Shown: piece by piece, positions 1-64,000 of the stretch
Numbering within the stretch: the first letter of the stretch is position 1
Layout of the letters: every line of letters starts with the position of its first letter
Assembly (NCBI GenBank): GCA_965215505.1
Contig: OZ244065.1
Location: 4,384,001 to 4,448,000, forward strand
Direction: 5' to 3'
Length of the DNA: 64,000 nt
Origin: Capsulimonadaceae bacterium
Lineage (GTDB): Bacteria > Armatimonadota > Armatimonadia > Armatimonadales > Capsulimonadaceae
Program-made: the position numbers and the translations under genes
Notes under the pieces: generated by a model
Told to the model about the DNA's origin: nothing
The model's database searches: none
What the model saw: only the letters and a program-made list of their open reading frames with translations

Positions 1-861
1 TACGTCGCCCAAGTCGTTGAGGTCGGAGCCATAGGCGTCCCGTCCCTGCCAGAGCAACGGGATCGCCCTGCCGCCGGATAACAGCGTCGAGCCGCGCAAC
101 ACCTGACCCCTGCGGTTCGTGATCTCAAAAATCCGCCGCCCATCCTGCGGCGTGGAGGGCCGCGCGCCCCCTCTCTCCCAGAATACCTGCGTCGGCCCGG
201 CCTGGTTGTAGTTCGCCCCAACGACGTGGCCCCAGACCTGGCCCTGATCATTGATGTTAGTGGCGACCCAACCCGTGCCCCGCCTACCCGCCGGTAGGCC
301 CGACACCGGCCCCAGGTCAAGGAAGCCGCCGCCGTGTTTCCAGAGGCAGGCGTGGTCAGCCTGGCCGCGCGGGGATGAGGCGCTGTAGCCCCCCACTACG
401 TCCCCCCGCGCGCTGACCGCCATTGCAATGCTGTCGCCGGGGTGAGGTGTCGGCAGGAGGCGCGGCTTGCCGCCGGCCCATTCGCAGGCAGCCTTTTTGC
501 CGCCCCCCGCAGACCCATCGTTGCGGACTTGTCCTACGACCAGGCCGCTCTCGTTCTGGGCGAGGGCGATGCCATGGAGGAAGCCCGGCGGCGGGGACAG
601 CCAAGTCACCTTGCCGTCCCGCCAGAGGAGCGCGCGGTCCATGAGGCGGGCCGTTTTTTGGTCCATGTACTCCAGGCAACCCGCGACCTGCCCCCGCCTG
701 TTCATCGAGGCGGTGACATTCTCATCATGGTGCCGGCCTAAAAATGTGGTGAATTCGACCACCCTATAGTGGGGCGGCGGTGATTGTGACTGTCCCCTGC
801 CGGCGCAGAGCAGAAGGGGGAACATAGCCGCCGCGACAGCGTTGCGCCGCGCGCCCGCCAT
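1..861 (-). CDS. Secreted HAF-repeat-like beta-propeller protein (partial, runs off window start)
   Basis: Hand translation of the minus strand from ATG 861: MAGARRNAVAAAMFPLLLCAG..., with repeated units MNRRGQVAG / QNESGLVVG / SARGDVVG / INDQGQVWG and ALLWRDGK / HACLWKHG. Not in the ORF track because it has no stop in the window. Alternative ATGs at 879 and 891. Confidence 0.7.
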   Translation of the reverse strand, partial: MAGARRNAVAAAMFPLLLCAGRGQSQSPPPHYRVVEFTTFLGRHHDENVTASMNRRGQVAGCLEYMDQKTARLMDRALLWRDGKVTWLSPPPGFLHGIALAQNESGLVVGQVRNDGSAGGGKKAACEWAGGKPRLLPTPHPGDSIAMAVSARGDVVGGYSASSPRGQADHACLWKHGGGFLDLGPVSGLPAGRRGTGWVATNINDQGQVWGHVVGANYNQAGPTQVFWERGGARPSTPQDGRRIFEITNRRGQVLRGSTLLSGGRAIPLLWQGRDAYGSDLNDLGDV

Positions 862-942
862 TCGGATACTTCTGAACATCTGTCCGTTCATGCTGCCTGC
901 CTTTCCTCTAGTACAATAAGAGAAACGGAATGGGAGAAAGAA

Positions 943-1404
943 ATGGTTCGCGTTTTGTTCGTCTGTCTGGGAAACATCTGCCGCTCGCCCATGGCCGAAG
1001 GGGTCTTCATGCACAAGGTCCGCGCGGCGGGGCTGGAGGACGAGATCGAGGCCGACTCGGCGGGGACGGGCCACTGGCACGTCGGCAGCCCGCCCCATCA
1101 CGGCACCCGCGCGGTGCTGGCCCGGAACGGCATCGAGTACGCGCACCAGGCGCGGCGGATCGCGGAGGCCGACCTGGACACGTTCGACTACGTCCTGACG
1201 ATGGACGACCAGAATCTGCGCGACGTGCAGGAGATCGGCGCGGGCCGCGCCGTCGTCCGCCCCTTCCTGGCATACGCGCCGGGCAGCGGCGTCCGCGAGG
1301 TGCCCGACCCCTACCTCGTCGGCGGCTTCGAGGGCGTGTACGACCTGGTGAACCAGGCCTCGGAGGGGCTGCTGAAGGCGATCCGCGAGGAACACGGGCT
1401 GTGA
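943..1404 (+). CDS. Low molecular weight protein-tyrosine phosphatase
   Basis: VLFVCLGNICRSPMAE P-loop, DSAGT and VPDPY motifs. Confidence 0.95.
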   Translation: MVRVLFVCLGNICRSPMAEGVFMHKVRAAGLEDEIEADSAGTGHWHVGSPPHHGTRAVLARNGIEYAHQARRIAEADLDTFDYVLTMDDQNLRDVQEIGAGRAVVRPFLAYAPGSGVREVPDPYLVGGFEGVYDLVNQASEGLLKAIREEHGL

Positions 1405-1428
1405 AGCGCGGTCAACTGTGAAGCGTGT

Positions 1429-2304
1429 CTAGGGCGTCGTCCACTCGGCCCGCGAGATGGGCCGGTAGGTGTCGTCCGAAACCGCCTCGCGGCGGACGCA
1501 CTTGTCGCCTTCATAGAAGTCCCGGTAGACGGCAACCCGCACCCCGTCCCGCCCCAGCAGGTGCCAGCGCGAACGGCGCGCGCCCGCGCCGGGAGGGACC
1601 GGGGCGGAGGTGGCGGCGAACCGGTCCAAAGTCTCGCTGCGGACGATGACGCGCGCCCCGCCCGCGTCCGGGGCGCGCGCTGCCTCAATGCGGCAGACCA
1701 GCCGGTGCCCTTCGGGCCGGACACGCAGGGTGAGCGGCTGAGGGTAGGGGTTGCGGAAGCGCAGGTCCACGCCCGCATAGGCGACTGCCGCATCACGGCC
1801 CGGCGGCGCGTAGCCGGGCGCGAAGGTGTGGGCGTGGCGCTCCAGGATGGGCAGGCCCGCCCGCAGCGCGGCGTTGTAGACCGTCGTTGAGGTCTCACAG
1901 ACCCCGCCGCCGTAGTCGTCCACCAGGACGCCGTCGTAAGAGACTGGCGCTCTCAGGAACCCCTGGTCCGCGCTCCACCCGCGCACCGCCCGGTTGAACG
2001 AGAAGACCCTGCCGGGGGCCACCGTCACGCCGTCCAGCGCCGCCGCCGCCCGCCGCGCGTTGAACCGTTGATGTGGCGTCCGCTGGGATAGGTCCGTCGC
2101 ATACGCCGCCAGCGTCCGCGTCCCGTCCGTGGCCGGGTGCAGGCGCAGGAGGCCGGCGGCCAGCAGCAGGGCCGCGCCCAGCGCGGCCAGGCCGCCGAGG
2201 GGGCGGAGGCGGGAAAGGCTTGTGGCTGTGAAGAGGGAGGGTGGCGCTGGCAAAAGAAACCCGTTCCGGCGGTATCGGCCTATGTCGTCCGCGCCTGTTT
2301 CCAT
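1429..2304 (-). CDS. VanW family membrane-anchored protein
   Basis: N-terminal TM segment; VFSFNRAVR, GGGVCETSTTVYNAAL, ERHAH and GRDAAVAY..VDLRFRNP motifs. Start uncertain. Confidence 0.88.
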   Translation of the reverse strand: METGADDIGRYRRNGFLLPAPPSLFTATSLSRLRPLGGLAALGAALLLAAGLLRLHPATDGTRTLAAYATDLSQRTPHQRFNARRAAAALDGVTVAPGRVFSFNRAVRGWSADQGFLRAPVSYDGVLVDDYGGGVCETSTTVYNAALRAGLPILERHAHTFAPGYAPPGRDAAVAYAGVDLRFRNPYPQPLTLRVRPEGHRLVCRIEAARAPDAGGARVIVRSETLDRFAATSAPVPPGAGARRSRWHLLGRDGVRVAVYRDFYEGDKCVRREAVSDDTYRPISRAEWTTP

Positions 2305-2324
2305 AAACGGCTGACGAGAAAATG

Positions 2325-2457
2325 ACGAGTGATTGAAATCACTCGCTCCGGGTGGAAGCGTCCAAGGGACGCGGAAACAGGGTGATGCCACCCTGGCTCT
2401 TCCTCTCTTCTGTCCCCTGGACAGGTCGGGAAGTAGCGAGTGATTTCAATCACTCGT
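2325..2457. repeat. REP doublet (REPIN/BIME-like) element, copy 1
   Basis: Inverted pair of CGAGTGATTTCAATCACTCG palindromes, GTAG at 2433, internal CTCTTCTGTCCCCTGGACAGGT shared with the copies at 7875 and 31713. Confidence 0.8.
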
Positions 2458-2513
2458 TCCAGCCCGCTCGGCCCAGCCAGTGCGTAACACTGGTCAAGAA
2501 GGTATGTGAGCAG

Positions 2514-2813
2514 CTACCAATGGTACTCGTCACCTTTACGAGTCCCTTGCTTGTAGCGGGCGGCGGCGGCCTTCGCTTTCTCCGAGGGTTCCTCATCCTC
2601 GTCAAGAAGGGCCAGAAAGAAGTCCCGATCTTCGTCCCCCAAAACTATGGTGCTGTGACGCATTAAGATGTCATCCGACGCCCGGCTGAGGGTGGAGGCC
2701 GCGAAATCGCTCACGCTCTGCCCGGAGATGGCGGCGGCACGTTCGATCCGTGTCTTACTCTCGCGGCTCATGCGGAGGCTCATCCATGTGTCCTGTTCTG
2801 TGGTCGTGTCCAT
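2514..2813 (-). CDS. DUF1778 / TacA-type ribbon-helix-helix antitoxin
   Basis: MSLRMSRESKTRIERAAAISGQSVSDFAAS...IVLGDEDRDFFLALLD..P pattern; RBS GGGAGG upstream. Confidence 0.85.
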   Translation of the reverse strand: MDTTTEQDTWMSLRMSRESKTRIERAAAISGQSVSDFAASTLSRASDDILMRHSTIVLGDEDRDFFLALLDEDEEPSEKAKAAAARYKQGTRKGDEYHW

Positions 2814-2866
2814 CGTTCACCTCCCTCCCGGATTGTACCACTCGCAGCGGCGGTTTGCCACATCGT

Positions 2867-3856
2867 CTATGGGCGCGTGACCCGGTAAATGACGAACCGG
2901 CCATTCTCCTTCTTGTGGTAGTACAGGGCATGGCCGTCGGCATCCAGCGTCGGCCCTTCCGCGAAGCCGGTGATCGACGCCACTTGCTGCGGAGGCCCGA
3001 ATGGCGCGCTCAGGCTCTTGCGCGCGGCCCGGTAGATCGTCGGCGGGACGCCCGCGGTGAGACTCGGAACGCGCGTGAAGAACAGTTCCAGGCCGTCCGC
3101 AGAAACCGAGGGCGCATAGACCAGGCCGTTCGTGTTGACGTTCCGCAGGAGCGCCGCGCTGCTCGGATCGCGCCGGAACCCGCCGCCCGTGCGCGTCGCG
3201 ATCACGATCCGGGCCGCCGAGGGGCGCGGGACCCTCGAAAAGTCTCCGTCCACGATGTAGAGCGTGTTGCCGTCGGCGCTGACCTCGGCGTCGAAGTTGA
3301 CGATGCCGGGCCGGCGCAGCGAGACGCCCGGCACGAGCGCCACCGAGGAAACCTTGCCGTCCTGGGACCGGCCCCGATAAATGGTCGAGAAAGTGGCGGC
3401 GTAGGAGCGCGTGGAGACGAAGTACAAATTGCCGTCCCGGTCCATGCTCGGGACGCCTTCCAGCGCGGGCGTGTTGACCCCGGCGATCTCCCCCCAGTAG
3501 GCGAACGTCAAGCCGTCCACGCGGGCGGCATAGTGGAGGTTGGTGTTCACGGCGGGGTCGTTCGAGTTGTTGAACAGGAGCCATTTCCCGTCTCTGGTCA
3601 CGAACGGCTCCATCGCGTCCCCGGCGTAGCCCCGGATCGTCACGCGCTGCGGGTCGTGGAATCCGGTGTAGGGCAGGCCGTCCGGTGCGTCGGGTGACGG
3701 TGGGATCAGTGCCATGCGAGTGAACGGGTGGAAGCCCGGTACGATCCGGCCCGTTCCCACGGCGGCCAGCGACGCGCCGAGAAGTAGGAGTGCCAGGGCC
3801 GGCAGGAGCGCCTTCCGGCGCGGTCCGAAAAAACGAGCGTTGGCCTGATCCGACAT
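2867..3856 (-). CDS. TolB-like/PD40-repeat secreted beta-propeller protein
   Basis: Signal/TM segment; repeats EPFVTRDGKWLLF, VPSMDRDGNLYFVS, EVSADGNTLY, PSVSADGLELFF. Confidence 0.75.
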   Translation of the reverse strand: MSDQANARFFGPRRKALLPALALLLLGASLAAVGTGRIVPGFHPFTRMALIPPSPDAPDGLPYTGFHDPQRVTIRGYAGDAMEPFVTRDGKWLLFNNSNDPAVNTNLHYAARVDGLTFAYWGEIAGVNTPALEGVPSMDRDGNLYFVSTRSYAATFSTIYRGRSQDGKVSSVALVPGVSLRRPGIVNFDAEVSADGNTLYIVDGDFSRVPRPSAARIVIATRTGGGFRRDPSSAALLRNVNTNGLVYAPSVSADGLELFFTRVPSLTAGVPPTIYRAARKSLSAPFGPPQQVASITGFAEGPTLDADGHALYYHKKENGRFVIYRVTRP

Positions 3857-3934
3857 CGGCTGTTCCCCTCCATCCCCGGCGCATTCAGCGATACTACGAG
3901 AGGAGGGCTGAGAAGTTTCAAGGCCGGGATGACA

Positions 3935-5590
3935 CTAGGCGGCAGCGCCCCGCCCGACCACATAGTGGAACCAGTCTACGTCTACATACCCGCGCTCGCC
4001 CAGGTCGTTGAATGAGTAGATGCCGATGCGGTCACCCCGGTAGTTGCCCCACTTTAACTGGTACGGATCGCCAAGATTTAGGAACGTCTTGCCGTCCAGG
4101 CTGTAGGAAAATCGGCTCTGCCCGTCATAGCCCCACGCCGAGCGCAGCCACAGGGCGTTCTGCGTGATGCGGGGTCCGGGGACAGCGTGGCCGCCGTCGT
4201 TCACCGTCAGCGTCCGTACCCCGCCGGTCTGGACCACGCCGAAGAGGCACCAGGCGGCGGAGTAATGAGCGATCCCGGCCTGCTGGCCGTCCGCCATGCC
4301 CGCGAGGTCCAATCTGACCGTCACCTCGTTCCGGCTGGTCCGCATCGCCCGCTGGGTGAGCGTGTTGCCCGCCTTCTTGAAGTCACCGGGCGCGAGCGGC
4401 GGGAAGGCGTGGAGGCGCAGGAATCCGGGCCGCTCCGCCAGCGACCACTTCTCACTTCTAGGCTGGTAGTTCCACTCCCACTGCGGCCTGAGCGTCTTGG
4501 CGCTGAACTCGTCGCTTGCCTGGATGCCCGTAAGCGGGGAGCCTTGAATGGGCTTCTTGGCCCGCCAGACCATGCCGCCGATGCCGTCCGCCCCGACCTT
4601 GCCGAGGAGCGGCCAGCCGTCCGCCCAGGTGACCGGCAAGAGGCACATCGCCCGGCCCTCCCAATCGCCGCGCCCCTGGTGCGTGACGAACTGCCACCGG
4701 CCCTCCGGCAGCTCGATCAGGCCGCCCTGGTTCGGCTCCTTATCCACCGCCCCGTTGACGTGGTTGAGCTGATGCGTCTCCCACGGCCCGTCCAGACTTT
4801 TGGCGCGTCCCATCATCACGGCCCGGCCCTCGCCGTGGACCTCGCTGAAGAAGTGGTAGTACAGGCCATCAATCTTGTAAAGCTTGTTCGCCTCGCTGCC
4901 GCGCGACTGGTGGATGACCCGGTCCGAGTCCATCAGCAGCGATCTCCCGTCGGCGCTCATCTTAAACAGGTGGATTTTGTAGCCGTCGGCGTAGTGGGAG
5001 GTGACGAGGTAGCCCTGTCCGTCGTCATCCCAGAAGGGACAGGGATCGTCCCACCCTCTGGTGCGCCACAGGCAGTGGACGGGCGTCCACGGCCCGGCGG
5101 GGCTGGGGGCGGTCGTCATGAAAAAACCCTCGTCGGGCGTGTTGAAGTAGACCCAGAACTTGCCGGCATGGTAGCGGAGGGAGCCGGCCCAGACGCCTTT
5201 CCTATAGCGGTCCATCCTGTCCCAGTTGAGGTCGGGGCCGATGAGAGTCAGATCGCCCACGGCGTGGCCAATGATCGTCCAGTTGACGAGGTCGTTTGAG
5301 TGCAGCACGACCACGCCGGGCGAATACTGGAACGTGGAGGAGATGGCGTAGTAGTCCGCCCCGACCCGGATGGCGTCCAGGTCGCTGAAGTCGGCAGGCA
5401 GGACGGGGTTGGCATAGGTGCCGTCGCCCCGGTCGCCCCATTCCCCGTGCGTGGGAACGTCGGCGTTGGGGAGCGGGACATAGGCGCTTGCGGCGGGTGT
5501 CGTTGTCATGGTTTGGGCCGAAGCCGGGAGGAACAACCCCCCGGCCAGGCAGGCGGCAAGGGCCGCGAGTGCGATCCGAATACTGGTCAT
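3935..5590 (-). CDS. Glycoside hydrolase family 43 (beta-xylosidase/arabinofuranosidase) with C-terminal beta-sandwich
   Basis: Signal peptide; NPVLPADFSDLDAIRVG, WAGSLRYH, DPCPFWDDDG and SDEF..LRPQWEWN motifs. Confidence 0.92.
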   Translation of the reverse strand: MTSIRIALAALAACLAGGLFLPASAQTMTTTPAASAYVPLPNADVPTHGEWGDRGDGTYANPVLPADFSDLDAIRVGADYYAISSTFQYSPGVVVLHSNDLVNWTIIGHAVGDLTLIGPDLNWDRMDRYRKGVWAGSLRYHAGKFWVYFNTPDEGFFMTTAPSPAGPWTPVHCLWRTRGWDDPCPFWDDDGQGYLVTSHYADGYKIHLFKMSADGRSLLMDSDRVIHQSRGSEANKLYKIDGLYYHFFSEVHGEGRAVMMGRAKSLDGPWETHQLNHVNGAVDKEPNQGGLIELPEGRWQFVTHQGRGDWEGRAMCLLPVTWADGWPLLGKVGADGIGGMVWRAKKPIQGSPLTGIQASDEFSAKTLRPQWEWNYQPRSEKWSLAERPGFLRLHAFPPLAPGDFKKAGNTLTQRAMRTSRNEVTVRLDLAGMADGQQAGIAHYSAAWCLFGVVQTGGVRTLTVNDGGHAVPGPRITQNALWLRSAWGYDGQSRFSYSLDGKTFLNLGDPYQLKWGNYRGDRIGIYSFNDLGERGYVDVDWFHYVVGRGAAA

Positions 5591-5710
5591 GTCGCGGCTT
5601 CCCTGCGATTGACCCCGCCCTGAACGGCGGGGCTGTAGGGGCGCTGCTTGCTGCGCCCTCCTTCTCTTGTTTCCTAATCCTTGCCCGCGAGGGCCGGGGC
5701 TTGCACCTGC

Positions 5711-7813
5711 CTACGCCGTCGTCGTTGCCGCCACCGGCGTCAGCGTCACGGAGCGCAGGGCGATCCCGATCCAGGCGGGCGTGGCCTGCGGCTTGAACGA
5801 GAGGGTCTGCCGGCCGCTCTGCGCCAGCGTCAGGGGCCCGAGCGGCTGGGAGGCGAAGGTGTCCCACGAGCCGGTGGAAATGGTCTTTCCCGTCATGGAC
5901 TGCCCGCCCGCCTCCACCCGGAAGGATGCGCCCGCAGCGGGAGTGTCGCAGGAGTAGGAGGCGGTGACCGTATAGGTGCCCGGCGCGGGGACGGTGAACT
6001 CCCACGAAACCGAATCGCTCGCCGTCCCCCAGTAGCCGATGTCGTCAATGCCGCCCTTGTTCTCCACCTGTGGTGAGGACCCATGAAGCGTGGCAGTTGT
6101 CGCGGTCAGGACGACCACGCCGCTTGCCTGCGGCTGGACGATGACGGCGACAGGAGCGAGTACGATGGGGGCGGCGGGCAGTGCCACCGGCGTCAGGCCG
6201 CGCCCGGCGATACGCAGGCCGTACACATAGTCGCACGGCTTTTGGGCCGGCAGGGTCAGGGCCAGGCCGCTTGCCGTCTGCGTCCAGGCCAATTTCCCCC
6301 GGTGGCCGAGCAGGCTCACGTCCTGCACCTTCCCCGCGCCCTGGGCCAAGGACCGAACCAGCAGCTTGCCGTCCTCGGGCCAGGCCATGGCGAAGGCGTA
6401 TGTGGTGTCGCCCTTCTGGGTGAACCGGAAGTCCTGCGGCGTGTACTTCCGGTTGCCCTCGTTGAAGCCCTGCGCGCGCGTCGCCGGGCCGCCGCCTGCG
6501 GGACCCTCGCCGAAGACGTGCCAGGGGCGGGTGGCGTAGATGCCCTCGCCGCTCACGTCCATCCACTTCTTGAAGTCGGCAAGGAAGGCCAATTCGTCCG
6601 TATCAGGCTTGCCGCTGCCGGGCAGCGGGATGTTGAGCATCAGGTTGCCGTTCTTGCTGACGATGTCCACCAGCATGTGCGCCACCTGGTCCGGCTTCTT
6701 GTAGCCGTGCCGCTCGAACAGCGGCAGCGAGTAGTGCCAGTCGCCGATGCAGGTGTCGGTCTGCCACGGCAGCGGCTCGATCCGGTCGCTGTAGCCGCGC
6801 TCCAGGTCCCAGACCAGGCACTTGCGCTGCTGCTCGCTGAGGATCTTCCCGTTGACGACTGCTTCCAGCCGCCCGCCGTGCCGCTTCATGTTCCGGTTGT
6901 AGAAGTTCGCCGCGATCCGCAGGCCGACATCGGTGATGGGGTAGAGGGGTAGGACGGTGTCATCAAAGTAGACCTGGTCCGGGTGGTAGGTGTCGATCAG
7001 GTCCATGATGCGGTTGTAGAACTTCTCGGTGTAGGCGGCGCTCGGCAGGTCGCCGCGCCCCCGGTTGTTCCACTCCCATTCCAGGCCCATCGGCGCGTGG
7101 TTCTGGGCGTAAAGCTCCTGCGGGTCCAAGCCCTCCCACCACAGGCCCTTGCCGTCCGCCTTGGTCAGATGGCCGTCATACGGGACGCCCGCAAGCGGTC
7201 CGGTCTTGTCCGCGCCCTGCGAAGTCTCGTACCACGACCAGGCATGGGCGGCGTGGACCGAAACCGCGAAGCGCAGCCCGGCAGCCCGCACGGCCTTCTC
7301 CCAGCCGCCCACGATGTCCTTCTTGGGGCCGACGGCGACCGAGTTCCAGGTCTGGTACTTGCTGTTGTAGTTGTCCAGGTTGTCGTGGTGGTTGGCGAGG
7401 CACATGAAGTATTTCGCCCCGGCACCTTTGTAAAGGCCGATCAGATGCTCCGGGTCCCACTCCTCCGCCTTCCACTGGTGGATCACGTCTTTGAACCCGG
7501 CCTTGGACGGGTGACCGTAGTGGGCGACCTGATAGTTGTAGTCGCGGTTGCCTTCCTGGTACATCTGGCGCGCATACCAGTCCCCCTGGCCCGGCTGGCA
7601 CTGCGGCCCCCAGTGCGCCCACATGCCGAACTTGGCGTCCCGGAACCAGTCGGGGGTCTGGTACTGCGACAGCGAGTCCCAGGTCGGCTGGAACGGTCCG
7701 CCGGTGGCGGGCGTGGGGAGGGCAGCATCGGCCCTCAGCCCCAGCCGCCCGAGGGCGAGGCCGGCTGCGGCGGCGGCCCCCCCAGTGATGAGCCTGCGTC
7801 GTGAGATTGACAT
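5711..7813 (-). CDS. Alpha-L-fucosidase (GH29), Tat-exported, with C-terminal CBM6/35-like domain
   Basis: SRRRLI Tat signal; WFRDAKFGMWAHWG, ANHHDN and LVDIVSKNGNLMLNIP motifs; C-terminal TGSWDTF module. Confidence 0.92.
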   Translation of the reverse strand: MSISRRRLITGGAAAAAGLALGRLGLRADAALPTPATGGPFQPTWDSLSQYQTPDWFRDAKFGMWAHWGPQCQPGQGDWYARQMYQEGNRDYNYQVAHYGHPSKAGFKDVIHQWKAEEWDPEHLIGLYKGAGAKYFMCLANHHDNLDNYNSKYQTWNSVAVGPKKDIVGGWEKAVRAAGLRFAVSVHAAHAWSWYETSQGADKTGPLAGVPYDGHLTKADGKGLWWEGLDPQELYAQNHAPMGLEWEWNNRGRGDLPSAAYTEKFYNRIMDLIDTYHPDQVYFDDTVLPLYPITDVGLRIAANFYNRNMKRHGGRLEAVVNGKILSEQQRKCLVWDLERGYSDRIEPLPWQTDTCIGDWHYSLPLFERHGYKKPDQVAHMLVDIVSKNGNLMLNIPLPGSGKPDTDELAFLADFKKWMDVSGEGIYATRPWHVFGEGPAGGGPATRAQGFNEGNRKYTPQDFRFTQKGDTTYAFAMAWPEDGKLLVRSLAQGAGKVQDVSLLGHRGKLAWTQTASGLALTLPAQKPCDYVYGLRIAGRGLTPVALPAAPIVLAPVAVIVQPQASGVVVLTATTATLHGSSPQVENKGGIDDIGYWGTASDSVSWEFTVPAPGTYTVTASYSCDTPAAGASFRVEAGGQSMTGKTISTGSWDTFASQPLGPLTLAQSGRQTLSFKPQATPAWIGIALRSVTLTPVAATTTA

Positions 7814-7874
7814 GGTCGCTCCTTTGTCTCGTGTTTATCGCGTTTGTGGCGTCGCTGTGTGGCGTTGCTGAAAA

Positions 7875-8020
7875 GGACGAGCGATTGAAATCACTCGCTG
7901 CCGCCGGACCTGTCCAGGGGACAGAAGAGGGACAGGAGGGGGAAAGAGCAGGGGGCAACACCCTGTTCTCGCGTCCCCTGGACGCTTCTGCTGGCAGCGA
8001 GTGATTTCAATCACTCGTCC
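7875..8020. repeat. REP doublet element, copy 2
   Basis: GGACGAGCGATTGAAATCACTCGCTGCC ... GGCAGCGAGTGATTTCAATCACTCGTCC inverted arms, internal ACCTGTCCAGGGGACAGAAGAG. Confidence 0.8.
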
Positions 8021-8065
8021 TCTCCGCCGCCCTCTCCCCTTCACCCGCCCTCTCCCCTTCGCCCG

Positions 8066-11000
8066 TCAGCGGCTCGTGAAAACGTAGTCCCCGGAGCCGA
8101 CGTGGTAAACGCTTGCCCCGTCCTCGCTCCTCAGAAACTCGACCCCGCGCCCCGGCGAAACCGGCAGGCCGCCTTCCAGGACGGAGCGCGGGTCGTGCGC
8201 CGGCACATAGACCGTCGCGGTCGTGTTGGCCGGGATGCTGACGCGCAGGGTCAGACGTCCGCCCTCGCGCTTCCAGCCGCTGACGATCCGCCCGGCGCGC
8301 GAGTCGTAGGCGGCTCCGGCCCAGGTCAGGCCAGGGACGGCGGCGGGGCGGATGATGATCTTGCGGAAGCCCGGCCCGTCCGGGTCGTCCCGGATTCCGG
8401 CCAGCGAACGGTAAAACCACTCGTTGATCTGCCCGAACATGAAGTGGTCCTGCGACGAGCCGCCGTTCCACCCTTCGGTCAGGCTGGTCTTGCCGAGCTT
8501 CACCTGAAGCCCGTAGCCCTGCGTGTCCGTGTCGAACGTCGTGTCGATCAGGTCCGACCGGCCCCCGTCGGCCAGGCTTTCCAGGACGAACCGCAGGCTC
8601 ACTTCCCCCGCCGTCGGCCCCTTGCTTTGCAGGTCCCGCGCCAAAGCATCCAGCACGGCGGGGCGATGGGCCGGCTCCACCATCCCCATCGCCAGGGGGA
8701 AGGCATTGGAGGCCTGCGAGCCGGTCGCATAGCTGTCCGTCGCGGCATCGAAGAACTTCTGGTTGTAGGCGGCCAGTATCTCCTGCGCTTGCCGGCTGTA
8801 ATGAGCCGCATCGTCCGGCCTGCCCAGGAGCGCCGCCACGCGGGCCAGCGTCTGGGAGTCGTAAAAGTAGAAAGCGGTCGCCGTGATGCCGATGGGGGTG
8901 AGCTTGGAAGCCCCGTCGCCGTGGGCGTCGTACCAGTCGCCCAGGCCGAAGCCGACGACATGGCCCTGTGCCCGCGCGCTCAGATAGTCCACATAGCGTC
9001 GCATGGTGTCGTAGTGCGCCCGCAGCGGCGTAAGGTCGCCGTCGAACTCGTACTGCTGCCACGGCACCGCGATGCAGGCGCTGCCCCACTCCGGCGGGTT
9101 CGTGAACGCGCCCTCATCCCAGTGCGGGTAGTCCGGGCAGGTTGAGGGGACCAGGCCATTGGGCCGCTGGGCGTCCGCCATGTCGTTCACCATCTTGGAC
9201 ATGAGCGTTGCCATGTCAAAGTTGTAACGGAGGGCCGGCCCGTTCAGGTGGTCCTCTTCCAGCCAGCCCAGCTTCTCGCGCGTGGGGCAGTCGGTCAGGA
9301 TGCTGACCATGTTGTTGAGCTGCGCCTGGCGAATCAGGCTCGCCGTCTTATTATACCTCTCACTCGAACAGGCGAAATGGCCGACGGCGGGGGCGTCGGC
9401 GTGGATGACGTCCCCCTCCACGACCTCGACCACCGGGAGCGATGCGCCGCCCGGCGCGGGCCGCGTCTCCACTTTAAGGTAGCGCCCGCCCCGGTAATAG
9501 AACCGGGACGCATAGGACTCGTCGCCCCCGCCGCTCAGGGTGTAGGTCCAGTAGGAGTCGCCCCCGCACATCTGGTCGTCGATGTCCCCGTTTTCTTTGA
9601 CAAGCTCCGACGGCGTGACCCGGACCGACGCCCCCCGCGCCCCCCGGACCCGCAGGCGGAGCAGGAGCGAGGCGTTCCGGCCCAGGTCGTAGACGGCCGC
9701 CGTCGGGCTGATCTGCCGGCGGCTGATGGGCAGGAGCGCGCCGAACCGTCGGATCGGCGGCCCGGCGCAGGAAAGCCCGCGCAGGACCCCGCCGGGGCCG
9801 GCTGTGATGACGGGACTCGCCCACCGGCCGTCGTCGAAGCCGGGTCGGTCCCACCCCGCCGGGGCGAGCCGGGCGTCGTAGTCCTCCCCGCCGTAGATGG
9901 ACGAGAAGGTGATCGGCCCCGCGCCGACCTTCCAATGCCCGTCCGTGACGACGTCCTGCGCCGTCCCGTCGGCGTATTCCAGCCGGAGCAGCCCGAATGC
10001 CCGCTGCGGGCCGAACGACCCGGTGATCTTCGTGTAGCGGCCCGGATGGATGTTGTACATGCCGTTGCCCAGGAACAGGCCGACGGCGTTCGCGCCGGGG
10101 CGCAGGGCGGCCGTGATGTCGTAGGTGTCGTACAGGCACGTCTTGTTGTACTGTGTCCATCCGGGCGACAGGACTGCGTCGCCGACCCGTGCGCCGTTGA
10201 CCGACATCTCGTACTGGCCCAGGCCGCACACGAACGCCACGGCCCGCGTCAGGCCGGGCCTGACGGTGAAGCCGCGCCGCAGCAGGACCGAGTCGGTCCG
10301 CGCGCCCAAGCCCCCGGAGGTCATCAGCGCGGCCCTGCCCCACTCGCTGGACTCCACGCTGTCTTCCGCCGCGACGCCCGCGACGGCGGCCTCTTTCCCC
10401 GCCGAGATCGCCTGAACGCCGCGCAGCGCGAAGGCGTAGGCCGCCGTCCCGGTGATCGCCGCGTCCCGCAGCCAGAGCTTCGTCGCCGTGACGCGCACAT
10501 AGCGCGCGGTGACGGCATGGGCGGCGAACGCGACCGGCCCGACGCCGGGATTGGGGTAGTCCGCCGATGACTGGTCCGTGACCGTCTCGGGGTGCTGGAA
10601 TGCCGCCTCATTGGCGGCCTCCACCCGGAAGCGCAGGGGAAAGCCGAAGCCGTCCCGCCCGGCGTGCTGCATGGGGAGCAGACGCACGGCGGAGAGCGCG
10701 ACCGCCCGGCCCAGGTCGATCTGCACCCACTTCACGTCGTCCTGCCGCTGCGCCTCCGAGGCGTGGTAGCCGATCAGCGCGGCGTTGCCGACGGCGGCAT
10801 CCCTACCGATCCATTCACCCCCCTGCCAATCGGCGGGGCGGAGGATGCCCATGGTCCAGCGGGCGGGCGCGCTCCACGCCGAGGGCCGCCCGGCCTGATC
10901 CACGACCCGCACCTTCCACCAGCACCGGCCGCCGGAGCGCAGCGGCTTCCCGGCGTAGGCGATCTGGTTGGTTCGGTCCGAGGCCACGGCTCCCGAGTCC

Positions 11001-11281
11001 CACAGGTCACCCGCGCCCCGCGCCAGCAGGCCGGGCGCGGAGGCGACCAGGATGCGGTAGGCGGTCTGACGCAGTCCTCGGCCCGTGCCTTCCAGCGTCC
11101 AGGACAGCCGGGGGGCGGGAGTGTCAACGCCCAGGGGGTCCGCGACATACCCGCAGCGCAGGGTACCGACGTGGAGTGACCCGGCGGGCTGAGGCGCGGC
11201 GAGGCAGGGCGTCGGCCCGCCGGGCAGCCAGAGGGCGGCCAGGAGCAGGCCGAGTAGCGGCGGGAGTTTTGATGCAGGCAT
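8066..11281 (-). CDS. Alpha-L-rhamnosidase (GH78) with inserted F5/8-type C (discoidin) domain
   Basis: Signal peptide; PLGVDTPAPRLSW, GLGQYEMSVNG, TDCPTREKLGW, GLGDW and SQDHFMFG motifs; WVQIDLG...ARYVRV discoidin insert. Confidence 0.92.
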   Translation of the reverse strand: MPASKLPPLLGLLLAALWLPGGPTPCLAAPQPAGSLHVGTLRCGYVADPLGVDTPAPRLSWTLEGTGRGLRQTAYRILVASAPGLLARGAGDLWDSGAVASDRTNQIAYAGKPLRSGGRCWWKVRVVDQAGRPSAWSAPARWTMGILRPADWQGGEWIGRDAAVGNAALIGYHASEAQRQDDVKWVQIDLGRAVALSAVRLLPMQHAGRDGFGFPLRFRVEAANEAAFQHPETVTDQSSADYPNPGVGPVAFAAHAVTARYVRVTATKLWLRDAAITGTAAYAFALRGVQAISAGKEAAVAGVAAEDSVESSEWGRAALMTSGGLGARTDSVLLRRGFTVRPGLTRAVAFVCGLGQYEMSVNGARVGDAVLSPGWTQYNKTCLYDTYDITAALRPGANAVGLFLGNGMYNIHPGRYTKITGSFGPQRAFGLLRLEYADGTAQDVVTDGHWKVGAGPITFSSIYGGEDYDARLAPAGWDRPGFDDGRWASPVITAGPGGVLRGLSCAGPPIRRFGALLPISRRQISPTAAVYDLGRNASLLLRLRVRGARGASVRVTPSELVKENGDIDDQMCGGDSYWTYTLSGGGDESYASRFYYRGGRYLKVETRPAPGGASLPVVEVVEGDVIHADAPAVGHFACSSERYNKTASLIRQAQLNNMVSILTDCPTREKLGWLEEDHLNGPALRYNFDMATLMSKMVNDMADAQRPNGLVPSTCPDYPHWDEGAFTNPPEWGSACIAVPWQQYEFDGDLTPLRAHYDTMRRYVDYLSARAQGHVVGFGLGDWYDAHGDGASKLTPIGITATAFYFYDSQTLARVAALLGRPDDAAHYSRQAQEILAAYNQKFFDAATDSYATGSQASNAFPLAMGMVEPAHRPAVLDALARDLQSKGPTAGEVSLRFVLESLADGGRSDLIDTTFDTDTQGYGLQVKLGKTSLTEGWNGGSSQDHFMFGQINEWFYRSLAGIRDDPDGPGFRKIIIRPAAVPGLTWAGAAYDSRAGRIVSGWKREGGRLTLRVSIPANTTATVYVPAHDPRSVLEGGLPVSPGRGVEFLRSEDGASVYHVGSGDYVFTSR

Positions 11282-11284
11282 GGC

Positions 11285-14200
11285 TCAGTCTTTCCCGTCT
11301 ACCGTCAGGTGCGCCGTCTTGCCCAGCACGGACAGGGCGGGGTCAACCGCGCTGCCCATCTGCGGCGGCATGACGTCGTAGTCGCCCGGCGTGGCGGCCT
11401 GCAAGTGGTAATCGATCTCGTGCTGGCCGGGCGTCAGGTCCGAGATAAAAAAGACGACCTTGTCGTCACGCACGTCCGTATAGTCCCACCAGTTGGACCA
11501 GTCCGCTGTGTCGTCCCCGGACGCCTCGGCGACCCGGAACCCCGCCGGCAGCGGTTCCTCGACGACCACGCGCGAGGCGGGCCGAGTGGCATTAATAATG
11601 AGCCGGACGAGGACGCCCTCGCCCGCGTTCAGATGCGTGTCCGGGGTAGGCACGGTGTCCTCCCAGAGCCAGTTGCGGCGGCTCGTCGTCCGCATGTAGG
11701 TCCGCCTGATCCGATACCCGGATGGGGCGGGCGGCAGGGGCGCCCCGCCGGGGCGAAACACGGCGTTCCAGACGCGCGCCAAGAGCGGCGTCGGCGGGTC
11801 GGGCGCGGGCTGCGTGAGGCACTGCCGCAGTTCCAGCGAGTAGTACAGGCGGCCCGTCCCGACCTTCCGGAGCGAGACCGTGTTCTCGCCAATCTGCAAG
11901 GCCGTCCCAGGCACGTCCAGCGAGACCTCGGGCCGGTCCGCGGAGTCCGGCGTGAAGCGAACGGCGCGGACCTCATGCCCGTTGACCAGGACGTAGGCCT
12001 GGAAGTTCGGCGACGACTCGCCGCCCCGCGCCGCGTAGATCGCCAGGGCGCGCACCGCCACGGCGGTCGGGACCGGGCCGACCCAGTGGTCGCCGCTGCG
12101 GGCGGTCATCAGCCAGCGGGCCGCGCCGTCAATGCGCGCATCATCGGGAGTGACTGCCTCGGCCGCCAGCAAAGCCCAGGCCGTCGCCTCGGCGTCGGGC
12201 ATCTCGGCCCCCGCCCCCTCCGCCGTCCGGTGCCCGCCCCCTGCCCACGAGACGAGGCTGCCGGTCTGCCGCCCGACCTCCCACAAACGGCGCATCAGCG
12301 TCCGCGCCTCGCCGGCCTCTTCGCCGCCCAAGGCCTGCTCGGCCAGGGCGGCCCGCGCCAGATCGGCAGGGCGGGGCAAGGCGTCCGGGCCGCGCCAGCG
12401 CCTTTGGAGCCAGTGCAGGTTCGCTCGGGCGTCTTTCACATCGCCCCCCGCCGCCAGTGCCAGCGCGGCCAGCGAGACATTCGCCTCGTCCGGGTGCCCG
12501 TGTCCGCGCTCGGCGTTGGCGAGCGAGGCCAGCGTCTCGTTCGCGGCCTTCTGGACCTTTGCCGGGACCGGCAACCCGCCGGAGCGGGCCTGCGTCAGCG
12601 CCCAAGCCGCCCAGGCGGTCATCCAGACGTCGGGCTTGCTGGTGGAGAACCAGCCCCACCCCCCGCCGTCGCCTTGCAGGCGGACCAGTCGCAAGGCGGA
12701 GCGCCGGGCGACGTTTTGCAGCCGCGCCCGCGTGCCCGCGTCCGTCACCAGGCCGGGTGCCCCCAGCGCGGCGGCGTCGCAGAGCAGGGCCGAACCCGTC
12801 GCGTCCGTGCTTTCATAGGGGTAGCCCGAAATCCAGACCGTGGCGGGAAGCAGCGTCGTGCTGATGGAGGGCGCGAGCCGGACCGTCAGCCGACTCGCGC
12901 CTTGAATGGCCGACGGGTCGAGCGTGACCGACTGCGAAACGTCGTGCAGCAGCGTCCCCGAGTGCCAGACGTTCTGCATGACGCCGTGCGGCAGCAGCGG
13001 CACCGGCTCCTCCACGCCGTCGGACAGACCCCCGCCGGACGCCGTCATCTGGACGGGGACGGGCGGCGTGCCGTTTGCCGCGACGGCGTCGGGTGCGGTC
13101 ACAGTCCAGGTCAGCCGGGCCGGGCGGCCCGGCTCCACATCCACGGTCCGGGCCGCGTCACCCGACACGCCCAGCCCCGGCGCGGACAGGCGGATCGTGG
13201 CGTGGATCGTCCCGGCGGTGTTGTTGTGGACCAGGCCGATCAATCGCCCGGTGTCCCCGGCCACCAGGAAAAGCGGCGTTTCCAGCCGGACCAGCAGGTC
13301 CTTCCCGACCGTGACGGCGGCGACGGCCTTGCCGACGCGCGTGTCCGACGAGTGCCCGTAGCTCGTGATGCGCCACGTCGTCAGCGTGTCCGGCAGCGTG
13401 AAATGCACCGCAATGTTCCCGTCCGGGCCGGTCAGGAGGGCGGGCTTCCAGAGGGCGGTGTCGGGGAATTTGCGCCGGATGTCAATGCTGGTCCCGCCCT
13501 TGTCCACGTCGCCCAATGTCTCGACCTTGCAGGAGTAGTCGGTTTCGACGGCGTCTTCTTGGGCTGGCTGGAAGGCGTCGCCGATGGTGCCGGGCGGCTC
13601 CGGCTTGATGGCGTAGACGGCACCGTCCACCACGCCCAGCGAGACTTCGGCGGGGACGGGGCTGCCTTGCGCGTCCCGCGTATGCACGAGGATCGTGGCC
13701 GAGTCGCCCGGATGGTACGCCGTCTTGTCCGTGCTGAGGCTGACCAGCAGGCCGCGCCGGTCGTCGTCTACCGTCAGAGTCGCCTCACTGCTCTCGAACT
13801 GCTTGCCGTTGACCGCGCAGACCTTGACCCGGACCGAAGGCGCGTCGTCCAGTGTCACCGGGAGGTCCACGGCGTTCGAGTGCCGGGTCAGTGCCACGGT
13901 GAAGGCGCGGTAAAGCGTCGTCCCTTCCAGAGTGACCAGCGCAGTTGGGCCTGGGTGGGCCGTGTTGACCAGCAGGTGCGCGGTCTGCCCTGGCGTGTAT
14001 TTTGCCCGGTCCAGCACGACGGATAGGTCGGACAGCCGGGCGGGCAGGGCGCGGTCCGCGTCGGCGGTGTCGCCGGGGACCCAGACGTCGGTGTCCGCCG
14101 TGACCTTATTGCCGCGCCGGTCCGTCCCGCCGGCATGCACCGTCAGGAGGCCGTTCTGCGTGGCCGTGACGGTCGCCGTCGCCGAACCGTCGGCCCCGGT

Positions 14201-16285
14201 CGTGACGTGGACGTCCTTGACGGTCGTGGCCGCCCCTTTGCCGTCCGGCGTGTCCGCCTCATAGCCCGCGCTGACCTCGACATCCTGACCCGGCAAAGGC
14301 GCGTCCGAGGCGTTCCGGGCTGAAACCGTGACCGTCACCGCGTCGCCCTTGTGGCAGGCGTAGACGTCCGGCGTCGCCTTCAGCGAGAACTCGCCCTGCG
14401 CGACCGTCACCTTGCCCTCCGCGCTGACCGTGTGGCCGGAAGCGTCGTCCACGTCGGCGTCTACCGTGTATTCTTCGTCCCCGCCCGGCTCGCCGCTCCT
14501 GGTCGGCAGCCGCAGGAAGGCCTGGCCGTTTCCGTCCAGCGTGACATCCTTCTCGACCGTCGGCTCGCCGCCCGTGTCGGGGCTGTCGCCCGTGTTCTCA
14601 CTGCCGCCGCTGCTGAAGCCGCGCAGGATCACCTTCGCCCCGCTCACCGGCGAGCCGTAGTAGTAGGCCGCCGTGACCGTGGCGTCTACGGTGTCGCCAT
14701 GCACATAGCGGGGGGCGGAGAACGTCACCGTCGCCTGATACTCGGGCTTGTGGTAGGCGGCGACGCTGAACGTCGCCGACTCCCGGTGGCCGTCAATGAA
14801 GGCCTTCACCGTGTATTCGCCCGTCAGGGCCTCGGGCGAGAGGCTCAGGACGGTGTTCCACGACCCCAGCGCGTCCGTCGCCGTGTCCTGGTGGCTGACG
14901 AGGTTGTCCTGCGGGTCCCGGATGTCCAGGGTCACGGGCCGGGCCGCTGGCACCGCGAAGCCCCGGCCCTGGTCGAACCACCGGCTGATGCCCTCCAGAT
15001 TGACGGCCTGGCCGGGCCGGTAGACGGGCCGGTCGGTGTAGAGGAAGGCGCGCAGGGACCGGCCCGCGATGCTCGCCGAGGCGGCCGGGTCTGCCTGGTC
15101 GCCGCCTTCGGCGTCTGCATCGTCCGACGCCCCGTTCCTGCCAGGCGTGTTCAGGCCGAAAGACAGCGCGACCGTCGAGCCGCCCGCCTGCGCCACCAGA
15201 ATGCCTTCGCTCTCCGCCGATGCGCCCGCCGCCGAGAGCCGGGCCAGGCCGTCCGCGCCGGTCGTCGCTTCGCCCATAAGGCGGCTCGTGCCGGCCTCGG
15301 CGAACAGCCTCAGACGCGCGTGGGGGACGGGGCGGCCCGTCGCCAGATCGGTGACGAACGCCAACGTCCGCGTCCCGAAGGTCTTGCGGATCAGGGCCAG
15401 GTTCGTCACGCGCACCCAGCCGGTCGCCGTGACCGTCTTGGCGTCCTCGTCCGCCGTCGCCGTCACCCGGTACAGGCCGGGCGAGAGCGGCCCGAGCGGG
15501 ACGCGCTCGTAGAACGATCCCTCCTTGTCTGCGTCGCCGACGGTGTAGGTCCAGTGCCGCAGGGGGGTGAACTCGCCGCGCCAGAGCGGCCCCGGGCCCT
15601 CGGCGTTGTCGTGGACGGAGCGGGCCAGCAGGGAGGGCTTGTGGCCCAGCGCGCCGCCGACGTCCAGCCTGTCCAAGCGCAGGTGCAGGACGCGCGTCAG
15701 CAGAGCGCCTTGCAGGGGCAGCAGGGGAGTCTCGGCGGGCGTCCAGTCCAGCGTCGTCGCGGTGAAGTTCAGCGTGGACTCCTGCCGCTTCAACGGGATC
15801 GTGATCTGCGCGGCCTGCTCCTCCAGCACGACCACCGTGTGGGTGTCGTCGGACGAGTGCAGGCTGGTGGAGGCGCTGACCGCGTACTCGCCGACCCGGA
15901 CGTGGGCCAGCTCAAACCGCCCCTGGGCGTCCGTGTGGGTGCGCCACTCCGTCCGGGGCGCAGCGGAGCCGCCGGACGGGCCGACCTCGGCGTCATCTTT
16001 GCTGTCCTGCGTCCAGCCGAGCGGCGGCTCCGCCACGGCCTGCATGGAGGTTTCCACGTCCTGGACGGCGTCTTCGCCGCTCTTGGTATCATCTTTCAGC
16101 GACAGGGACACGTCGGCATCGGCCAGCGGCAGGCCCGAAACAGAGTCCACGCAGACGCCCCGGACCGTTCCGGTCGGCGGCTGGGACCAGGCCAGGGCCG
16201 CGCAGATCAAGGCGGTCAGGGCGATCAGGAGGGTGAGCAGCAGGCGTCGCCGCCGGTCGTCAGGCACGAGGGCGGGACGTGACAT
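11285..16285 (-). CDS. Bacterial alpha-2-macroglobulin family protein (MG2/A2M) with N-terminal carboxypeptidase-regulatory-like domain
   Basis: LYTDRPVYRPGQ, DKTAYHPGD, RRKFPDTALWKP, LPDTLTTWRI, Q..DGGWGWF and EEPLPAGF motifs; thioester CxEQ replaced by YPYESTDA. Confidence 0.9.
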   Translation of the reverse strand: MSRPALVPDDRRRRLLLTLLIALTALICAALAWSQPPTGTVRGVCVDSVSGLPLADADVSLSLKDDTKSGEDAVQDVETSMQAVAEPPLGWTQDSKDDAEVGPSGGSAAPRTEWRTHTDAQGRFELAHVRVGEYAVSASTSLHSSDDTHTVVVLEEQAAQITIPLKRQESTLNFTATTLDWTPAETPLLPLQGALLTRVLHLRLDRLDVGGALGHKPSLLARSVHDNAEGPGPLWRGEFTPLRHWTYTVGDADKEGSFYERVPLGPLSPGLYRVTATADEDAKTVTATGWVRVTNLALIRKTFGTRTLAFVTDLATGRPVPHARLRLFAEAGTSRLMGEATTGADGLARLSAAGASAESEGILVAQAGGSTVALSFGLNTPGRNGASDDADAEGGDQADPAASASIAGRSLRAFLYTDRPVYRPGQAVNLEGISRWFDQGRGFAVPAARPVTLDIRDPQDNLVSHQDTATDALGSWNTVLSLSPEALTGEYTVKAFIDGHRESATFSVAAYHKPEYQATVTFSAPRYVHGDTVDATVTAAYYYGSPVSGAKVILRGFSSGGSENTGDSPDTGGEPTVEKDVTLDGNGQAFLRLPTRSGEPGGDEEYTVDADVDDASGHTVSAEGKVTVAQGEFSLKATPDVYACHKGDAVTVTVSARNASDAPLPGQDVEVSAGYEADTPDGKGAATTVKDVHVTTGADGSATATVTATQNGLLTVHAGGTDRRGNKVTADTDVWVPGDTADADRALPARLSDLSVVLDRAKYTPGQTAHLLVNTAHPGPTALVTLEGTTLYRAFTVALTRHSNAVDLPVTLDDAPSVRVKVCAVNGKQFESSEATLTVDDDRRGLLVSLSTDKTAYHPGDSATILVHTRDAQGSPVPAEVSLGVVDGAVYAIKPEPPGTIGDAFQPAQEDAVETDYSCKVETLGDVDKGGTSIDIRRKFPDTALWKPALLTGPDGNIAVHFTLPDTLTTWRITSYGHSSDTRVGKAVAAVTVGKDLLVRLETPLFLVAGDTGRLIGLVHNNTAGTIHATIRLSAPGLGVSGDAARTVDVEPGRPARLTWTVTAPDAVAANGTPPVPVQMTASGGGLSDGVEEPVPLLPHGVMQNVWHSGTLLHDVSQSVTLDPSAIQGASRLTVRLAPSISTTLLPATVWISGYPYESTDATGSALLCDAAALGAPGLVTDAGTRARLQNVARRSALRLVRLQGDGGGWGWFSTSKPDVWMTAWAAWALTQARSGGLPVPAKVQKAANETLASLANAERGHGHPDEANVSLAALALAAGGDVKDARANLHWLQRRWRGPDALPRPADLARAALAEQALGGEEAGEARTLMRRLWEVGRQTGSLVSWAGGGHRTAEGAGAEMPDAEATAWALLAAEAVTPDDARIDGAARWLMTARSGDHWVGPVPTAVAVRALAIYAARGGESSPNFQAYVLVNGHEVRAVRFTPDSADRPEVSLDVPGTALQIGENTVSLRKVGTGRLYYSLELRQCLTQPAPDPPTPLLARVWNAVFRPGGAPLPPAPSGYRIRRTYMRTTSRRNWLWEDTVPTPDTHLNAGEGVLVRLIINATRPASRVVVEEPLPAGFRVAEASGDDTADWSNWWDYTDVRDDKVVFFISDLTPGQHEIDYHLQAATPGDYDVMPPQMGSAVDPALSVLGKTAHLTVDGKD

Positions 16286-17726
16286 CCGCGTCCTCCTTCC
16301 GCGCCGGGCTGCCCGTCACCGTCAGGCGCAGGATCAGCGCCGACGCCCCCAGCAGGATGAGGGCGACGCGCACGGCGCGTGTCGGCTCCGCGACGTGCCC
16401 GATGAGCGGCAGGAACTGGAACAACATCAGGCCGAGCAGAACGCCGCTGACGATGACCGCCTCCTGACGCAGCCGCGCCAGCCCGCCCGCCCCCGAAAGC
16501 AGCAGCCCGACTGCCACGCCCAGCAAAACGCCCGCCACCGAGCGCGGCTGCCAGATGTAATCCAGCAGCAGGGCGGGCAGTGTCAGGACGACGACCCATT
16601 GGAGCAGGACCGGCCAGCGCGCGCCGCGCGGGCCGTCCCCATTGGCCGCCCACTCCGACGCAAGCAGCGGCAGCAGCGCGCCCAGGCTGACCGCGAACAG
16701 GTCCCAGATGTCGCCCGGCCCGCTGGCGTGGACCGCCGCGCCGTTCTGCAAGGTCGCCAGCCGGTAGACCAGTAGGACGGCGGCGAAACCCATGCCGACG
16801 CGCCCGGCCCGCCCGCCGTCCTCGGAAAGTAGGGCAGGCCCGGACACCAGCCAGCCGCCCAGAATGAGCAGGGCCAGACCGTAGCCGGACCACAGGGCGA
16901 AGGCCAGGGCGCTGCCCGATGCCAGCAGGACCAGCCCCGCCGAGGAGGATTGTCGGTCGTCCCCCGCGCCGCGCCCCGTCCGGACCAGCAGGCCGAACAC
17001 GACGGCCCCCAGCGTCAACAACTCCAAGGGCCGCCAGGAGGGCGCGACCCGCGACAGCGGCAGCAGGACCAGGAGGATGGCCGCCGCCAGGGGGCCGAGG
17101 GCCGAGGGCCGCCGCGTCCGCCCGGCGAATGCCGAGGCCAGCGCGCCCGCCGCGCCCAGCAGCAGGGGGACGTCCGCCCAGAATTCCTGGTTCCGCGCCG
17201 AGGCCCGCCCGAACCCGATCAGGACCGCCCCCGCCAGGCACACCAAATAAAGCAGCCCGACCACCGCGCCGCCCCCGCCGCCTTCCGCGTCGGGGTCCAG
17301 CAGGGCCGGGGCGACTCCGAGGCACAGCACGGCCAGGGCCGCCCCGATCATCAGCGCGGTCAGCCCGGTCACCTCCCCGTGCGTCAGCCACAGCCGCCCC
17401 GCCGCGACGACGGCCGTCCCCAGCCCGAACATGGGAGCAGCGGAAGCCGCCCCGGACCGACGCCGTGCCAGGGCGCAGAGCGCCCAGCCGCCCGATGCGC
17501 CCAGGGCGATGCCGCGCGCCGCCATGAAGTCCGCGCCCGACGCGCCCAGCCGGACCATCGCCAGGCCGAGCAGCAATGTCGCCGCCAGCCAGACGGCGTA
17601 AAACGAACGTGGAAGGGTTGGGGGCGCGAGTCGGCGCGCGGCGCGGCCGGCCCCCGCGCCGAGGGCCAGGGTCGCCATGCCGATCACCAGGGCCAGCCAG
17701 GGCAGCAGCCAGAAATGAGTCGCCAT
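16260..17726 (-). CDS. Polytopic membrane protein of unknown function
   Basis: Many hydrophobic helices; GAGGAG RBS before ATG 17726; 3' end overlaps the A2M start. Confidence 0.75.
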   Translation of the reverse strand: MATHFWLLPWLALVIGMATLALGAGAGRAARRLAPPTLPRSFYAVWLAATLLLGLAMVRLGASGADFMAARGIALGASGGWALCALARRRSGAASAAPMFGLGTAVVAAGRLWLTHGEVTGLTALMIGAALAVLCLGVAPALLDPDAEGGGGGAVVGLLYLVCLAGAVLIGFGRASARNQEFWADVPLLLGAAGALASAFAGRTRRPSALGPLAAAILLVLLPLSRVAPSWRPLELLTLGAVVFGLLVRTGRGAGDDRQSSSAGLVLLASGSALAFALWSGYGLALLILGGWLVSGPALLSEDGGRAGRVGMGFAAVLLVYRLATLQNGAAVHASGPGDIWDLFAVSLGALLPLLASEWAANGDGPRGARWPVLLQWVVVLTLPALLLDYIWQPRSVAGVLLGVAVGLLLSGAGGLARLRQEAVIVSGVLLGLMLFQFLPLIGHVAEPTRAVRVALILLGASALILRLTVTGSPARKEDADVTSRPRA

Positions 17727-17809
17727 GAGTCTCCTCAAGCCGCCGCGCGGCACCCGTGCGGGCGGGGTGGCTTGGAGGATGGATTAGACGCGGGGAGGGC
17801 TTTTTCCTG

Positions 17810-18436
17810 CTACGGGTCCGCCTGCCCCACCAGGGCGGCGCGATACCCCGCACCGACATCCAGGTCGTGGCAGGTCCACCGCGCATCCGCCGTCGGCGTC
17901 GCCGCCGAGGAGAGTCCCACGCCCAAAGCTTTCAAGAAAGCCTCGTGCCGGACCCAGGCCCGCGTGAAGGCGGCGGGCCGGTCGGCGGGCGGCAGCGAGG
18001 ACAGCCGCGCCGCCTCCCCGGCGGGCAGATACCGTCCGGCCAGCGACACGGCGGCGAGGTCGGGGCAGACGCGCTCGATGTCTATGCCGACCGTGCGGTC
18101 CCAGGCCAGCGCGAACAGGGCCACGCCACCGCAGTGAGACAGGTTGAAGCCCAGGGCCGCGCCGTCCCCTTCCAGGAAAGGCTTGCCATGCTCGGTATAG
18201 TGGAAACGGAGCGAGGCAGGCGGGCAGCCCAGGGCCTCGCCGAGCAGCCCGCGCAGCAGGCCGCGGGCGGCTTCGAACCGGTCCGCGTCGAGCGGGCGGT
18301 GGAAGCGGGCCGCCCGTGCGCGCTCGTCCGAGGAGAGGGAGAGTGCCAGTGCGTCCCGCTCCCCCGGCGGCAGGTCCAGATCCGCGCGCCAAACCCCGAT
18401 GCCCGGCGTCAAGACCTCAACCGGCGTCAAGCGCAT
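17810..18436 (-). CDS. 4'-phosphopantetheinyl transferase (Sfp type)
   Basis: HGKPFL, FNLSHC, VGIDIE and WVRHEAFLKALGVGL motifs; overlaps the NRPS 3' end. Confidence 0.93.
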   Translation of the reverse strand: MRLTPVEVLTPGIGVWRADLDLPPGERDALALSLSSDERARAARFHRPLDADRFEAARGLLRGLLGEALGCPPASLRFHYTEHGKPFLEGDGAALGFNLSHCGGVALFALAWDRTVGIDIERVCPDLAAVSLAGRYLPAGEAARLSSLPPADRPAAFTRAWVRHEAFLKALGVGLSSAATPTADARWTCHDLDVGAGYRAALVGQADP

Positions 18437-20993
18437 CAAGGCAGGCCCCCAGCCGGTCTCCCAGCGCGCCGACGTCTCCCAGCAGGCAGGTGACGTGCGT
18501 CCCCGGCACGTCGCACACGGTCAGGGCCGGCGCGACCTCGCGCCACAGGGCGAACGGGTCGCCGGGGAACGTCTCGGGGTCGTCGGCGGCGCGCAGCAGG
18601 TGGACCGGGCCGGCATAGGGGCGCGCGACATAGGCCGCCGCCGCCCGGTCGCAGTCCTCGATCAGACCCGCCCCGCCGCGCCCCTTCGCCCGCCGGCCCC
18701 AGCTCTGCACCAAAGCCCAGGCCGGCAGCAAGGCCTGCTGCCAGGCGAGGAAGCGCTGCGCGCTGCCCGCCAGGCGGCGCAGGGCCAGCCGGAGCCGGGG
18801 GTTGATGGCGTGGACCTCGATCAGCGCCAAAAACTCGACCGTCTCGCCCGAGGCGGTCAGCATCCGCGCCATCTCGTAGCCGATCAGGCCGGACCCGCAG
18901 AAGCCGCCGAGCCGGTAGGGGCCGTGCGGCTGGGCCGCGCGCACGACCGCGACATATTCGGCGGCCAGGCTCTCGATCGTCAGCGGCCCGCGCCCCCGCT
19001 CGGTGGGGGCGTGGAGGAGGAGCATCGGCTGGTCCGCGTGCAGGCGGCGGGCCAGGTGGTGCGCGTAAAACCCTCCCAGCGGGTAGTAGCCGTGCAGATA
19101 GAAGAAGGGCCGACGTGAGCCGCCCGCGAGCGGCGTCGGCGGCGGCATCGGGGCGGGTGCCTCGTCCCGGCGCAGGAGGGCAGCCAGGGCCTCCACCGTC
19201 CCGCCCTCGTACAGCGCGGACACCGGCACGGAACGGCCGCAGGTCTGCGCGATCCGGTCCAGCAGCCGGGCTGCCAGCAGGGAATGCCCGCCCAGTTCCA
19301 GGAAATCGTCCCGGATGCCGACGGGCCGGATGTCCAGCAGGTCCTCCCAGACCTGCGCGAGCTGCTGCTCCAGGGGGTTCCGGGGCGCGATAAAGTCCGG
19401 GCCGCGCTCCCGCAACTCCCCGGCGGGCGGCGGCAGGGCCGCCCGGTCCCGCTTGCCGCTGGGCGTCAGCGGCAGCGCGCGCAGGGGGGCGACGACGGCG
19501 GGGACCATGTGCGCGGGCAGAGTCCGCGCCAGGAAGTCGCGCAGGGCTGTCCCGGTCGGCGAGGTCCCGGCCCGCAGGACGACATAGGCCGCCAGCCGTT
19601 TCTCACCCGGCCGGTCTTCGCGCAGGGCGGCGACGGCGTCCAGGATGTCCGGATGGCCCAGGAGGGCCGCCTCGATCTCGCCCAGCTCGATCCGGTATCC
19701 ACGCATCTTCACCTGCGTGTCCGCACGGCCGAGATAGTAAAGCTCCCCCCCGGCCCCTTGCCGGGCCAGGTCGCCCGTCCGGTACAGCCGCGCGCCCGGC
19801 GTCCGGTCGAAGGGGTGGGGTAGGAAGCGCTCGGCGGTCAGCACGGGCCGGCGCAGGTAGCCGCGCGCCAGCCCGGCCCCGGCGATGTAAATCTCGCCCG
19901 TCTCGCCCCCGGAAACCGGGCGCATGTTTTCGTCCAGCAGGAACAGCTCGGTGCCGGCTATCGGACAGCCGATGGGGATGGAATCGGGCAGCGGGTCGCC
20001 GTCCAAGCCGCGCGGAACCGTCCAGCAGGCCGCGTCAATGGTCGCCTCGGTCGGCCCGTAGACGTTGTGGAGGTCGGCCACGAGCTTCGCGTGGACGAGG
20101 CGCGGCAGGTCCGGCGGCATCGCCTCGCCGCCGCAGAACAGGTGCCGCAGGTCCCGGCACCGCACGATGTCCGGGTGCGCCAGCAGGACCCGGAGCTGGG
20201 CCGGGCCGAAGCCGGCCACGGTGATCCGCCGCTCGGCCAGCGTCCGGACGACATAACCGGCGTCCACCGTCCCGCCGGGGCGCATCAGGACCAAAGTCGC
20301 CCCCACCGTCAGCGGCCAGAAGATGGCCCAGACGGACGGGTCGAAGCTGAACGAGTACGACTGGAGCATCCGGTCGCCCGCTGTCAGCGGGAAGCACCCC
20401 TGACGCCAGTGCAGGTTGTTACAGGCCCCCCGGTGCGCCAGCAGGACGCCCTTCGGCTGCCCGGTCGAGCCGGAGGTGTAGATGACATAGGCCAGGTCGT
20501 CCGGCCCGGACCCGCCCGCCAGGTCTCCGCCCTGCTCGCCGTCCTCCAGGCCCGCGCCCAGGGGAATGACGCGCGCTCCGGCGGGGAGGAGGCCCCGCAG
20601 GCGCGGCTGCGCCAGGGTCAGGGTGGGCCGGGCGTCTTCCAGCAGGAAGGCCAGCCGCTCGGGCGGGTAGGCGGGGTCGAGCGGCAGGTACGCCCCGCCG
20701 GCCTTCAGGACGGCCAGCAGCGCGACGATCGTCTCCGGCCCGCCGTCCGCGCAGACGCCTACGACGGCGTCCGGGCCGGCCCCGTTTACCCGCAGGAGGC
20801 GGGCCAGCCGGTTCGCGCGCCGGTTCAGGTCCCCGTAGGTCAGGCGGCCGCCGTCAAAGACGACCGCGGGGGCGTCCGGCGTGCGTGCGGCCTGCGCCTC
20901 CACCATCCGGTGCAGGCATTCTTCCGTGCGGGCCGGATCGGCGCGGCGCGCGGCCAGGGCGGCTCGCGCGGCCAGGGCAGCTCGCGCGGTCAC
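18417..20993 (-). CDS. Monomodular NRPS-like enzyme, A-T-TE
   Basis: A-domain cores LKAGGAYLPLD, YVIYTSGSTGQPKG, NVYGPTE, YRTGDL, QVKMRGYRIELGEIE, SGKRDR; carrier motif DDFLELGGHSLL; TE GPYRLGGFCGSG...VPGTH. GTG start at 20993 overlaps the upstream TGA (GTGA). Confidence 0.93.
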   Translation of the reverse strand: MTARAALAARAALAARRADPARTEECLHRMVEAQAARTPDAPAVVFDGGRLTYGDLNRRANRLARLLRVNGAGPDAVVGVCADGGPETIVALLAVLKAGGAYLPLDPAYPPERLAFLLEDARPTLTLAQPRLRGLLPAGARVIPLGAGLEDGEQGGDLAGGSGPDDLAYVIYTSGSTGQPKGVLLAHRGACNNLHWRQGCFPLTAGDRMLQSYSFSFDPSVWAIFWPLTVGATLVLMRPGGTVDAGYVVRTLAERRITVAGFGPAQLRVLLAHPDIVRCRDLRHLFCGGEAMPPDLPRLVHAKLVADLHNVYGPTEATIDAACWTVPRGLDGDPLPDSIPIGCPIAGTELFLLDENMRPVSGGETGEIYIAGAGLARGYLRRPVLTAERFLPHPFDRTPGARLYRTGDLARQGAGGELYYLGRADTQVKMRGYRIELGEIEAALLGHPDILDAVAALREDRPGEKRLAAYVVLRAGTSPTGTALRDFLARTLPAHMVPAVVAPLRALPLTPSGKRDRAALPPPAGELRERGPDFIAPRNPLEQQLAQVWEDLLDIRPVGIRDDFLELGGHSLLAARLLDRIAQTCGRSVPVSALYEGGTVEALAALLRRDEAPAPMPPPTPLAGGSRRPFFYLHGYYPLGGFYAHHLARRLHADQPMLLLHAPTERGRGPLTIESLAAEYVAVVRAAQPHGPYRLGGFCGSGLIGYEMARMLTASGETVEFLALIEVHAINPRLRLALRRLAGSAQRFLAWQQALLPAWALVQSWGRRAKGRGGAGLIEDCDRAAAAYVARPYAGPVHLLRAADDPETFPGDPFALWREVAPALTVCDVPGTHVTCLLGDVGALGDRLGACLDALDAG

Positions 20994-21949
20994 AGTGCGC
21001 TCCCCAGGAAGCTCGCGACGTCCTCGGACGTGATCTCCGGCTCGCCGGGCGCGACGTGGTCCAGCTTGCCCTGACGCATCCACCCTTCGAGCTGTTCCAC
21101 CAGGCTGAACAGGTGGTCGAACGAGTCCACGACGAACAGCAGCGGCTGGTAGAAGTTCGGCAGGAATCCCTGGTTGACCACCCATTCGAGCTGGAGCGAA
21201 TACCTCTGGACCTGTCTCGGGTCGGCGGCGCGGTCTATCTCGCTCCGGGAGCTGAGGAGTGCGCTGCCGTAGACCTTCACCCCGTCCCCCCCGCCCGGCG
21301 CGCGCATCAGGCCCGTCTCGATCGTGAACCAGAAGAAGCGCGCCATCGCCCGGATCATGCTCGTCAGTCGCCGTATCTTCTCCTCCTCGTCGGCCACCCC
21401 CGAGACCAGCTCGACCGCCGTGTGCGCGCACCGGCCGAACTGCACCAGCACGTCGGCGAAGGCCGGGTCGGTGTGCATCGGGACGTGACCGGTGATGTCG
21501 TGGAAGATGTCCGGCCAGGGGGAGAATGACTGCGCCGCATCCCGCATCGTCACCGTCGTCGGGAACTCGCGGCGGCGCAGGCAGTCGAAAAAGAGGAAGG
21601 CGGGCAAGTAGCCGCTGACGCCGATCGCCCGGAAGCCGGTCAGGGGCGCGAGGAAGCGGTTGACGTCCTCCAGGCGCGGCACCCGGTCCGGGTCGAGCCG
21701 CAGCGAGGCCAGCCCGCGCAGGAACGGCGCGTTCGCGTGCCGTACCCAGCGCGACTCCATCCCCGCATACAGCCGCCGCCAGGCGGCGTGATTCTCTTCG
21801 GAGTACAACTCGTAAGGCTGATGGATGAACCGCCGCCCCGCCAACTGGGCACCCTCGATGAAGGCCGATTTGCCCGTCGTCAGCCCGGTTCCCTCGGACT
21901 GTGAGAGTGACTTTTCGCTGTTCGAGAGTGACTTTTCAATGATCGCCAA
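20990..21949 (-). CDS. Pterin-dependent aromatic amino acid hydroxylase (phenylalanine 4-monooxygenase family)
   Basis: YSEENHAAWRRL, VPRLEDVNRFL..LTGF, PDIFHDITGHVP and FWFTIETGL (2-His-1-Glu iron triad), YGSALLSS, YQP..FVVDSF. TTG start at 21949 is inferred. Confidence 0.9.
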   Translation of the reverse strand: MAIIEKSLSNSEKSLSQSEGTGLTTGKSAFIEGAQLAGRRFIHQPYELYSEENHAAWRRLYAGMESRWVRHANAPFLRGLASLRLDPDRVPRLEDVNRFLAPLTGFRAIGVSGYLPAFLFFDCLRRREFPTTVTMRDAAQSFSPWPDIFHDITGHVPMHTDPAFADVLVQFGRCAHTAVELVSGVADEEEKIRRLTSMIRAMARFFWFTIETGLMRAPGGGDGVKVYGSALLSSRSEIDRAADPRQVQRYSLQLEWVVNQGFLPNFYQPLLFVVDSFDHLFSLVEQLEGWMRQGKLDHVAPGEPEITSEDVASFLGSAL

Positions 21950-22149
21950 GTGTCCATCCCCTGCGCCCCTATCTTGAAGACGGGACGCCCTGATGAACGT
22001 AAAGTGCAGATTCAGTGCCAACAATAAGGAAAATGGGGGGCGAGCGAGGAAACAGGTATATCACACAGGGTCGGTGTCAGGGGGAAAGTGTCAAGATTCA
22101 CAACGGCGCGGTGAGGCAGGCGACCATCAGGAACGCGGCCCGTCAGGAG

Positions 22150-22860
22150 TCAGGAACGCAGCCCGTAGCCGACCCCGCGCCGCGTCTCGAGCAGGTCGCC
22201 GGCCTGCACCGGTATCTTGGCGCGCAGCCGACGGATGTGGATGTCCACAGTCCTCTCGCCGCCCTCGAAGTCCACGCCCCAAACCATGTCCAGCAGGCGG
22301 TCGCGGGCGAAGAACTTGCCCCGGTGCAGCGTCAGGAAGCGCAGCAGATCGTACTCGCGCGGCGTCAGCGGGAGGATGAAGCCGGACGCGGAGCGCGCGC
22401 AGCCCGCGGCCAGGTCGAGGACCACGTCGGCGACGGTCAGCGTGTCGCCGGACTGGATGTGGCGCTTGCGGAAGCCCAGCAGGGACAGGCGGGCCAGCAC
22501 CTCGGCGGGCGCATAGGGGGGAAGCAGGAAGTCGTCGGTATAGGCGGGCCAGTCCGGCTGTTCCAGGTGCCTGGACGTCAGCAGGGCCAGCCGGGCGGGC
22601 GCGGGCAGCTCCTCCCCCCAGGCGTGCAGGAGCAGCCGCCCGGCGTGGCGCAGGGGCAGGCAGTCGGGGGCGGTGGAGAGGTCCGCCAGCAGGACGTCCG
22701 GGGGCCGGCCCTCGAAGGCGCGGCAGAGCGCGTCCATCGCCGCCGCCCCGTCGTCCAGGGCTGTCCGCTGCACGGCATAGCCGGCCAGCTTGAGGGCGCC
22801 GACGAGGGCGGCGGCGGGTCCGCCTTTTTCATTGGGGGCCAGGACGAGGACGTTCAGCAT
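22150..22860 (-). CDS. OmpR/PhoB-family regulator with atypical receiver domain, GlnR-like
   Basis: C-terminal LTPREYDLLRFL...VWGVDFEGGERTVDIHIRRLRAKI..IETRRGVGY-type winged helix; degenerate receiver; no kinase nearby; adjacent to nitrate/nitrite genes. Confidence 0.8.
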   Translation of the reverse strand: MLNVLVLAPNEKGGPAAALVGALKLAGYAVQRTALDDGAAAMDALCRAFEGRPPDVLLADLSTAPDCLPLRHAGRLLLHAWGEELPAPARLALLTSRHLEQPDWPAYTDDFLLPPYAPAEVLARLSLLGFRKRHIQSGDTLTVADVVLDLAAGCARSASGFILPLTPREYDLLRFLTLHRGKFFARDRLLDMVWGVDFEGGERTVDIHIRRLRAKIPVQAGDLLETRRGVGYGLRS

Positions 22861-23053
22861 GGCGGCACGGATCGTTTAAAGCACGGGTCGTTCGTGCGGG
22901 GATCAGCCGCGCCGCTGCGGGTGAGAGGTTTCTTGAGAGGTGTCTAAAGGAGTCCGCGTCAATGGGGTGATTCTATTGTGGCACGGGAAGGGGGCCGGTG
23001 TCAAGGGTTGCGGGGGCCGGCACTTCCAGTGCCGGCCCCCGCGCCGGAGAGAA

Positions 23054-23404
23054 TCACACCGTCAGCCACATCTCCCCGCCCTCGGACAGACGGACCGGGT
23101 AGGTCTGGATGTCGCAGTCGCCCATCAGCCCGACCCCCGTCGTCAGGTCGAACTTGCGCGAGTGGAACGGGCACATGAGGATCGTGCCCCCGACCAGGCC
23201 GTCGGCCAGCGGGCCGTTCCGGTGCGGGCACTCCGCCTGGGTGGCGTAGACCGCCCCGGCGCGGGTGTGGAACACGGCGACTTCCAGGCCGCGCACCGGG
23301 AAGACGCGCCCCTCGCCCATAGGGATCTGGTCCACAGGACCGAGGGAGACTTCGGTTCTTTCCAATTCAGCCCTTTCCAATTCAGCCCTTTCGATTGTCA
23401 TCAT
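23054..23404 (-). CDS. nirD: Nitrite reductase small subunit (Rieske ferredoxin)
   Basis: CPHRNGPL and CPFH Rieske motifs; overlaps the nirB stop. Confidence 0.88.
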   Translation of the reverse strand: MMTIERAELERAELERTEVSLGPVDQIPMGEGRVFPVRGLEVAVFHTRAGAVYATQAECPHRNGPLADGLVGGTILMCPFHSRKFDLTTGVGLMGDCDIQTYPVRLSEGGEMWLTV

Positions 23405-25875
23405 GCGTTCACCACCGGGAGGGTCGAGACGAACTGGTTGGCCGTGGCCGGGGTGTAGGCTTCCAGCCAGGGGTCAACGTAGGCGTCCACGGTCGCCTGC
23501 ATCGTCGCGTCCAGCCGGGCGGCGATCCCCTCGCCGTCCTCCACGACGACGGCCTTGATCTTCTCCAGCCCGACCCGCTCCACGAAGCCGTAGGTCCGCT
23601 CCAAATACTTGGCGTTCTCGATGTAGTACTGCATGAACCGGCCCATGATCAGGAGCACCTCCTCGTGGGAGCCGACGCTGCACAGCACGTCCCCCTTGCG
23701 GATGTGCGCGCCCGCCGCGCCGCCGATGAAGATCTCCCAGCGCCCGCCCTCGACGGCCACCGCGCCCAGGTCCTTGACCATCGCCTCAGAGCAGTTGCGC
23801 GGGCAGCCCGCCGTCGCCAGCTTCATCTTGCCGGGGCTTTCGACCCCCTGGAAGCGGCGCTCGATCTTGATGCCCAGGCCCGTGCTGTCCCCGACCCCGT
23901 AGCGGCAGAACTCGGTCCCGACGCAGGTCTTGCAGGTGCGGAAGGACTTCGCGTAGGCGTGGCCCGAGGGCATGTCCAGGTCCTTCCAGACGTTCGGCAG
24001 GTTTTCCTTGGTGATCCCCAGGAGGTCAATGCGCTGGCCGCCGGTGATCTTGACCATCGGCACGTCGTACTTGTCGGCGACGTCCGCGATGCGCCGCAGC
24101 TCGGCCGCCGACGTGACCCCGCCGTAGATGCGCGGGATGACCGAGAACGTCTTGTCCTTCTGGATGTTGGCGTGGACGCGGTCGTTGATGTAGCGGGCGT
24201 CCCGCTCGTCCTCGTACTCCGCGCCCCAGAGCGACTTCAGCAGCGAGGCCAGGCCCATCTTGCTGGTGACCTCTTCCTGGCCCCCCGCAAGCGCCTCGAA
24301 AACGGACGAGACGGACTTTAGCTGCCGGTCCATGATTGCCTGCACCAAGGCGGGCTTCGGCAGCGGCACGCCCGGCACATAGTAGTGGATGCTCGGGTCC
24401 TCCTCCACCTGGCCCTCGGCGGCCCACTCGACCACCTCCTGCACCAGCTTCTTGCACGACCCGCAGCCCGCGCCCGCCCGCGTCGCCTCCATCACCATCT
24501 TCAGGGACCGCTTGCCGCCCTCGACGCACTTCCTGATCTGGCCCTTCGAGACGCCGTTGCAGTTGCAGATCTGGGCGCTGTCCGGCATCTCCAGCATCGT
24601 CGTCTCGGTGGACGGTGCCCCGATGTCGAACAGCAGCGACAGCCGCTCCTCGGGCAGCGGCGTCCCCCGGTCAAAGGCCTGCATCAGATAGGCGACTTTG
24701 TTCAGGTCGCCCAGCATCATCGCCCCGATCAGCATGCCGTCCCGGATGATCAGCTTCTTGTAGGTCCCGCGCTTCGGCTCGGAGAACATGACCACTTCGT
24801 CCCGGTCGTCCATCGGCTCGGTCACGCCCATCGAGGCAAGCTCGACGCCCATGACCTTCAGCTTGGTGGCGATCTTGGACCCGTGGTAGGCGGCATCCAG
24901 GTTGCGCCCCGTGATGTGGTCGGCCAGCACCTGCCCCATCTCCCACAGCGGCGCGACCAGGCCGTAGACCCGCCCCCGGTGCTGGGCGCACTCGCCGACG
25001 ACGTAGATGTCCGGGTCGTCCACCGACCGCATCTGGTTGTCGGTGACGATGGCGCGCTCGACGGTCAGGCCGCAGGCGTGCCCGATCTCGGCGTTCGGCT
25101 TGATGCCGGTCGAGATGACCACCATGTCGCAGTCCAGTGTCGTGCCGTCCTTGAACTCAAGGCCCGTCACGCTGTCCTCGCCCAGCACGCGGGCGGTGTT
25201 CTTCATGGTGTGGACGTGGACGCCCATCTTCTCCATGATGCCGCCCAGAATCTTGCCCGCCGCCGGGTCGAGCTGCTGGTTCATCAGGTGCCCGCTGATG
25301 TGGATGACATGCACCTCGACGCCGTAGTTGATCAGCCCGCGCGCCGCCTCCAGGCCCAGCAGTCCGCCGCCGATGACGGCCGCCTTGCGGCACTTGTTGG
25401 CGTAGCCGGCGATCTTGTGGCAGTCGTCCAGGGTGCGGAACACGAAGACGCCGTGCTTGTCCGCCCCGTCGGGCGTTTGCAGGCCATCCATCGGCGGGAC
25501 GAAGGGCCGGCTGCCCGTGGCGATCATCAGCTTGTCGTAGGGCGTGACCTGGCCGTCGTCGCTGTGGACCTCTTTGCGCGCCCGGTCGATGTGCGTCACG
25601 CGGGCCGGGGCGTGGAGCTTCACGTCGTTCTCGGCGTACCACTCCATCGGGTTGAGGAAAATGTCGGAAGGGTCCTGCGACCCGTTGAGGACGTTGGACA
25701 GGAGGATGCGGTTGTAATTGCCATACGGCTCGTCGCCGAACATGGTGATCTCGAACTGCTCGCCGCCGCCGCGCGCCAGTATCTCTTCGACCGTGCGCGC
25801 GCCGGCCATGCCGTTGCCGATCACGACCAACTTCTGCTTATCTGGAGTCTGAGTTAAAGTCTGAATATCTGCCAT
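23401..25875 (-). CDS. nirB: NAD(P)H-dependent assimilatory nitrite reductase large subunit
   Basis: VIGNGMAG and GGGLLGLEAA Rossmann motifs, ICNCNGV...GCGSC BFD cluster, KTCVGTEFC and GCPRNC siroheme/4Fe-4S ligands. Confidence 0.96.
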   Translation of the reverse strand: MADIQTLTQTPDKQKLVVIGNGMAGARTVEEILARGGGEQFEITMFGDEPYGNYNRILLSNVLNGSQDPSDIFLNPMEWYAENDVKLHAPARVTHIDRARKEVHSDDGQVTPYDKLMIATGSRPFVPPMDGLQTPDGADKHGVFVFRTLDDCHKIAGYANKCRKAAVIGGGLLGLEAARGLINYGVEVHVIHISGHLMNQQLDPAAGKILGGIMEKMGVHVHTMKNTARVLGEDSVTGLEFKDGTTLDCDMVVISTGIKPNAEIGHACGLTVERAIVTDNQMRSVDDPDIYVVGECAQHRGRVYGLVAPLWEMGQVLADHITGRNLDAAYHGSKIATKLKVMGVELASMGVTEPMDDRDEVVMFSEPKRGTYKKLIIRDGMLIGAMMLGDLNKVAYLMQAFDRGTPLPEERLSLLFDIGAPSTETTMLEMPDSAQICNCNGVSKGQIRKCVEGGKRSLKMVMEATRAGAGCGSCKKLVQEVVEWAAEGQVEEDPSIHYYVPGVPLPKPALVQAIMDRQLKSVSSVFEALAGGQEEVTSKMGLASLLKSLWGAEYEDERDARYINDRVHANIQKDKTFSVIPRIYGGVTSAAELRRIADVADKYDVPMVKITGGQRIDLLGITKENLPNVWKDLDMPSGHAYAKSFRTCKTCVGTEFCRYGVGDSTGLGIKIERRFQGVESPGKMKLATAGCPRNCSEAMVKDLGAVAVEGGRWEIFIGGAAGAHIRKGDVLCSVGSHEEVLLIMGRFMQYYIENAKYLERTYGFVERVGLEKIKAVVVEDGEGIAARLDATMQATVDAYVDPWLEAYTPATANQFVSTLPVVNA

Positions 25876-26006
25876 TTTGCTGCCTTTCGGAGACACGAGG
25901 TTTCCCGAGAGAACGGGTAGCATCAGGAAAAGGCAGCACTGCCGGGGAAGAGCGTCGGTGCAGAGGGGAGCGTGGAGGCCACAGCATCGTGGTCAACTCT
26001 GCAAAC

Positions 26007-26038
26007 AGTATGAATCACAAATGTTTCCGCCGTGTTTC
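26007..26038 (-). promoter_or_regulatory. nirBD promoter: GlnR-type box GAAAC-N6-GAAAC followed by a CATACT -10
   Basis: Minus strand GAAACACGGCGGAAACATTTGTGATTCATACT; same architecture at 31075-31106. Confidence 0.7.
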
Positions 26039-26048
26039 GGAGACACTG

Positions 26049-26182
26049 CCCCCCGACCCCTCTCCCGCAAGCGGGAGAGGGGAGTCAGAGAGGACAAAGG
26101 CTAAGAGTGAAGGCGCAGAGGAAATGATCCGTCTCTTTCGCCCCCCTCTCCCGCTTGCGGGGGAGGGGCCGGGGGTGGGGGT
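26049..26182. repeat. Inverted pair of CCCCTCTCCCGCAAGCGGGAGAGGGG palindromic repeats
   Basis: Two hairpin units in opposite orientation; related units at 57646-57700 and 59111-59237. Confidence 0.65.
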
Positions 26183-26192
26183 TCTTCAAACC

Positions 26193-26540
26193 CTACACCT
26201 CCAGCAGCCCGACGTCCAGTACCAGGGTCCCGGACACCCCCTCGGGGGCGGCCACGGTGGCTTCCAGCTTGGTCCCGGACATCAGATCCTCGACCACGGC
26301 CAGGGCGACATGAACGTCGCCGCGCGCCCCGATGGGGAAGAGCCGCATGGGCCGGCCGTCACGCATCAGGGTGACGTAGATGAGTTCGGCGGACGAGTTG
26401 CCCGCCCGGAAATAGACGAACTGGGTCCGCTTGCCGACCGGGACGGTATAGGTCAGCTCGGCCGAGAGCGGGACGGGGTTATGCAGGCCGCGCCCCTCGA
26501 ACGGGAAGACGCCTTGCAGCAGTTGGGGTTTCGAGTACAT
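26193..26540 (-). CDS. Small conserved protein of the nitrate assimilation cluster (paralog of 30495..30857)
   Basis: LQGVFPFEGRG, YFRAGNSS, RLFPIG, HVALAVVED and DVGLLE motifs shared with the paralog. Confidence 0.75.
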   Translation of the reverse strand: MYSKPQLLQGVFPFEGRGLHNPVPLSAELTYTVPVGKRTQFVYFRAGNSSAELIYVTLMRDGRPMRLFPIGARGDVHVALAVVEDLMSGTKLEATVAAPEGVSGTLVLDVGLLEV

Positions 26541-26648
26541 AAGTATTTGTTTCTCCTTAGATTTGAGGCTCGTATCAGGGAAGTCTGTCAGCTCGGGGAA
26601 GTCTGTCAGCCGCCCGGCCCCGTGCTGGGGCCGGGCGGCTGAGGGGTG

Positions 26649-28283
26649 CTACGCCGGGTTCATCTCCACGCCGCCCGCGCCGACCAGGACGCGCTCCGGC
26701 TCGGCATGGGCCTTCGCCACGCCGCCCGCGCCGAGCCAGGTCCGCTCCCAGACCGGGGTGACGGCCCGCAGCGTGATCAGGGCGATCACCGCGATGCCCG
26801 CGAAGGCGAAGAAGCCCGCGCCGTAGGTGTGGAAGATGTCGTGCAGCGACCCCATCTCCTGCGCCAGATAATAGCCGCCGACGCCGCCCGCCGCGCCGAC
26901 CAGCCCGGTCATCACGCCGATCTGCTTGCGGAACCGCTGCGGGATGAGCTGGAAGACCGAGCCGTTGCCCATGCCCATCGCGCCCATCAGGATGAACAGC
27001 AGCGGGAAGGTGATGGCCTTGCTCGTGATCGTGAAGCCGATCACGGCGGCGGTCAGGATCGCCGTGGCGTACAGCACGGACAGCATCCGGATGCCGCCGA
27101 TCCGGTCGGCCAGCAGGCCGCCGACGGGCCGCAGGAACGAGCCGGAGATGATGAACGGCCAGGTGAACAGGCCGACCGCGACCTTCGGGTAGTCGTACTG
27201 GTCCACGAAGAACGTGTTGATGAACGACGACATGCCGACGAAGCCGCCGAAGGTCACGAAGTACAGCAGGCAGAAGGTCCAGGCGTCGCCGGTCTTGAGG
27301 ATGCTGGTATAGTCCGAGAGCTTGACGGCGGGCGCGTGGCCCGGCGCGTCCTTCGCCATCAGGCTGAAGACCGCCAGCGTGAGGACGATCGGGATCATCA
27401 GCAGGCCGAAGACGCCGTGCCACCCGACGACCGGGACCAGGAGCGGCGCGAAGATGGTCGCAAGGATCGTCCCCGAGTTGCCCGCCCCGGCGATTCCCAT
27501 CGCTAGGCCCTGCAAATGAGGCGGATACCAGCGCGAGGCCAGCGGCAGCGAGATCGCGAACGAGGCCCCCGCCAGGCCCAGGAAGAAGGCGATGAAGACC
27601 AGCGAGTTGTAGTCGGTGCCGAACTTCCAGCCGACGATCAGCGGCAGCAGCGTCACGGCCAGCGAAACCATGCCGACCCGCTTGGAGGCGAACCGGTCCA
27701 CCAGGACGCCGAGGAAGATGCGCCAGAAGCCCGCCGCCAGCAGGGGCAGGCCGACCAGGAACAGCTTGACCCCGGCGGGGTAGCCGTTGGCGAGCGGCTG
27801 GAACGCCTTGCCGTCCTTCGCCAGCGCGGCCATCGGCTTGAGCGGGATGACGTTGTCATACGGGACGCCGTGCGCGGTCGGGGCCGCCGCCACCTGGATC
27901 AGCTTGGACTTGGCGTTGATCGCCGCCAGGCCCGCCGCGATTGTTTCGGGGCTGGTGCTGTCCAGGATGTACTTCTCGGCGGGCTTGACGCTGTTCCGGG
28001 TGGCGTCTTTAGGCACGCCCGGCTTGAGGAGCAGGTGGTTGACCGTCTTGGCCTCCGACTTGGTCGCGTCGGGGCCTTTCATGATCAGGGTGTAGGGCGT
28101 CTCCTTGGTGATCATCGCCGAGGGCGTGATCCGCAGGTTCGCGCCCGTCAGGGCCGGGTCGGTGGCGATGAACGGCATCAAAGCACCCAGGATGACCCAG
28201 ACCATGAACGAGATGTCGAAGTGCAGGAACGCGCTGAACAGTGAGGGCGCGTGACCGCTGGTTTTCAGGTCACTGATTTTCAT
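26649..28283 (-). CDS. Nitrate/nitrite MFS transporter (NarK/NasA family)
   Basis: FLHFDISFMVW, GLAGASFAISLPLASRWYPP, GIAGAGNSG, YFVTFGGFVG, LRPVGGLLADRIGG and GMGNGSVFQL motifs. Confidence 0.93.
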   Translation of the reverse strand: MKISDLKTSGHAPSLFSAFLHFDISFMVWVILGALMPFIATDPALTGANLRITPSAMITKETPYTLIMKGPDATKSEAKTVNHLLLKPGVPKDATRNSVKPAEKYILDSTSPETIAAGLAAINAKSKLIQVAAAPTAHGVPYDNVIPLKPMAALAKDGKAFQPLANGYPAGVKLFLVGLPLLAAGFWRIFLGVLVDRFASKRVGMVSLAVTLLPLIVGWKFGTDYNSLVFIAFFLGLAGASFAISLPLASRWYPPHLQGLAMGIAGAGNSGTILATIFAPLLVPVVGWHGVFGLLMIPIVLTLAVFSLMAKDAPGHAPAVKLSDYTSILKTGDAWTFCLLYFVTFGGFVGMSSFINTFFVDQYDYPKVAVGLFTWPFIISGSFLRPVGGLLADRIGGIRMLSVLYATAILTAAVIGFTITSKAITFPLLFILMGAMGMGNGSVFQLIPQRFRKQIGVMTGLVGAAGGVGGYYLAQEMGSLHDIFHTYGAGFFAFAGIAVIALITLRAVTPVWERTWLGAGGVAKAHAEPERVLVGAGGVEMNPA

Positions 28284-28368
28284 GATGTCTCCTCGTAAGA
28301 TCGGTACAGATTGCTAACATAAAGGGGAGACGCGACGCTGCGTTGAGAAACTCTAAAGGCCCTACGGC

Positions 28369-30498
28369 TTAAAGGCTCGGTGCCTTCTCCACCCGCACCG
28401 CGCAGACCTTGAACTCCGGCATCTTCGAGGACGGGTCCAACGCGGGGTTGGTCAGCCGGTTCGCGCAGGCGTCCCCGCCCCAGTGGAACGGGACGAACAC
28501 CGTGTCCTGACGGATGTTCGGCGTCAGCCGCGCCGCGACGTGGATCGAGCCGCGCCGCGTGGTCAGGGCCACCCGGTCGCCGTCCTCGATGCCGAACCGG
28601 CGGGCCAAGGCGGGGTGCATCTCGACGAACGCCTCCGGCGAGATGCGCCCCAACGCCTCGACGCGCCGGGTCTGCGTCCCGCTCTGGTACTGCGCCATGA
28701 CGCGGCCCGTCGTCAGGTACAGCGGGTACTCGTCGTCCGGCTCCTCCGCCGCCCCCCGGTGGTGGACCGGGTGGAACTTCGCCCGCCCGTCGGGGTGCCC
28801 GAACGCCTCCTGGAACATCCGGGGAGTGCCCGGATGGTCCTCAGAAGGGCACGGCCAGAAGACGCCCTTCTCAGCGTCGATGCGGTCGTAGGTGATGCCC
28901 GAGTAGTCGGCGATGCCGCCCGCGCTGGCCCGGCGCAGCTCCTCGAAGATCTCCGCCTGGTCGTCGGTCGGGAAGTACTGGCCCGCCCCCAGCCGCGCCG
29001 CCAGGGCCGTGACGATCTGCGCGTCGGTCCAGACGCCCTCGGGGCGCATCTTGGCCTGCTGCCGGTGGATGACCCGCCCTTCAAGGTTCGTCATCGTGCC
29101 GCCCTCTTCAGCCCACTGCGCGATGGGCAGCACCACGTCGGCCAGCAGCGCCGTCTCGGAGACGAAGATGTCCGAGACGCACAGGAAGTCCAGCGCGCGC
29201 AGCCGCTGCTCGACGTGCAAAGCGCGGGGTGCGGAGACGGCGAGGTTGCAGGCCATGACCAGCATGGCGCGGACGCCCCCCTCCTGCCCCATGCTGTCCA
29301 GCAGCTCGTAGGCCGAGCGGCCCGGCCCCGGCAGGCTGTCCGGGTCCACGCCCCAGACCCCGGCCACATGGGCGCGGTGTTCGGGGTTGTCTATCTTGCG
29401 GTAGCCCGGCAACTGGTCCGCCTTCTGGCCGTGTTCGCGCCCGCCCTGCCCGTTCCCCTGGCCGGTGATGCAGCCGTAGCCGCAGTGCGGCCGGCCCGCC
29501 TTGCCCAACGCCAGCGCGAGGTTGATGAACGCCAAGGCGTTATCAACGCCCTTCGACTGCTGCCCCGCGCCCCGCGCCGTCAGCACCATGCCCGTGCCCG
29601 CCTCGCCCAAAAGGTGGGCCGCCTTGACGAGCTGGGCGGTCGGGACGCCGGTGATGCGCTCCACCCGGTCCGGCCAGAACGAGGCGATGATGCGCCGGAC
29701 GCTTTCCCAGCCGGTCGTCCGGGATGAGATGAAGTCGTGGTCCAGCAGCCCGTCGGCGGCGGCGATGTGCAAAAGCCCGTTCGCCAGGGCCGTGTCCGTG
29801 CCGGGCGTGAGCTGGAGGTGCAGCGTCGCCTGCTCCGCCGTGGCCGTCCGGCGCGGGTCGGCGACGATCAGCGCGCCGCCGTTCTCGCGCTGACGCTCGA
29901 AGTACTGCATGACCGGCGGCATGGTCTCGGCGGGGTTCGCGCCGATCAGCAGGACGGCCTCCGCGCCGGGGATGTCCTCCAGAGGGAATGGCAGGCCCCG
30001 GTCTATCCCGAAGGCCCGGATGCCCGCGACGGCTTCGGAGGCCATGCAGAACCGGCCGTTGTAATCTATGTGCGGCGTCCGCAGCGCGACGCGGGCGAAC
30101 TTGCCCAGCCAGTACGCCTTCTCGTTGGTCAGCCCGCCCCCGCCGAAGATGCCGACCGAGTCGCGGCCGTAGACCGCCTGGGCGGCTTTGACCCCTGCCG
30201 CCACCCGGTCCAGCGCCTCGTCCCATGTCGCGGGCCGCAGGGGTCCCCCCTTGGAGGCCCGGGCGAGCGGCGTCCGCAGCCGGTCCGGGTGCCCGAGCAG
30301 GTCCGTGGCCGTCCAGCCCTTCTGGCACAGGCCCCCCTTGTTGGTCGGGAAGTCCTTGCGCGGCTGCACTTGCAGGAGGCCCTGGGCGTCCGGCACCAGG
30401 TTCATGCCGCACTGCAAGGCGCAGTACGGGCAGTGCGTGGCGGTGGCAGCACTAGCGGCGGCACTAGTGGCGGCATCGGTTGTCGTGGGAGCGCTCAT
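28369..30498 (-). CDS. nasC: Assimilatory nitrate reductase catalytic subunit (molybdopterin oxidoreductase)
   Basis: THCPYCALQCG...GLCQKG 4Fe-4S motif, IDYNGRFCM, TGQGNGQGGRE, LTTGR and DPSSKMPEFK; ATGA overlap with the upstream gene. Confidence 0.92.
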   Translation of the reverse strand: MSAPTTTDAATSAAASAATATHCPYCALQCGMNLVPDAQGLLQVQPRKDFPTNKGGLCQKGWTATDLLGHPDRLRTPLARASKGGPLRPATWDEALDRVAAGVKAAQAVYGRDSVGIFGGGGLTNEKAYWLGKFARVALRTPHIDYNGRFCMASEAVAGIRAFGIDRGLPFPLEDIPGAEAVLLIGANPAETMPPVMQYFERQRENGGALIVADPRRTATAEQATLHLQLTPGTDTALANGLLHIAAADGLLDHDFISSRTTGWESVRRIIASFWPDRVERITGVPTAQLVKAAHLLGEAGTGMVLTARGAGQQSKGVDNALAFINLALALGKAGRPHCGYGCITGQGNGQGGREHGQKADQLPGYRKIDNPEHRAHVAGVWGVDPDSLPGPGRSAYELLDSMGQEGGVRAMLVMACNLAVSAPRALHVEQRLRALDFLCVSDIFVSETALLADVVLPIAQWAEEGGTMTNLEGRVIHRQQAKMRPEGVWTDAQIVTALAARLGAGQYFPTDDQAEIFEELRRASAGGIADYSGITYDRIDAEKGVFWPCPSEDHPGTPRMFQEAFGHPDGRAKFHPVHHRGAAEEPDDEYPLYLTTGRVMAQYQSGTQTRRVEALGRISPEAFVEMHPALARRFGIEDGDRVALTTRRGSIHVAARLTPNIRQDTVFVPFHWGGDACANRLTNPALDPSSKMPEFKVCAVRVEKAPSL

Positions 30499-30857
30499 GC
30501 GGACTCGTGTTCCTCCAGGATTCCGACATCCACGACGACCGCCCCGGTCAGCCCGCGCGGCGCGGCATAGCCGACCTCGATGCGCGAGCCGGCGGCGTGC
30601 GTCTCGATGATGGAAAGCGGCACATGGAAGTCGGCCTTGGGGCCGACGGGGAAGTAACGGATCGGCTTGCCGTTGACCGACAGCGCGAGATAAAGCAGGT
30701 CGTCGGACAAGTTGCCGGCCCGGAAGTAGATCACCTCGGCGGTCGTGCCGGGCGGGACATGGTAACACAGGGCGTCATTCAGCGGGCCGAGGTCGAAAAA
30801 CCCCCGCCCGGCAAAAGGGAAGACCCCCTGCAAGAAGCGCGGCGTAGCCTGGCCCAT
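30495..30857 (-). CDS. Small conserved protein of the nitrate assimilation cluster (paralog of 26193..26540)
   Basis: LQGVFPFAGRG, YFRAGNLS, RYFPVG, HVPLSIIE and DVGILE motifs; alternative GTG start at 30938. Confidence 0.75.
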   Translation of the reverse strand: MGQATPRFLQGVFPFAGRGFFDLGPLNDALCYHVPPGTTAEVIYFRAGNLSDDLLYLALSVNGKPIRYFPVGPKADFHVPLSIIETHAAGSRIEVGYAAPRGLTGAVVVDVGILEEHESA

Positions 30858-31074
30858 CCGCGTCAGCCGCTGCTGGCGCGTCTCGGTCGTCGTGGTCTGT
30901 GTGTCGGCATCAAGGAAAGGGTTGGAATCGCTTATCACCGGGAATCGCTTTCTTTTCAAGAAGTTCAGAAAAGGCGGCGTCGCCGGGAGGAGCCACAGGG
31001 CGGTGTGGCGAACCAACGGAAGGGACATGAGGGGGAGAAGCCGGCGCGTCGGTGCGTTCGGCTTGACAAGTCCT

Positions 31075-31106
31075 ATTATACACTCCCAATGTTTCGGCAG
31101 TGTTTC
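31075..31106 (-). promoter_or_regulatory. nas operon promoter: GlnR-type box GAAAC-N6-GAAAC followed by a TATAAT -10
   Basis: Minus strand GAAACACTGCCGAAACATTGGGAGTGTATAAT. Confidence 0.72.
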
Positions 31107-31136
31107 GGCTGAGTTTTGGGGATAAAAATCTTGCAG

Positions 31137-31727
31137 ATGACGGCGGCGATCCTGGCCGGCGGCGAAAGCCGTCGCATGGGGGCGGACAAGGCCGCGCTCA
31201 CCTTCGGCGGGGTCCCGCTGCTGGAGCTGGCCGCCCGCGCCGCCCTCGCGGCGGGCCTGCCGGTCCTCGTCGCGGGCCGGGACCACCCCCCCGGCTGGCC
31301 GCTCCCCGCCGTGGAGTTCGCCCCGGACGCCGCGCCGGGCCTCGGCCCGCTGGGCGGCCTGGAGACGGCCCTGCGCCGCGCCGGGACGCCCGTCCTCGCC
31401 CTGGCCTGCGACATGCCGCTGCTGACCCCCGAGACCCTGCTCTGGCTCCGGGACTCGGCGGCGACCGGGGCGGGCCGGCACGGTCTGGCCGTCACCCGCG
31501 TGGGGCTTTGGGAGCCGCTGTTCTCCGTCTACGACCCCGCCTGCCTGCCGCTGATCGGGTCACGTCTGGCCGAAGGTCGCCGGTCCCTGCACGGGCTGAT
31601 CGAGGCGGGAGACTTCGCCGCCGTGGAGGCTCCGGACTGGGTCGCGGCCCAGCTCCTCAACGTCAATACGCCGGAGGATTTGGCGCAGCTCGCGACGGGC
31701 AGTGAGGAAAGAAAGACGAGTGATTAG
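31137..31727 (+). CDS. mobA: Molybdenum cofactor guanylyltransferase
   Basis: AILAGGESRRMGADKA, GPLGGL, LACDMP, EPLFSVY and NVNTPED motifs. Confidence 0.93.
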   Translation: MTAAILAGGESRRMGADKAALTFGGVPLLELAARAALAAGLPVLVAGRDHPPGWPLPAVEFAPDAAPGLGPLGGLETALRRAGTPVLALACDMPLLTPETLLWLRDSAATGAGRHGLAVTRVGLWEPLFSVYDPACLPLIGSRLAEGRRSLHGLIEAGDFAAVEAPDWVAAQLLNVNTPEDLAQLATGSEERKTSD

Positions 31728-31842
31728 AATCACTCGCTGATTGGGACCTGTCCAGGGGACAGAAGAGGGAAGGCCATATCGCTCTGCTCCCTTGTCCTCT
31801 GGACAAATCCTGCCGTAGCGAGTGATTTCAATCACTCGTCTT
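31713..31842. repeat. REP doublet element, copy 3 (supplies the mobA stop codon)
   Basis: AAGACGAGTGATTAGAATCACTCGCT ... GTAGCGAGTGATTTCAATCACTCGTCTT, internal ACCTGTCCAGGGGACAGAAGAG. Confidence 0.8.
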
Positions 31843-31864
31843 GTCTCGCCCCGTCTTCCTCCTC

Positions 31865-32986
31865 TTATTTCCCCCTCATCCCCAGGCAAGGCCGCTCCAC
31901 CAGATGCCAGCTCACCGCCGCACACGCCAGCGTCGGCGGGAAGGCCGCCGCGAACAGCAGGGCGGGAGTCAGGTGCGCCCCGGCAGACTGGATCAAGAGC
32001 TGCTGGATGGGGAAGGCGTACAGGTACATCCCGTAGGAAAAATCGCCCCACCGGGCCAAGCCCTGGAGCCGGACGCGCGGCTGGAACGCGAACGAAAATA
32101 GGGCGTAGGAGCCGAAGAGCGGCAGGGCGGCGCTGAACCACTCGTCCCGCCGTGCCGCCGCCAGCAGGACCAGGACGGACAAGCCGAGCAACACGGGCGA
32201 GGAGGGGACGCGGTCCCGGTACAGGCAGAACGCCGCGCCCGAAAGGTAGCAGGCCGAGAGCCGGAGCCACGCGGACGGGCTGCCGACCCAGGGAAGCTCG
32301 GCGGCCGGGACGGGCATAAGAGAAGTCACCTGCGACACGGCGAGCAGGCAGTACAGCAGCACGAACAGCGCCCCGACCCACACCTCCCGCCCGCGCCGCA
32401 GCAGGCCGGCCGCGCCGAGGGCCGCCGTCAGCAGGTACATCTCGAACTCATAGCGCAGCGTCCAGAACGAGCCGTCCATCACTTTCGGGTAGGGCAGGCG
32501 CGTGAAGACGTGGGCCACGTCCGGCCCCACCACGTCGGCGGGCAGCAGGAACAGGTACAGGGCGAATTTCAGCAGCCGGAAGTGGTGCCAATAAAGAGAG
32601 GCCGAGTCCGCGCCCAGCGGCCCGACGAGCAGGGCGCAGGCGGCCGAGGCCAGGAAGAAGCCGGGGTAGATCCGCAGCGCGCGTCTCCGCAGGAACGGCC
32701 AGACCCCCGGACTGCGCTGCCGGCTCATCGTCACCAGGAACCCGCTGATGACGAAAAAGAAGTCAACGCCGGCCCCGCCCGCCAGCGTCGCCGCCCGCTC
32801 CGCCGTCCCGCCCCGCCCCGGCCCGCCCGGCGGGAGCAGCGCGAAGCAGTGGTACAGCAGCACCAGCGAGGCCAGCACGAACCGCAGGAAGTCGAAGTTG
32901 TTCCGACGGCCCTCGGCGGCGGAAGCGAAGGTGGCACGGAAAAGGCCGGCACGGAAAAGGCTGGTGCTGAGGCGGGGCGGTCCCAT
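31865..32986 (-). CDS. Acyltransferase family 3 (OafA/YrhL-like O-acyltransferase)
   Basis: NNFDFLRFVLA, GVDFFFVISGFLV, RRALRIYP, GSFWTLRYE, GDFSYGMYLY and SWHLVERP motifs. Confidence 0.92.
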   Translation of the reverse strand: MGPPRLSTSLFRAGLFRATFASAAEGRRNNFDFLRFVLASLVLLYHCFALLPPGGPGRGGTAERAATLAGGAGVDFFFVISGFLVTMSRQRSPGVWPFLRRRALRIYPGFFLASAACALLVGPLGADSASLYWHHFRLLKFALYLFLLPADVVGPDVAHVFTRLPYPKVMDGSFWTLRYEFEMYLLTAALGAAGLLRRGREVWVGALFVLLYCLLAVSQVTSLMPVPAAELPWVGSPSAWLRLSACYLSGAAFCLYRDRVPSSPVLLGLSVLVLLAAARRDEWFSAALPLFGSYALFSFAFQPRVRLQGLARWGDFSYGMYLYAFPIQQLLIQSAGAHLTPALLFAAAFPPTLACAAVSWHLVERPCLGMRGK

Positions 32987-33088
32987 GCCCCAGGGTAACA
33001 CGGCAGCCCGCCCGCTGTCAACCGTGCGCCGCCGGTTCGCTGTCAGGATGTGGGCCAAGACACAGGGGCGGCGTGGTATAATCCCCCT

Positions 33089-34108
33089 ATGAACACCCGT
33101 CTCCTCCTGCCGCTCGCTGCCTTCGCCGCTCTGGCATCTTTCCCCGCGCCCGCCGCTCCGCCAGCCTACCATCTGATCAAGAAGGTCATATTGGGCGGGG
33201 AGGGGGGCTGGGACTATCTCACGCTCGACGCCGCCTCCCGGCGGCTGTACATCAGCCGGGGAACGCACGTCATGGTCGTCAACGCCGACACTTACAGGGT
33301 CGTCGGCGACATCCCGAACACCAACGGGGTCCACGGCATCGCCCTCGCCCCCAGCCTCGGGCGCGGCTTCACCTCCAACGGCCAGGCCAACACGGTCACG
33401 ACCTTCGACCTCAAGACGCTGAAGGCCCTGGGGACCGCCAAGACCGGCGACCGGCCCGACGCCATCCTCTACGAACCCGCCACCCGGCGCGTGTTCACCT
33501 TCAACGGCGGCGGAAACAGCGCCACCGCCGTGGACGCGGTCACCGGCAAGGTCCTTGCCACGATCCCCTTGGGCGGACGCCCCGAGTTCGCCGCCACGGA
33601 CGGGGCGGGGATGGTCTACGACAACATTGAGGACAAGAACGAGATCGTCGCCATCAACGCCCGGACGCTGGCCATCACACACCGCTGGCCGGTCGCCCCG
33701 CTGGCCTCGCCGTCCGGGCTGGCGATGGACCCCAGGAGCCGCCGCCTGTTTGCGGTCTGCGACGGCCGGAAGATGGCCGTCGTCAGTGCCGACACCGGCC
33801 GAGTCGTCGCCTCGCCCGCCATTGGCGACGGCCCGGACGCCGCCGCCTTCGACCCCGGCGCGGCCCTTGCCTTCAGCTCCAACGGCGAGGACGGCACCCT
33901 GACCGTCATCCGCGAAGCCGCGCCGGACTCCTACCGCGTCCTCGAGAGCGTCCCGACCCAGGCCGGGGCGCGGACCATGGCCGTGGACACCAAGACCCAC
34001 CGGGTCTTCCTGGTCACCGCCAGGCCCGCCCCCGCCGCCCCCGGCACCCCGCCGTGGCGCCGCGCCTATGTCCCCGGCACCTTCACGCTGCTCGTCTTCG
34101 GGCCGTGA
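33089..34108 (+). CDS. YncE/YVTN-family secreted beta-propeller protein
   Basis: Signal peptide; GEGGWDYLTLD, GVHGIALA, RPDAILYEP and GARTMAVD repeats. Confidence 0.85.
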   Translation: MNTRLLLPLAAFAALASFPAPAAPPAYHLIKKVILGGEGGWDYLTLDAASRRLYISRGTHVMVVNADTYRVVGDIPNTNGVHGIALAPSLGRGFTSNGQANTVTTFDLKTLKALGTAKTGDRPDAILYEPATRRVFTFNGGGNSATAVDAVTGKVLATIPLGGRPEFAATDGAGMVYDNIEDKNEIVAINARTLAITHRWPVAPLASPSGLAMDPRSRRLFAVCDGRKMAVVSADTGRVVASPAIGDGPDAAAFDPGAALAFSSNGEDGTLTVIREAAPDSYRVLESVPTQAGARTMAVDTKTHRVFLVTARPAPAAPGTPPWRRAYVPGTFTLLVFGP

Positions 34109-34274
34109 TTCGCGGCGCAAGCCTTGACAAATTCGCCTTTATGTGTTACCCTGCATCGGGGCGGCCCGCCCGCCCGAGCGCATCAGCAAACGCAAGCGGC
34201 CACACCGTTCCCGCCGACCCAACGGCAGGCGATCCGGTGCGAGGCGGCTGCTGCGAAAGTAAGGAGCACACACC

Positions 34275-34487
34275 ATGCCAGTCGGTAAGATCAAATGGTT
34301 CAGCGACGCCAAGGGCTACGGGTTCATCGACACCGGTGAAGCCAAAGACCTGTTCGTCCACTTCTCGGCCATCCAGCAGAACGGCTACAAGTCGCTGCGC
34401 GAGGGCCAGGAAGTCGAGTACGAGGTGGGCGAAGGCCCCAAAGGCCCGCAGGCCGAGAAGGTCGTCCCGCACGTCGGCCAGGTCTGA
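34275..34487 (+). CDS. Cold shock protein (CspA family)
   Basis: [24 protein letters not shown] and GPKGPQA motifs; AAGGAG RBS; TTGACA-17-TACCCT promoter at 34124-34152. Confidence 0.97.
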
Positions 34488-34615
34488 CACGCCGGCCAGG
34501 TTTGAGCGGCCGGCGGTGCTTTGGCATGGTTCTTGCATTTACCTTAAGTCAGGGGCGCGTCCGCACTGACGGGCGCGACGGCCCCGGAACAGTCCCGGAA
34601 AGAAACATCACCACC

Positions 34616-35848
34616 ATGAACCATGTCACCCGTCCAAATCAGGGAGTCCGTCTGCGGGTCGCCGTTTGGGCTGCCCTGATGCTCCTCTGCGTCGCCGTCT
34701 CCTGCCGGCCCGCCACCGCCCAGGGTGCTGCCAGCCTCGTCAACGTGATTGACGCCGGCGCGCGGCTGCACATCACGGTCGCCAACGAGGCCCAGCTCTC
34801 CGGCGACTACACCGTGGACGCCGACGGCAACATCACGCTCCTCTACATCAACCAGGTCCGCGTCCAGGGGCTGACCCCCGCCCAGGCCGCCGCCCTCATC
34901 CGGGGCAATGCCGCCTCCGGCGGCAAGCCCGCCACCGGCCTGTCCCAGTTCTACGTCAGCCCGCAGGTCGTGGTCACTATCACCGACGTCGGCGGCATCG
35001 GCGTGGACGTGGCCGGGCTGGTCAGCGCGCCGCGCCACTACACCGTCCGCTCCAACGCCCGCCTGGACGACGTCATGCAGCAGGCCGTCCCCGCGCTCAA
35101 CGCCGATCTGAGCAAGGTCGAGGTCACGCGCGGCGATACCAAGGCCAAGGAGACGTTCAACTACCGCGCCTACCTCGACAGCAGGGACGAAGCGGGCAAC
35201 CCGCTGCTCCGCAGCGGCGACGTCATCGTCATCAGCAACCGCGACCCGCAGCCCATCTCCATCAACATCCAGGGCCAGGTCGCGAAGCCTGGCCGGTTCC
35301 AGGTGCCCCCCACCACGACCGCCTACAGCGCCCTCCAGGCGGCGGGCGGCCCGACACTCGCCGCCAACACGGCGGGGATCGTCATCAAGCACTTCGGCAC
35401 GACCGACACCATCCCCTTCCAGTACGCCCAGGCCGGCCAAAACCCCACCGATGCCGCCCTCAACCCGGTCCTGCTGGACGGCGACACGATCATCGTCGCC
35501 GCCGCGCCGGTCCTCGCCACCTACACCCTGACCGGGGCGGGCATCCGCAACCCCGCCGAGTACCCGCTGCCCAACGGCGTGCCGATCTCCCTCGCCGCCG
35601 CCATCGGCAAGGCGGGCGGCCTGTCCGACCGCGCCAAGATCAACGAGGTACAGATCATCCGCTCCAACCCCAAGTCAGGGGCCTCGCAGACGATCAAGCT
35701 CGATGCCAAGGACCCCACCGTCCAGGGCAGCACGCTGATCCAGCCCGGCGACAACATCACCATCGGCCAGGGCGGCGCCCCCTCGCGCGTTGACCCCCTC
35801 CAGGCCCTCGGTATTCTGATCGCCGTCTTCAGCGTCCTGCACCACTAG
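34616..35848 (+). CDS. Polysaccharide biosynthesis/export protein with SLBB repeats (Wza-like)
   Basis: Signal peptide; YTVDADGNITLLYINQVRVQGLT, NPLLRSGDVI, GQVAKPG and KAGGLSDRA repeats. Confidence 0.85.
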   Translation: MNHVTRPNQGVRLRVAVWAALMLLCVAVSCRPATAQGAASLVNVIDAGARLHITVANEAQLSGDYTVDADGNITLLYINQVRVQGLTPAQAAALIRGNAASGGKPATGLSQFYVSPQVVVTITDVGGIGVDVAGLVSAPRHYTVRSNARLDDVMQQAVPALNADLSKVEVTRGDTKAKETFNYRAYLDSRDEAGNPLLRSGDVIVISNRDPQPISINIQGQVAKPGRFQVPPTTTAYSALQAAGGPTLAANTAGIVIKHFGTTDTIPFQYAQAGQNPTDAALNPVLLDGDTIIVAAAPVLATYTLTGAGIRNPAEYPLPNGVPISLAAAIGKAGGLSDRAKINEVQIIRSNPKSGASQTIKLDAKDPTVQGSTLIQPGDNITIGQGGAPSRVDPLQALGILIAVFSVLHH

Positions 35849-35923
35849 GCCTGCGCTGCTGATGCGGAAAAAGCAGGCCCGAAATGGAAAAGCCCCCCGC
35901 CCCTATAAAAGGGGGCGGGGGAC

Positions 35924-36493
35924 TTACTTGTTCTGAGCCGTCTCCGCCGGGTCGGTCTTTTCCGGCTCCGGCGGGTGGGGATGGGCGGCATGGCGGTGCG
36001 AGGCATAAGGCGCGTTCAGGCGGCGGCAGAGCTTGGCGATCTCGCGCAGGCGGCCGATCTCGCGGTTCATGTCAACGTGCGCGATGTCGCGCCGGTCCAA
36101 TGAGTTAATCAGGCACTCGGCCAGGCGGATCGCGCCCAGCGCGACCACCTCATGGTCGTAATCCACCGTCACATAGAATCGCCCGCGCGGGTCCACGGTC
36201 CAGTTCCAGCGCGTCTCGCCGGACAGGGGGATGCCGACGCCGCGCCGTACCTGGTTCTGGATCTCCATGATCAGGTGTTCGAACAGGTGGGGAATCTCGG
36301 TCGCCTGCGCCTCCCGGCCGAAGGAAAGTCCCTCGTCGTTGAAGCAGTGCTGCGCGGCCATCTGCGGCAGCAGCTTGAACAGGATGCGCGGGATGTGCGG
36401 GCGCTCCTCCGTCGTGTAGGGACCCGTGTCCGGCATCTCGACCACCAGGGTCGCGCGCCCGCTGTCGTGAAAAACGATTTCGGTGACTTTCAA
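35924..36493 (-). CDS. Stand-alone cyanophycin synthetase N-terminal-like domain protein
   Basis: LLPQMAAQHC..EGLSF..EAQATEIPHLFEHLIMEIQN resembles the CphA1 N-domain LP.L.EH.C...GGF.....GT..GH..EH.ALELQ; TTG start. Confidence 0.65.
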   Translation of the reverse strand: MKVTEIVFHDSGRATLVVEMPDTGPYTTEERPHIPRILFKLLPQMAAQHCFNDEGLSFGREAQATEIPHLFEHLIMEIQNQVRRGVGIPLSGETRWNWTVDPRGRFYVTVDYDHEVVALGAIRLAECLINSLDRRDIAHVDMNREIGRLREIAKLCRRLNAPYASHRHAAHPHPPEPEKTDPAETAQNK

Positions 36494-36526
36494 GGTATTT
36501 CCCGTGCTTTTTGCCGGTCCAGACTC

Positions 36527-36555
36527 TTGACATTTCCTCGGGAAGAGTCTATAAT
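36527..36555 (+). promoter_or_regulatory. Consensus sigma70 promoter for tRNA-Asn
   Basis: TTGACA (36527)-17 nt-TATAAT (36550). Confidence 0.85.
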
Positions 36556-36569
36556 ATCGCTGGCTTTAT

Positions 36570-36645
36570 TCCCTGATAGCTCAATTGGCAGAGCGTTCGG
36601 CTGTTAACTGAAATGTTGTAGGTTCAAGTCCTACTCAGGGAGCCA
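36570..36645 (+). tRNA. tRNA-Asn (GTT)
   Basis: 76 nt; acceptor stem TCCCTGA/TCAGGGA, D arm AGCTCAATTGGCAGAGC, anticodon loop CTGTTAA, T loop GTTCAAG, encoded CCA. Confidence 0.96.
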
Positions 36646-36792
36646 CCCCTTTTCACGATGCTTTCACTAATCCCGTGAAGCTTTCACGAAGTCCTCTTTG
36701 ACAACCTCTCCCGCAGCCTATCGCATTGTATCATAAGAATTGGCGTTTGTCCAGGACTCGTTCTTCCCCACTTCCGTCATAGAAGGCAAACC

Positions 36793-37347
36793 ATGAACGC
36801 AGACTGGCTGGTGCGCGTCGGCCCCGTCGTCGGCGCGCTCTTCCTGGCGCGCATCGTCGGCCAGTGGCGCGGCTCCAAACGGCAGAAGGCAGCCATGACG
36901 ACGCCCCTGTTCGACGGTGCTCTCCTGGAAGCCGTCTTCCAGCCCCGCCCGCGCGACGGCGACGACGCCGACCTCTTGGCCGAGGTGCGGGACACCCTGG
37001 CCCACCTCAACCGCCAGGCCTGGGCCGAGGAGTTCTGGGGCCTGAACGAGCAGATCGCCGCCCTCTACGCCAAGATCGCCCCCCCCCAGCAGGCCACCCT
37101 GCGCCGCGCCCTCCTGCGCCTGCTGACCGCGAACGACCGCTGGCTCCAGCTCGTCGCCGCCAAGACCGCCGCAGACCTCGGCATGGCCGAGGCAATCCCC
37201 CCCCTGCGCGCCATCCTGGAGATGGGCGACTCCCAGACCTTCTCCGCCAGCAAGGCCGAATACTCCAGCGCCGACGCCGTCACCCTGCGCTTCCGCAAGG
37301 TGCTGGAAGAGGCGCTTGCGACCCTGACGATGGAGGCGACTCCATGA
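36793..37347 (+). CDS. Hypothetical protein with N-terminal TM segment and HEAT-like helical repeat
   Basis: GC3-biased codons, RBS GAAGG; QLVAAKTAADLGMAEAIPPL HEAT-like motif. Confidence 0.6.
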   Translation: MNADWLVRVGPVVGALFLARIVGQWRGSKRQKAAMTTPLFDGALLEAVFQPRPRDGDDADLLAEVRDTLAHLNRQAWAEEFWGLNEQIAALYAKIAPPQQATLRRALLRLLTANDRWLQLVAAKTAADLGMAEAIPPLRAILEMGDSQTFSASKAEYSSADAVTLRFRKVLEEALATLTMEATP

Positions 37348-37513
37348 AGTCACCGGCCCTCCGGGCTTCGGAGCGGTCCGTGTAGGGGTGCCGCTTGCCG
37401 CGCCCTCTGTATTCTCTATGCCCTCCGTATTCTCTATGCCCTGTCCAGCCTGCCGCGCTCTCCTAATGCCTCTCCCATGAACCCGCCCGCTAGGCCCACT
37501 GAAAGCCCCGCCC

Positions 37514-38005
37514 ATGAAGTTCGACTACACCCTCGACTACAAGACCCTGGACCTGCGCGCCCACCCCGAGCTGTACCGCATCGGGGTGGGGGAGCAGGGC
37601 GTCCTCCTGGTCGAGCCGTACAAGAGCGAGATCCTGCCCCACTGGCGCTTCGCCACCCCCGACGCCGCCCGCGAGTCCTCCGAAGCCATCTGGGCGATGT
37701 TCCAGGACTACGGCCGTCAAAACGACTTCGTGGGAATGGATCTCGCCAGGAAGTTCTTACAGATGGGAATGACCCGCGCCCGCCGCTACGCGAACCACAA
37801 AGGCGGCCACAAATACGACGGCCCCGTCCCCGAAGACAAGCGCGGCCAGAGCGGCGCACACGGCCGGGCCGTCCTGCCCTACACCACCGACCCAATCAAG
37901 GCCGAATCGGCCGCCATCTTTCGGGCTAAGTGGGAAGAAGCCAAGGCCGACCCCACCTACCAACGGCTGATGCAGAGGCACCGGGAGATGTACGAAATGG
38001 GATGA
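37514..38005 (+). CDS. DUF4385 family protein
   Basis: YRIGVGEQGVLLVEPYKSEILPHWRF and DFVGMDLARKFLQMGMTRARRYANHKGG. Confidence 0.85.
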   Translation: MKFDYTLDYKTLDLRAHPELYRIGVGEQGVLLVEPYKSEILPHWRFATPDAARESSEAIWAMFQDYGRQNDFVGMDLARKFLQMGMTRARRYANHKGGHKYDGPVPEDKRGQSGAHGRAVLPYTTDPIKAESAAIFRAKWEEAKADPTYQRLMQRHREMYEMG

Positions 38006-38080
38006 TCTTCTCTCTGTCTTGCCGGATGCGGCCTGCTGTCGCGAGGGGGAAAGATACACGGCAGGAATGAATGGAATAAC

Positions 38081-38568
38081 ATGAACACGCGCAAGCCCCC
38101 TGGATCTGGTGGTTAGGGATCACATTGCTGGTCCTGCTCTTCTTCGGCTTCATCTGCCAGCGGCTCGGGACGCTGAGGGGCCTCCTCGGCATGCGACCCT
38201 TACCGCCGAACAGCTTCCTTGGCTACCAGTTCGGGACGCCAAACCGCGTCCCGCCGCCGAGCATCGCCATTAACCTGTATGACCCGAACATCATCGAAGT
38301 CGCGGATTTTGGACCCGCAACCATGACCGGTGTCCGAGCCTCGATCTCTGGTGTTCCGCCGGTGTATCTTGGGACCATTCGGCCCCTCAAGAGCGGCAGA
38401 AATCTGTCCAGCCAGATCGCCAAGACTTCTTTCTGGATACCGCATCCTTGGCCTGTTGGGTCGCCACGATATATGAAGATACGTCTGCAATACTGGGCCG
38501 ATGGCTATCTACAGGACGGCACCTATACCATCAGGGCATACCCTAAGCCACCATTTGAGCCTTTCTGA
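38081..38568 (+). pseudogene. Hypothetical membrane-anchored protein, apparently frameshifted in a C5 run
   Basis: ATG 38081 (MNTRKP) is out of frame with WIWWLGITLLVLLFFGF...; adding one C to CCCCC (38096-38100) joins them. Otherwise a TTG start at 38125. Confidence 0.45.
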
Positions 38569-38656
38569 GAAGTGTTACTCGGCTCGCCGCTCCCCCCCGT
38601 GAAACCCTGTAAGCTCTGCGTGGTTAACGGATGAAGGCGCTCTCCGACTCAAGTCA

Positions 38657-38913
38657 CTGATGTTACGCACTGTCTGCCGCCTCTCCCTAGTACGCTACCC
38701 CGGCGGAGCGAGCGGGCTGGGAGCGGGCCGAGTGGTTGAAAACCACTCGCTAGGAGAAGCGTTCTGCGAACGGGAATACGGATGCCGGATGTCTCCGCCC
38801 CCAAGGGGCCATTTCGGGGCCATCTCCTGTGTCCGCAGGACACTTCTCCTAGCGAGTGGTTTTCAACCACTCGGCACTCGGCTCGGCACGCGGCTATGCC
38901 TGCGTAACATCAG
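38657..38913. mobile_element. Non-autonomous MITE, 257 bp, with 13-bp TIRs and 8-bp target site duplication, carrying an internal REP doublet
   Basis: TIR CTGATGTTACGCA (38657-38669) / TGCGTAACATCAG (38901-38913); direct repeat TCAAGTCA at 38649-38656 and 38914-38921; internal inverted arms 38727-38875. Confidence 0.85.
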
Positions 38914-38989
38914 TCAAGTCATCCTCTCCCCTTCCGATCCTCTCCTCGGTAGTTGCCCTCCGGGTAGCCAGTGCTGCGCCGGGAGAGGT

Positions 38990-41440
38990 TCACCCCTTCA
39001 CCCGCACCGCCCTCCCGTCATCCAGCACCACCAGCACATTGTCGCCCAGGCTGGTGTAAGCCGCCAAGCTCGGGTACTTCTTCAGCAGGGCGAAATGGGC
39101 GTCGCTGAAGGCCTGCACGGTCAGCACGTCCTTCTGCTTGGCCGCGTCGTAGGCGCTGTCGGTCCAGACGCCGCCTTGCAGGGTGAAGGTCTTCGTGCCC
39201 ACCGTGCGGACCCGGTCGCCGACGGCCTTGGCCTGGTCCGCGTCATAGCCGGCCAGGCCGCTGGCGACCGAGGCGCTTTTCGTGGCGCGCAATGCCTGGC
39301 TCTGGGTCGTGGCGACCGGCCCGCTCAGGGCGGCATACGCCTGGGGCGGGGCAGGGGAAGGAGATTTCAGGATCGGTCCGCCGAAGCCGCCTCCTCCACC
39401 GAAACCGCCCCCGCCGACGAACGGCGGCGGGGCGGGCACCGGGACTCCGCGCCGGATGCCGTGCAGGGGGCCGCCGAACGGCGCGTTCTCCTCGCTGCCG
39501 TCCGTCACCAGGAATGAGGTGTAGGGGGTGACGACCCCATACTCTTTGGACAGGCGCACGACCTCAGCCACCAGTTCCGGGTCGTCCGCGCTGCCGCTGC
39601 CGCCGGTCGTGTCCGTCTGGCGCAGGCGGATCGCGTCCAGAAGGTAACCGATCTTGCGCGTCGCCCACAGGCGCGGCAGGAAGTCGTTCGTGTCCGCCAC
39701 GGCGGGCAGCGTCGTCGCCAGGGAACAGGAAACCGGCCTGCCGCCGACGTTCCCCGTCAAGCGGGCGGTGACCGGGCCGCTGCCCGTGTAGCGGCCGGCA
39801 ATCAACAACTGCGAGCCGGTGAACAGGTCGGGCAGCTCGGACGGGTTCGGGTACAGCTCCGCCGTCTGCGCGCCGCCGATCTCGACATGCACATCCGTCA
39901 GCACCGGCGAGGCGACCTTCTTGTAGAAGCGCGAGACCTTGGCCTCGATGTCCTCCTCGGGCCGGACGTAGTCCGAGTCGCCCCGGTTCGCCTGGGCCAG
40001 ACGGTCCAAAAAGTGGACGTCCACGTCGTACCCGACGCCGAAGTCGAACAGGCGGACGTGACGCGCCCGGCTCAGGGCGCGCGCCCCCGCCGTGATCTTC
40101 GCGTCGTCCGTCTCGCCCACCGTCGGCAGGCCGTCGGTCAGGAAGATCGTCATGTTCTGGCTGCCGCCGTCCCCGCCCGCCTCGGCCGGGAACATCTTCA
40201 GGGCGGCGTCCAGGGCGTCATGGATGTTCGTCCCGCCCTCCGCCTCGATCCCCCGGACGAAGGCCAGGCCGCGCTTGACGTTGTCCGGGGTGGCCCGCAG
40301 CAGGCCGCCGGGGCTGAGGATATCGTTCGACTCGTTGAACGTCATCACGTTGAACTCGTCGCCCGGCCGCAGGGCTTGCAGGACATAGGCTAGCGCGCTC
40401 CGGGCCTGCTCGATCTTCGGCCCGGCCATCGAGCCGGACCGGTCCAGCACCAGCACGACGCGCTTGGGCAGGGCGGGGGCGTCCGGCAGGGCCATCTTGG
40501 GCGAGGCCATCAAGAGGAAGTAGCCCGAGTCGCGCTTGCCCTCCGCGCCCGGCGTGAAGGCCGCCGTCCGCGCGCCCGCCAGGGAGACGTTGTAGGCCAG
40601 CAGCCCCAGGCCCACCGGGTCCTTCCGCACGGTGCTGTAGTAAAGGATGAAGTCGTCCTTGACCCGCGCGTCCTTCGCCTCCCAGGTGACGGTCGCCGCC
40701 GTGTCACCCGTCCGGCGGATGCTGACGTCGTGCGTCGGGGAGTAGATGTTGGCGAGCGCCTCGCCGTCCTGCAATGTTACCTGCACCGTCGTCTCGCGCG
40801 GCAGCGGCCCGCCCGCCGCGCCGCCGCCCAGCGTCCCGCCGAGGAACGAGTAGACGTACTTGCGGGCGTCCCCGCCCTCGGGCGGCAGGGCTTCCGCGTA
40901 CTTCAGAGTCACCCGGCGCGTCGCGTGGGGCGGGACCGGGTACAGCTTGACCTCATAGGCCCCGCGCCCGACATAGCGCAGCAGGGCCGGGTCGCGCTGA
41001 CGCCGGACGATGCCCTCGTAGGTATCGGCGGCCTGGTCCTTGTCCAGCAGCCGCCCGGTCATCTGCTTGTCCCCGTCATACAGCGCGAAATCCGAGACGG
41101 TCGCGCCCTCCGGCAGCGGGAACAGGTACGAGCCTTCCTGCGCCATGTCCGTGTCGTTGCGCCAGATCTGCTCCACCTCCGTCTGCGCGACTCCCCCCGC
41201 CATCGCCGTGCGGATGTGGACCGCATCAATCGTCAGCACCTGCTGGAAGGCCGGCCGCCAGACCGGCGGGGGTGCCCAATCGGGCGGACTCGGCCAAACC
41301 GGCGGATGTGGGCGCGGCCTGACTTCTTGCCGCACCTGGGCATGAACGGGGGATGTAGGGCGGGCGGCGTACAGCGCCCCGGCCCCGACCACCAGGGGTA
41401 GGGCGACCATCAGCATCGAGCGGGTAGGGATGAGCGGCAT
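38990..41440 (-). CDS. VIT + von Willebrand factor A domain protein (inter-alpha-trypsin inhibitor-like), secreted
   Basis: Signal/TM segment; EGSYLFPLPEGATVSDF and YEGIVRRQRDPALL (VIT); LVLDRSGSM, GGTNIHDAL and FLTDGLPTVG (MIDAS). Confidence 0.9.
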   Translation of the reverse strand: MPLIPTRSMLMVALPLVVGAGALYAARPTSPVHAQVRQEVRPRPHPPVWPSPPDWAPPPVWRPAFQQVLTIDAVHIRTAMAGGVAQTEVEQIWRNDTDMAQEGSYLFPLPEGATVSDFALYDGDKQMTGRLLDKDQAADTYEGIVRRQRDPALLRYVGRGAYEVKLYPVPPHATRRVTLKYAEALPPEGGDARKYVYSFLGGTLGGGAAGGPLPRETTVQVTLQDGEALANIYSPTHDVSIRRTGDTAATVTWEAKDARVKDDFILYYSTVRKDPVGLGLLAYNVSLAGARTAAFTPGAEGKRDSGYFLLMASPKMALPDAPALPKRVVLVLDRSGSMAGPKIEQARSALAYVLQALRPGDEFNVMTFNESNDILSPGGLLRATPDNVKRGLAFVRGIEAEGGTNIHDALDAALKMFPAEAGGDGGSQNMTIFLTDGLPTVGETDDAKITAGARALSRARHVRLFDFGVGYDVDVHFLDRLAQANRGDSDYVRPEEDIEAKVSRFYKKVASPVLTDVHVEIGGAQTAELYPNPSELPDLFTGSQLLIAGRYTGSGPVTARLTGNVGGRPVSCSLATTLPAVADTNDFLPRLWATRKIGYLLDAIRLRQTDTTGGSGSADDPELVAEVVRLSKEYGVVTPYTSFLVTDGSEENAPFGGPLHGIRRGVPVPAPPPFVGGGGFGGGGGFGGPILKSPSPAPPQAYAALSGPVATTQSQALRATKSASVASGLAGYDADQAKAVGDRVRTVGTKTFTLQGGVWTDSAYDAAKQKDVLTVQAFSDAHFALLKKYPSLAAYTSLGDNVLVVLDDGRAVRVKG

Positions 41441-41532
41441 CACGGTTCTCCTTGCGAAGCGGGCTTCTTGGGCCATTAGACCCGCCCCACACCGAGGGGC
41501 TTCAATCCGTCGGTAATCATGAAGAACGGTGT

Positions 41533-42996
41533 TCACACCGAATACATCGTCTCCAAATCCACCAGCACAAGTCTCTTTGGCTCCTGGGCCGCCGCGATCT
41601 CCGTCAGACGCGGCGTGAACCCGGAGCGGGAGAACAGGACCAGGACGGGGTCGGAGCCGTCGAGGCCGGCGAGTGTCAGGTCGCGCTGCAAGGCGGCGTA
41701 CTCGCGGACATCCACCGCCGCCTCGGTCCACTTGCAGGAGCCGGCCAGGACCACCTGGCCGCGCATGTCCGTCGCCATCACGTCTATCTCGCGGTCCCCA
41801 ACGCCCCACCACGTCCCGACCTCGGTGAACCCCGTTTCGGCCAGGGGCGCGACCGACGCGGGGCGCGCCTCCGAGGCAAGGACGCGCCAGAGGAACTGGC
41901 GACAGGCGCGCTCGAATGCGGGACGGGAGACGTACTGGCTCAGGGAGGGCGCGATGGTCTGCTCCCAGAGCCGTGCCCCCAGGCCGCGAACGATCAGGCT
42001 GCGCGCGGGGTCCACATAGCGATACCAGAAGTCCAAATAGTTGTCGGCGAGGAAATACAGCGAGTTGCGTGAGCGGGCCTGGCCGCGCTCCGTGATCGGC
42101 ACCTCGCGTACCAGCAGGCCCATCTCCTGCAAGGTCGTGAGCTGCGGGGCCACGTCCTGCGCCGCCCCCTTGCCGATCGTCTTGGCGATCTCGGACGGGC
42201 GGCGGTCGCCCTGTGCCACAGCCCGGAGGATGGAGCCGTAGGTGACATCGCGCCGCAGGTCTTCCAGCAGCAGCCAGTTCGGTTCTTCGGAAAGATAGGT
42301 GTTGCGCCGGAGTACCGTCGCCATCAGGTTCCCCGCGATACCGATGCCGGGGTCGAATTGTTCCAGGTAGGAGGGCATCCCGCCGAGAATCGCATACGCC
42401 TCCATCCTCTCGCGCGGAGAATAGCTGGGGAAGAACAGGCCGGCGTCGGCATAGTCCATCGGCTCCAATTTGAGCGCCCCGGTGCGGCGATTATAAAGCG
42501 GGGCATTGCTATCCAACACTTGCCGCTCCATAAAGGCGACATAGGAGCCGGCGAGGAAGACCTTCAGGTTGGGACGGCGCTTGTTGGCGTCCCACCAGTG
42601 CTGGAGGGTGGTCAGCAGGCCGGCGTCCACATCCGCGAGGTAGGGCAGTTCATCAATCACGACGACGACTGGAACGGGATTACCGACCGCCTCGCGTTCG
42701 GCGGCTTGATGAACAAGGAAGTCCAGGAAAACGGGGACCGAGGCGAAAGGCTGCCCCAAAAACGTCTCCGGGTAGGCCTCTCGGGCGGCCCCGGTGAGTG
42801 CCGCTAGCTGAAGCGGCAGAGTGCGGCGTGTCGCCCGGTAAAAGATGTAAGGGAAGGCTGCCTCCTGCAAAGCCTGCTCCAGCAGGGCGCTTTTCCCGAC
42901 GCCCCGCCGGCCGTACACGATGATCAACTCAGAGCGCGGTGAGGAAAGCACCCCTCCCAGCATGGCGCGTTCCTGCTCTCGGTCATAAAACTGCAT
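41533..42996 (-). CDS. Archaeal-type AAA ATPase with winged helix and C-terminal DUF234 PD-(D/E)xK-like domain
   Basis: FYDREQE, YGRRGVGKS Walker A, VVIDELPYL Walker B, GGMPSYL, WWG..DREIDV and GSCKW motifs. Confidence 0.88.
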   Translation of the reverse strand: MQFYDREQERAMLGGVLSSPRSELIIVYGRRGVGKSALLEQALQEAAFPYIFYRATRRTLPLQLAALTGAAREAYPETFLGQPFASVPVFLDFLVHQAAEREAVGNPVPVVVVIDELPYLADVDAGLLTTLQHWWDANKRRPNLKVFLAGSYVAFMERQVLDSNAPLYNRRTGALKLEPMDYADAGLFFPSYSPRERMEAYAILGGMPSYLEQFDPGIGIAGNLMATVLRRNTYLSEEPNWLLLEDLRRDVTYGSILRAVAQGDRRPSEIAKTIGKGAAQDVAPQLTTLQEMGLLVREVPITERGQARSRNSLYFLADNYLDFWYRYVDPARSLIVRGLGARLWEQTIAPSLSQYVSRPAFERACRQFLWRVLASEARPASVAPLAETGFTEVGTWWGVGDREIDVMATDMRGQVVLAGSCKWTEAAVDVREYAALQRDLTLAGLDGSDPVLVLFSRSGFTPRLTEIAAAQEPKRLVLVDLETMYSV

Positions 42997-43021
42997 AGTA
43001 GTCCCCTGAATAGTATAATCA

Positions 43022-43051
43022 TAATTAGTATAATCGTGATTATACTAATTA
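43022..43051. promoter_or_regulatory. Perfect 14-bp inverted repeat (putative operator) between divergent genes
   Basis: TAATTAGTATAATC-GT-GATTATACTAATTA, plus an extra half-site TAGTATAATC at 43011. Confidence 0.65.
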
Positions 43052-43117
43052 CGGTGTGGAAACGCAAGCGTTCCAAAATCGGCATCAAGACAGTATAATC
43101 TGTCGGAGGCTTTTTGT

Positions 43118-44185
43118 ATGACCGACGCCCTAGCCCTTGTCCGTGAACTCATCGCCCTCCCCGGCCCGCCGGGGCAGGAGGACTTGGTACGCACCACCGT
43201 CGCCGCCCATGCCGACCGGCTGGGGTGCGCCCACGAAACCGACGCGCGGGGGAACCTGCTCCTGTCCCTGCCCGGCGCGGGCAATATCCCCGCCCATCCC
43301 GACATCGTGGTGATGGCGCACCTGGACGAGATCGCCATGCTCGTCGTCGGGGCCGAGGCGGACGGGCGGCTGGCGATCACCAGTTTGGGCGGCGCGTACC
43401 CGTGGAAGTGGGGCGAAGGGCCTGTTCAGATTTTGGCTTCGGGTGGGCCGCTGACCGGCATCCTGTCCTTCGGGAGCATCCACACCAACGACGGCGGCAG
43501 CACGGCGGCCCAGGCGCGGGAGCGGGCCTTGACCTGGGGCGATGCGCGGGTCTGGACCGGCCTGACCGTGGAGGAACTGGCCGGGCGCGGCGTCCGGGCG
43601 GGGACGCGCGTCGTCCTGCACCCGTCCCAGCGGACCCTGACCGAAGTGGGCGAGTTCGTCTCCGCGCCCTTCCTGGACGACCGGGCGGATGTCGCCGCCC
43701 TGCTGCTGGCTTTAGAAAGAGACGACGTGAAGGGCATGGACCCTGCCCGCGTTCTGTTCGCCGCGACTGCCGCCGAGGAGGTGGGCTGCCATGGGGCGCT
43801 CTGGCTGCTGAACCAGCGCCCCGCCGCCGTCGGGATCGCGCTGGAGATCGGGCCGCGCGTGCCGGAAAGTCCGTTCGTCCTAGATGACCAGCCGACCGTC
43901 TGGGTCAACGACGGCTACAGCGCCATGCAGGCCCGCGACATTGACCTGGTGGCGCGCGCCGCCCGGCGGATCGGGCTAACGCCCCACTTCCAGGCCCTCT
44001 CGCGGGGCGGCAGTGACGCCTCCTGCGGGGCCTCGCGCGGCCTGGTCGCCCGCCCCATCACGCTGGCCTTCGGCGCGGAGAACTCGCACGGCCACGAGAT
44101 CATGCACCGGAACGCCGTCCCGAACCTGGCCGCGCTGCTCGCGGCGACTCTGACGGAGGTTTTAGGGGAGGGGAACCGTGGGTGA
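43118..44185 (+). CDS. M42 family metallo-aminopeptidase
   Basis: PGPPGQE, MAHLDEI, LDDRA, AEEVGCHGA, GGSDA and NSHGHE motifs. Confidence 0.9.
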   Translation: MTDALALVRELIALPGPPGQEDLVRTTVAAHADRLGCAHETDARGNLLLSLPGAGNIPAHPDIVVMAHLDEIAMLVVGAEADGRLAITSLGGAYPWKWGEGPVQILASGGPLTGILSFGSIHTNDGGSTAAQARERALTWGDARVWTGLTVEELAGRGVRAGTRVVLHPSQRTLTEVGEFVSAPFLDDRADVAALLLALERDDVKGMDPARVLFAATAAEEVGCHGALWLLNQRPAAVGIALEIGPRVPESPFVLDDQPTVWVNDGYSAMQARDIDLVARAARRIGLTPHFQALSRGGSDASCGASRGLVARPITLAFGAENSHGHEIMHRNAVPNLAALLAATLTEVLGEGNRG

Positions 44186-44636
44186 CATTTCACACGGCGG
44201 CGTCTTCGAGCTGCGGTTGAACCCGCAGTATTACGACTTCGACCCGTCCGGCATCGCGCACAACGTCGTCTACATCCGCTGGCTAGAAGACGGCCGGCTG
44301 GCCTTCCAGAGCGCAAGTGCCTGGCCGCCGGACCGGCTCTATGCCGCCGACATCGCCGCCGCCCTGACCCGCACCGAGATCGTCTACAAAAAGCCCATCC
44401 GCCTGTCCGACCCCGTCACGCTCCGGGTCTGGGTGACGCACGTCGGCCGGTCCGCCCTGTCGCTGGCCCTGCGCTTCCTCCACCCGGAGACGGGTCTGGA
44501 ATACGCCCGCGCCGAGCAGAGCGGCTGCTTCGTCCGCCGCTCTACGGGCCGCCCCATCGCCATGCCCGCCGAGTTCCTGGAGTTCTGCCGGTCCTACTTG
44601 GCCCAGGTAGGATTGCCGGGAAGCGATGAAAGATGA
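44178..44636 (+). CDS. Acyl-CoA thioesterase (4HBT/YbgC hotdog fold)
   Basis: DFDPSGIAHNVVYIRWLEDGR and EIVYKKPIRLSD motifs. Confidence 0.88.
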   Translation: MGDISHGGVFELRLNPQYYDFDPSGIAHNVVYIRWLEDGRLAFQSASAWPPDRLYAADIAAALTRTEIVYKKPIRLSDPVTLRVWVTHVGRSALSLALRFLHPETGLEYARAEQSGCFVRRSTGRPIAMPAEFLEFCRSYLAQVGLPGSDER

Positions 44637-44687
44637 AACTTTTCGCCCGCCTTTTCTGTTATATAAAGGGTAAGAGGTAACTAACCC

Positions 44688-45206
44688 ATGAAGACATCAC
44701 GCCGCGATTTCCTGCGCAACTCCCTCCTCGGCACCGCCGCCGTCGGCGGCGCATTGCTCCTCAGCCGCTCCGGCCTGATGGGCGTCGCCGACGCCAAGCC
44801 CGCCGACCCCCGCCATTATGCCGTCGTCAAGACCGACGCCGAATGGAAGAAGCTCCTGACCCCCGTCCAGTACCACGTCCTGCGCGAGCAGGGCACGGAG
44901 CCGGCCTTCTCCGGCCAGTATGAGGCGAAGGGGAAGGGCATCTATGAGTGCGCCGCGTGCCACAATCCGCTGTTCAGCACGGACACGCAGTTCGACTCGG
45001 GCACGGGCTGGCCGAGCTTCTGGCAGCCCCTTTCCAAGACCAGCGTTTTCACCCGGACCGATGACAGCCTGGGCATGACCCGCGACGAGGTCGTCTGCAA
45101 CCGCTGCGGCTCCCATCTGGGCCACGTCTTCAACGACGGCCCCAAGCCGACGGGCCTGCGTTACTGCATGAACTCGGTCGCGATGAAGTTCGTGAAGAAG
45201 GCGTAA
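44688..45206 (+). CDS. msrB: Peptide-methionine (R)-S-oxide reductase, Tat-exported
   Basis: SRRDFL Tat signal; [32 protein letters not shown] and LRYCMNS motifs. Confidence 0.96.
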
Positions 45207-45229
45207 GCGTTGAGAGACTTTTTCCAAAG

Positions 45230-45265
45230 GGGCGGCGCGGACTGTTCAGTCCGCGCCGCCTTTTT
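45230..45265 (+). terminator. Intrinsic terminator after msrB
   Basis: GGCGGCGCGGACTG-TT-CAGTCCGCGCCGCC followed by TTTTT. Confidence 0.8.
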
Positions 45266-45453
45266 GCGTTTCTTGTCATACACATTATAGACAGCTAAGT
45301 ATGACAAGAAATAGCTAAAAACAATTATTGACGCTCCCCTGGTTTAACTCCTTCTGCCGGTGTGGTAACAGGAGCATGGCAGCGTGAGCCGCCTACGGCG
45401 TACACCACGCATCTTTATCAGCCGGGCGGAAACTGCCAGAAGGAGAAACAACG

Positions 45454-45969
45454 ATGACCAACCAGATCAAGGCCGCCGCACTGCTTGCGGCGAGTCTCCT
45501 GCTGGGGACCGGCGGAGTCTCGCTCGCCCAGACCGGCGCAGGCGGCGCGGGCGGCACTGGAACGACGGGCAGCTCTTCAGGTGCCGGCGCTGGCTCCGGC
45601 GGCAGCATGGGCACTGGGTCGAACACTGGGGCCGGCGGCGCTTCCCGGAGCGGCGCGTCCGGGAGCAGCACGAGCGGGCGACGCCGGAGCAGTTCGCACC
45701 GCCGCACCAGTTCCCGAAAGTCGTCCCGCACCGGATCTCACTCGTCCTCCACTTCGGGGGTGGGTTCTTCGGGGATGGGTTCGGGAACTGGTAGCCGGTC
45801 CGGCATGGGCGGCTCCATGTCCGGCAGCGGCGCGGCGGGTTCCAGCAGCCGGCGACGTGGCGGCACGGGCGGCGCAGGGGCAGGCAACACCACCGGCGGC
45901 GCGGGCACGACCGGCGCAGGCGGCACGGGGGCTGGCGCGGGCGGCGGGGCTGGCACCACGACTCCTTAA
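45454..45969 (+). CDS. Secreted Gly/Ser-rich low-complexity protein
   Basis: AAGGAG RBS; signal peptide ending VSLA-Q; G/S/T/R-rich disordered body. Confidence 0.7.
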   Translation: MTNQIKAAALLAASLLLGTGGVSLAQTGAGGAGGTGTTGSSSGAGAGSGGSMGTGSNTGAGGASRSGASGSSTSGRRRSSSHRRTSSRKSSRTGSHSSSTSGVGSSGMGSGTGSRSGMGGSMSGSGAAGSSSRRRGGTGGAGAGNTTGGAGTTGAGGTGAGAGGGAGTTTP

Positions 45970-46031
45970 CATTGCCACTGACTGACGGGCGCGGGGGGCG
46001 AAACCTCCCGCGCCTTCCAAGGACTTCACCT

Positions 46032-46607
46032 ATGACCAGAGCGTCTTTCCACCCCCGCCTGACCAAAGCCGAATGCGAGATCTGGTTCGAGGCAGGGGCC
46101 GACTGGCAGGAACACACTGAGCGGCGGATGGAGGCCCATCTGGCGGACGCCTTTCCGGATGTCACCGGCGTCTCCGAGCCATTCCTGTGGTTCGAGCCGA
46201 ACTACCTGGCGGTCCTGAGCGGCCCGACGGGGGAGGGCGAGGCGCATACGGACGTCAAGGCGCACGCCGGCTGCATCACGCGCGCCCTGGCCGCCTACCA
46301 GGACGCGGCCCAGCCGCACCGGGTCCAGACGCTCTTCCTGAACTACCAGTTTGAATTCGACGCGACCTTCCTGCCGTGTGGCCCTAGGAAGACGGTCTGG
46401 AACACGCCGCACGAGATGATGACGCTGGAGCGCGAGACGCCCCCCGGCAGCCCCCGGACCCGGCTCGCGCTCCGGTGCCTGATCACCCGACCCCCGGTGA
46501 GCTGTCTGACCCGCTCCCCCGCCTGGCTCCAGCACATCCACCGCCGGATGGAAGGGGCGTTCCAGAAGGTGCAACAGAGCGACTCCCCCGGCGTGAGCCG
46601 GGTCTGA
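46032..46607 (+). CDS. Hypothetical protein
   Basis: AAGGA RBS, GC3-biased codons, no recognised motif. Confidence 0.55.
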   Translation: MTRASFHPRLTKAECEIWFEAGADWQEHTERRMEAHLADAFPDVTGVSEPFLWFEPNYLAVLSGPTGEGEAHTDVKAHAGCITRALAAYQDAAQPHRVQTLFLNYQFEFDATFLPCGPRKTVWNTPHEMMTLERETPPGSPRTRLALRCLITRPPVSCLTRSPAWLQHIHRRMEGAFQKVQQSDSPGVSRV

Positions 46608-46669
46608 CGCGCCGCAAAACGGCCGTCGCGGATGCCGACCACATTACCGGATCAAGAAAGGCTGTTTCC

Positions 46670-47599
46670 ATGTTTTTTCACACCAAACGACTGCAATACG
46701 ACGTCAAAGTCGAGCAGCCGAACGCGCTGTTCGCCAAAAAGGTCCAGGAAGTCCTGGGCGGCCAGTACGGCGAGATGACCGTCATGGTCCAGTATCTGTT
46801 CCAGGGCTGGAGCTGCCGCGGCCCGGCCAAGTACAAGGACATGCTGCTCGACATCGGCACCGAGGAGATCGGGCACGTCGAGATGCTCTGCACCATGATC
46901 GCCCGGCTGCTCGAAGGTGCCCCGCTTAGTGAGCAGGAGGCCGCCGTCGCGGCGAACCCGATGCTGGCCGCCATCATGGGCGGCATGAACCCGCAGCACG
47001 CCCTCGTATCCGGGGGCGGCCCGCGCCCCACCGACAGCGTCGGCAACCCGTGGAATGGCGGCTACGTCACCGCCAGCGGCAACATGATGGCCGACTTCCA
47101 TGCCAACCTGAACGCCGAGGTCAGCGGGCGCTTGCAGGTCTGCCGCCTGTACGAGATGACCGACGACCCCGGCATCCGGGACACCTTCGCCTACATGATC
47201 GCCCGCGACACCATGCACCAGAACCAGTGGATCGCCGCGATCCAGGAGCTGGAGGCGGACGGCATAGACCAGTACCCCGTGCCCGGCCTGTTCGTCAAGG
47301 ACGGCGTCCACGCGGACGCCCAGAACCAGTTCTGGAACCTGTCGGAAGGCACGGACAGCCAGGCTGGCCGCTGGGCGAGCGGCCCCCGGCCCGACGGCAA
47401 GGGCCGGTTCGTCTACCTCGCCGACCCGCAGCCGCTGGGTGCCGAGCCGGTCCCCGTCCTGCCCGCCCCCGACGTGCGCCTGTACGACCTGCCCCCGACG
47501 CAGAGCGACGGCTTCCGGGCCGACGGCACCGGCATGGGCGGCGCGGGCGGAGTCCTCAAGGAAGCCGTCCAGGCGATCACCGGCAAGACCTCGGGCTGA
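46670..47599 (+). CDS. Manganese catalase family protein
   Basis: QEVLGGQYGEMT, DIGTEEIGHVEM, ANLNAE and ARDTMHQNQW motifs. Confidence 0.93.
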   Translation: MFFHTKRLQYDVKVEQPNALFAKKVQEVLGGQYGEMTVMVQYLFQGWSCRGPAKYKDMLLDIGTEEIGHVEMLCTMIARLLEGAPLSEQEAAVAANPMLAAIMGGMNPQHALVSGGGPRPTDSVGNPWNGGYVTASGNMMADFHANLNAEVSGRLQVCRLYEMTDDPGIRDTFAYMIARDTMHQNQWIAAIQELEADGIDQYPVPGLFVKDGVHADAQNQFWNLSEGTDSQAGRWASGPRPDGKGRFVYLADPQPLGAEPVPVLPAPDVRLYDLPPTQSDGFRADGTGMGGAGGVLKEAVQAITGKTSG

Positions 47600-47668
47600 G
47601 AGCCGGCGGCCCGACCGGAAACCGCCCGGCAAGGGGCCGACGCATACACGACGTAAGGAGGAACAACC

Positions 47669-48553
47669 ATGACACTATTGCAGCAGCAGGACCCGAAGAC
47701 CCAGGAGCAGGGGCCGCCCTCGGACGCCGAGCCGATCGCGCCGCCCGGCCACGAGAGCGAGATGAGCATCAAGCCGAACTACGGCGAGGACGCCTACGTC
47801 GGCAGCGAAAAGCTGCGGGACCGCGTCGCCCTCATCACCGGCGGGGACTCCGGCATCGGCCGCGCCGTCGCGCTGGCCTTCGCCCGCGAGGGCGCGGACA
47901 TACTGATCTCATTCCTCGACGAGGGCGAGGACGCCCAGGAGACCGCCCGGCTGGTCACCGAGTCGGGCCGCAAGGCCGTCCTCGTGCCCGGCGACATCTC
48001 CGAGGAGGCGCACTGCCAGCTTCTCGTGAAGCGGGCCATGGACGAGTTCGGCCACCTGGACATCCTCGTCAACAACGCCGCCTTCCAGCGGACCCACGAG
48101 AGCATCCAGGAGGTGCCGTCGGAGGAATGGGACCACACCTTCAAGACGAACATCTACGCCATGTTCTACCTGTGCAAAGCCGCGTTGGCGGTGATGCCCG
48201 CCGGCGGGTCCATCATCAACACCAGCTCCATCGAGGCGATCCAGCCCGACTCCATGCTGCTGGCCTATGCCGCCACCAAAGCCGCCATCGTCAACTTCAC
48301 CAAGGGGCTCGCCCAGGAGGCCATCAAGACCGGCGTCCGCGTCAACAGCGTCGCCCCCGGCCCCGTCTGGACCCCCCTGATCCCCTCCACCATGCCGCCC
48401 GACCAGGTGAAGACCTTCGGCAAGGACACCCTGCTGGAGCGCCCCGCCCAGCCCTCCGAGCTTGCCCCCGTCTATGTCCTGCTCGCCTCCCAGGAGGCCA
48501 GCTACATCACCGGCATGATCTACGGCGTCACCGGCGGCGACCCCATCGTCTGA
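47669..48553 (+). CDS. SDR family oxidoreductase (YghA/YdaD-like general stress protein)
   Basis: TGGDSGIGRA, LVNNAA, YAATK and VAPGPVWTPL motifs. Confidence 0.93.
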   Translation: MTLLQQQDPKTQEQGPPSDAEPIAPPGHESEMSIKPNYGEDAYVGSEKLRDRVALITGGDSGIGRAVALAFAREGADILISFLDEGEDAQETARLVTESGRKAVLVPGDISEEAHCQLLVKRAMDEFGHLDILVNNAAFQRTHESIQEVPSEEWDHTFKTNIYAMFYLCKAALAVMPAGGSIINTSSIEAIQPDSMLLAYAATKAAIVNFTKGLAQEAIKTGVRVNSVAPGPVWTPLIPSTMPPDQVKTFGKDTLLERPAQPSELAPVYVLLASQEASYITGMIYGVTGGDPIV

Positions 48554-48774
48554 CCCGCCTGCTTTGATCTGCTCTGCCACTCCCCCCGCCGGGGCGACCG
48601 GGACAACCCGCGCCGCCCCGGCTTTTCTTTCTCCCCACTCCCGTTCCAAAGTCCCTTTGCAAGAATCAGTGAACCTTTGGTATAATAGAGCGTCCCTACC
48701 ATATCACTGCCGCTTTCTCCCGGCCCGCGTCCCGTCACCGCCCGCGTTCTACCCGCCCCTTTGGAGGCTTACCG

Positions 48775-50130
48775 ATGACACTGACCACCACTGACACCCG
48801 CCGCCTCGCCCACCTGCTGCGGCGCGCGGGCTTCGGCGCACGCCCCTCGGAATGGACCGAGTACAGCAAGCTGGGCGTTGCCGGGACCACGAGCCGCCTG
48901 CTCCACCCCGAGGCCGTCCCGGACCCGTTCGAGGCCGTCCTCGCGGGCATCCAGGGCGACTATGTGGACTTCGACGACATCGGCAGCACCCGCAAGTGGT
49001 GGATGTACCGCATGTCCCACACGCCCCGGCCCCTGGAAGAAAAGCTGACCCTGTTCTGGCACAACCACTTCGCGACCGCAAACTACAAGGTGGACAACCC
49101 GCGCTGGATGTGGACGCAGAACCAGCTCTTCCGCACCCACGCGCTCGGCAACTTCCGCACCATGCTCCAGGCCGTCTCGCGCGACCCCGCCATGCTGGTC
49201 TGGCTCGACGGGGCCGAGAACCGCAAGGGCCGGCCCAACGAGAACTACGGCCGCGAACTGCTGGAACTCTTTACCATGGGCGTCGGCAACGGCTACACCG
49301 AAGCCGATGTCAAAGAAGCCGCCCGCGCCTTCACCGGCTGGCACTTCGACCGGGACAAAGGCGTCTTCGTCTTCGACGCCGACCGCCATGACGACGGCGT
49401 CAAGACGTTTCTAGGCCAGACCGGGGCCTTCAACGGCGACGACATCATTGACATCCTCGTCAAGCACCCGTCTACGGCCAACTTCGTCTGCGGCAAGCTG
49501 TTCCGCTACTTCGTCCACGAGACGCCGATGCCTGCCGACATCGCGCCGCTCTCCAAGGTCTACTTCAACAGCGGCTATGACATCCGGGCCGTCGTCGCCT
49601 CCATCCTGAACTCGCCCGCGTTCTACTCCGACGCCGCCTACCACGCCAAGATCAAGAACCCCACCGAGTACGTCGTCACCGCCCTGCGGACATTGGACGC
49701 CCCGTTCTCCGCCGCCAACAACAGCCTGCTCTCGTCAACCCGCACGATGGGCCAGGAGCTGTTCAGCCCGCCCAACGTCAAGGGCTGGCCGGGCGGCAAG
49801 ACGTGGATGAACACCATGACCCTGATCACCCGCGTCAACTTCGCCAGCGGCCTGACCTACGAAATGAACCGCCACGGGCTGCTCGGCCCGCGCCTGCGCC
49901 ACGCCATCGCCGCCTACGGCACCGCGCCTAGCGGCCTGGCGACTCCGGAACACCTGGTGGACGCCGTCTGGGGCCTGATGCTGCCCGGCCACCCGCCCAG
50001 CGCGCCGACCCGCGACGCCCTCGTCGCCTTCGCCCGCGACGGCGGCCACCCGGCTCAGGTCAACTTCGACGCCAAAGCCCCCGGCCTGGTGTCCCTGATC
50101 CTGTCCGCGCCCGAATATCAATTGGCCTAG
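48775..50130 (+). CDS. DUF1800 family protein
   Basis: HLLRRAGFG, EKLTLFWHNHFAT, PNENYGRELLELFTMG, FSPPNVKGW and PEYQL motifs. Confidence 0.92.
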   Translation: MTLTTTDTRRLAHLLRRAGFGARPSEWTEYSKLGVAGTTSRLLHPEAVPDPFEAVLAGIQGDYVDFDDIGSTRKWWMYRMSHTPRPLEEKLTLFWHNHFATANYKVDNPRWMWTQNQLFRTHALGNFRTMLQAVSRDPAMLVWLDGAENRKGRPNENYGRELLELFTMGVGNGYTEADVKEAARAFTGWHFDRDKGVFVFDADRHDDGVKTFLGQTGAFNGDDIIDILVKHPSTANFVCGKLFRYFVHETPMPADIAPLSKVYFNSGYDIRAVVASILNSPAFYSDAAYHAKIKNPTEYVVTALRTLDAPFSAANNSLLSSTRTMGQELFSPPNVKGWPGGKTWMNTMTLITRVNFASGLTYEMNRHGLLGPRLRHAIAAYGTAPSGLATPEHLVDAVWGLMLPGHPPSAPTRDALVAFARDGGHPAQVNFDAKAPGLVSLILSAPEYQLA

Positions 50131-50173
50131 GAAGCCCAAGCCCTGAGACCGGGGCCATGCGGAGCAACAAACC

Positions 50174-51445
50174 ATGTCCATTTACGACCCGACCACGCGC
50201 CGCCAGTTCTTGCAGAACGGCCTGACCTTCGTCGGGCTTGGCCTCGCCATGCCCACCTTCCTGATGCGCGCCGCCCAGGCCCAGGCCGCCGATCCCTTGG
50301 CCGCGCCCCTGCCGGCCATTCCCGCCGGGAAGATTTTGGTGGTCATCGAGATGTCCGGCGGCAACGATGGCCTCAACACCGCCATCCCCTACACCGACCT
50401 GGGCTACCTCAAAGCGCGCCCCACCATCGGAGTCTCCACCAGCGATGTCGTCAAGATCGCTCCCAAGGTCGGCCTGCACCCGAACATGCGGGCCTTGAAG
50501 CCGCTCTATGACCGGGGCCAGCTCGCCGTCATCACCGGCGTCGGCTATCCCAATCCGAACCGCAGCCACTTCCAGTCAATGGACGTCTGGCAGACCGGCA
50601 ACCCCGCCGTGGACGTCCGCGAGCGGACCGGCTGGCTCGCCCGCTACTTCGACAAGGACGGCCACTTCAACGGCAACCCCCTGTCCGGCATCACCCTCGG
50701 CTCGGCCCTGCCGCTCGCCATGTTCTCCGACAGCGTTCCCGCCTCGGTCATCGGCGGCGGGGGGCAGGACTTCGGGTTCACCAGCCAGGCCCCCGACAAG
50801 AAGCAGCAGAGCGAAACCCTGCGCGCCCTCTACGCTCAGGGCACCGTCGCCGGCACAAACGCCGAGTTCGTCCGCAACGTCGGCAGCGAGGCCTACAGCA
50901 GCAGCCTGGAAATGAAGCGCGCCTTCAAAGACTACGACGTCAAGGCCACCCACGCCGCCCCTTACCCGCAGAGCGGGCTGGCCAACGGACTCCAGACCAT
51001 CTCCAAGCTCATCACCGGCGGGGTCGGCACCCGCGTCTACTACCTCGGCATGGGCGGCTTCGACACCCACGCCAACCAGCCCCGCTCCCACGCAAACCTC
51101 CTGGGCGAGCTGGCCGACGGCCTGACCGCCTTCTACGCCGACCTGACCGCCCAGGGCCGCGCCAATGACGTCATCACCATGACCTTTTCCGAGTTCGGTC
51201 GGCGCGTCAAGGAGAACGGCTCCTCGGGCACCGACCACGGCGCGGCCAGCGTCATGTTCCTCGCGGGCGGGTCCATCAAGGGCGGCGTCTACGGCGAATA
51301 CCCCAGCCTGACCGATCTGGACGACGGCGACCTGCGGATGCACACCGACTTCCGCTCCGTCTACGCCACCCTGCTCGACAAGTGGCTCCAGACCCCCTCC
51401 TCGCCCGTCCTGGACGGGAACTTCGCCCACCTCGATTTCGTGTAG
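50174..51445 (+). CDS. DUF1501 family protein (Tat signal)
   Basis: TRRQFL, GGNDGLN, NRSHF, GGFDTHANQ, SEFGRR, GTDHG and DFRSVYAT motifs. Confidence 0.92.
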   Translation: MSIYDPTTRRQFLQNGLTFVGLGLAMPTFLMRAAQAQAADPLAAPLPAIPAGKILVVIEMSGGNDGLNTAIPYTDLGYLKARPTIGVSTSDVVKIAPKVGLHPNMRALKPLYDRGQLAVITGVGYPNPNRSHFQSMDVWQTGNPAVDVRERTGWLARYFDKDGHFNGNPLSGITLGSALPLAMFSDSVPASVIGGGGQDFGFTSQAPDKKQQSETLRALYAQGTVAGTNAEFVRNVGSEAYSSSLEMKRAFKDYDVKATHAAPYPQSGLANGLQTISKLITGGVGTRVYYLGMGGFDTHANQPRSHANLLGELADGLTAFYADLTAQGRANDVITMTFSEFGRRVKENGSSGTDHGAASVMFLAGGSIKGGVYGEYPSLTDLDDGDLRMHTDFRSVYATLLDKWLQTPSSPVLDGNFAHLDFV

Positions 51446-51468
51446 CCGCGGCGCAGAGGGCATGCAAA

Positions 51469-51499
51469 GAAGGCCGGGGCAAATGCCCCGGCCTTCCTT
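51469..51499. terminator. Hairpin terminator between convergent genes
   Basis: GAAGGCCGGGGCA-AA-TGCCCCGGCCTTC. Confidence 0.6.
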
Positions 51500-51551
51500 C
51501 CTGTCTTCCACCGTGCTGCTACCTCCGGTGCGCCTGCACTGGCCTTCCGCG

Positions 51552-52340
51552 TCATCGTGCAGTCCGAAGCTGGGCTGTAGCAGCCGACCGAACAGGACCT
51601 TTCCCTATCTTTGCGGTTATGGCAAATGCGTTCTGCGCTTCTGTGAGATGCCCCAGCCCATGCAAGGCGTAGCCTCTGTAATAGTGGGCGATTGCTAGAT
51701 TGGGATCAATCGCCACAGCTTGGTCAAATTGGGGCAATGCTTCCCTGTAGTTTCGCCCGTAGCGCCGTCCCAGTACAACATGCAGCATGGCGCGCATTGC
51801 TCGCGGCTGAGGAACAGCAGAATTGAAATGTGTGTCTAGTCCTGGCTCATCAGCGGCCGGAGGTTCCTGGTTATATGGCATATCAGGACTCTTGAGGATG
51901 TCTTTGTATGCCTGTACCGCCTCAGACCAGTGCCCCGCATCATTTAGCAACGTTGCGTAGTGAATGATGTTGGAGGCGCTACCGAAGGTGCCTGGTGGGA
52001 CGCCATCAGGAGGGTAGATCATGTCATGATAGGCATGGATCGCCTCATTTGTACGTCCCTCGGTTTCATAGAGGCGCGCGAGTTCCTCTAGGGCAAACGC
52101 CCCCGCAGAAGTGTGTTCTTTTACGCACTCCTGAAGATCCGCTTCGGCGGTTTCCAGGTCTCCTGCTCGGCGTGCTTGCTGCCCTTCCTTCAGCAAGCGA
52201 TTAGCGCGACCGACGCTCGCCTGTACCTCAGGCGACAGCGCATGGCGGGCCTGACTCTTCGCTTGCAGATGTGGTGAGGAAAGCCAAACCATCATGCAAG
52301 CGATCACGGCGGCGCATCCGAGAACTATGTGCCGTTTCAT
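51552..52340 (-). CDS. Secreted tetratricopeptide-repeat protein
   Basis: Signal peptide; LARLYETEGRTNEAI and ALPQFDQAVAIDPNLAIAHYYRGYAL TPR motifs; visibly lower GC than the flanks. Confidence 0.8.
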   Translation of the reverse strand: MKRHIVLGCAAVIACMMVWLSSPHLQAKSQARHALSPEVQASVGRANRLLKEGQQARRAGDLETAEADLQECVKEHTSAGAFALEELARLYETEGRTNEAIHAYHDMIYPPDGVPPGTFGSASNIIHYATLLNDAGHWSEAVQAYKDILKSPDMPYNQEPPAADEPGLDTHFNSAVPQPRAMRAMLHVVLGRRYGRNYREALPQFDQAVAIDPNLAIAHYYRGYALHGLGHLTEAQNAFAITAKIGKGPVRSAATAQLRTAR

Positions 52341-52358
52341 TGCCTGATCCTTTCTCAT

Positions 52359-54163
52359 CTAGCTGCCAGACGTATCCGGGTAGTAGTCTTCCCATGTCGG
52401 GAAGTTGTATGTCGCCGCATTGTCGAGGACAGTGACAGTTCCAGGCGGGTTAGGATTGTAATAGCTGGGCTGGCCGAACGTACTCACATAGTTCAAGTTG
52501 CACTGCCATGTCCAGTCCATCTTGTTGAGCGGTGCCCATTGAATGTCATTTCCTGGCGGCTGGTACATCATGTACGTCTGAAAACTATCGTTGATGGTCA
52601 TGTTGTCATGGGCGAAAAGACCCTCTGTTGGAGCATCGCCTGATCCTTGTTGATCCGGTGTTGTGTCAGTACTGTCAGCAGGCCAGGGTGCTCCTTCTTT
52701 ACTGGCGTAGTTGAATTCTGCATCCAAGACAGGGCCGCCGGTGTTTGTGAGTAGGTAGTATGGAGGCGGTGCGTACCGATACAGGTTGCAGAGTTGCGTA
52801 ACCTGCCAGATGCCCGCACTGCCCCAGTAGGAGCGGAACAAGTCGGGTGTTCCGACAGCCCCGTTCCAGTCGATGTTCCCTATGACTTCGACACCAGGGA
52901 CACCAGGAGTGCCGACGATGTTGACCCCTTTTGGAGTGGCATTGAACTTGAAGTAGGGCCTCCAAACTAAAACATCTCGCTTGCCGGTTACAGTGCCAAT
53001 AGACACATTGTTGATGCTGGCTTGTGCGGTACAAGAAACTGTCTGTAGAAGGCCCGAATCGTCCCCTCTACTCCAGTACCAGTGTGGAGACGGCTTCTGA
53101 TACTCAGACGGATCAACTGGATGGACGTGGCCATAGTGGGAAGCGGATGTTTCTACCACCTCAAAGCTAGCGTATGTCTGACCGGGTATGGTCCACTGGA
53201 AGTCAGACAGCGTGGCTGCTCCGGCAGTGAGGGTGCCGGAGCATCCCTGGCCGATGAGGATGTTGTCTTTCTTGTTGCTGTCTTTGGTTGTGCCTGATAG
53301 GGTGAGGATGACCGGATTGGGGGTGACGCTGTAAAAGAGGTTGACGAAATTGTCAGTTTCTTCCCAGTCGTATGCTAATGTCGTGCTGCCCGAAGTCGTG
53401 ACAGGAGGCAGAGTAATCGTAGTCGTGCCAGCAGCGGGGGCGGGGTAGATCGTATACTGTGTGGCGTAGTCGGAGGCGTCTTGCAGATACTCGATGTGAG
53501 TCGGATTGGGCAGGCCGCAACTGCAAGTGCCTGTACCCGCACCGTCGATGAACCACGATGCCCCCGCATCCTCCTCCACGATGACAGCAGGAGCCGGATC
53601 GTCCCCGTGCCAAGTCAGAGTAGCGGTGACAGTATTGGTTATAGTGTCCTGGCTCTGAAAGTCCTTTCCCTGGACTACGGGGTCAACGCTGTAGGAGACG
53701 GTGTAGCCCGAAGAGCCGGAGCCATCCTCCTGTGCGTGAGCGGGACAGACGAAGGAAAGCGTCAGGCCATTAATCAGGAGACTGAAGAGCCAGAGGATGG
53801 CCCAGGAGCGCGAGTGGCCCAGGAGCGCGAGTGGCCCAGGAGCGCGAGTGGCCCAGGAGCGCGAGTGGCCCAGGAGCGCGAGTGGCCCAGGAGCGCGAGT
53901 GGCCCAGGAGCGCGAGTGGCCCAGGAGCGCGAGTGGCCCAGGAGCGCGAGTGGCCCAGGAGCGCGAGTGGCCCAGGAGCGCGAGTGGCCCAGGAGCGCGA
54001 GTGGCCCAGGAGCGCGAGTGGCCCAGGAGCGCGAGTGGCCCAGGAGCGCGAGTGGCCCAGGAGCGCGAGTGGCCCAGGAGCGCGAGTGGCCCAGGAGCGC
54101 GAGTGGCCCAGGAGCGCGAGTGGCCCAGGAGCGCGAGTGGCCCAGGAGCGCGAGCGAGCGCAT
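52359..54163 (-). CDS. Secreted beta-rich hypothetical protein, frame interrupted by a 17-bp tandem array in its signal-peptide region
   Basis: ATG 54163 with GGAGG RBS; the body frame (WAILWLFSLLINGLTLSFVCPAHA-QEDG...) joins this ATG only when repeat number mod 3 = 2. Confidence 0.7.
53798..54154. repeat. Perfect tandem repeat, 21 x TGGCCCAGGAGCGCGAG (17 bp)
   Basis: 357 bp = 21 identical units, no spacers. Confidence 0.97.
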
Positions 54164-54375
54164 GACGATCCTCCAATCAAGAACGGCGACGGCAGAGCAG
54201 AGAAGCGACGAAGTGTGAGAACGACGAAGCGTAACAGCAAGGCGAAGCGATGACCGAAGGACGCTCACGTTCAGCGTCACGGGTTAATTATATCACCAAA
54301 AGATTGTGGTGTCAAGTGGTTGTTGCAAACTATTTTCGGCGGGAACTTCCTACCTCATTTCGCGTAGAATCAGGC

Positions 54376-54630
54376 ATGAAGTACCCTCTAATCCTGTCCG
54401 CACTTCTCGTCCTGGGGGCGAGTCTGAGCGCGTCCGCCGCGCCGAAGCACCCAGCGCACAAGAAGCAAACGCCGAAGCCCGCGCCCGTCGCCATTAACCG
54501 CCCTGCTCCGGCAACTCAGGGGACGCCGGGCGGCTTCCGGGACGTGCCGCCGGACCATTGGGCGGCGAAGGCGGTCGAGACGTTGCGCCGTGAGGGCATC
54601 GTGAAGGGCTACCCCGACGGTGCGAAGTAG
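54376..54630 (+). CDS. Small secreted S-layer homology (SLH) domain protein
   Basis: Signal peptide; FRDVPPDHWAAKAVETLRREGIVKGYPDG. Confidence 0.85.
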   Translation: MKYPLILSALLVLGASLSASAAPKHPAHKKQTPKPAPVAINRPAPATQGTPGGFRDVPPDHWAAKAVETLRREGIVKGYPDGAK

Positions 54631-55645
54631 GTTTAGTACGGCGCTGGCCCTGCTCCTGCTGGCTTCCGGCCCGGCCCTCGCGCACGATGTCAAAGACCCC
54701 GTGTGCCGCATGATGACGGACACGGACACGACGCCGTACCGGGAGGCCGTCAACGGCAAGACCTACTACTTCTGCTCGGACGGCTGCAAAGCCAAGTTCG
54801 ACAAGTCGCCTGCCGCTTACGTCACGCTGAACGCGGGTCTGGCGGCCGGGCGTGTCCGCACCTACCGCCTCGACTTAGACGCCCCGCCGCACCCCGCCCC
54901 CGGCCGTCCCGTCCCCCTCTCGTTCGTCATCCGCGAGGCACCTACGGGCCGGGTCGTGCAGGACTTCGAGGTCGTCCACACCAAGCCACTGCACTTCCTC
55001 ATGGTCAGCGCCGACCTCGCCTACTTCGAGCATCAGCACCCAACCCTTGGCCCCGACGGGCGGTTCCGGCTGGTCTGGACCTTCCCCCGCGCCGGCCGGT
55101 ACTTCCTGTTCGCCGACTTCACGCCCGCCGACGGCGACAACCAAATATTGCGGGCGGCTTTGGACGTCGGCCCGGCCCCTCCGGCCCCCCTGCCGCCGCG
55201 CCTCGTCCCCGACACGGAGCAGGTCAAGACCGTTGGCGATACCCGCATCACACTCGCCGTCCGGCCCGGCGCGCTGCGGGCGGGGAAGCAATCCCTGTTG
55301 ACCTACACGCTGACAGATTTGTCAGGCAAGGGCAGGGCCGACATGCAGCCGATCTTGGGCGTCATGGGCCACTTGATCGCTCTGCGAGGCGACACGCAGA
55401 CCCTCGTCCACACGCACGCCCTGCACGGCGTCCAGCCCGGCTCCTACGGCGCGGCGATGCTGGCGATGATGCAGGCGGGGCAGCCGGAAGTCGTGCCTAT
55501 CACGCCGGACATGGTGACGGAAAACGGCCCGCGCTTCACCTTCAAGCTGACCCCGCCCAGGCCGGGCCGCTACAGGCTGTGGGCGCAGTTCCAGCGACAG
55601 AACAAGTGGCTGACGGTGCCGTTCACGGTGGATGTCAAGGAGTAG
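54620..55645 (+). CDS. YHS-domain secreted heavy-metal (Cu)-binding protein
   Basis: KDPVCRM...GKTYYFCSDGCKAKF; HTKPLH, FEHQHP, MGHL..HTHA and YRLWAQFQ motifs. Confidence 0.85.
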   Translation: MRSRFSTALALLLLASGPALAHDVKDPVCRMMTDTDTTPYREAVNGKTYYFCSDGCKAKFDKSPAAYVTLNAGLAAGRVRTYRLDLDAPPHPAPGRPVPLSFVIREAPTGRVVQDFEVVHTKPLHFLMVSADLAYFEHQHPTLGPDGRFRLVWTFPRAGRYFLFADFTPADGDNQILRAALDVGPAPPAPLPPRLVPDTEQVKTVGDTRITLAVRPGALRAGKQSLLTYTLTDLSGKGRADMQPILGVMGHLIALRGDTQTLVHTHALHGVQPGSYGAAMLAMMQAGQPEVVPITPDMVTENGPRFTFKLTPPRPGRYRLWAQFQRQNKWLTVPFTVDVKE

Positions 55646-56276
55646 CGGGGCTGGTTGAAGTGGAAGAGGCAGCCACAGGGGGTGACTGTGCCGCGTGGTG
55701 CAGCGCGGCGTCGTGCGCCGAGTCGGAGGCGCTGTCGCTGTAGACTTCTTCCTTGTGCATGCGGATGAAGCCGGACAGGTTGCCTTCCGGGTGGGCTTTG
55801 GTGACGACGACCACATACGCCTGGCCGTTCAGGACGGCACCGACGAGGTCGGCGAAAGCGGCGACTCTGGGGGCCGTCTGCCGATGGAGGTCAGTTTCCC
55901 CGACATGTTTTGTCAGCGCGGCAGGCAGCGGACCGTCCGAAGCCGAGTAGAGCGTCAGCACGGCGGGACCGGTGTGGTCGGTGTAGGATCGGGCGACGTG
56001 CAGCTCGACGGCCCGCACGTCCTGGAGGCCCTTGGTATTTACTTCGACCGTCGCGCCGGGGTGGGCAAGGTCAAAATCAATGGCCGCCGTTCCCGTGGCG
56101 GGCATCGGCACGGACGGGTTTCCCTTCAAACCGGGCGTCAGTGCCGCCTTCCAGGTGATCTTCAGCTCGCAGGCGCGGGCGACCGACGCAAGACTCGCAA
56201 GGCCAACAATACCCGCCAAAATCATCGCGGCCCAGCACCCGCTTGGCCTCGGTAGGAATGTCTTCCACGGCATCAT
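55635..56276 (-). CDS. CHRD-domain secreted protein
   Basis: Signal segment; ATGTA, ELHVA...GPAVLTL and LNGQAYVVVVTKAHPEGNLSG CHRD-like motifs. Confidence 0.65.
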   Translation of the reverse strand: MMPWKTFLPRPSGCWAAMILAGIVGLASLASVARACELKITWKAALTPGLKGNPSVPMPATGTAAIDFDLAHPGATVEVNTKGLQDVRAVELHVARSYTDHTGPAVLTLYSASDGPLPAALTKHVGETDLHRQTAPRVAAFADLVGAVLNGQAYVVVVTKAHPEGNLSGFIRMHKEEVYSDSASDSAHDAALHHAAQSPPVAASSTSTSPATP

Positions 56277-56332
56277 AAAGCTATTATTCCACCTCAGCGC
56301 GATCCTTGTCAATGATGAAGGCGTACCCCGAC

Positions 56333-56374
56333 AAAAACCCGCCCGCCTCTCTTGACGAGAAGCGGGCGAGTTTT
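56333..56374 (-). terminator. Intrinsic terminator after rplL
   Basis: AAAAACCCGCCCGC...GCGGGCGAGTTTT hairpin with A/T tails. Confidence 0.65.
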
Positions 56375-56414
56375 GTTCTGCGCGTGTCGGCTACGCACTC
56401 GATCAGCCAGGCAC

Positions 56415-56792
56415 TTAAGCGGGCTTGATCTCGATGGTCGCGCCCTCGGCTTCCAGCTTGGCCTTCATGGCGGCGGCGTCCTCGGCGTTTAGGCCTTCCT
56501 TGACTGCCTTGGGGGCGCTGTCCACGAGTTCCTTGGCTTCCTTCAGGCCCAGCGCGGTGATCTCGCGGACGACCTTGATGACGCTGATCTTCTTGTCGCC
56601 TGCGGCGGTCAGGACCACGTTGAACGAGGTCGGGGCCTCGGGGGCGGCGGCGACTTCTGCTGCGGGTGCGGCAGGGCCGGCGGGGGCGGCGGCGGTGACG
56701 CCGAATTCTTCCTGGAGCTGCTTGACGAAGTCGCTGAGTTCCAGAACGGTCATGCTCTTGATGGATTCCATCATTGCGGCGGTATCGGCCAT
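56415..56792 (-). CDS. rplL: 50S ribosomal protein L7/L12
   Basis: [16 protein letters not shown] and [20 protein letters not shown]. Confidence 0.98.
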
Positions 56793-56855
56793 GGGTCTAA
56801 TTCTCCTTGTAATGCGTGTACTAAATGACGTGCGTGAGGACGCTTCAATGCGTCC

Positions 56856-57422
56856 CTACGCGGCTTCGGTCGCCGCCTCGCCCGCGCCCTGCTTGTCGGC
56901 GATGGCTTGCAGCGTGAAGACGAAGTTCGAGATGATGCCGTTCAAAGTGCCCACGAAGCCCGAGATGGGCGACTGGAGCGACCCGATCATCTGCGACAGC
57001 AGGACCTCGCGCGGCGGGGTCTTGGAAAGCGCATCCACCTGAGCGGCGCTCAGGACGCGGCCGTCCATGACGCCTGCCTTGACGGACATCGCCTTGTGGT
57101 CGCGGGCATAGTCCAGCAGGATCTTGGCGACGGCCACGGGGTCGCCCTTGGCGAAGCCGATGGCAGTGGGTCCGGCGAGGAACTCGCCCATGTCGGCAAC
57201 GGGCATGGAGTCGCCCGCAGCCAGCTTGAACAGGGTGTTCTTGACGACTCGGTACTCGGCGTCCACGCCGCGCAGCTTCTTGCGAAGCTCGGTCATCTCC
57301 GCCACGGACAGGCCCCGGTAGTCGGTCAGGATCGCGGCTTTGGTCAGGCCGACCAGTTCGCGCAGCTCGCCGACGAGTTCGACTTTGGCCCCGGCGGGTT
57401 CGATCGTGTATTCGATTGCTAT
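56856..57422 (-). CDS. rplJ: 50S ribosomal protein L10 (probable ATA start)
   Basis: DYRGLSVAEMTELRKKLR and VVKNTL motifs; SD GGGGAGGTG followed by in-frame ATA at 57422. Confidence 0.95.
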   Translation of the reverse strand: MAIEYTIEPAGAKVELVGELRELVGLTKAAILTDYRGLSVAEMTELRKKLRGVDAEYRVVKNTLFKLAAGDSMPVADMGEFLAGPTAIGFAKGDPVAVAKILLDYARDHKAMSVKAGVMDGRVLSAAQVDALSKTPPREVLLSQMIGSLQSPISGFVGTLNGIISNFVFTLQAIADKQGAGEAATEAA

Positions 57423-57479
57423 GATGTTCACCTCCCCCGAATGTTCTTCCGAAATAATCTTCCGAACAAAAATGCGCCC

Positions 57480-57622
57480 TGCGACTGCCGTAGACGAAGA
57501 GGGCAAGTCGCAGGGCGCATCGGGACACCTTTTGGGGTGTCCTGGACGTTCCTGTTACCTCGGCTGGCGGGCGTGTGCCCATTAACCCGCGTTTATGTTC
57601 GCGGGGCCGGCTGTCTACGGCG
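57480..57622 (-). ncRNA. L10 leader autoregulatory RNA
   Basis: CCGTAGACAG...TTAA...GCCGAGG core upstream of rplJ; boundaries approximate. Confidence 0.7.
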
Positions 57623-57705
57623 AAATCTTATGTGGTTGTCAGAGAACCCCCACCCCCCGCCCCTCCCACGCAAGCGGGAGAGGGGCGGGGGGTGGGGGTC
57701 CTACC

Positions 57706-58443
57706 CTATCCCTTGCCCGCCGCCACCGAGACGGCACGGAGGGGGTCAACCCGCACGGTCGGCCCCATCGTCGTGTTGATGGCGATCTTCTTGAAGTACC
57801 GGCCCTTCGCCGCCGTCGGCCGGGCCTTCTGCAAGGCGTCCAGCAGGGCGTTGAAGTTCTCCATAAGCTGGTCCGGCGTGAACGAGGCTTTGCCGATGGG
57901 GGCGTGGACGATGCCCGCCTTCTCGACGCGGTACTCGACGCGGGTGGCCTTCTTGATGTCGTTGACGGCCTGCCCGATGTTCGGCGAGACGGTGCCCGCC
58001 TTCGGGTTCGGCATCTTCTGCTTGAAGGTCGCGCCCAGACGCCCCACCTGGCCCATCATGTCGGGCGTCGCGAGGATCAGGTCGTACTGCTTCCAGTCGA
58101 GCGTCCCCTTCTGCACCTGCTCGATGATGTCCTCGGCACCTACTAGGTCCGCGCCCGCCGCCTCGGCGTCGGCGGCCTTCGGGCCTTTGGCGAAGACCAG
58201 CACCTTGCGGCTCTTGCCGGTCCCGTGGGGCAGGGTGGTGACGCCGCGCACCATCTGGTCGCCGTGGCGCGGGTCCACGCCCAGGTTGAAGGCGACGTTG
58301 ACGGTCTCATCGAACTTGGCATTGGCGAGGCTCTTCGCCAGCTCCATCGCGGGCATGGGGTCGAGCAGCTTCTCGGGGTCGGTCTGCTTGGCGAGCGCCT
58401 GGTAGCGCTTGCCGATTGTCTTCACGCGGTCTTGCTTTCGCAT
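57706..58443 (-). CDS. rplA: 50S ribosomal protein L1
   Basis: AKFDETV, LGVDPRHGDQMVRG..LPHGTGK, MPNPKAGTV and TTMGP motifs; AAGGAG RBS. Confidence 0.98.
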   Translation of the reverse strand: MRKQDRVKTIGKRYQALAKQTDPEKLLDPMPAMELAKSLANAKFDETVNVAFNLGVDPRHGDQMVRGVTTLPHGTGKSRKVLVFAKGPKAADAEAAGADLVGAEDIIEQVQKGTLDWKQYDLILATPDMMGQVGRLGATFKQKMPNPKAGTVSPNIGQAVNDIKKATRVEYRVEKAGIVHAPIGKASFTPDQLMENFNALLDALQKARPTAAKGRYFKKIAINTTMGPTVRVDPLRAVSVAAGKG

Positions 58444-58456
58444 CTTCTGTCTCCTT

Positions 58457-58488
58457 GTGGTGCTGACGGGCGTTCGAGGCCCTCCCAC
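58457..58488 (-). promoter_or_regulatory. Putative L1-binding leader upstream of rplA
   Basis: GTGGGAGGGC...GCCCGTCAGCACCAC hairpin with internal loop directly before the rplA SD. Confidence 0.55.
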
Positions 58489-58496
58489 AGACGCCG

Positions 58497-58667
58497 TTAG
58501 AACGGCGGTCTCGCCTTGCGCTTGTTTGAGGTCTTATCGGGCGTGTGCAGATCCTGCCAGTAGTCCCGCGTCCACCAGGCGATGGCCGCGCCAATGAGAA
58601 GTGCGACCACGATGAGTTTGACCCATAGCGGTGTATTCGGCGACAGCAGGATCTTCAGCAACGTCAT
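58497..58667 (-). CDS. Small (56 aa) single-pass membrane protein between rplK and rplA
   Basis: Hand translation [59 protein letters not shown] overlaps the rplK stop (TAATG). Confidence 0.55.
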   Translation of the reverse strand: MTLLKILLSPNTPLWVKLIVVALLIGAAIAWWTRDYWQDLHTPDKTSNKRKARPPF

Positions 58668-59089
58668 TACCCGATGTCAATGCCCATCGAGCGGGCCGTG
58701 CCGGCGATGATCTTCATCGCCGCCTCGGTGTCGTTGGCGTTCAGGTCCGGGGCCTTCGTCTCGGCGATGGAGCGGAGCTGTTCGGGGGTGATCTTGGCGA
58801 CCTTGGTCTTGTTGGGCGTCCCCGACCCGCTCGGGATGCCGGCGGCCTTCTTCAGAAGGTCGGCGGCGGGCGGGGTCTTGGTGACGAACGTGAACGACCG
58901 GTCCTCGTAGATGGTGATCTCGACGGGGACGATGGAGCCGATCATCGCGGCCGTCCGCTCGTTATAGCCCTTGATGAACTCCATCATATTGATGCCGTAG
59001 CCGCCCAGCGCGGGGCCGACGGGCGGCGCGGGGGTCGCCTTGCCGGCGTTGATCTGGAGCTTGACGACTCCGGTGATTTTCTTTGCCAT
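58667..59089 (-). CDS. rplK: 50S ribosomal protein L11
   Basis: [21 protein letters not shown] and GTARSMG motifs. Confidence 0.98.
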
Positions 59090-59237
59090 GTGTCTGTGAT
59101 GTCCTTAATGACCTCTCCCCGCCGCAAGCGGCGACCCTCCCCTGTTAAGGGAGGGTGAGAAGTGAGGCGTCTGCCTGTGCTGTTTTGTCTTCACCCTTCC
59201 TTAACAGGGAGGGGTCGGCGCTTGCGCCGGGGGTAGG

Positions 59238-59768
59238 TTACGAAATCTTCTCGATCTGGCTGAACTCCAGCTCGACCGGCGTGTCACGCCCGAAGATGGA
59301 GATAAGCACCTTGACCTTGTCCTTGGGCGCGTTGATCTCCTGAATGCTGCCCGTGAAGTCCCCGAACGGGCCGGAGTTGACGCGCACCGCCTGGCCGACT
59401 TCCCACTTGGGGCGGATGTACGGCTTGGTGTCGGACTCCTCGATGGCCTTGCGGATCTCGCGGATCTCCGAATCCTTGACGATGGTCGGCTTGGCGTCGC
59501 CGACGAACCCGATCACGCCGGTCGTACTCTTGACCAAGTACCAGGTGTTGTCGTCGAGTACCATCTCGACGAAGACATACCCTGGGAAGACCTTGCGGTC
59601 TATTTCGCTCTTCTTGCCCTGACGGACGCGCGATTCCTTCTCGGTCGGAACGAGGATGTCGAACACTTTGTTCTTCAGCCCCATCGTCTCCGCCCGGCGC
59701 TCGACGTTCGTCTTGACTTTCTTCTCGTGGCCCGAATAGGTGTGGACCGCGTACCAATGCTTCTGCAT
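59238..59768 (-). CDS. nusG: Transcription termination/antitermination factor NusG
   Basis: WYAVHTYSGHEKKV, FPGYVFVEM, GPFGDFTG KOW and IFGRDTPVEL motifs. Confidence 0.98.
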   Translation of the reverse strand: MQKHWYAVHTYSGHEKKVKTNVERRAETMGLKNKVFDILVPTEKESRVRQGKKSEIDRKVFPGYVFVEMVLDDNTWYLVKSTTGVIGFVGDAKPTIVKDSEIREIRKAIEESDTKPYIRPKWEVGQAVRVNSGPFGDFTGSIQEINAPKDKVKVLISIFGRDTPVELEFSQIEKIS

Positions 59769-59786
59769 AGTTTTTAGATCGTCTTT

Positions 59787-60122
59787 TTAGTGGCGCCCGC
59801 CGTTGAACAGCGGCGCGGCGAGATGAGTCAGCAGGGCGTCGATGCCCCCGACCCAGATGGCGACGGCCAGGACGAAGGCCAAAACCACCGAGGTGGACTT
59901 GGTCAGCACGTCCCGGTTCGGCCAGGACGTCTTCTTCAGCTCCACCCAGGCCTCCTGGAAGAACTGCTGCGGGCTGGCTGGCTGCGCCTTCGCCATGGAC
60001 TGCGCGCGCCGCTGCGCCTCGGCCGTGATGCCGGTCCGGGCCGGCGCGGCGGGCTTGCCGGCGGGCGTCCCCTTCTTGGGGCCGGTCGGCTTCGGGTCCG
60101 GGGTTTTATAGGTTTCCGCCAT
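59787..60122 (-). CDS. secE: Preprotein translocase subunit SecE (Pro/Lys-rich N-terminal extension)
   Basis: FFQEAWVELKKTSWP followed by one TM helix; directly upstream of nusG. Confidence 0.92.
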   Translation of the reverse strand: MAETYKTPDPKPTGPKKGTPAGKPAAPARTGITAEAQRRAQSMAKAQPASPQQFFQEAWVELKKTSWPNRDVLTKSTSVVLAFVLAVAIWVGGIDALLTHLAAPLFNGGRH

Positions 60123-60299
60123 GGTGTACCGCCTTCGCCTGTGAGGACAGGCAAAAAAATGAACAGGGGTCGCGCCCCTGTCCGGTGTCTGAAGGCTACT
60201 ATAGCACGAACGGGGCGGCTTTGTCAAGCGCCGGGCGGCACGGGCGATTCTTTTTGGTGCCCGGCAGGAGACGCCGGGGGGCGCGGCGAACTCACGCCC

Positions 60300-61718
60300 A
60301 TGGAGCAGCAGCCCGCGCCCGACGCAGATGTCCGTGGGGAGATCGCCCGCATCGCCGTCCCCGTCGGACTGGAGATGGTGGTCCAGCTCCTCCTGGGGCT
60401 GATTGACCAGGTCATCGTCGGCACATTGGGGGCGGTGGCGATCGCCGCCGTCGGCCTGTCCAACAGCTTCCTCGGCGTCCTGGGCATCTCGCTCGCCTCG
60501 CTCGGGGCAGGGGCCGGCATCCTGGTTTCGCGGGCGCACGGCGGCGGGCGGGCCGGCGAAACGGCGCGCGTTTCCAGCGCGGCGGTGGTCCTGGCCGCCG
60601 CTCTGTCTCTGCTCGTGGCCCTCCCATTCCTGCCCCTCGTCGGGCCATTCCTGAAGGCAGTCGGTGCCGCCCCGGATGTCGCCGCCGCTGCCCGCCCCTT
60701 CTTCCAGATCGTGCTCCTGACCCTGCCCGCCGCCGTCAGCGGGTCGGTCGCGAGCGCGACGCTGCGCTCGCTCGGCCGGGCGCGTGCCCCGCTGGCCGCC
60801 ACCCTGGTCGCGGTCGCGCTCAACACCGCGCTCGGGTACGCCCTGGTGCTGGGCGCGGGTCCCTTCCCCCGGCTGGGGCTGGCGGGGGCGGCCTGGGCGA
60901 CACTGGCCGCCCAGACCGTCCGGGCCGCGCTCGTCTTCCGGTCGCTCTACGGGGGCCGCACGGCCGAGCGCTGGGATCTGCCTTCCTCCCTGGCGGAGTG
61001 GCGCGAGACGGGCAGGGAACTGTTCCGTCTGTCCGTGCCGCTCGGGGCCAAAGACGTTTCGTGGTCGCTGGGCCTGTTCTTCTACGCCCTGCTCTTCCAG
61101 CGGCTGGGGACGGGGGCGCTGGCGGCCAGCCAGATCGTCTCCACGCTGGAGAACGTCTTCCTGCTGGCCTCCATCGGGCTGATGGTCGCCGCGACCACCT
61201 TGATCGGCCAGGCGGTCGGCAAAGGGGATGCGGACCTCGTGCGCTCGCGCGTCCGCGCCCTGTTGCGGGCCGGGGCCGTGACCGGGTGGGGGTTTGGGGC
61301 ACTCTACCTCGGGACCGCCCTGCTCCTGCCGGTCTTCTACCGGCATCTCGCCGCCGGTGTGCTGCACGTCGCCGCCTGGGGCATCGTCATCAGCGCCGCC
61401 TTCCAGGCGGTCCGGGTGCGGAACATCATCCTGGGCGGCGGCGTCCTCCCGAGCGCGGGCGACGCGCGCACCGTGGTCATCGGGGACGGCCTGGGGGCAT
61501 TCGTGGTCGGCCTGCCGCTCGCCTACCTGCTCGCGTTCCCGCTGCACTTCGGGGTGTGGGGCATCTTCGCGGCGCGCGGCGTCGAGGAGTTGTTCAAGGT
61601 ACTGCTGTTCTCCTGGCGGTCGGGCCGCCTGCGCTGGTCGGAGGTGATACTGCGCTCCGCCGCCCCCGCCTTTGATCCCGCCGGTGAGCCGGTAAAGGAA
61701 CGAGTTGGGCTATACTGA
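60300..61718 (+). CDS. MATE family efflux transporter
   Basis: IAVPVGLE...GLIDQVIVGTLG..AIAAVG, GLAGAAWAT, ALAASQI and LIGQAVG motifs. Confidence 0.9.
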   Translation: MEQQPAPDADVRGEIARIAVPVGLEMVVQLLLGLIDQVIVGTLGAVAIAAVGLSNSFLGVLGISLASLGAGAGILVSRAHGGGRAGETARVSSAAVVLAAALSLLVALPFLPLVGPFLKAVGAAPDVAAAARPFFQIVLLTLPAAVSGSVASATLRSLGRARAPLAATLVAVALNTALGYALVLGAGPFPRLGLAGAAWATLAAQTVRAALVFRSLYGGRTAERWDLPSSLAEWRETGRELFRLSVPLGAKDVSWSLGLFFYALLFQRLGTGALAASQIVSTLENVFLLASIGLMVAATTLIGQAVGKGDADLVRSRVRALLRAGAVTGWGFGALYLGTALLLPVFYRHLAAGVLHVAAWGIVISAAFQAVRVRNIILGGGVLPSAGDARTVVIGDGLGAFVVGLPLAYLLAFPLHFGVWGIFAARGVEELFKVLLFSWRSGRLRWSEVILRSAAPAFDPAGEPVKERVGLY

Positions 61719-61763
61719 TACCGTGCGCCTTCCGAACCGGGGCGCAATGGAGGCGAGACGATC

Positions 61764-62540
61764 ATGCTGCGGATGAAAGACGTGCCGCCGGACCAGATGG
61801 CGGAGGTCGTGCGGGTGGCGGGCGAACTCTACGACGCTGAGAAGGCACAGGCCCAGGAGCGACGCGCCACCGTCGCCGCCGCCGCCGAGATGGGCCTGCC
61901 GAAAGAGTACCTGGACCGGGCCGCCGAGCTTGTCCACGCCCGCCGGGTGGAGCAGATCGGCAGGCAGCGCCGCCGCCGGGCCGGCCTGTTCGCCGGCATC
62001 GGCGTTGCCGTCGCGCTCGGGGGCGGTTGGTTCGTGACCCACCCCCAGCCCGCCGCCCCCGTGGTTTACAGCTTCCAGACGGGGCAGTGGAACCTGGAAA
62101 CCGACCCCGCCTCCAAAGCCGCCGTGACCTCCGCGGACGGGGCCGCCACCATCCACGTTGACCACTTCGGGACGTCCGCCGGGGCTGACCAGTTTTTCGT
62201 CAACCTCAACACCAAAGACGTGCCTAAAACGCTTGTAGGCTACCGCACCGTCAGCTTCCGCGCCAGGAGCCTCGGGCTGGCCCATCTCCGTCTCTACCTG
62301 GAGAACGGCGACGAGCGATGGCGCTCCGCCAACCTCGCGGTGCCGACCGGCGGGCAGGTGTTCCGGCTTGACCTCCGCCAGTTCGACCACCAGACCCGCG
62401 ATGTGTCTACGGGCAAGTGGCAGAAGGTGGGGGCGAGCGCGCCGGGCCACGTCGAGCAGTTGTCCTTTAAAGTCGGCTACTACGTTAACAACGCGGACGC
62501 GCATGGGGATGTCCAGGTCAGTGACTTACGGTTCCAGTAG
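61764..62540 (+). CDS. Membrane-anchored hypothetical protein with C-terminal CBM11/CIA30-like beta-sandwich
   Basis: GGAGG RBS; AAAEMGLPKEYLDRA N-terminal motif, one TM helix, beta-rich C-terminus. Confidence 0.55.
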   Translation: MLRMKDVPPDQMAEVVRVAGELYDAEKAQAQERRATVAAAAEMGLPKEYLDRAAELVHARRVEQIGRQRRRRAGLFAGIGVAVALGGGWFVTHPQPAAPVVYSFQTGQWNLETDPASKAAVTSADGAATIHVDHFGTSAGADQFFVNLNTKDVPKTLVGYRTVSFRARSLGLAHLRLYLENGDERWRSANLAVPTGGQVFRLDLRQFDHQTRDVSTGKWQKVGASAPGHVEQLSFKVGYYVNNADAHGDVQVSDLRFQ

Positions 62541-64000
62541 GCCGGGTGCCTGGGCCGCCTACCGCGGACCGGGCGGCGATGCGGCGCTTCTGAGCCGTCT
62601 GATTGGCCCTGGCGCAGGGGCGCAGAACGGCGCAGTCTGGGGCCTCGGAGCGCACGGCGGGGTAGCGGAACCGGCGCGACTGATGTGCGCGCCCGGCGGG
62701 CTGATCCGGGCGCAAATTGGCACGGACGAAGAAGCCGGGTGTTCCGCCACAATCGCCCCGGATGGCGGCACTCTGACGCTGGCCTGTGACCCGTTCGGCC
62801 TGCACGGCGTCTTTTATACCCGGATCGGCGGCACATTCTGGGCCGCATCCGACCCGTGCCTCCTCCGAAATCTGCCCGGCGCTTCGGGTGGCCTGTCGCC
62901 CGATGCGCTGCACGGCTATCTGTGTTTCTCCCATGTGCCGACGCCGTTGACCATGACGGCGGGCGTCTCGGCCCTTCCCGCCGGGCACCGGCTGATGGTC
63001 ACGGCGGGGCATGTACAGGAAGAACATGGCCCGGCCTGGCGCGAGCGGGAGCCGACGCCGCTTGACGAAGACGCCCTCGCCGGGGAACTGCGCGGCCTGC
63101 TCCGGGCCGCCGTCGCCCGCCGCCTGGGGAACGATTTGGACGTCGCCGTCTTCCTCTCAGGCGGCCTGGACAGCAGCCTCATCGCCGCCCTGCTGGCGGA
63201 GGCCGGGGCGCGCGTTCACCTGTTCACGCTGGACTTCGGCCCGCCGTTCGACGCCGAACTGGCCTGCGCGCATCAGGTGGCCGCGCACCTGAAACGGCCA
63301 TTGCACGTCGTCCCGGCCCGGCCCGCCCAGATACGCGGCGCGCTGGAGGCGACCGGGGCGGCGATGCAGCAGCCCCTCGGCGACGGCGTCGCCGTTCCCT
63401 TGTACCTGCTGGGACAGGCGGCGCGGGCGCACGGCCTGACTACCGCTTTCAACGGCGAGGGCGGCGACCAGCTTTTCGGCGGCTGGGCCAACAAGCCGAT
63501 GATCGCCGCCGAGCTATACCGCCCGACAGGGGGAGACTTGGAGGCCGACCGCGAGGCCGCCTACCTCGCGACTTACCACCGCTTCTGGGGCCTCACCGAT
63601 CAGTTTTACACGCCGCAGGCGCGGGAGGCTATTACTGGGCTGGACGCCGGGGCTTGGGTGCGTCCGGCCCTCAGTGCCGACGGCTCTCCCAGCCCCAGCC
63701 TGCTGCACCGCCTGCGGGCCGCCAACCTGCGGCTGAAAGGGGCGCAGAACATCGCGCCGCGCGCCGTCCAACTGGGCGCGGCGCACGGCCTGCGTGTCCA
63801 GATGCCGCTCTTCGACCGGGCGCTGACGGAGTGGACCTTCGGCCTGCCCTCCGAGTGGTTCCTGCGCGGCGCGTGCGAGAAGTACGGGCTGAAGCGAGCC
63901 GCCGAGGCATTTCTGCCGTTCGAGATCGTCTGGCGCGAGAAGCGCGGCATGGGCGTCCCGGCCACCGAGTGGTGCCTGGGGCCACTGGGCCGAGAAGTCG
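62521..64000 (+). CDS. Asparagine synthase-like protein (partial, runs off window end)
   Basis: Hand translation in frame 1: LACDPFGLHGVFY, FLSGGLDSS, FNGEGGDQLFGG, QMPLFD, EKYGLK and REKRGMGVP. Start uncertain (62503/62509/62521). Confidence 0.85.
   Translation, partial: MTYGSSRPGAWAAYRGPGGDAALLSRLIGPGAGAQNGAVWGLGAHGGVAEPARLMCAPGGLIRAQIGTDEEAGCSATIAPDGGTLTLACDPFGLHGVFYTRIGGTFWAASDPCLLRNLPGASGGLSPDALHGYLCFSHVPTPLTMTAGVSALPAGHRLMVTAGHVQEEHGPAWREREPTPLDEDALAGELRGLLRAAVARRLGNDLDVAVFLSGGLDSSLIAALLAEAGARVHLFTLDFGPPFDAELACAHQVAAHLKRPLHVVPARPAQIRGALEATGAAMQQPLGDGVAVPLYLLGQAARAHGLTTAFNGEGGDQLFGGWANKPMIAAELYRPTGGDLEADREAAYLATYHRFWGLTDQFYTPQAREAITGLDAGAWVRPALSADGSPSPSLLHRLRAANLRLKGAQNIAPRAVQLGAAHGLRVQMPLFDRALTEWTFGLPSEWFLRGACEKYGLKRAAEAFLPFEIVWREKRGMGVPATEWCLGPLGREV

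Follow-up and report, generated by a model that had tools for sequence, protein, structure and literature searches.

Three overlapping genes in the 64-kb stretch of DNA analyzed here (the window, part of a 6.18-Mb genome) probably make a small metabolite. They encode a hydroxylase, an NRPS and a phosphopantetheinyl transferase, and with moderate confidence we read them as a dedicated pathway: the hydroxylase would make a nonstandard hydroxy-aromatic amino acid, which the NRPS would activate and its thioesterase (TE), with a Cys nucleophile, would release. Two features are the most informative, the altered substrate pocket of the hydroxylase and the Cys that the TE has as its nucleophile.

Organization of the gene cassette

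All three genes lie on the minus strand. The hydroxylase gene (20990-21949, TTG start) encodes a 319-residue pterin/Fe(II) aromatic-amino-acid hydroxylase (P0001), assigned from Pfam, NCBIfam and an alignment with C. violaceum PAH. The NRPS gene (18417-20993, GTG start) encodes an 858-residue single-module A-T-TE protein (P0002; Pfam, NCBIfam), and the third gene (17810-18436, ATG start) encodes a 208-residue Sfp-type 4'-phosphopantetheinyl transferase (PPTase; P0003). GTGA at 20993-20990 combines the NRPS start GTG with the hydroxylase stop TGA, and GGGGAG lies 6 nt upstream of the GTG. The PPTase ATG at 18436 is 20 nt inside the NRPS gene, whose stop codon occupies 18417-18419. Ribosome-binding sites were seen for the cassette genes.

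The sequence-only reading from which this work started had described three overlapping genes in one direction, an NRPS without a condensation (C) domain and a neighborhood without phhB or tyrosine catabolic genes. The coordinates, the strand and the overlaps of 4 nt (hydroxylase/NRPS) and 20 nt (NRPS/PPTase) bear out the arrangement. Pfam found no Condensation domain in the NRPS, where only ~25 residues precede the A domain. Pfam, run on 64 ORF translations from the whole window, likewise found no pterin-4a-carbinolamine dehydratase (phhB), HPPD or homogentisate genes, and no aminotransferase, other NRPS or PKS, or free carrier protein. A pterin-recycling gene was not found within the 64 kb either.

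The hydroxylase has a remodeled pocket

The hydroxylase matches Pfam Biopterin_H (E 8.8e-32), and P0125, a database protein of independent origin, shares 99% identity with it at 100% coverage and is likewise 319 residues long. It passes the NCBIfam Phe 4-monooxygenase equivalog NF008877 narrowly (258.9, cut-off 247), fails TIGR01267 (154.9, cut-off 264.75) and is 64-70% identical to canonical enzymes. The iron ligands of C. violaceum PAH correspond to H150, H155 and E211 in the alignment, and R136 and S233 are the carboxylate binders; the equivalents of R136 and S233/S234 in PAH bind the substrate carboxylate. No variation occurs in the Fe triad, R136 or S233/S234 among the 37 sequences of the class to which the hydroxylase belongs or among the 84 canonical sequences.

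These two classes make up the 121 hydroxylase sequences compared, 37 with W/T(S)/A and 84 with E/F/G in the pocket, and a single branch splits them (SH-aLRT 99). The canonical PhhA pocket consists of Glu280, Phe331, Gly346 and Val or Ile379 in human PAH numbering, which was taken from Fig. S22 of PMC7027792. The window enzyme has W145, T212, A230 and P264 at these positions, where 84/84 canonical sequences have E/F/G/I. Its class-specific residues are F142, S143, W145 (21515-21517), T153, T212 (21314-21316), A230 (21260-21262) and L263-P264-N265, several of them near the active-site entrance. None of the 84 canonical relatives shares its residues at nine pocket positions (human PAH equivalents 277, 278, 280, 288, 331, 346 and 378-380). 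Sixteen alignment columns discriminate the two classes, and 11 of these map to pocket segments corresponding to 276-280, 288, 331, 346 and 378-380. Judged from its predicted pocket, the hydroxylase is a specialized paralogue and not an ordinary catabolic PhhA.

The closest parallels are PacX, SsaX and NpsK of uridyl peptide pathways and SfaA of the sanglifehrin pathway, which are also stand-alone bacterial pterin/Fe hydroxylase paralogues supplying an NRPS pathway and also lack the pocket Phe (human PAH F331) and Gly (G346) (PMC7027792). Phe 3-hydroxylases are told apart from 4-hydroxylases by positions 331 and 346 (PMC7027792). PacX, SsaX, NpsK and SfaA have Cys with Thr/Ser there, whereas the window class has Thr/Ser with Ala. 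Both positions are altered in the window hydroxylase, to residues other than the Cys and Thr (Ser in SfaA) that mark a PacX/SfaA-type Phe 3-hydroxylase. The four enzymes also retain an acidic residue at 280 and Ile/Val at 379, in contrast to Trp and Pro in the window hydroxylase, and belong to large multi-gene clusters rather than a three-gene cassette; this comparison was made at the pocket positions.

Domains and specificity code of the NRPS

Pfam recognizes AMP-binding, AMP-binding_C, PP-binding and Thioesterase in the NRPS, which scores 428 against the NCBIfam amino acid adenylation domain TIGR01733 (cut-off 317). The adenylation (A) domain spans residues 32-514 (19452-20900; Pfam, alignment). 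The carrier (T) domain (19173-19367; Pfam PP-binding) carries the motif GGHSLL and the phosphopantetheine attachment site Ser571 (codon 19281-19283). AMP-binding and AMP-binding_C are the only Pfam matches in the A region and are ~58 residues apart, with no inserted oxidase, and an indigoidine-type synthetase (A-Ox-T-TE) was rejected.

The family comprises 29 members at 49-78% identity, and D218, K514 and S571 are invariant in 45/45 aligned sequences. The presence of D218 and K514 indicates that the A-domain substrate is an α-amino acid. Keto-acid-activating A domains reportedly lack the α-amino-binding Asp, and RalA and EchA are bacterial aryl-pyruvate NRPS-like enzymes of the A-T-TE type. 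TdiA, AtrA and AlfA share this A-T-TE organization, and their TE condenses two identical units (PMC9047271, PMC12105029). They activate α-keto acids, whereas the window A domain keeps the Asp at D218.

The ten specificity positions read DPWGFGVIDK, a code that 26 of the 28 relatives in the alignment share unchanged. The same position mapping gives, in other matches, codes that we take to be standard. Seven of the ten letters match the code of P0479, presumably a glutamine-type code, and Trp is retained at the second variable position; together these make a polar aliphatic substrate also possible. The relative P0419 is an A-T-C-A-T-TE protein whose first module also has DPWGFGVIDK in its A domain. 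Instead of the MysE code, the 16 more distant A-T-TE relatives carry codes of the DPW type.

MysE (Ava_3855) of mycosporine-like amino acid synthesis is also an A-T-TE enzyme without a C domain that activates an α-amino acid and needs a PPTase (PMC12232313). Its code positions V223, S292 and D324 are given there as serine-type; the window NRPS has P, G and D. With the code DPWGFGVIDK in place of a serine-, glycine- or proline-type code, and no mysA/B/C-type genes found near the NRPS by Pfam, a MysE-type assignment was rejected. The pacidamycin protein PacP (A-T-TE0) lacks a C domain as well, and its pathway has a hydroxylase paralogue. Its TE is inactive and without a catalytic triad, according to PMC8748450, whereas the window TE conserves Cys699, His833 and candidate acids.

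The thioesterase has a Cys nucleophile

In the TE domain (18420-19130; Pfam Thioesterase, alignments), Cys699 (18897-18899) replaces the Ser that normally stands at the nucleophile position; the motif around it is GGFCGSG. The nucleophile is Cys in 29/29 aligned family sequences and Ser in all 16 of the more distant A-T-TE proteins, which are mostly cyanobacterial. His833 (18495-18497) is invariant in the alignment, which places the candidate acid residues at E726 after strand 6 and at D803/D804 after strand 7. Among the 150 best TE matches 134 have a Cys nucleophile; it is thus common among TE relatives and alone indicates no particular chemistry.

With Cys at the nucleophile position of GxSxG and the His kept, the domain belongs with the AB3403-like clade of Cys-nucleophile TEs. 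Among solved structures, AB3403 of Acinetobacter baumannii (PDB 4zxh; C-A-T-TE) matches the TE best (E 4.4e-13) and also aligns with Cys as nucleophile (GGWCFGG versus GGFCGSG). Unlike the window NRPS it has a C domain, and the acid residue after strand 6 is Asp in AB3403 and mostly Glu in the window family. The product of AB3403 is uncharacterized (PMC11298585). The TEs of ObiF1 (β-lactone) and SulM (β-lactam) likewise use Cys and release a small acyl group (PMC11298585). In those enzymes an intramolecular β-substituent is the nucleophile and an Asp follows strand 7; the window TE has acidic residues after both strand 6 and strand 7, as placed by alignment. The SulM motif is Gln-Cys-Asn compared with Phe-Cys-Gly in the window TE. 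Neither ObiF1 nor SulM was among the matches of a TE-only search; ObiF1 was matched solely via its A domain.

The hydroxylase-NRPS pair recurs in relatives

Contigs of exactly equal length served as the proxy for linkage, gene order not being read directly, and by this measure 12 of the 29 NRPS family members were matched to a hydroxylase relative and 9 to a PPTase relative. NRPS identity is at least 59% in all 9 of the latter, which lie in the nearer clade. At least one partner was matched in 19 members, both in 2 and neither in 10, and some of the shared contigs are short (6175, 6434, 7245, 7451 and 7912 nt). The linked hydroxylases are all of the W/T(S)/A class (12/36 versus 0/84 canonical; Fisher p = 1.2e-7). 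In a control, 91 non-family NRPS matches gave one coincidence, on a 4442-nt contig reported by different sources. The occurrence of hydroxylase and PPTase relatives on contigs equal in length to those of NRPS relatives indicates an association beyond chance. Since the PPTase was matched in so few relatives, the hydroxylase-NRPS pair is the conserved core, to which the window's lineage would add a PPTase of its own.

The remodeled W/T(S)/A pocket and this linkage support the sequence-only reading, against which a catabolic PhhA unlinked to the NRPS in relatives would have counted; that reading had noted neither the pocket substitutions nor the Cys of the TE. Its claim of a cassette with its own Sfp PPTase stands for the window, where Pfam finds ACPS and AASDHPPT_N, but extends only to the nearer relatives. 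It had also called the cassette probably uncharacterized, and a literature and plasmid search found no matching characterized cluster.

Proposed pathway and alternatives

In the first step of the pathway we favor, the neo-functionalized hydroxylase would act on a free aromatic amino acid and yield something other than ordinary para-tyrosine, by hydroxylating another ring position or using another substrate. The A domain of the NRPS would adenylate an α-amino acid, most likely the hydroxylase product, and load it on Ser571 of the T domain, brought to its holo form by the co-encoded PPTase. The aminoacyl group would then move to Cys699 and leave by acyl transfer, not C-domain chemistry. Two copies may condense to a linear or cyclic dimer, or another nucleophile may capture the group. 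Doubtful is a version in which off-loading depends on the very hydroxyl that the hydroxylase installs: held on the Cys-TE as a thioester, the aminoacyl group would be open to attack by this weakly nucleophilic phenol. Within one molecule an ortho-hydroxyl would give a 3-amino-dihydrocoumarin-type lactone, and between molecules aryl-ester-linked dimers or oligomers would form. If true, the regiochemistry would be new among pterin-dependent hydroxylases, and the products would be a new class of small metabolites that little-studied soil bacteria conserve.

An unlikely alternative is that the amino acid loaded by the A domain is another one, perhaps polar and aliphatic, and that the TE joins it to the hydroxylated aromatic compound from the hydroxylase, giving an amide as the sequence-only reading had suggested; this would follow the two-substrate logic of MysE or of Ebony-type enzymes. 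The 7/10 match to the P0479 code fits this, and so does the precedent of MysE, which joins its tethered amino acid to a second substrate (PMC12232313); however, acceptor-forming enzymes such as a decarboxylase were not found in the 64 kb, and the A-domain code supports it no better than the main reading. It is rather unlikely that the protein is a trans-acting loader whose Cys-TE hands an unusual aminoacyl group on to an assembly line encoded at another locus, at a carrier protein or a thiol there, in the manner of the CmaE and SyrC shuttles, which reportedly have an active-site Cys. Aminoacyl shuttling between carrier domains is established (PMC8748450), and the A domain of P0419 heads a longer assembly line. 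Set against this are the window's lack of any other NRPS, PKS or free carrier protein, the cassette's own PPTase and the recurrence of the hydroxylase-NRPS pair on 6-8 kb contigs.

The translational coupling of hydroxylase and NRPS and the class-specific changes close to the active-site entrance would also suit hydroxylation on the carrier, with Phe or Tyr loaded by the NRPS, hydroxylated while tethered and freed by TE hydrolysis. Oxygenases of other families do hydroxylate carrier-bound substrates, but we know of no pterin-dependent hydroxylase that does so. The invariance of carboxylate-binding R136 and S233/S234 in 37/37 sequences is unexpected for a thioester substrate, and we regard this route as very unlikely. 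Highly improbable is that the two genes are coincidental neighbors, the hydroxylase being a housekeeping Phe 4-hydroxylase functionally unrelated to the NRPS. Its NF008877 score and 64-70% identity to canonical enzymes point that way; the nine altered pocket positions, the class-specific linkage and the absence of phhB and catabolic genes nearby argue against it.

PPTase and flanking genes

AASDHPPT_N and ACPS together describe a two-lobed Sfp-type fold, and the 208 residues of the PPTase fall within the ~200-240 expected. Its best NCBIfam match, HetI, scores 135.9, below the cut-off of 370, and assignment as the HetI equivalog was rejected. A putative regulator is encoded at 22150-22860 on the minus strand, its stop ~200 nt upstream of the hydroxylase start, and possibly belongs to the cassette. 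Trans_reg_C, an OmpR-type winged-helix DNA-binding domain, is its only Pfam match; the N-terminal half is divergent, with no Pfam receiver match, and the NCBIfam alignments span residues 107-235. A promoter-like site lies at 23004-22975. Downstream, 83 nt beyond the PPTase stop, begins the gene for a hydrophobic 488-residue protein (P0004; 16260-17726, minus strand), for which no Pfam or NCBIfam match and only weak protein Atlas matches (≤0.84) were found. It is probably a multi-pass membrane protein and, preceded by a GAGGAG ribosome-binding site, is a possible fourth gene of the cassette.

Architecture of the cassette

The cassette consists of three overlapping minus-strand genes. The hydroxylase gene (21949 to 20990) has a TTG start and encodes 319 residues with the Pfam Biopterin_H domain. 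P0125, a database protein whose gene was called independently, is likewise 319 residues long and is 99% identical to the hydroxylase across 100% of its length. The NRPS (20993 to 18417) is an 858-residue protein with Pfam AMP-binding, AMP-binding_C, PP-binding and Thioesterase domains, and this start was favored over a longer 1004-residue ORF because family proteins measure 819-893 residues. The tetranucleotide GTGA at 20993-20990 is common to the hydroxylase stop codon (TGA) and the NRPS start codon (GTG), and GGGGAG lies 6 nt upstream of that GTG. The PPTase (Pfam AASDHPPT_N and ACPS) starts at an ATG at 18436, 20 nt within the NRPS gene, the stop codon of which occupies 18417-18419. These coordinates bear out the overlapping arrangement proposed in the sequence-only reading. 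Its claim that the NRPS is without a condensation domain agrees with Pfam, which found none in the protein. A promoter and terminator scan gave nothing convincing within the cassette, and GC content does not set it apart as an island.

Short tandem peptide repeats open both coupled genes (window 20940-21000 and 21890-21949). The hydroxylase N terminus has EKSLSNS followed by EKSLSQS, and the NRPS N terminus has ARAALAAR followed by AALAARR. The protein database includes the window's own PPTase on a 6,177,771-bp contig. The nearest match to the hydroxylase is 99% identical and sits on a 331,171-bp contig; the NRPS search returned a best match of 78% identity and no identical entry.

The hydroxylase belongs to a distinct pocket class

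The hydroxylase was aligned with its best 120 relatives. The sequences fall into two sharp classes at residues 145, 212 and 230 of the window protein, W/T(S)/A (n = 37) and E/F/G (n = 84), and a single branch divides them with an SH-aLRT of 99 in a quick IQ-TREE analysis with midpoint rooting. The canonical E/F/G class is labeled 'phenylalanine 4-monooxygenase' in the database and comes from Gemmatimonadales and Chthonomonadaceae genomes; the sole named W/T/A member is P0159, from an 'Armatimonadetes bacterium'. Sixteen columns discriminate the classes, and 11 of these are located within five active-site segments (141-145, 153, 212, 230 and 263-265). The equivalents in human phenylalanine hydroxylase (PAH), placed by aligning the window protein with C. 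violaceum PAH and by consulting Fig. S22 in PMC7027792, are residues 276-280 (with E280 replaced by W), L288, F331, G346 and T378-V379-T380 (replaced by L-P-N). PAH F331 stacks on the substrate ring, and Phe 3-hydroxylases have Cys in place of F331 and Thr in place of G346, residues that govern their regiochemistry (PMC7027792, section 9). Invariant across both classes are the iron ligands H150, H155 and E211, the R270 equivalent R136, and S233/S234. From these residues we infer that the W/T/A hydroxylase is probably a working pterin/Fe enzyme that has kept its binding of a free amino acid but has an altered substrate or ring position. The W/T/A pocket is an uncharacterized third type among pterin-dependent aromatic hydroxylases, beside those of the 4-hydroxylases and the Phe 3-hydroxylases.

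Linkage of hydroxylase and NRPS in relatives

The NRPS has 29 close relatives (49-78% identity) that also have the A-T-TE architecture. Linkage was scored by proxy, as an exact match between the longest-contig sizes reported by the three protein searches. This proxy partly supports conservation of the cassette in relatives: a hydroxylase relative occurs on an equal-sized contig for 12 of the 29 family members, and a PPTase relative for 9. At least one partner was matched for 19/29 and both for 2/29. These counts are lower bounds since the proteins were clustered at 90% identity and one contig size was shown per cluster. Every size-matched pair has compatible source labels, and several of the matched contigs are just 6-8 kb, implying that the genes there are adjacent. 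As a control, 91 NRPS matches from outside the family gave one coincidence, on a 4442-nt contig with differing sources. PPTase pairing is restricted to NRPS relatives with at least 59% identity, indicating that the conserved core is the hydroxylase-NRPS pair. All 12 NRPS-linked hydroxylases belong to the W/T(S)/A class, in which 12/36 are linked compared to 0/84 in the canonical class (p = 1.2e-7).

A genome-contig scan, dominated by the generic motif YTSGSTGxPK, gave 76 loci, all of general NRPS type and none from the NRPS family; the family motif, a Cys-TE and counterparts of the hydroxylase, PPTase and membrane protein are absent from all 76. Just two loci spanned the NRPS at full length, and both were rejected as cassettes. 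L024 is a 1343-residue ORF within a larger NRPS, and L072 is a Chthonomonadaceae A-T-TE protein whose flanking genes encode RND efflux, two-component and 7TM-HD functions.

Adenylation and carrier domains

The A domain retains both D218, the Asp that binds the amino group, and K514, the catalytic Lys, and the T domain has the GGHSLL motif with Ser571. The ten specificity positions were read by anchoring on core motifs, using the GrsA positions. The mapping applied to other matches gave codes recognizable as the standard ones for Gly, Val, Thr, Asp, Pro and Ser. The window protein has the code DPWGFGVIDK, as do 26 of the 28 relatives in its alignment, and the similar codes DPWAFGVIDK and DPWATGCIDK occur in 16 A-T-TE proteins at greater distance, most of them from cyanobacteria. 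A full-text literature search for six code strings found no paper, and the DPW codes were not found in one literature supplement. MysE has the code residues V223, S292 and D324 (PMC12232313). The DPW-type codes of the NRPS family and of the 16 distant proteins differ from these.

The DPWGFGVIDK code has 7/10 letters in common with that of the database protein P0479, which reads as glutamine-type. Compared to the Phe code, it has Gly at two side positions and Asp at the last variable position. Given this glutamine-type likeness and the differences from Phe, the A-domain substrate was left without assignment; a near-invariant, family-wide code of this kind is an uncharacterized feature. P0419, a 1933-residue A-T-C-A-T-TE relative that also has a TE with Cys, carries DPWGFGVIDK in its first A domain, suggesting that the same amino acid may start a dipeptide elsewhere. 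Its second A domain has DLTKVGEVVK, an Asp/Asn-like code.

A cysteine thioesterase ends the NRPS

Ser is the usual residue at the TE nucleophile position. The window protein has Cys699 there, and Cys is found in 29/29 aligned family sequences compared to 0/16 in the more distant group; TE His833 is invariant in the alignment. The candidates for the acid of the triad are E726 and D803/D804. The best solved-structure match is the AB3403 TE (4zxh), which also aligns a Cys. ObiF1, SulM and AB3403 are the only solved NRPS TEs with a Cys nucleophile (PMC11298585), and one of the three is without a known product. In a TE search with 50%-identity clustering, the whole family is reduced to a single representative, which scores 273.6 bits against 154 bits for the match after it. 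Among the 150 nearest TE representatives, 134 carry Cys, and they include stand-alone TEs as well as A-T-TE, C-A-T-TE and longer proteins. These data point to Cys-TEs as a large, barely studied clade in which the family is a sharply separated branch. A minimal NRPS that has no C domain and ends in a Cys thioesterase is an uncharacterized feature.

Proposed pathway

A dedicated pathway is the reading with the best support. In it, the hydroxylase, probably with a changed substrate or regiochemistry, would make a non-standard hydroxy-aromatic amino acid, and the A domain would presumably activate that product. The dedicated PPTase would prime the T domain, and the Cys-TE may free the product via acyl transfer. 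What the sequences show is the domain content, the catalytic residues, the remodeled pocket and, by the contig-size proxy, the linkage confined to one class. An NRPS acting as a two-substrate ligase is unlikely, and one acting as a trans-acting loader or shuttle is marginally less likely still. Hydroxylation on the carrier is improbable: the conserved carboxylate binders speak against it and against a hydroxylase-carrier complex. Chance adjacency of a housekeeping PhhA is the least probable explanation, and both the altered pocket and the restriction of linkage to one class argue against it.

For the dedicated pathway, the closest functional analogues are the pacidamycin and sanglifehrin Phe 3-hydroxylases, MysE, and the AB3403, ObiF1 and SulM Cys-TEs. 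For each of these, at least one defining feature is missing or the fit is equivocal. No characterized cluster with this gene combination was found in the openly accessible literature, and a tblastn search of a plasmid collection gave nothing above 60% identity; within these sources, the earlier expectation of no close characterized match stands. All parts of the cassette belong to known enzyme families, and we rate it as a good, small genome-mining target, not a new principle. With just three genes in ~4.1 kb it is a tractable test case that could show the products of Cys-TE A-T-TE enzymes and the regiochemistry-setting residues in this hydroxylase family.

Genomic neighborhood

Pfam analysis of 64 ORF translations over the 64 kb found no phhB, tyrosine-catabolic genes, aminotransferase, or other NRPS or PKS, confirming the reported absence of phhB and tyrosine catabolism nearby. 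Upstream of the hydroxylase, a 236-residue regulator-like protein (22150-22860, minus strand) combines an OmpR-type DNA-binding domain with an N-terminal half unrecognized by Pfam. Directly upstream of its gene is a nitrate/nitrite assimilation set (23054-31727) comprising a Rieske NirD-like protein, a NirB-like reductase, an MFS transporter, a molybdopterin oxidoreductase and a MobA-like protein. At 22127-22166, ~180 nt before the hydroxylase gene starts, a 17-nt direct repeat, with TCAGGAACGCGGCCCGT and its copy (94% identity) spaced 23 nt apart, straddles the stop codon that ends the regulator-like gene. The repeat may serve as a binding site or have arisen by a small duplication.

A hydrophobic, probably multi-pass membrane protein of 488 residues (16260-17726, minus strand) starts 83 nt past the PPTase stop, and its gene may be co-transcribed with the cassette. 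It has no Pfam or NCBIfam family, and its protein Atlas matches are weak (≤0.84). Its end overlaps by 26 nt the start of a downstream ORF for a 1666-residue bacterial alpha-2-macroglobulin (11285-16285, minus strand). Genes for a rhamnosidase, a fucosidase and a GH43 enzyme come next on that strand (3935-11281).

The sole match in an Rfam scan of the window is a tRNA at 36570-36642. GC content dips to 0.58 at 52001-54176, compared to ~0.65-0.70 in the flanks, over a 605-residue ORF without a Pfam family (52359-54176, minus strand); this segment could be foreign DNA.
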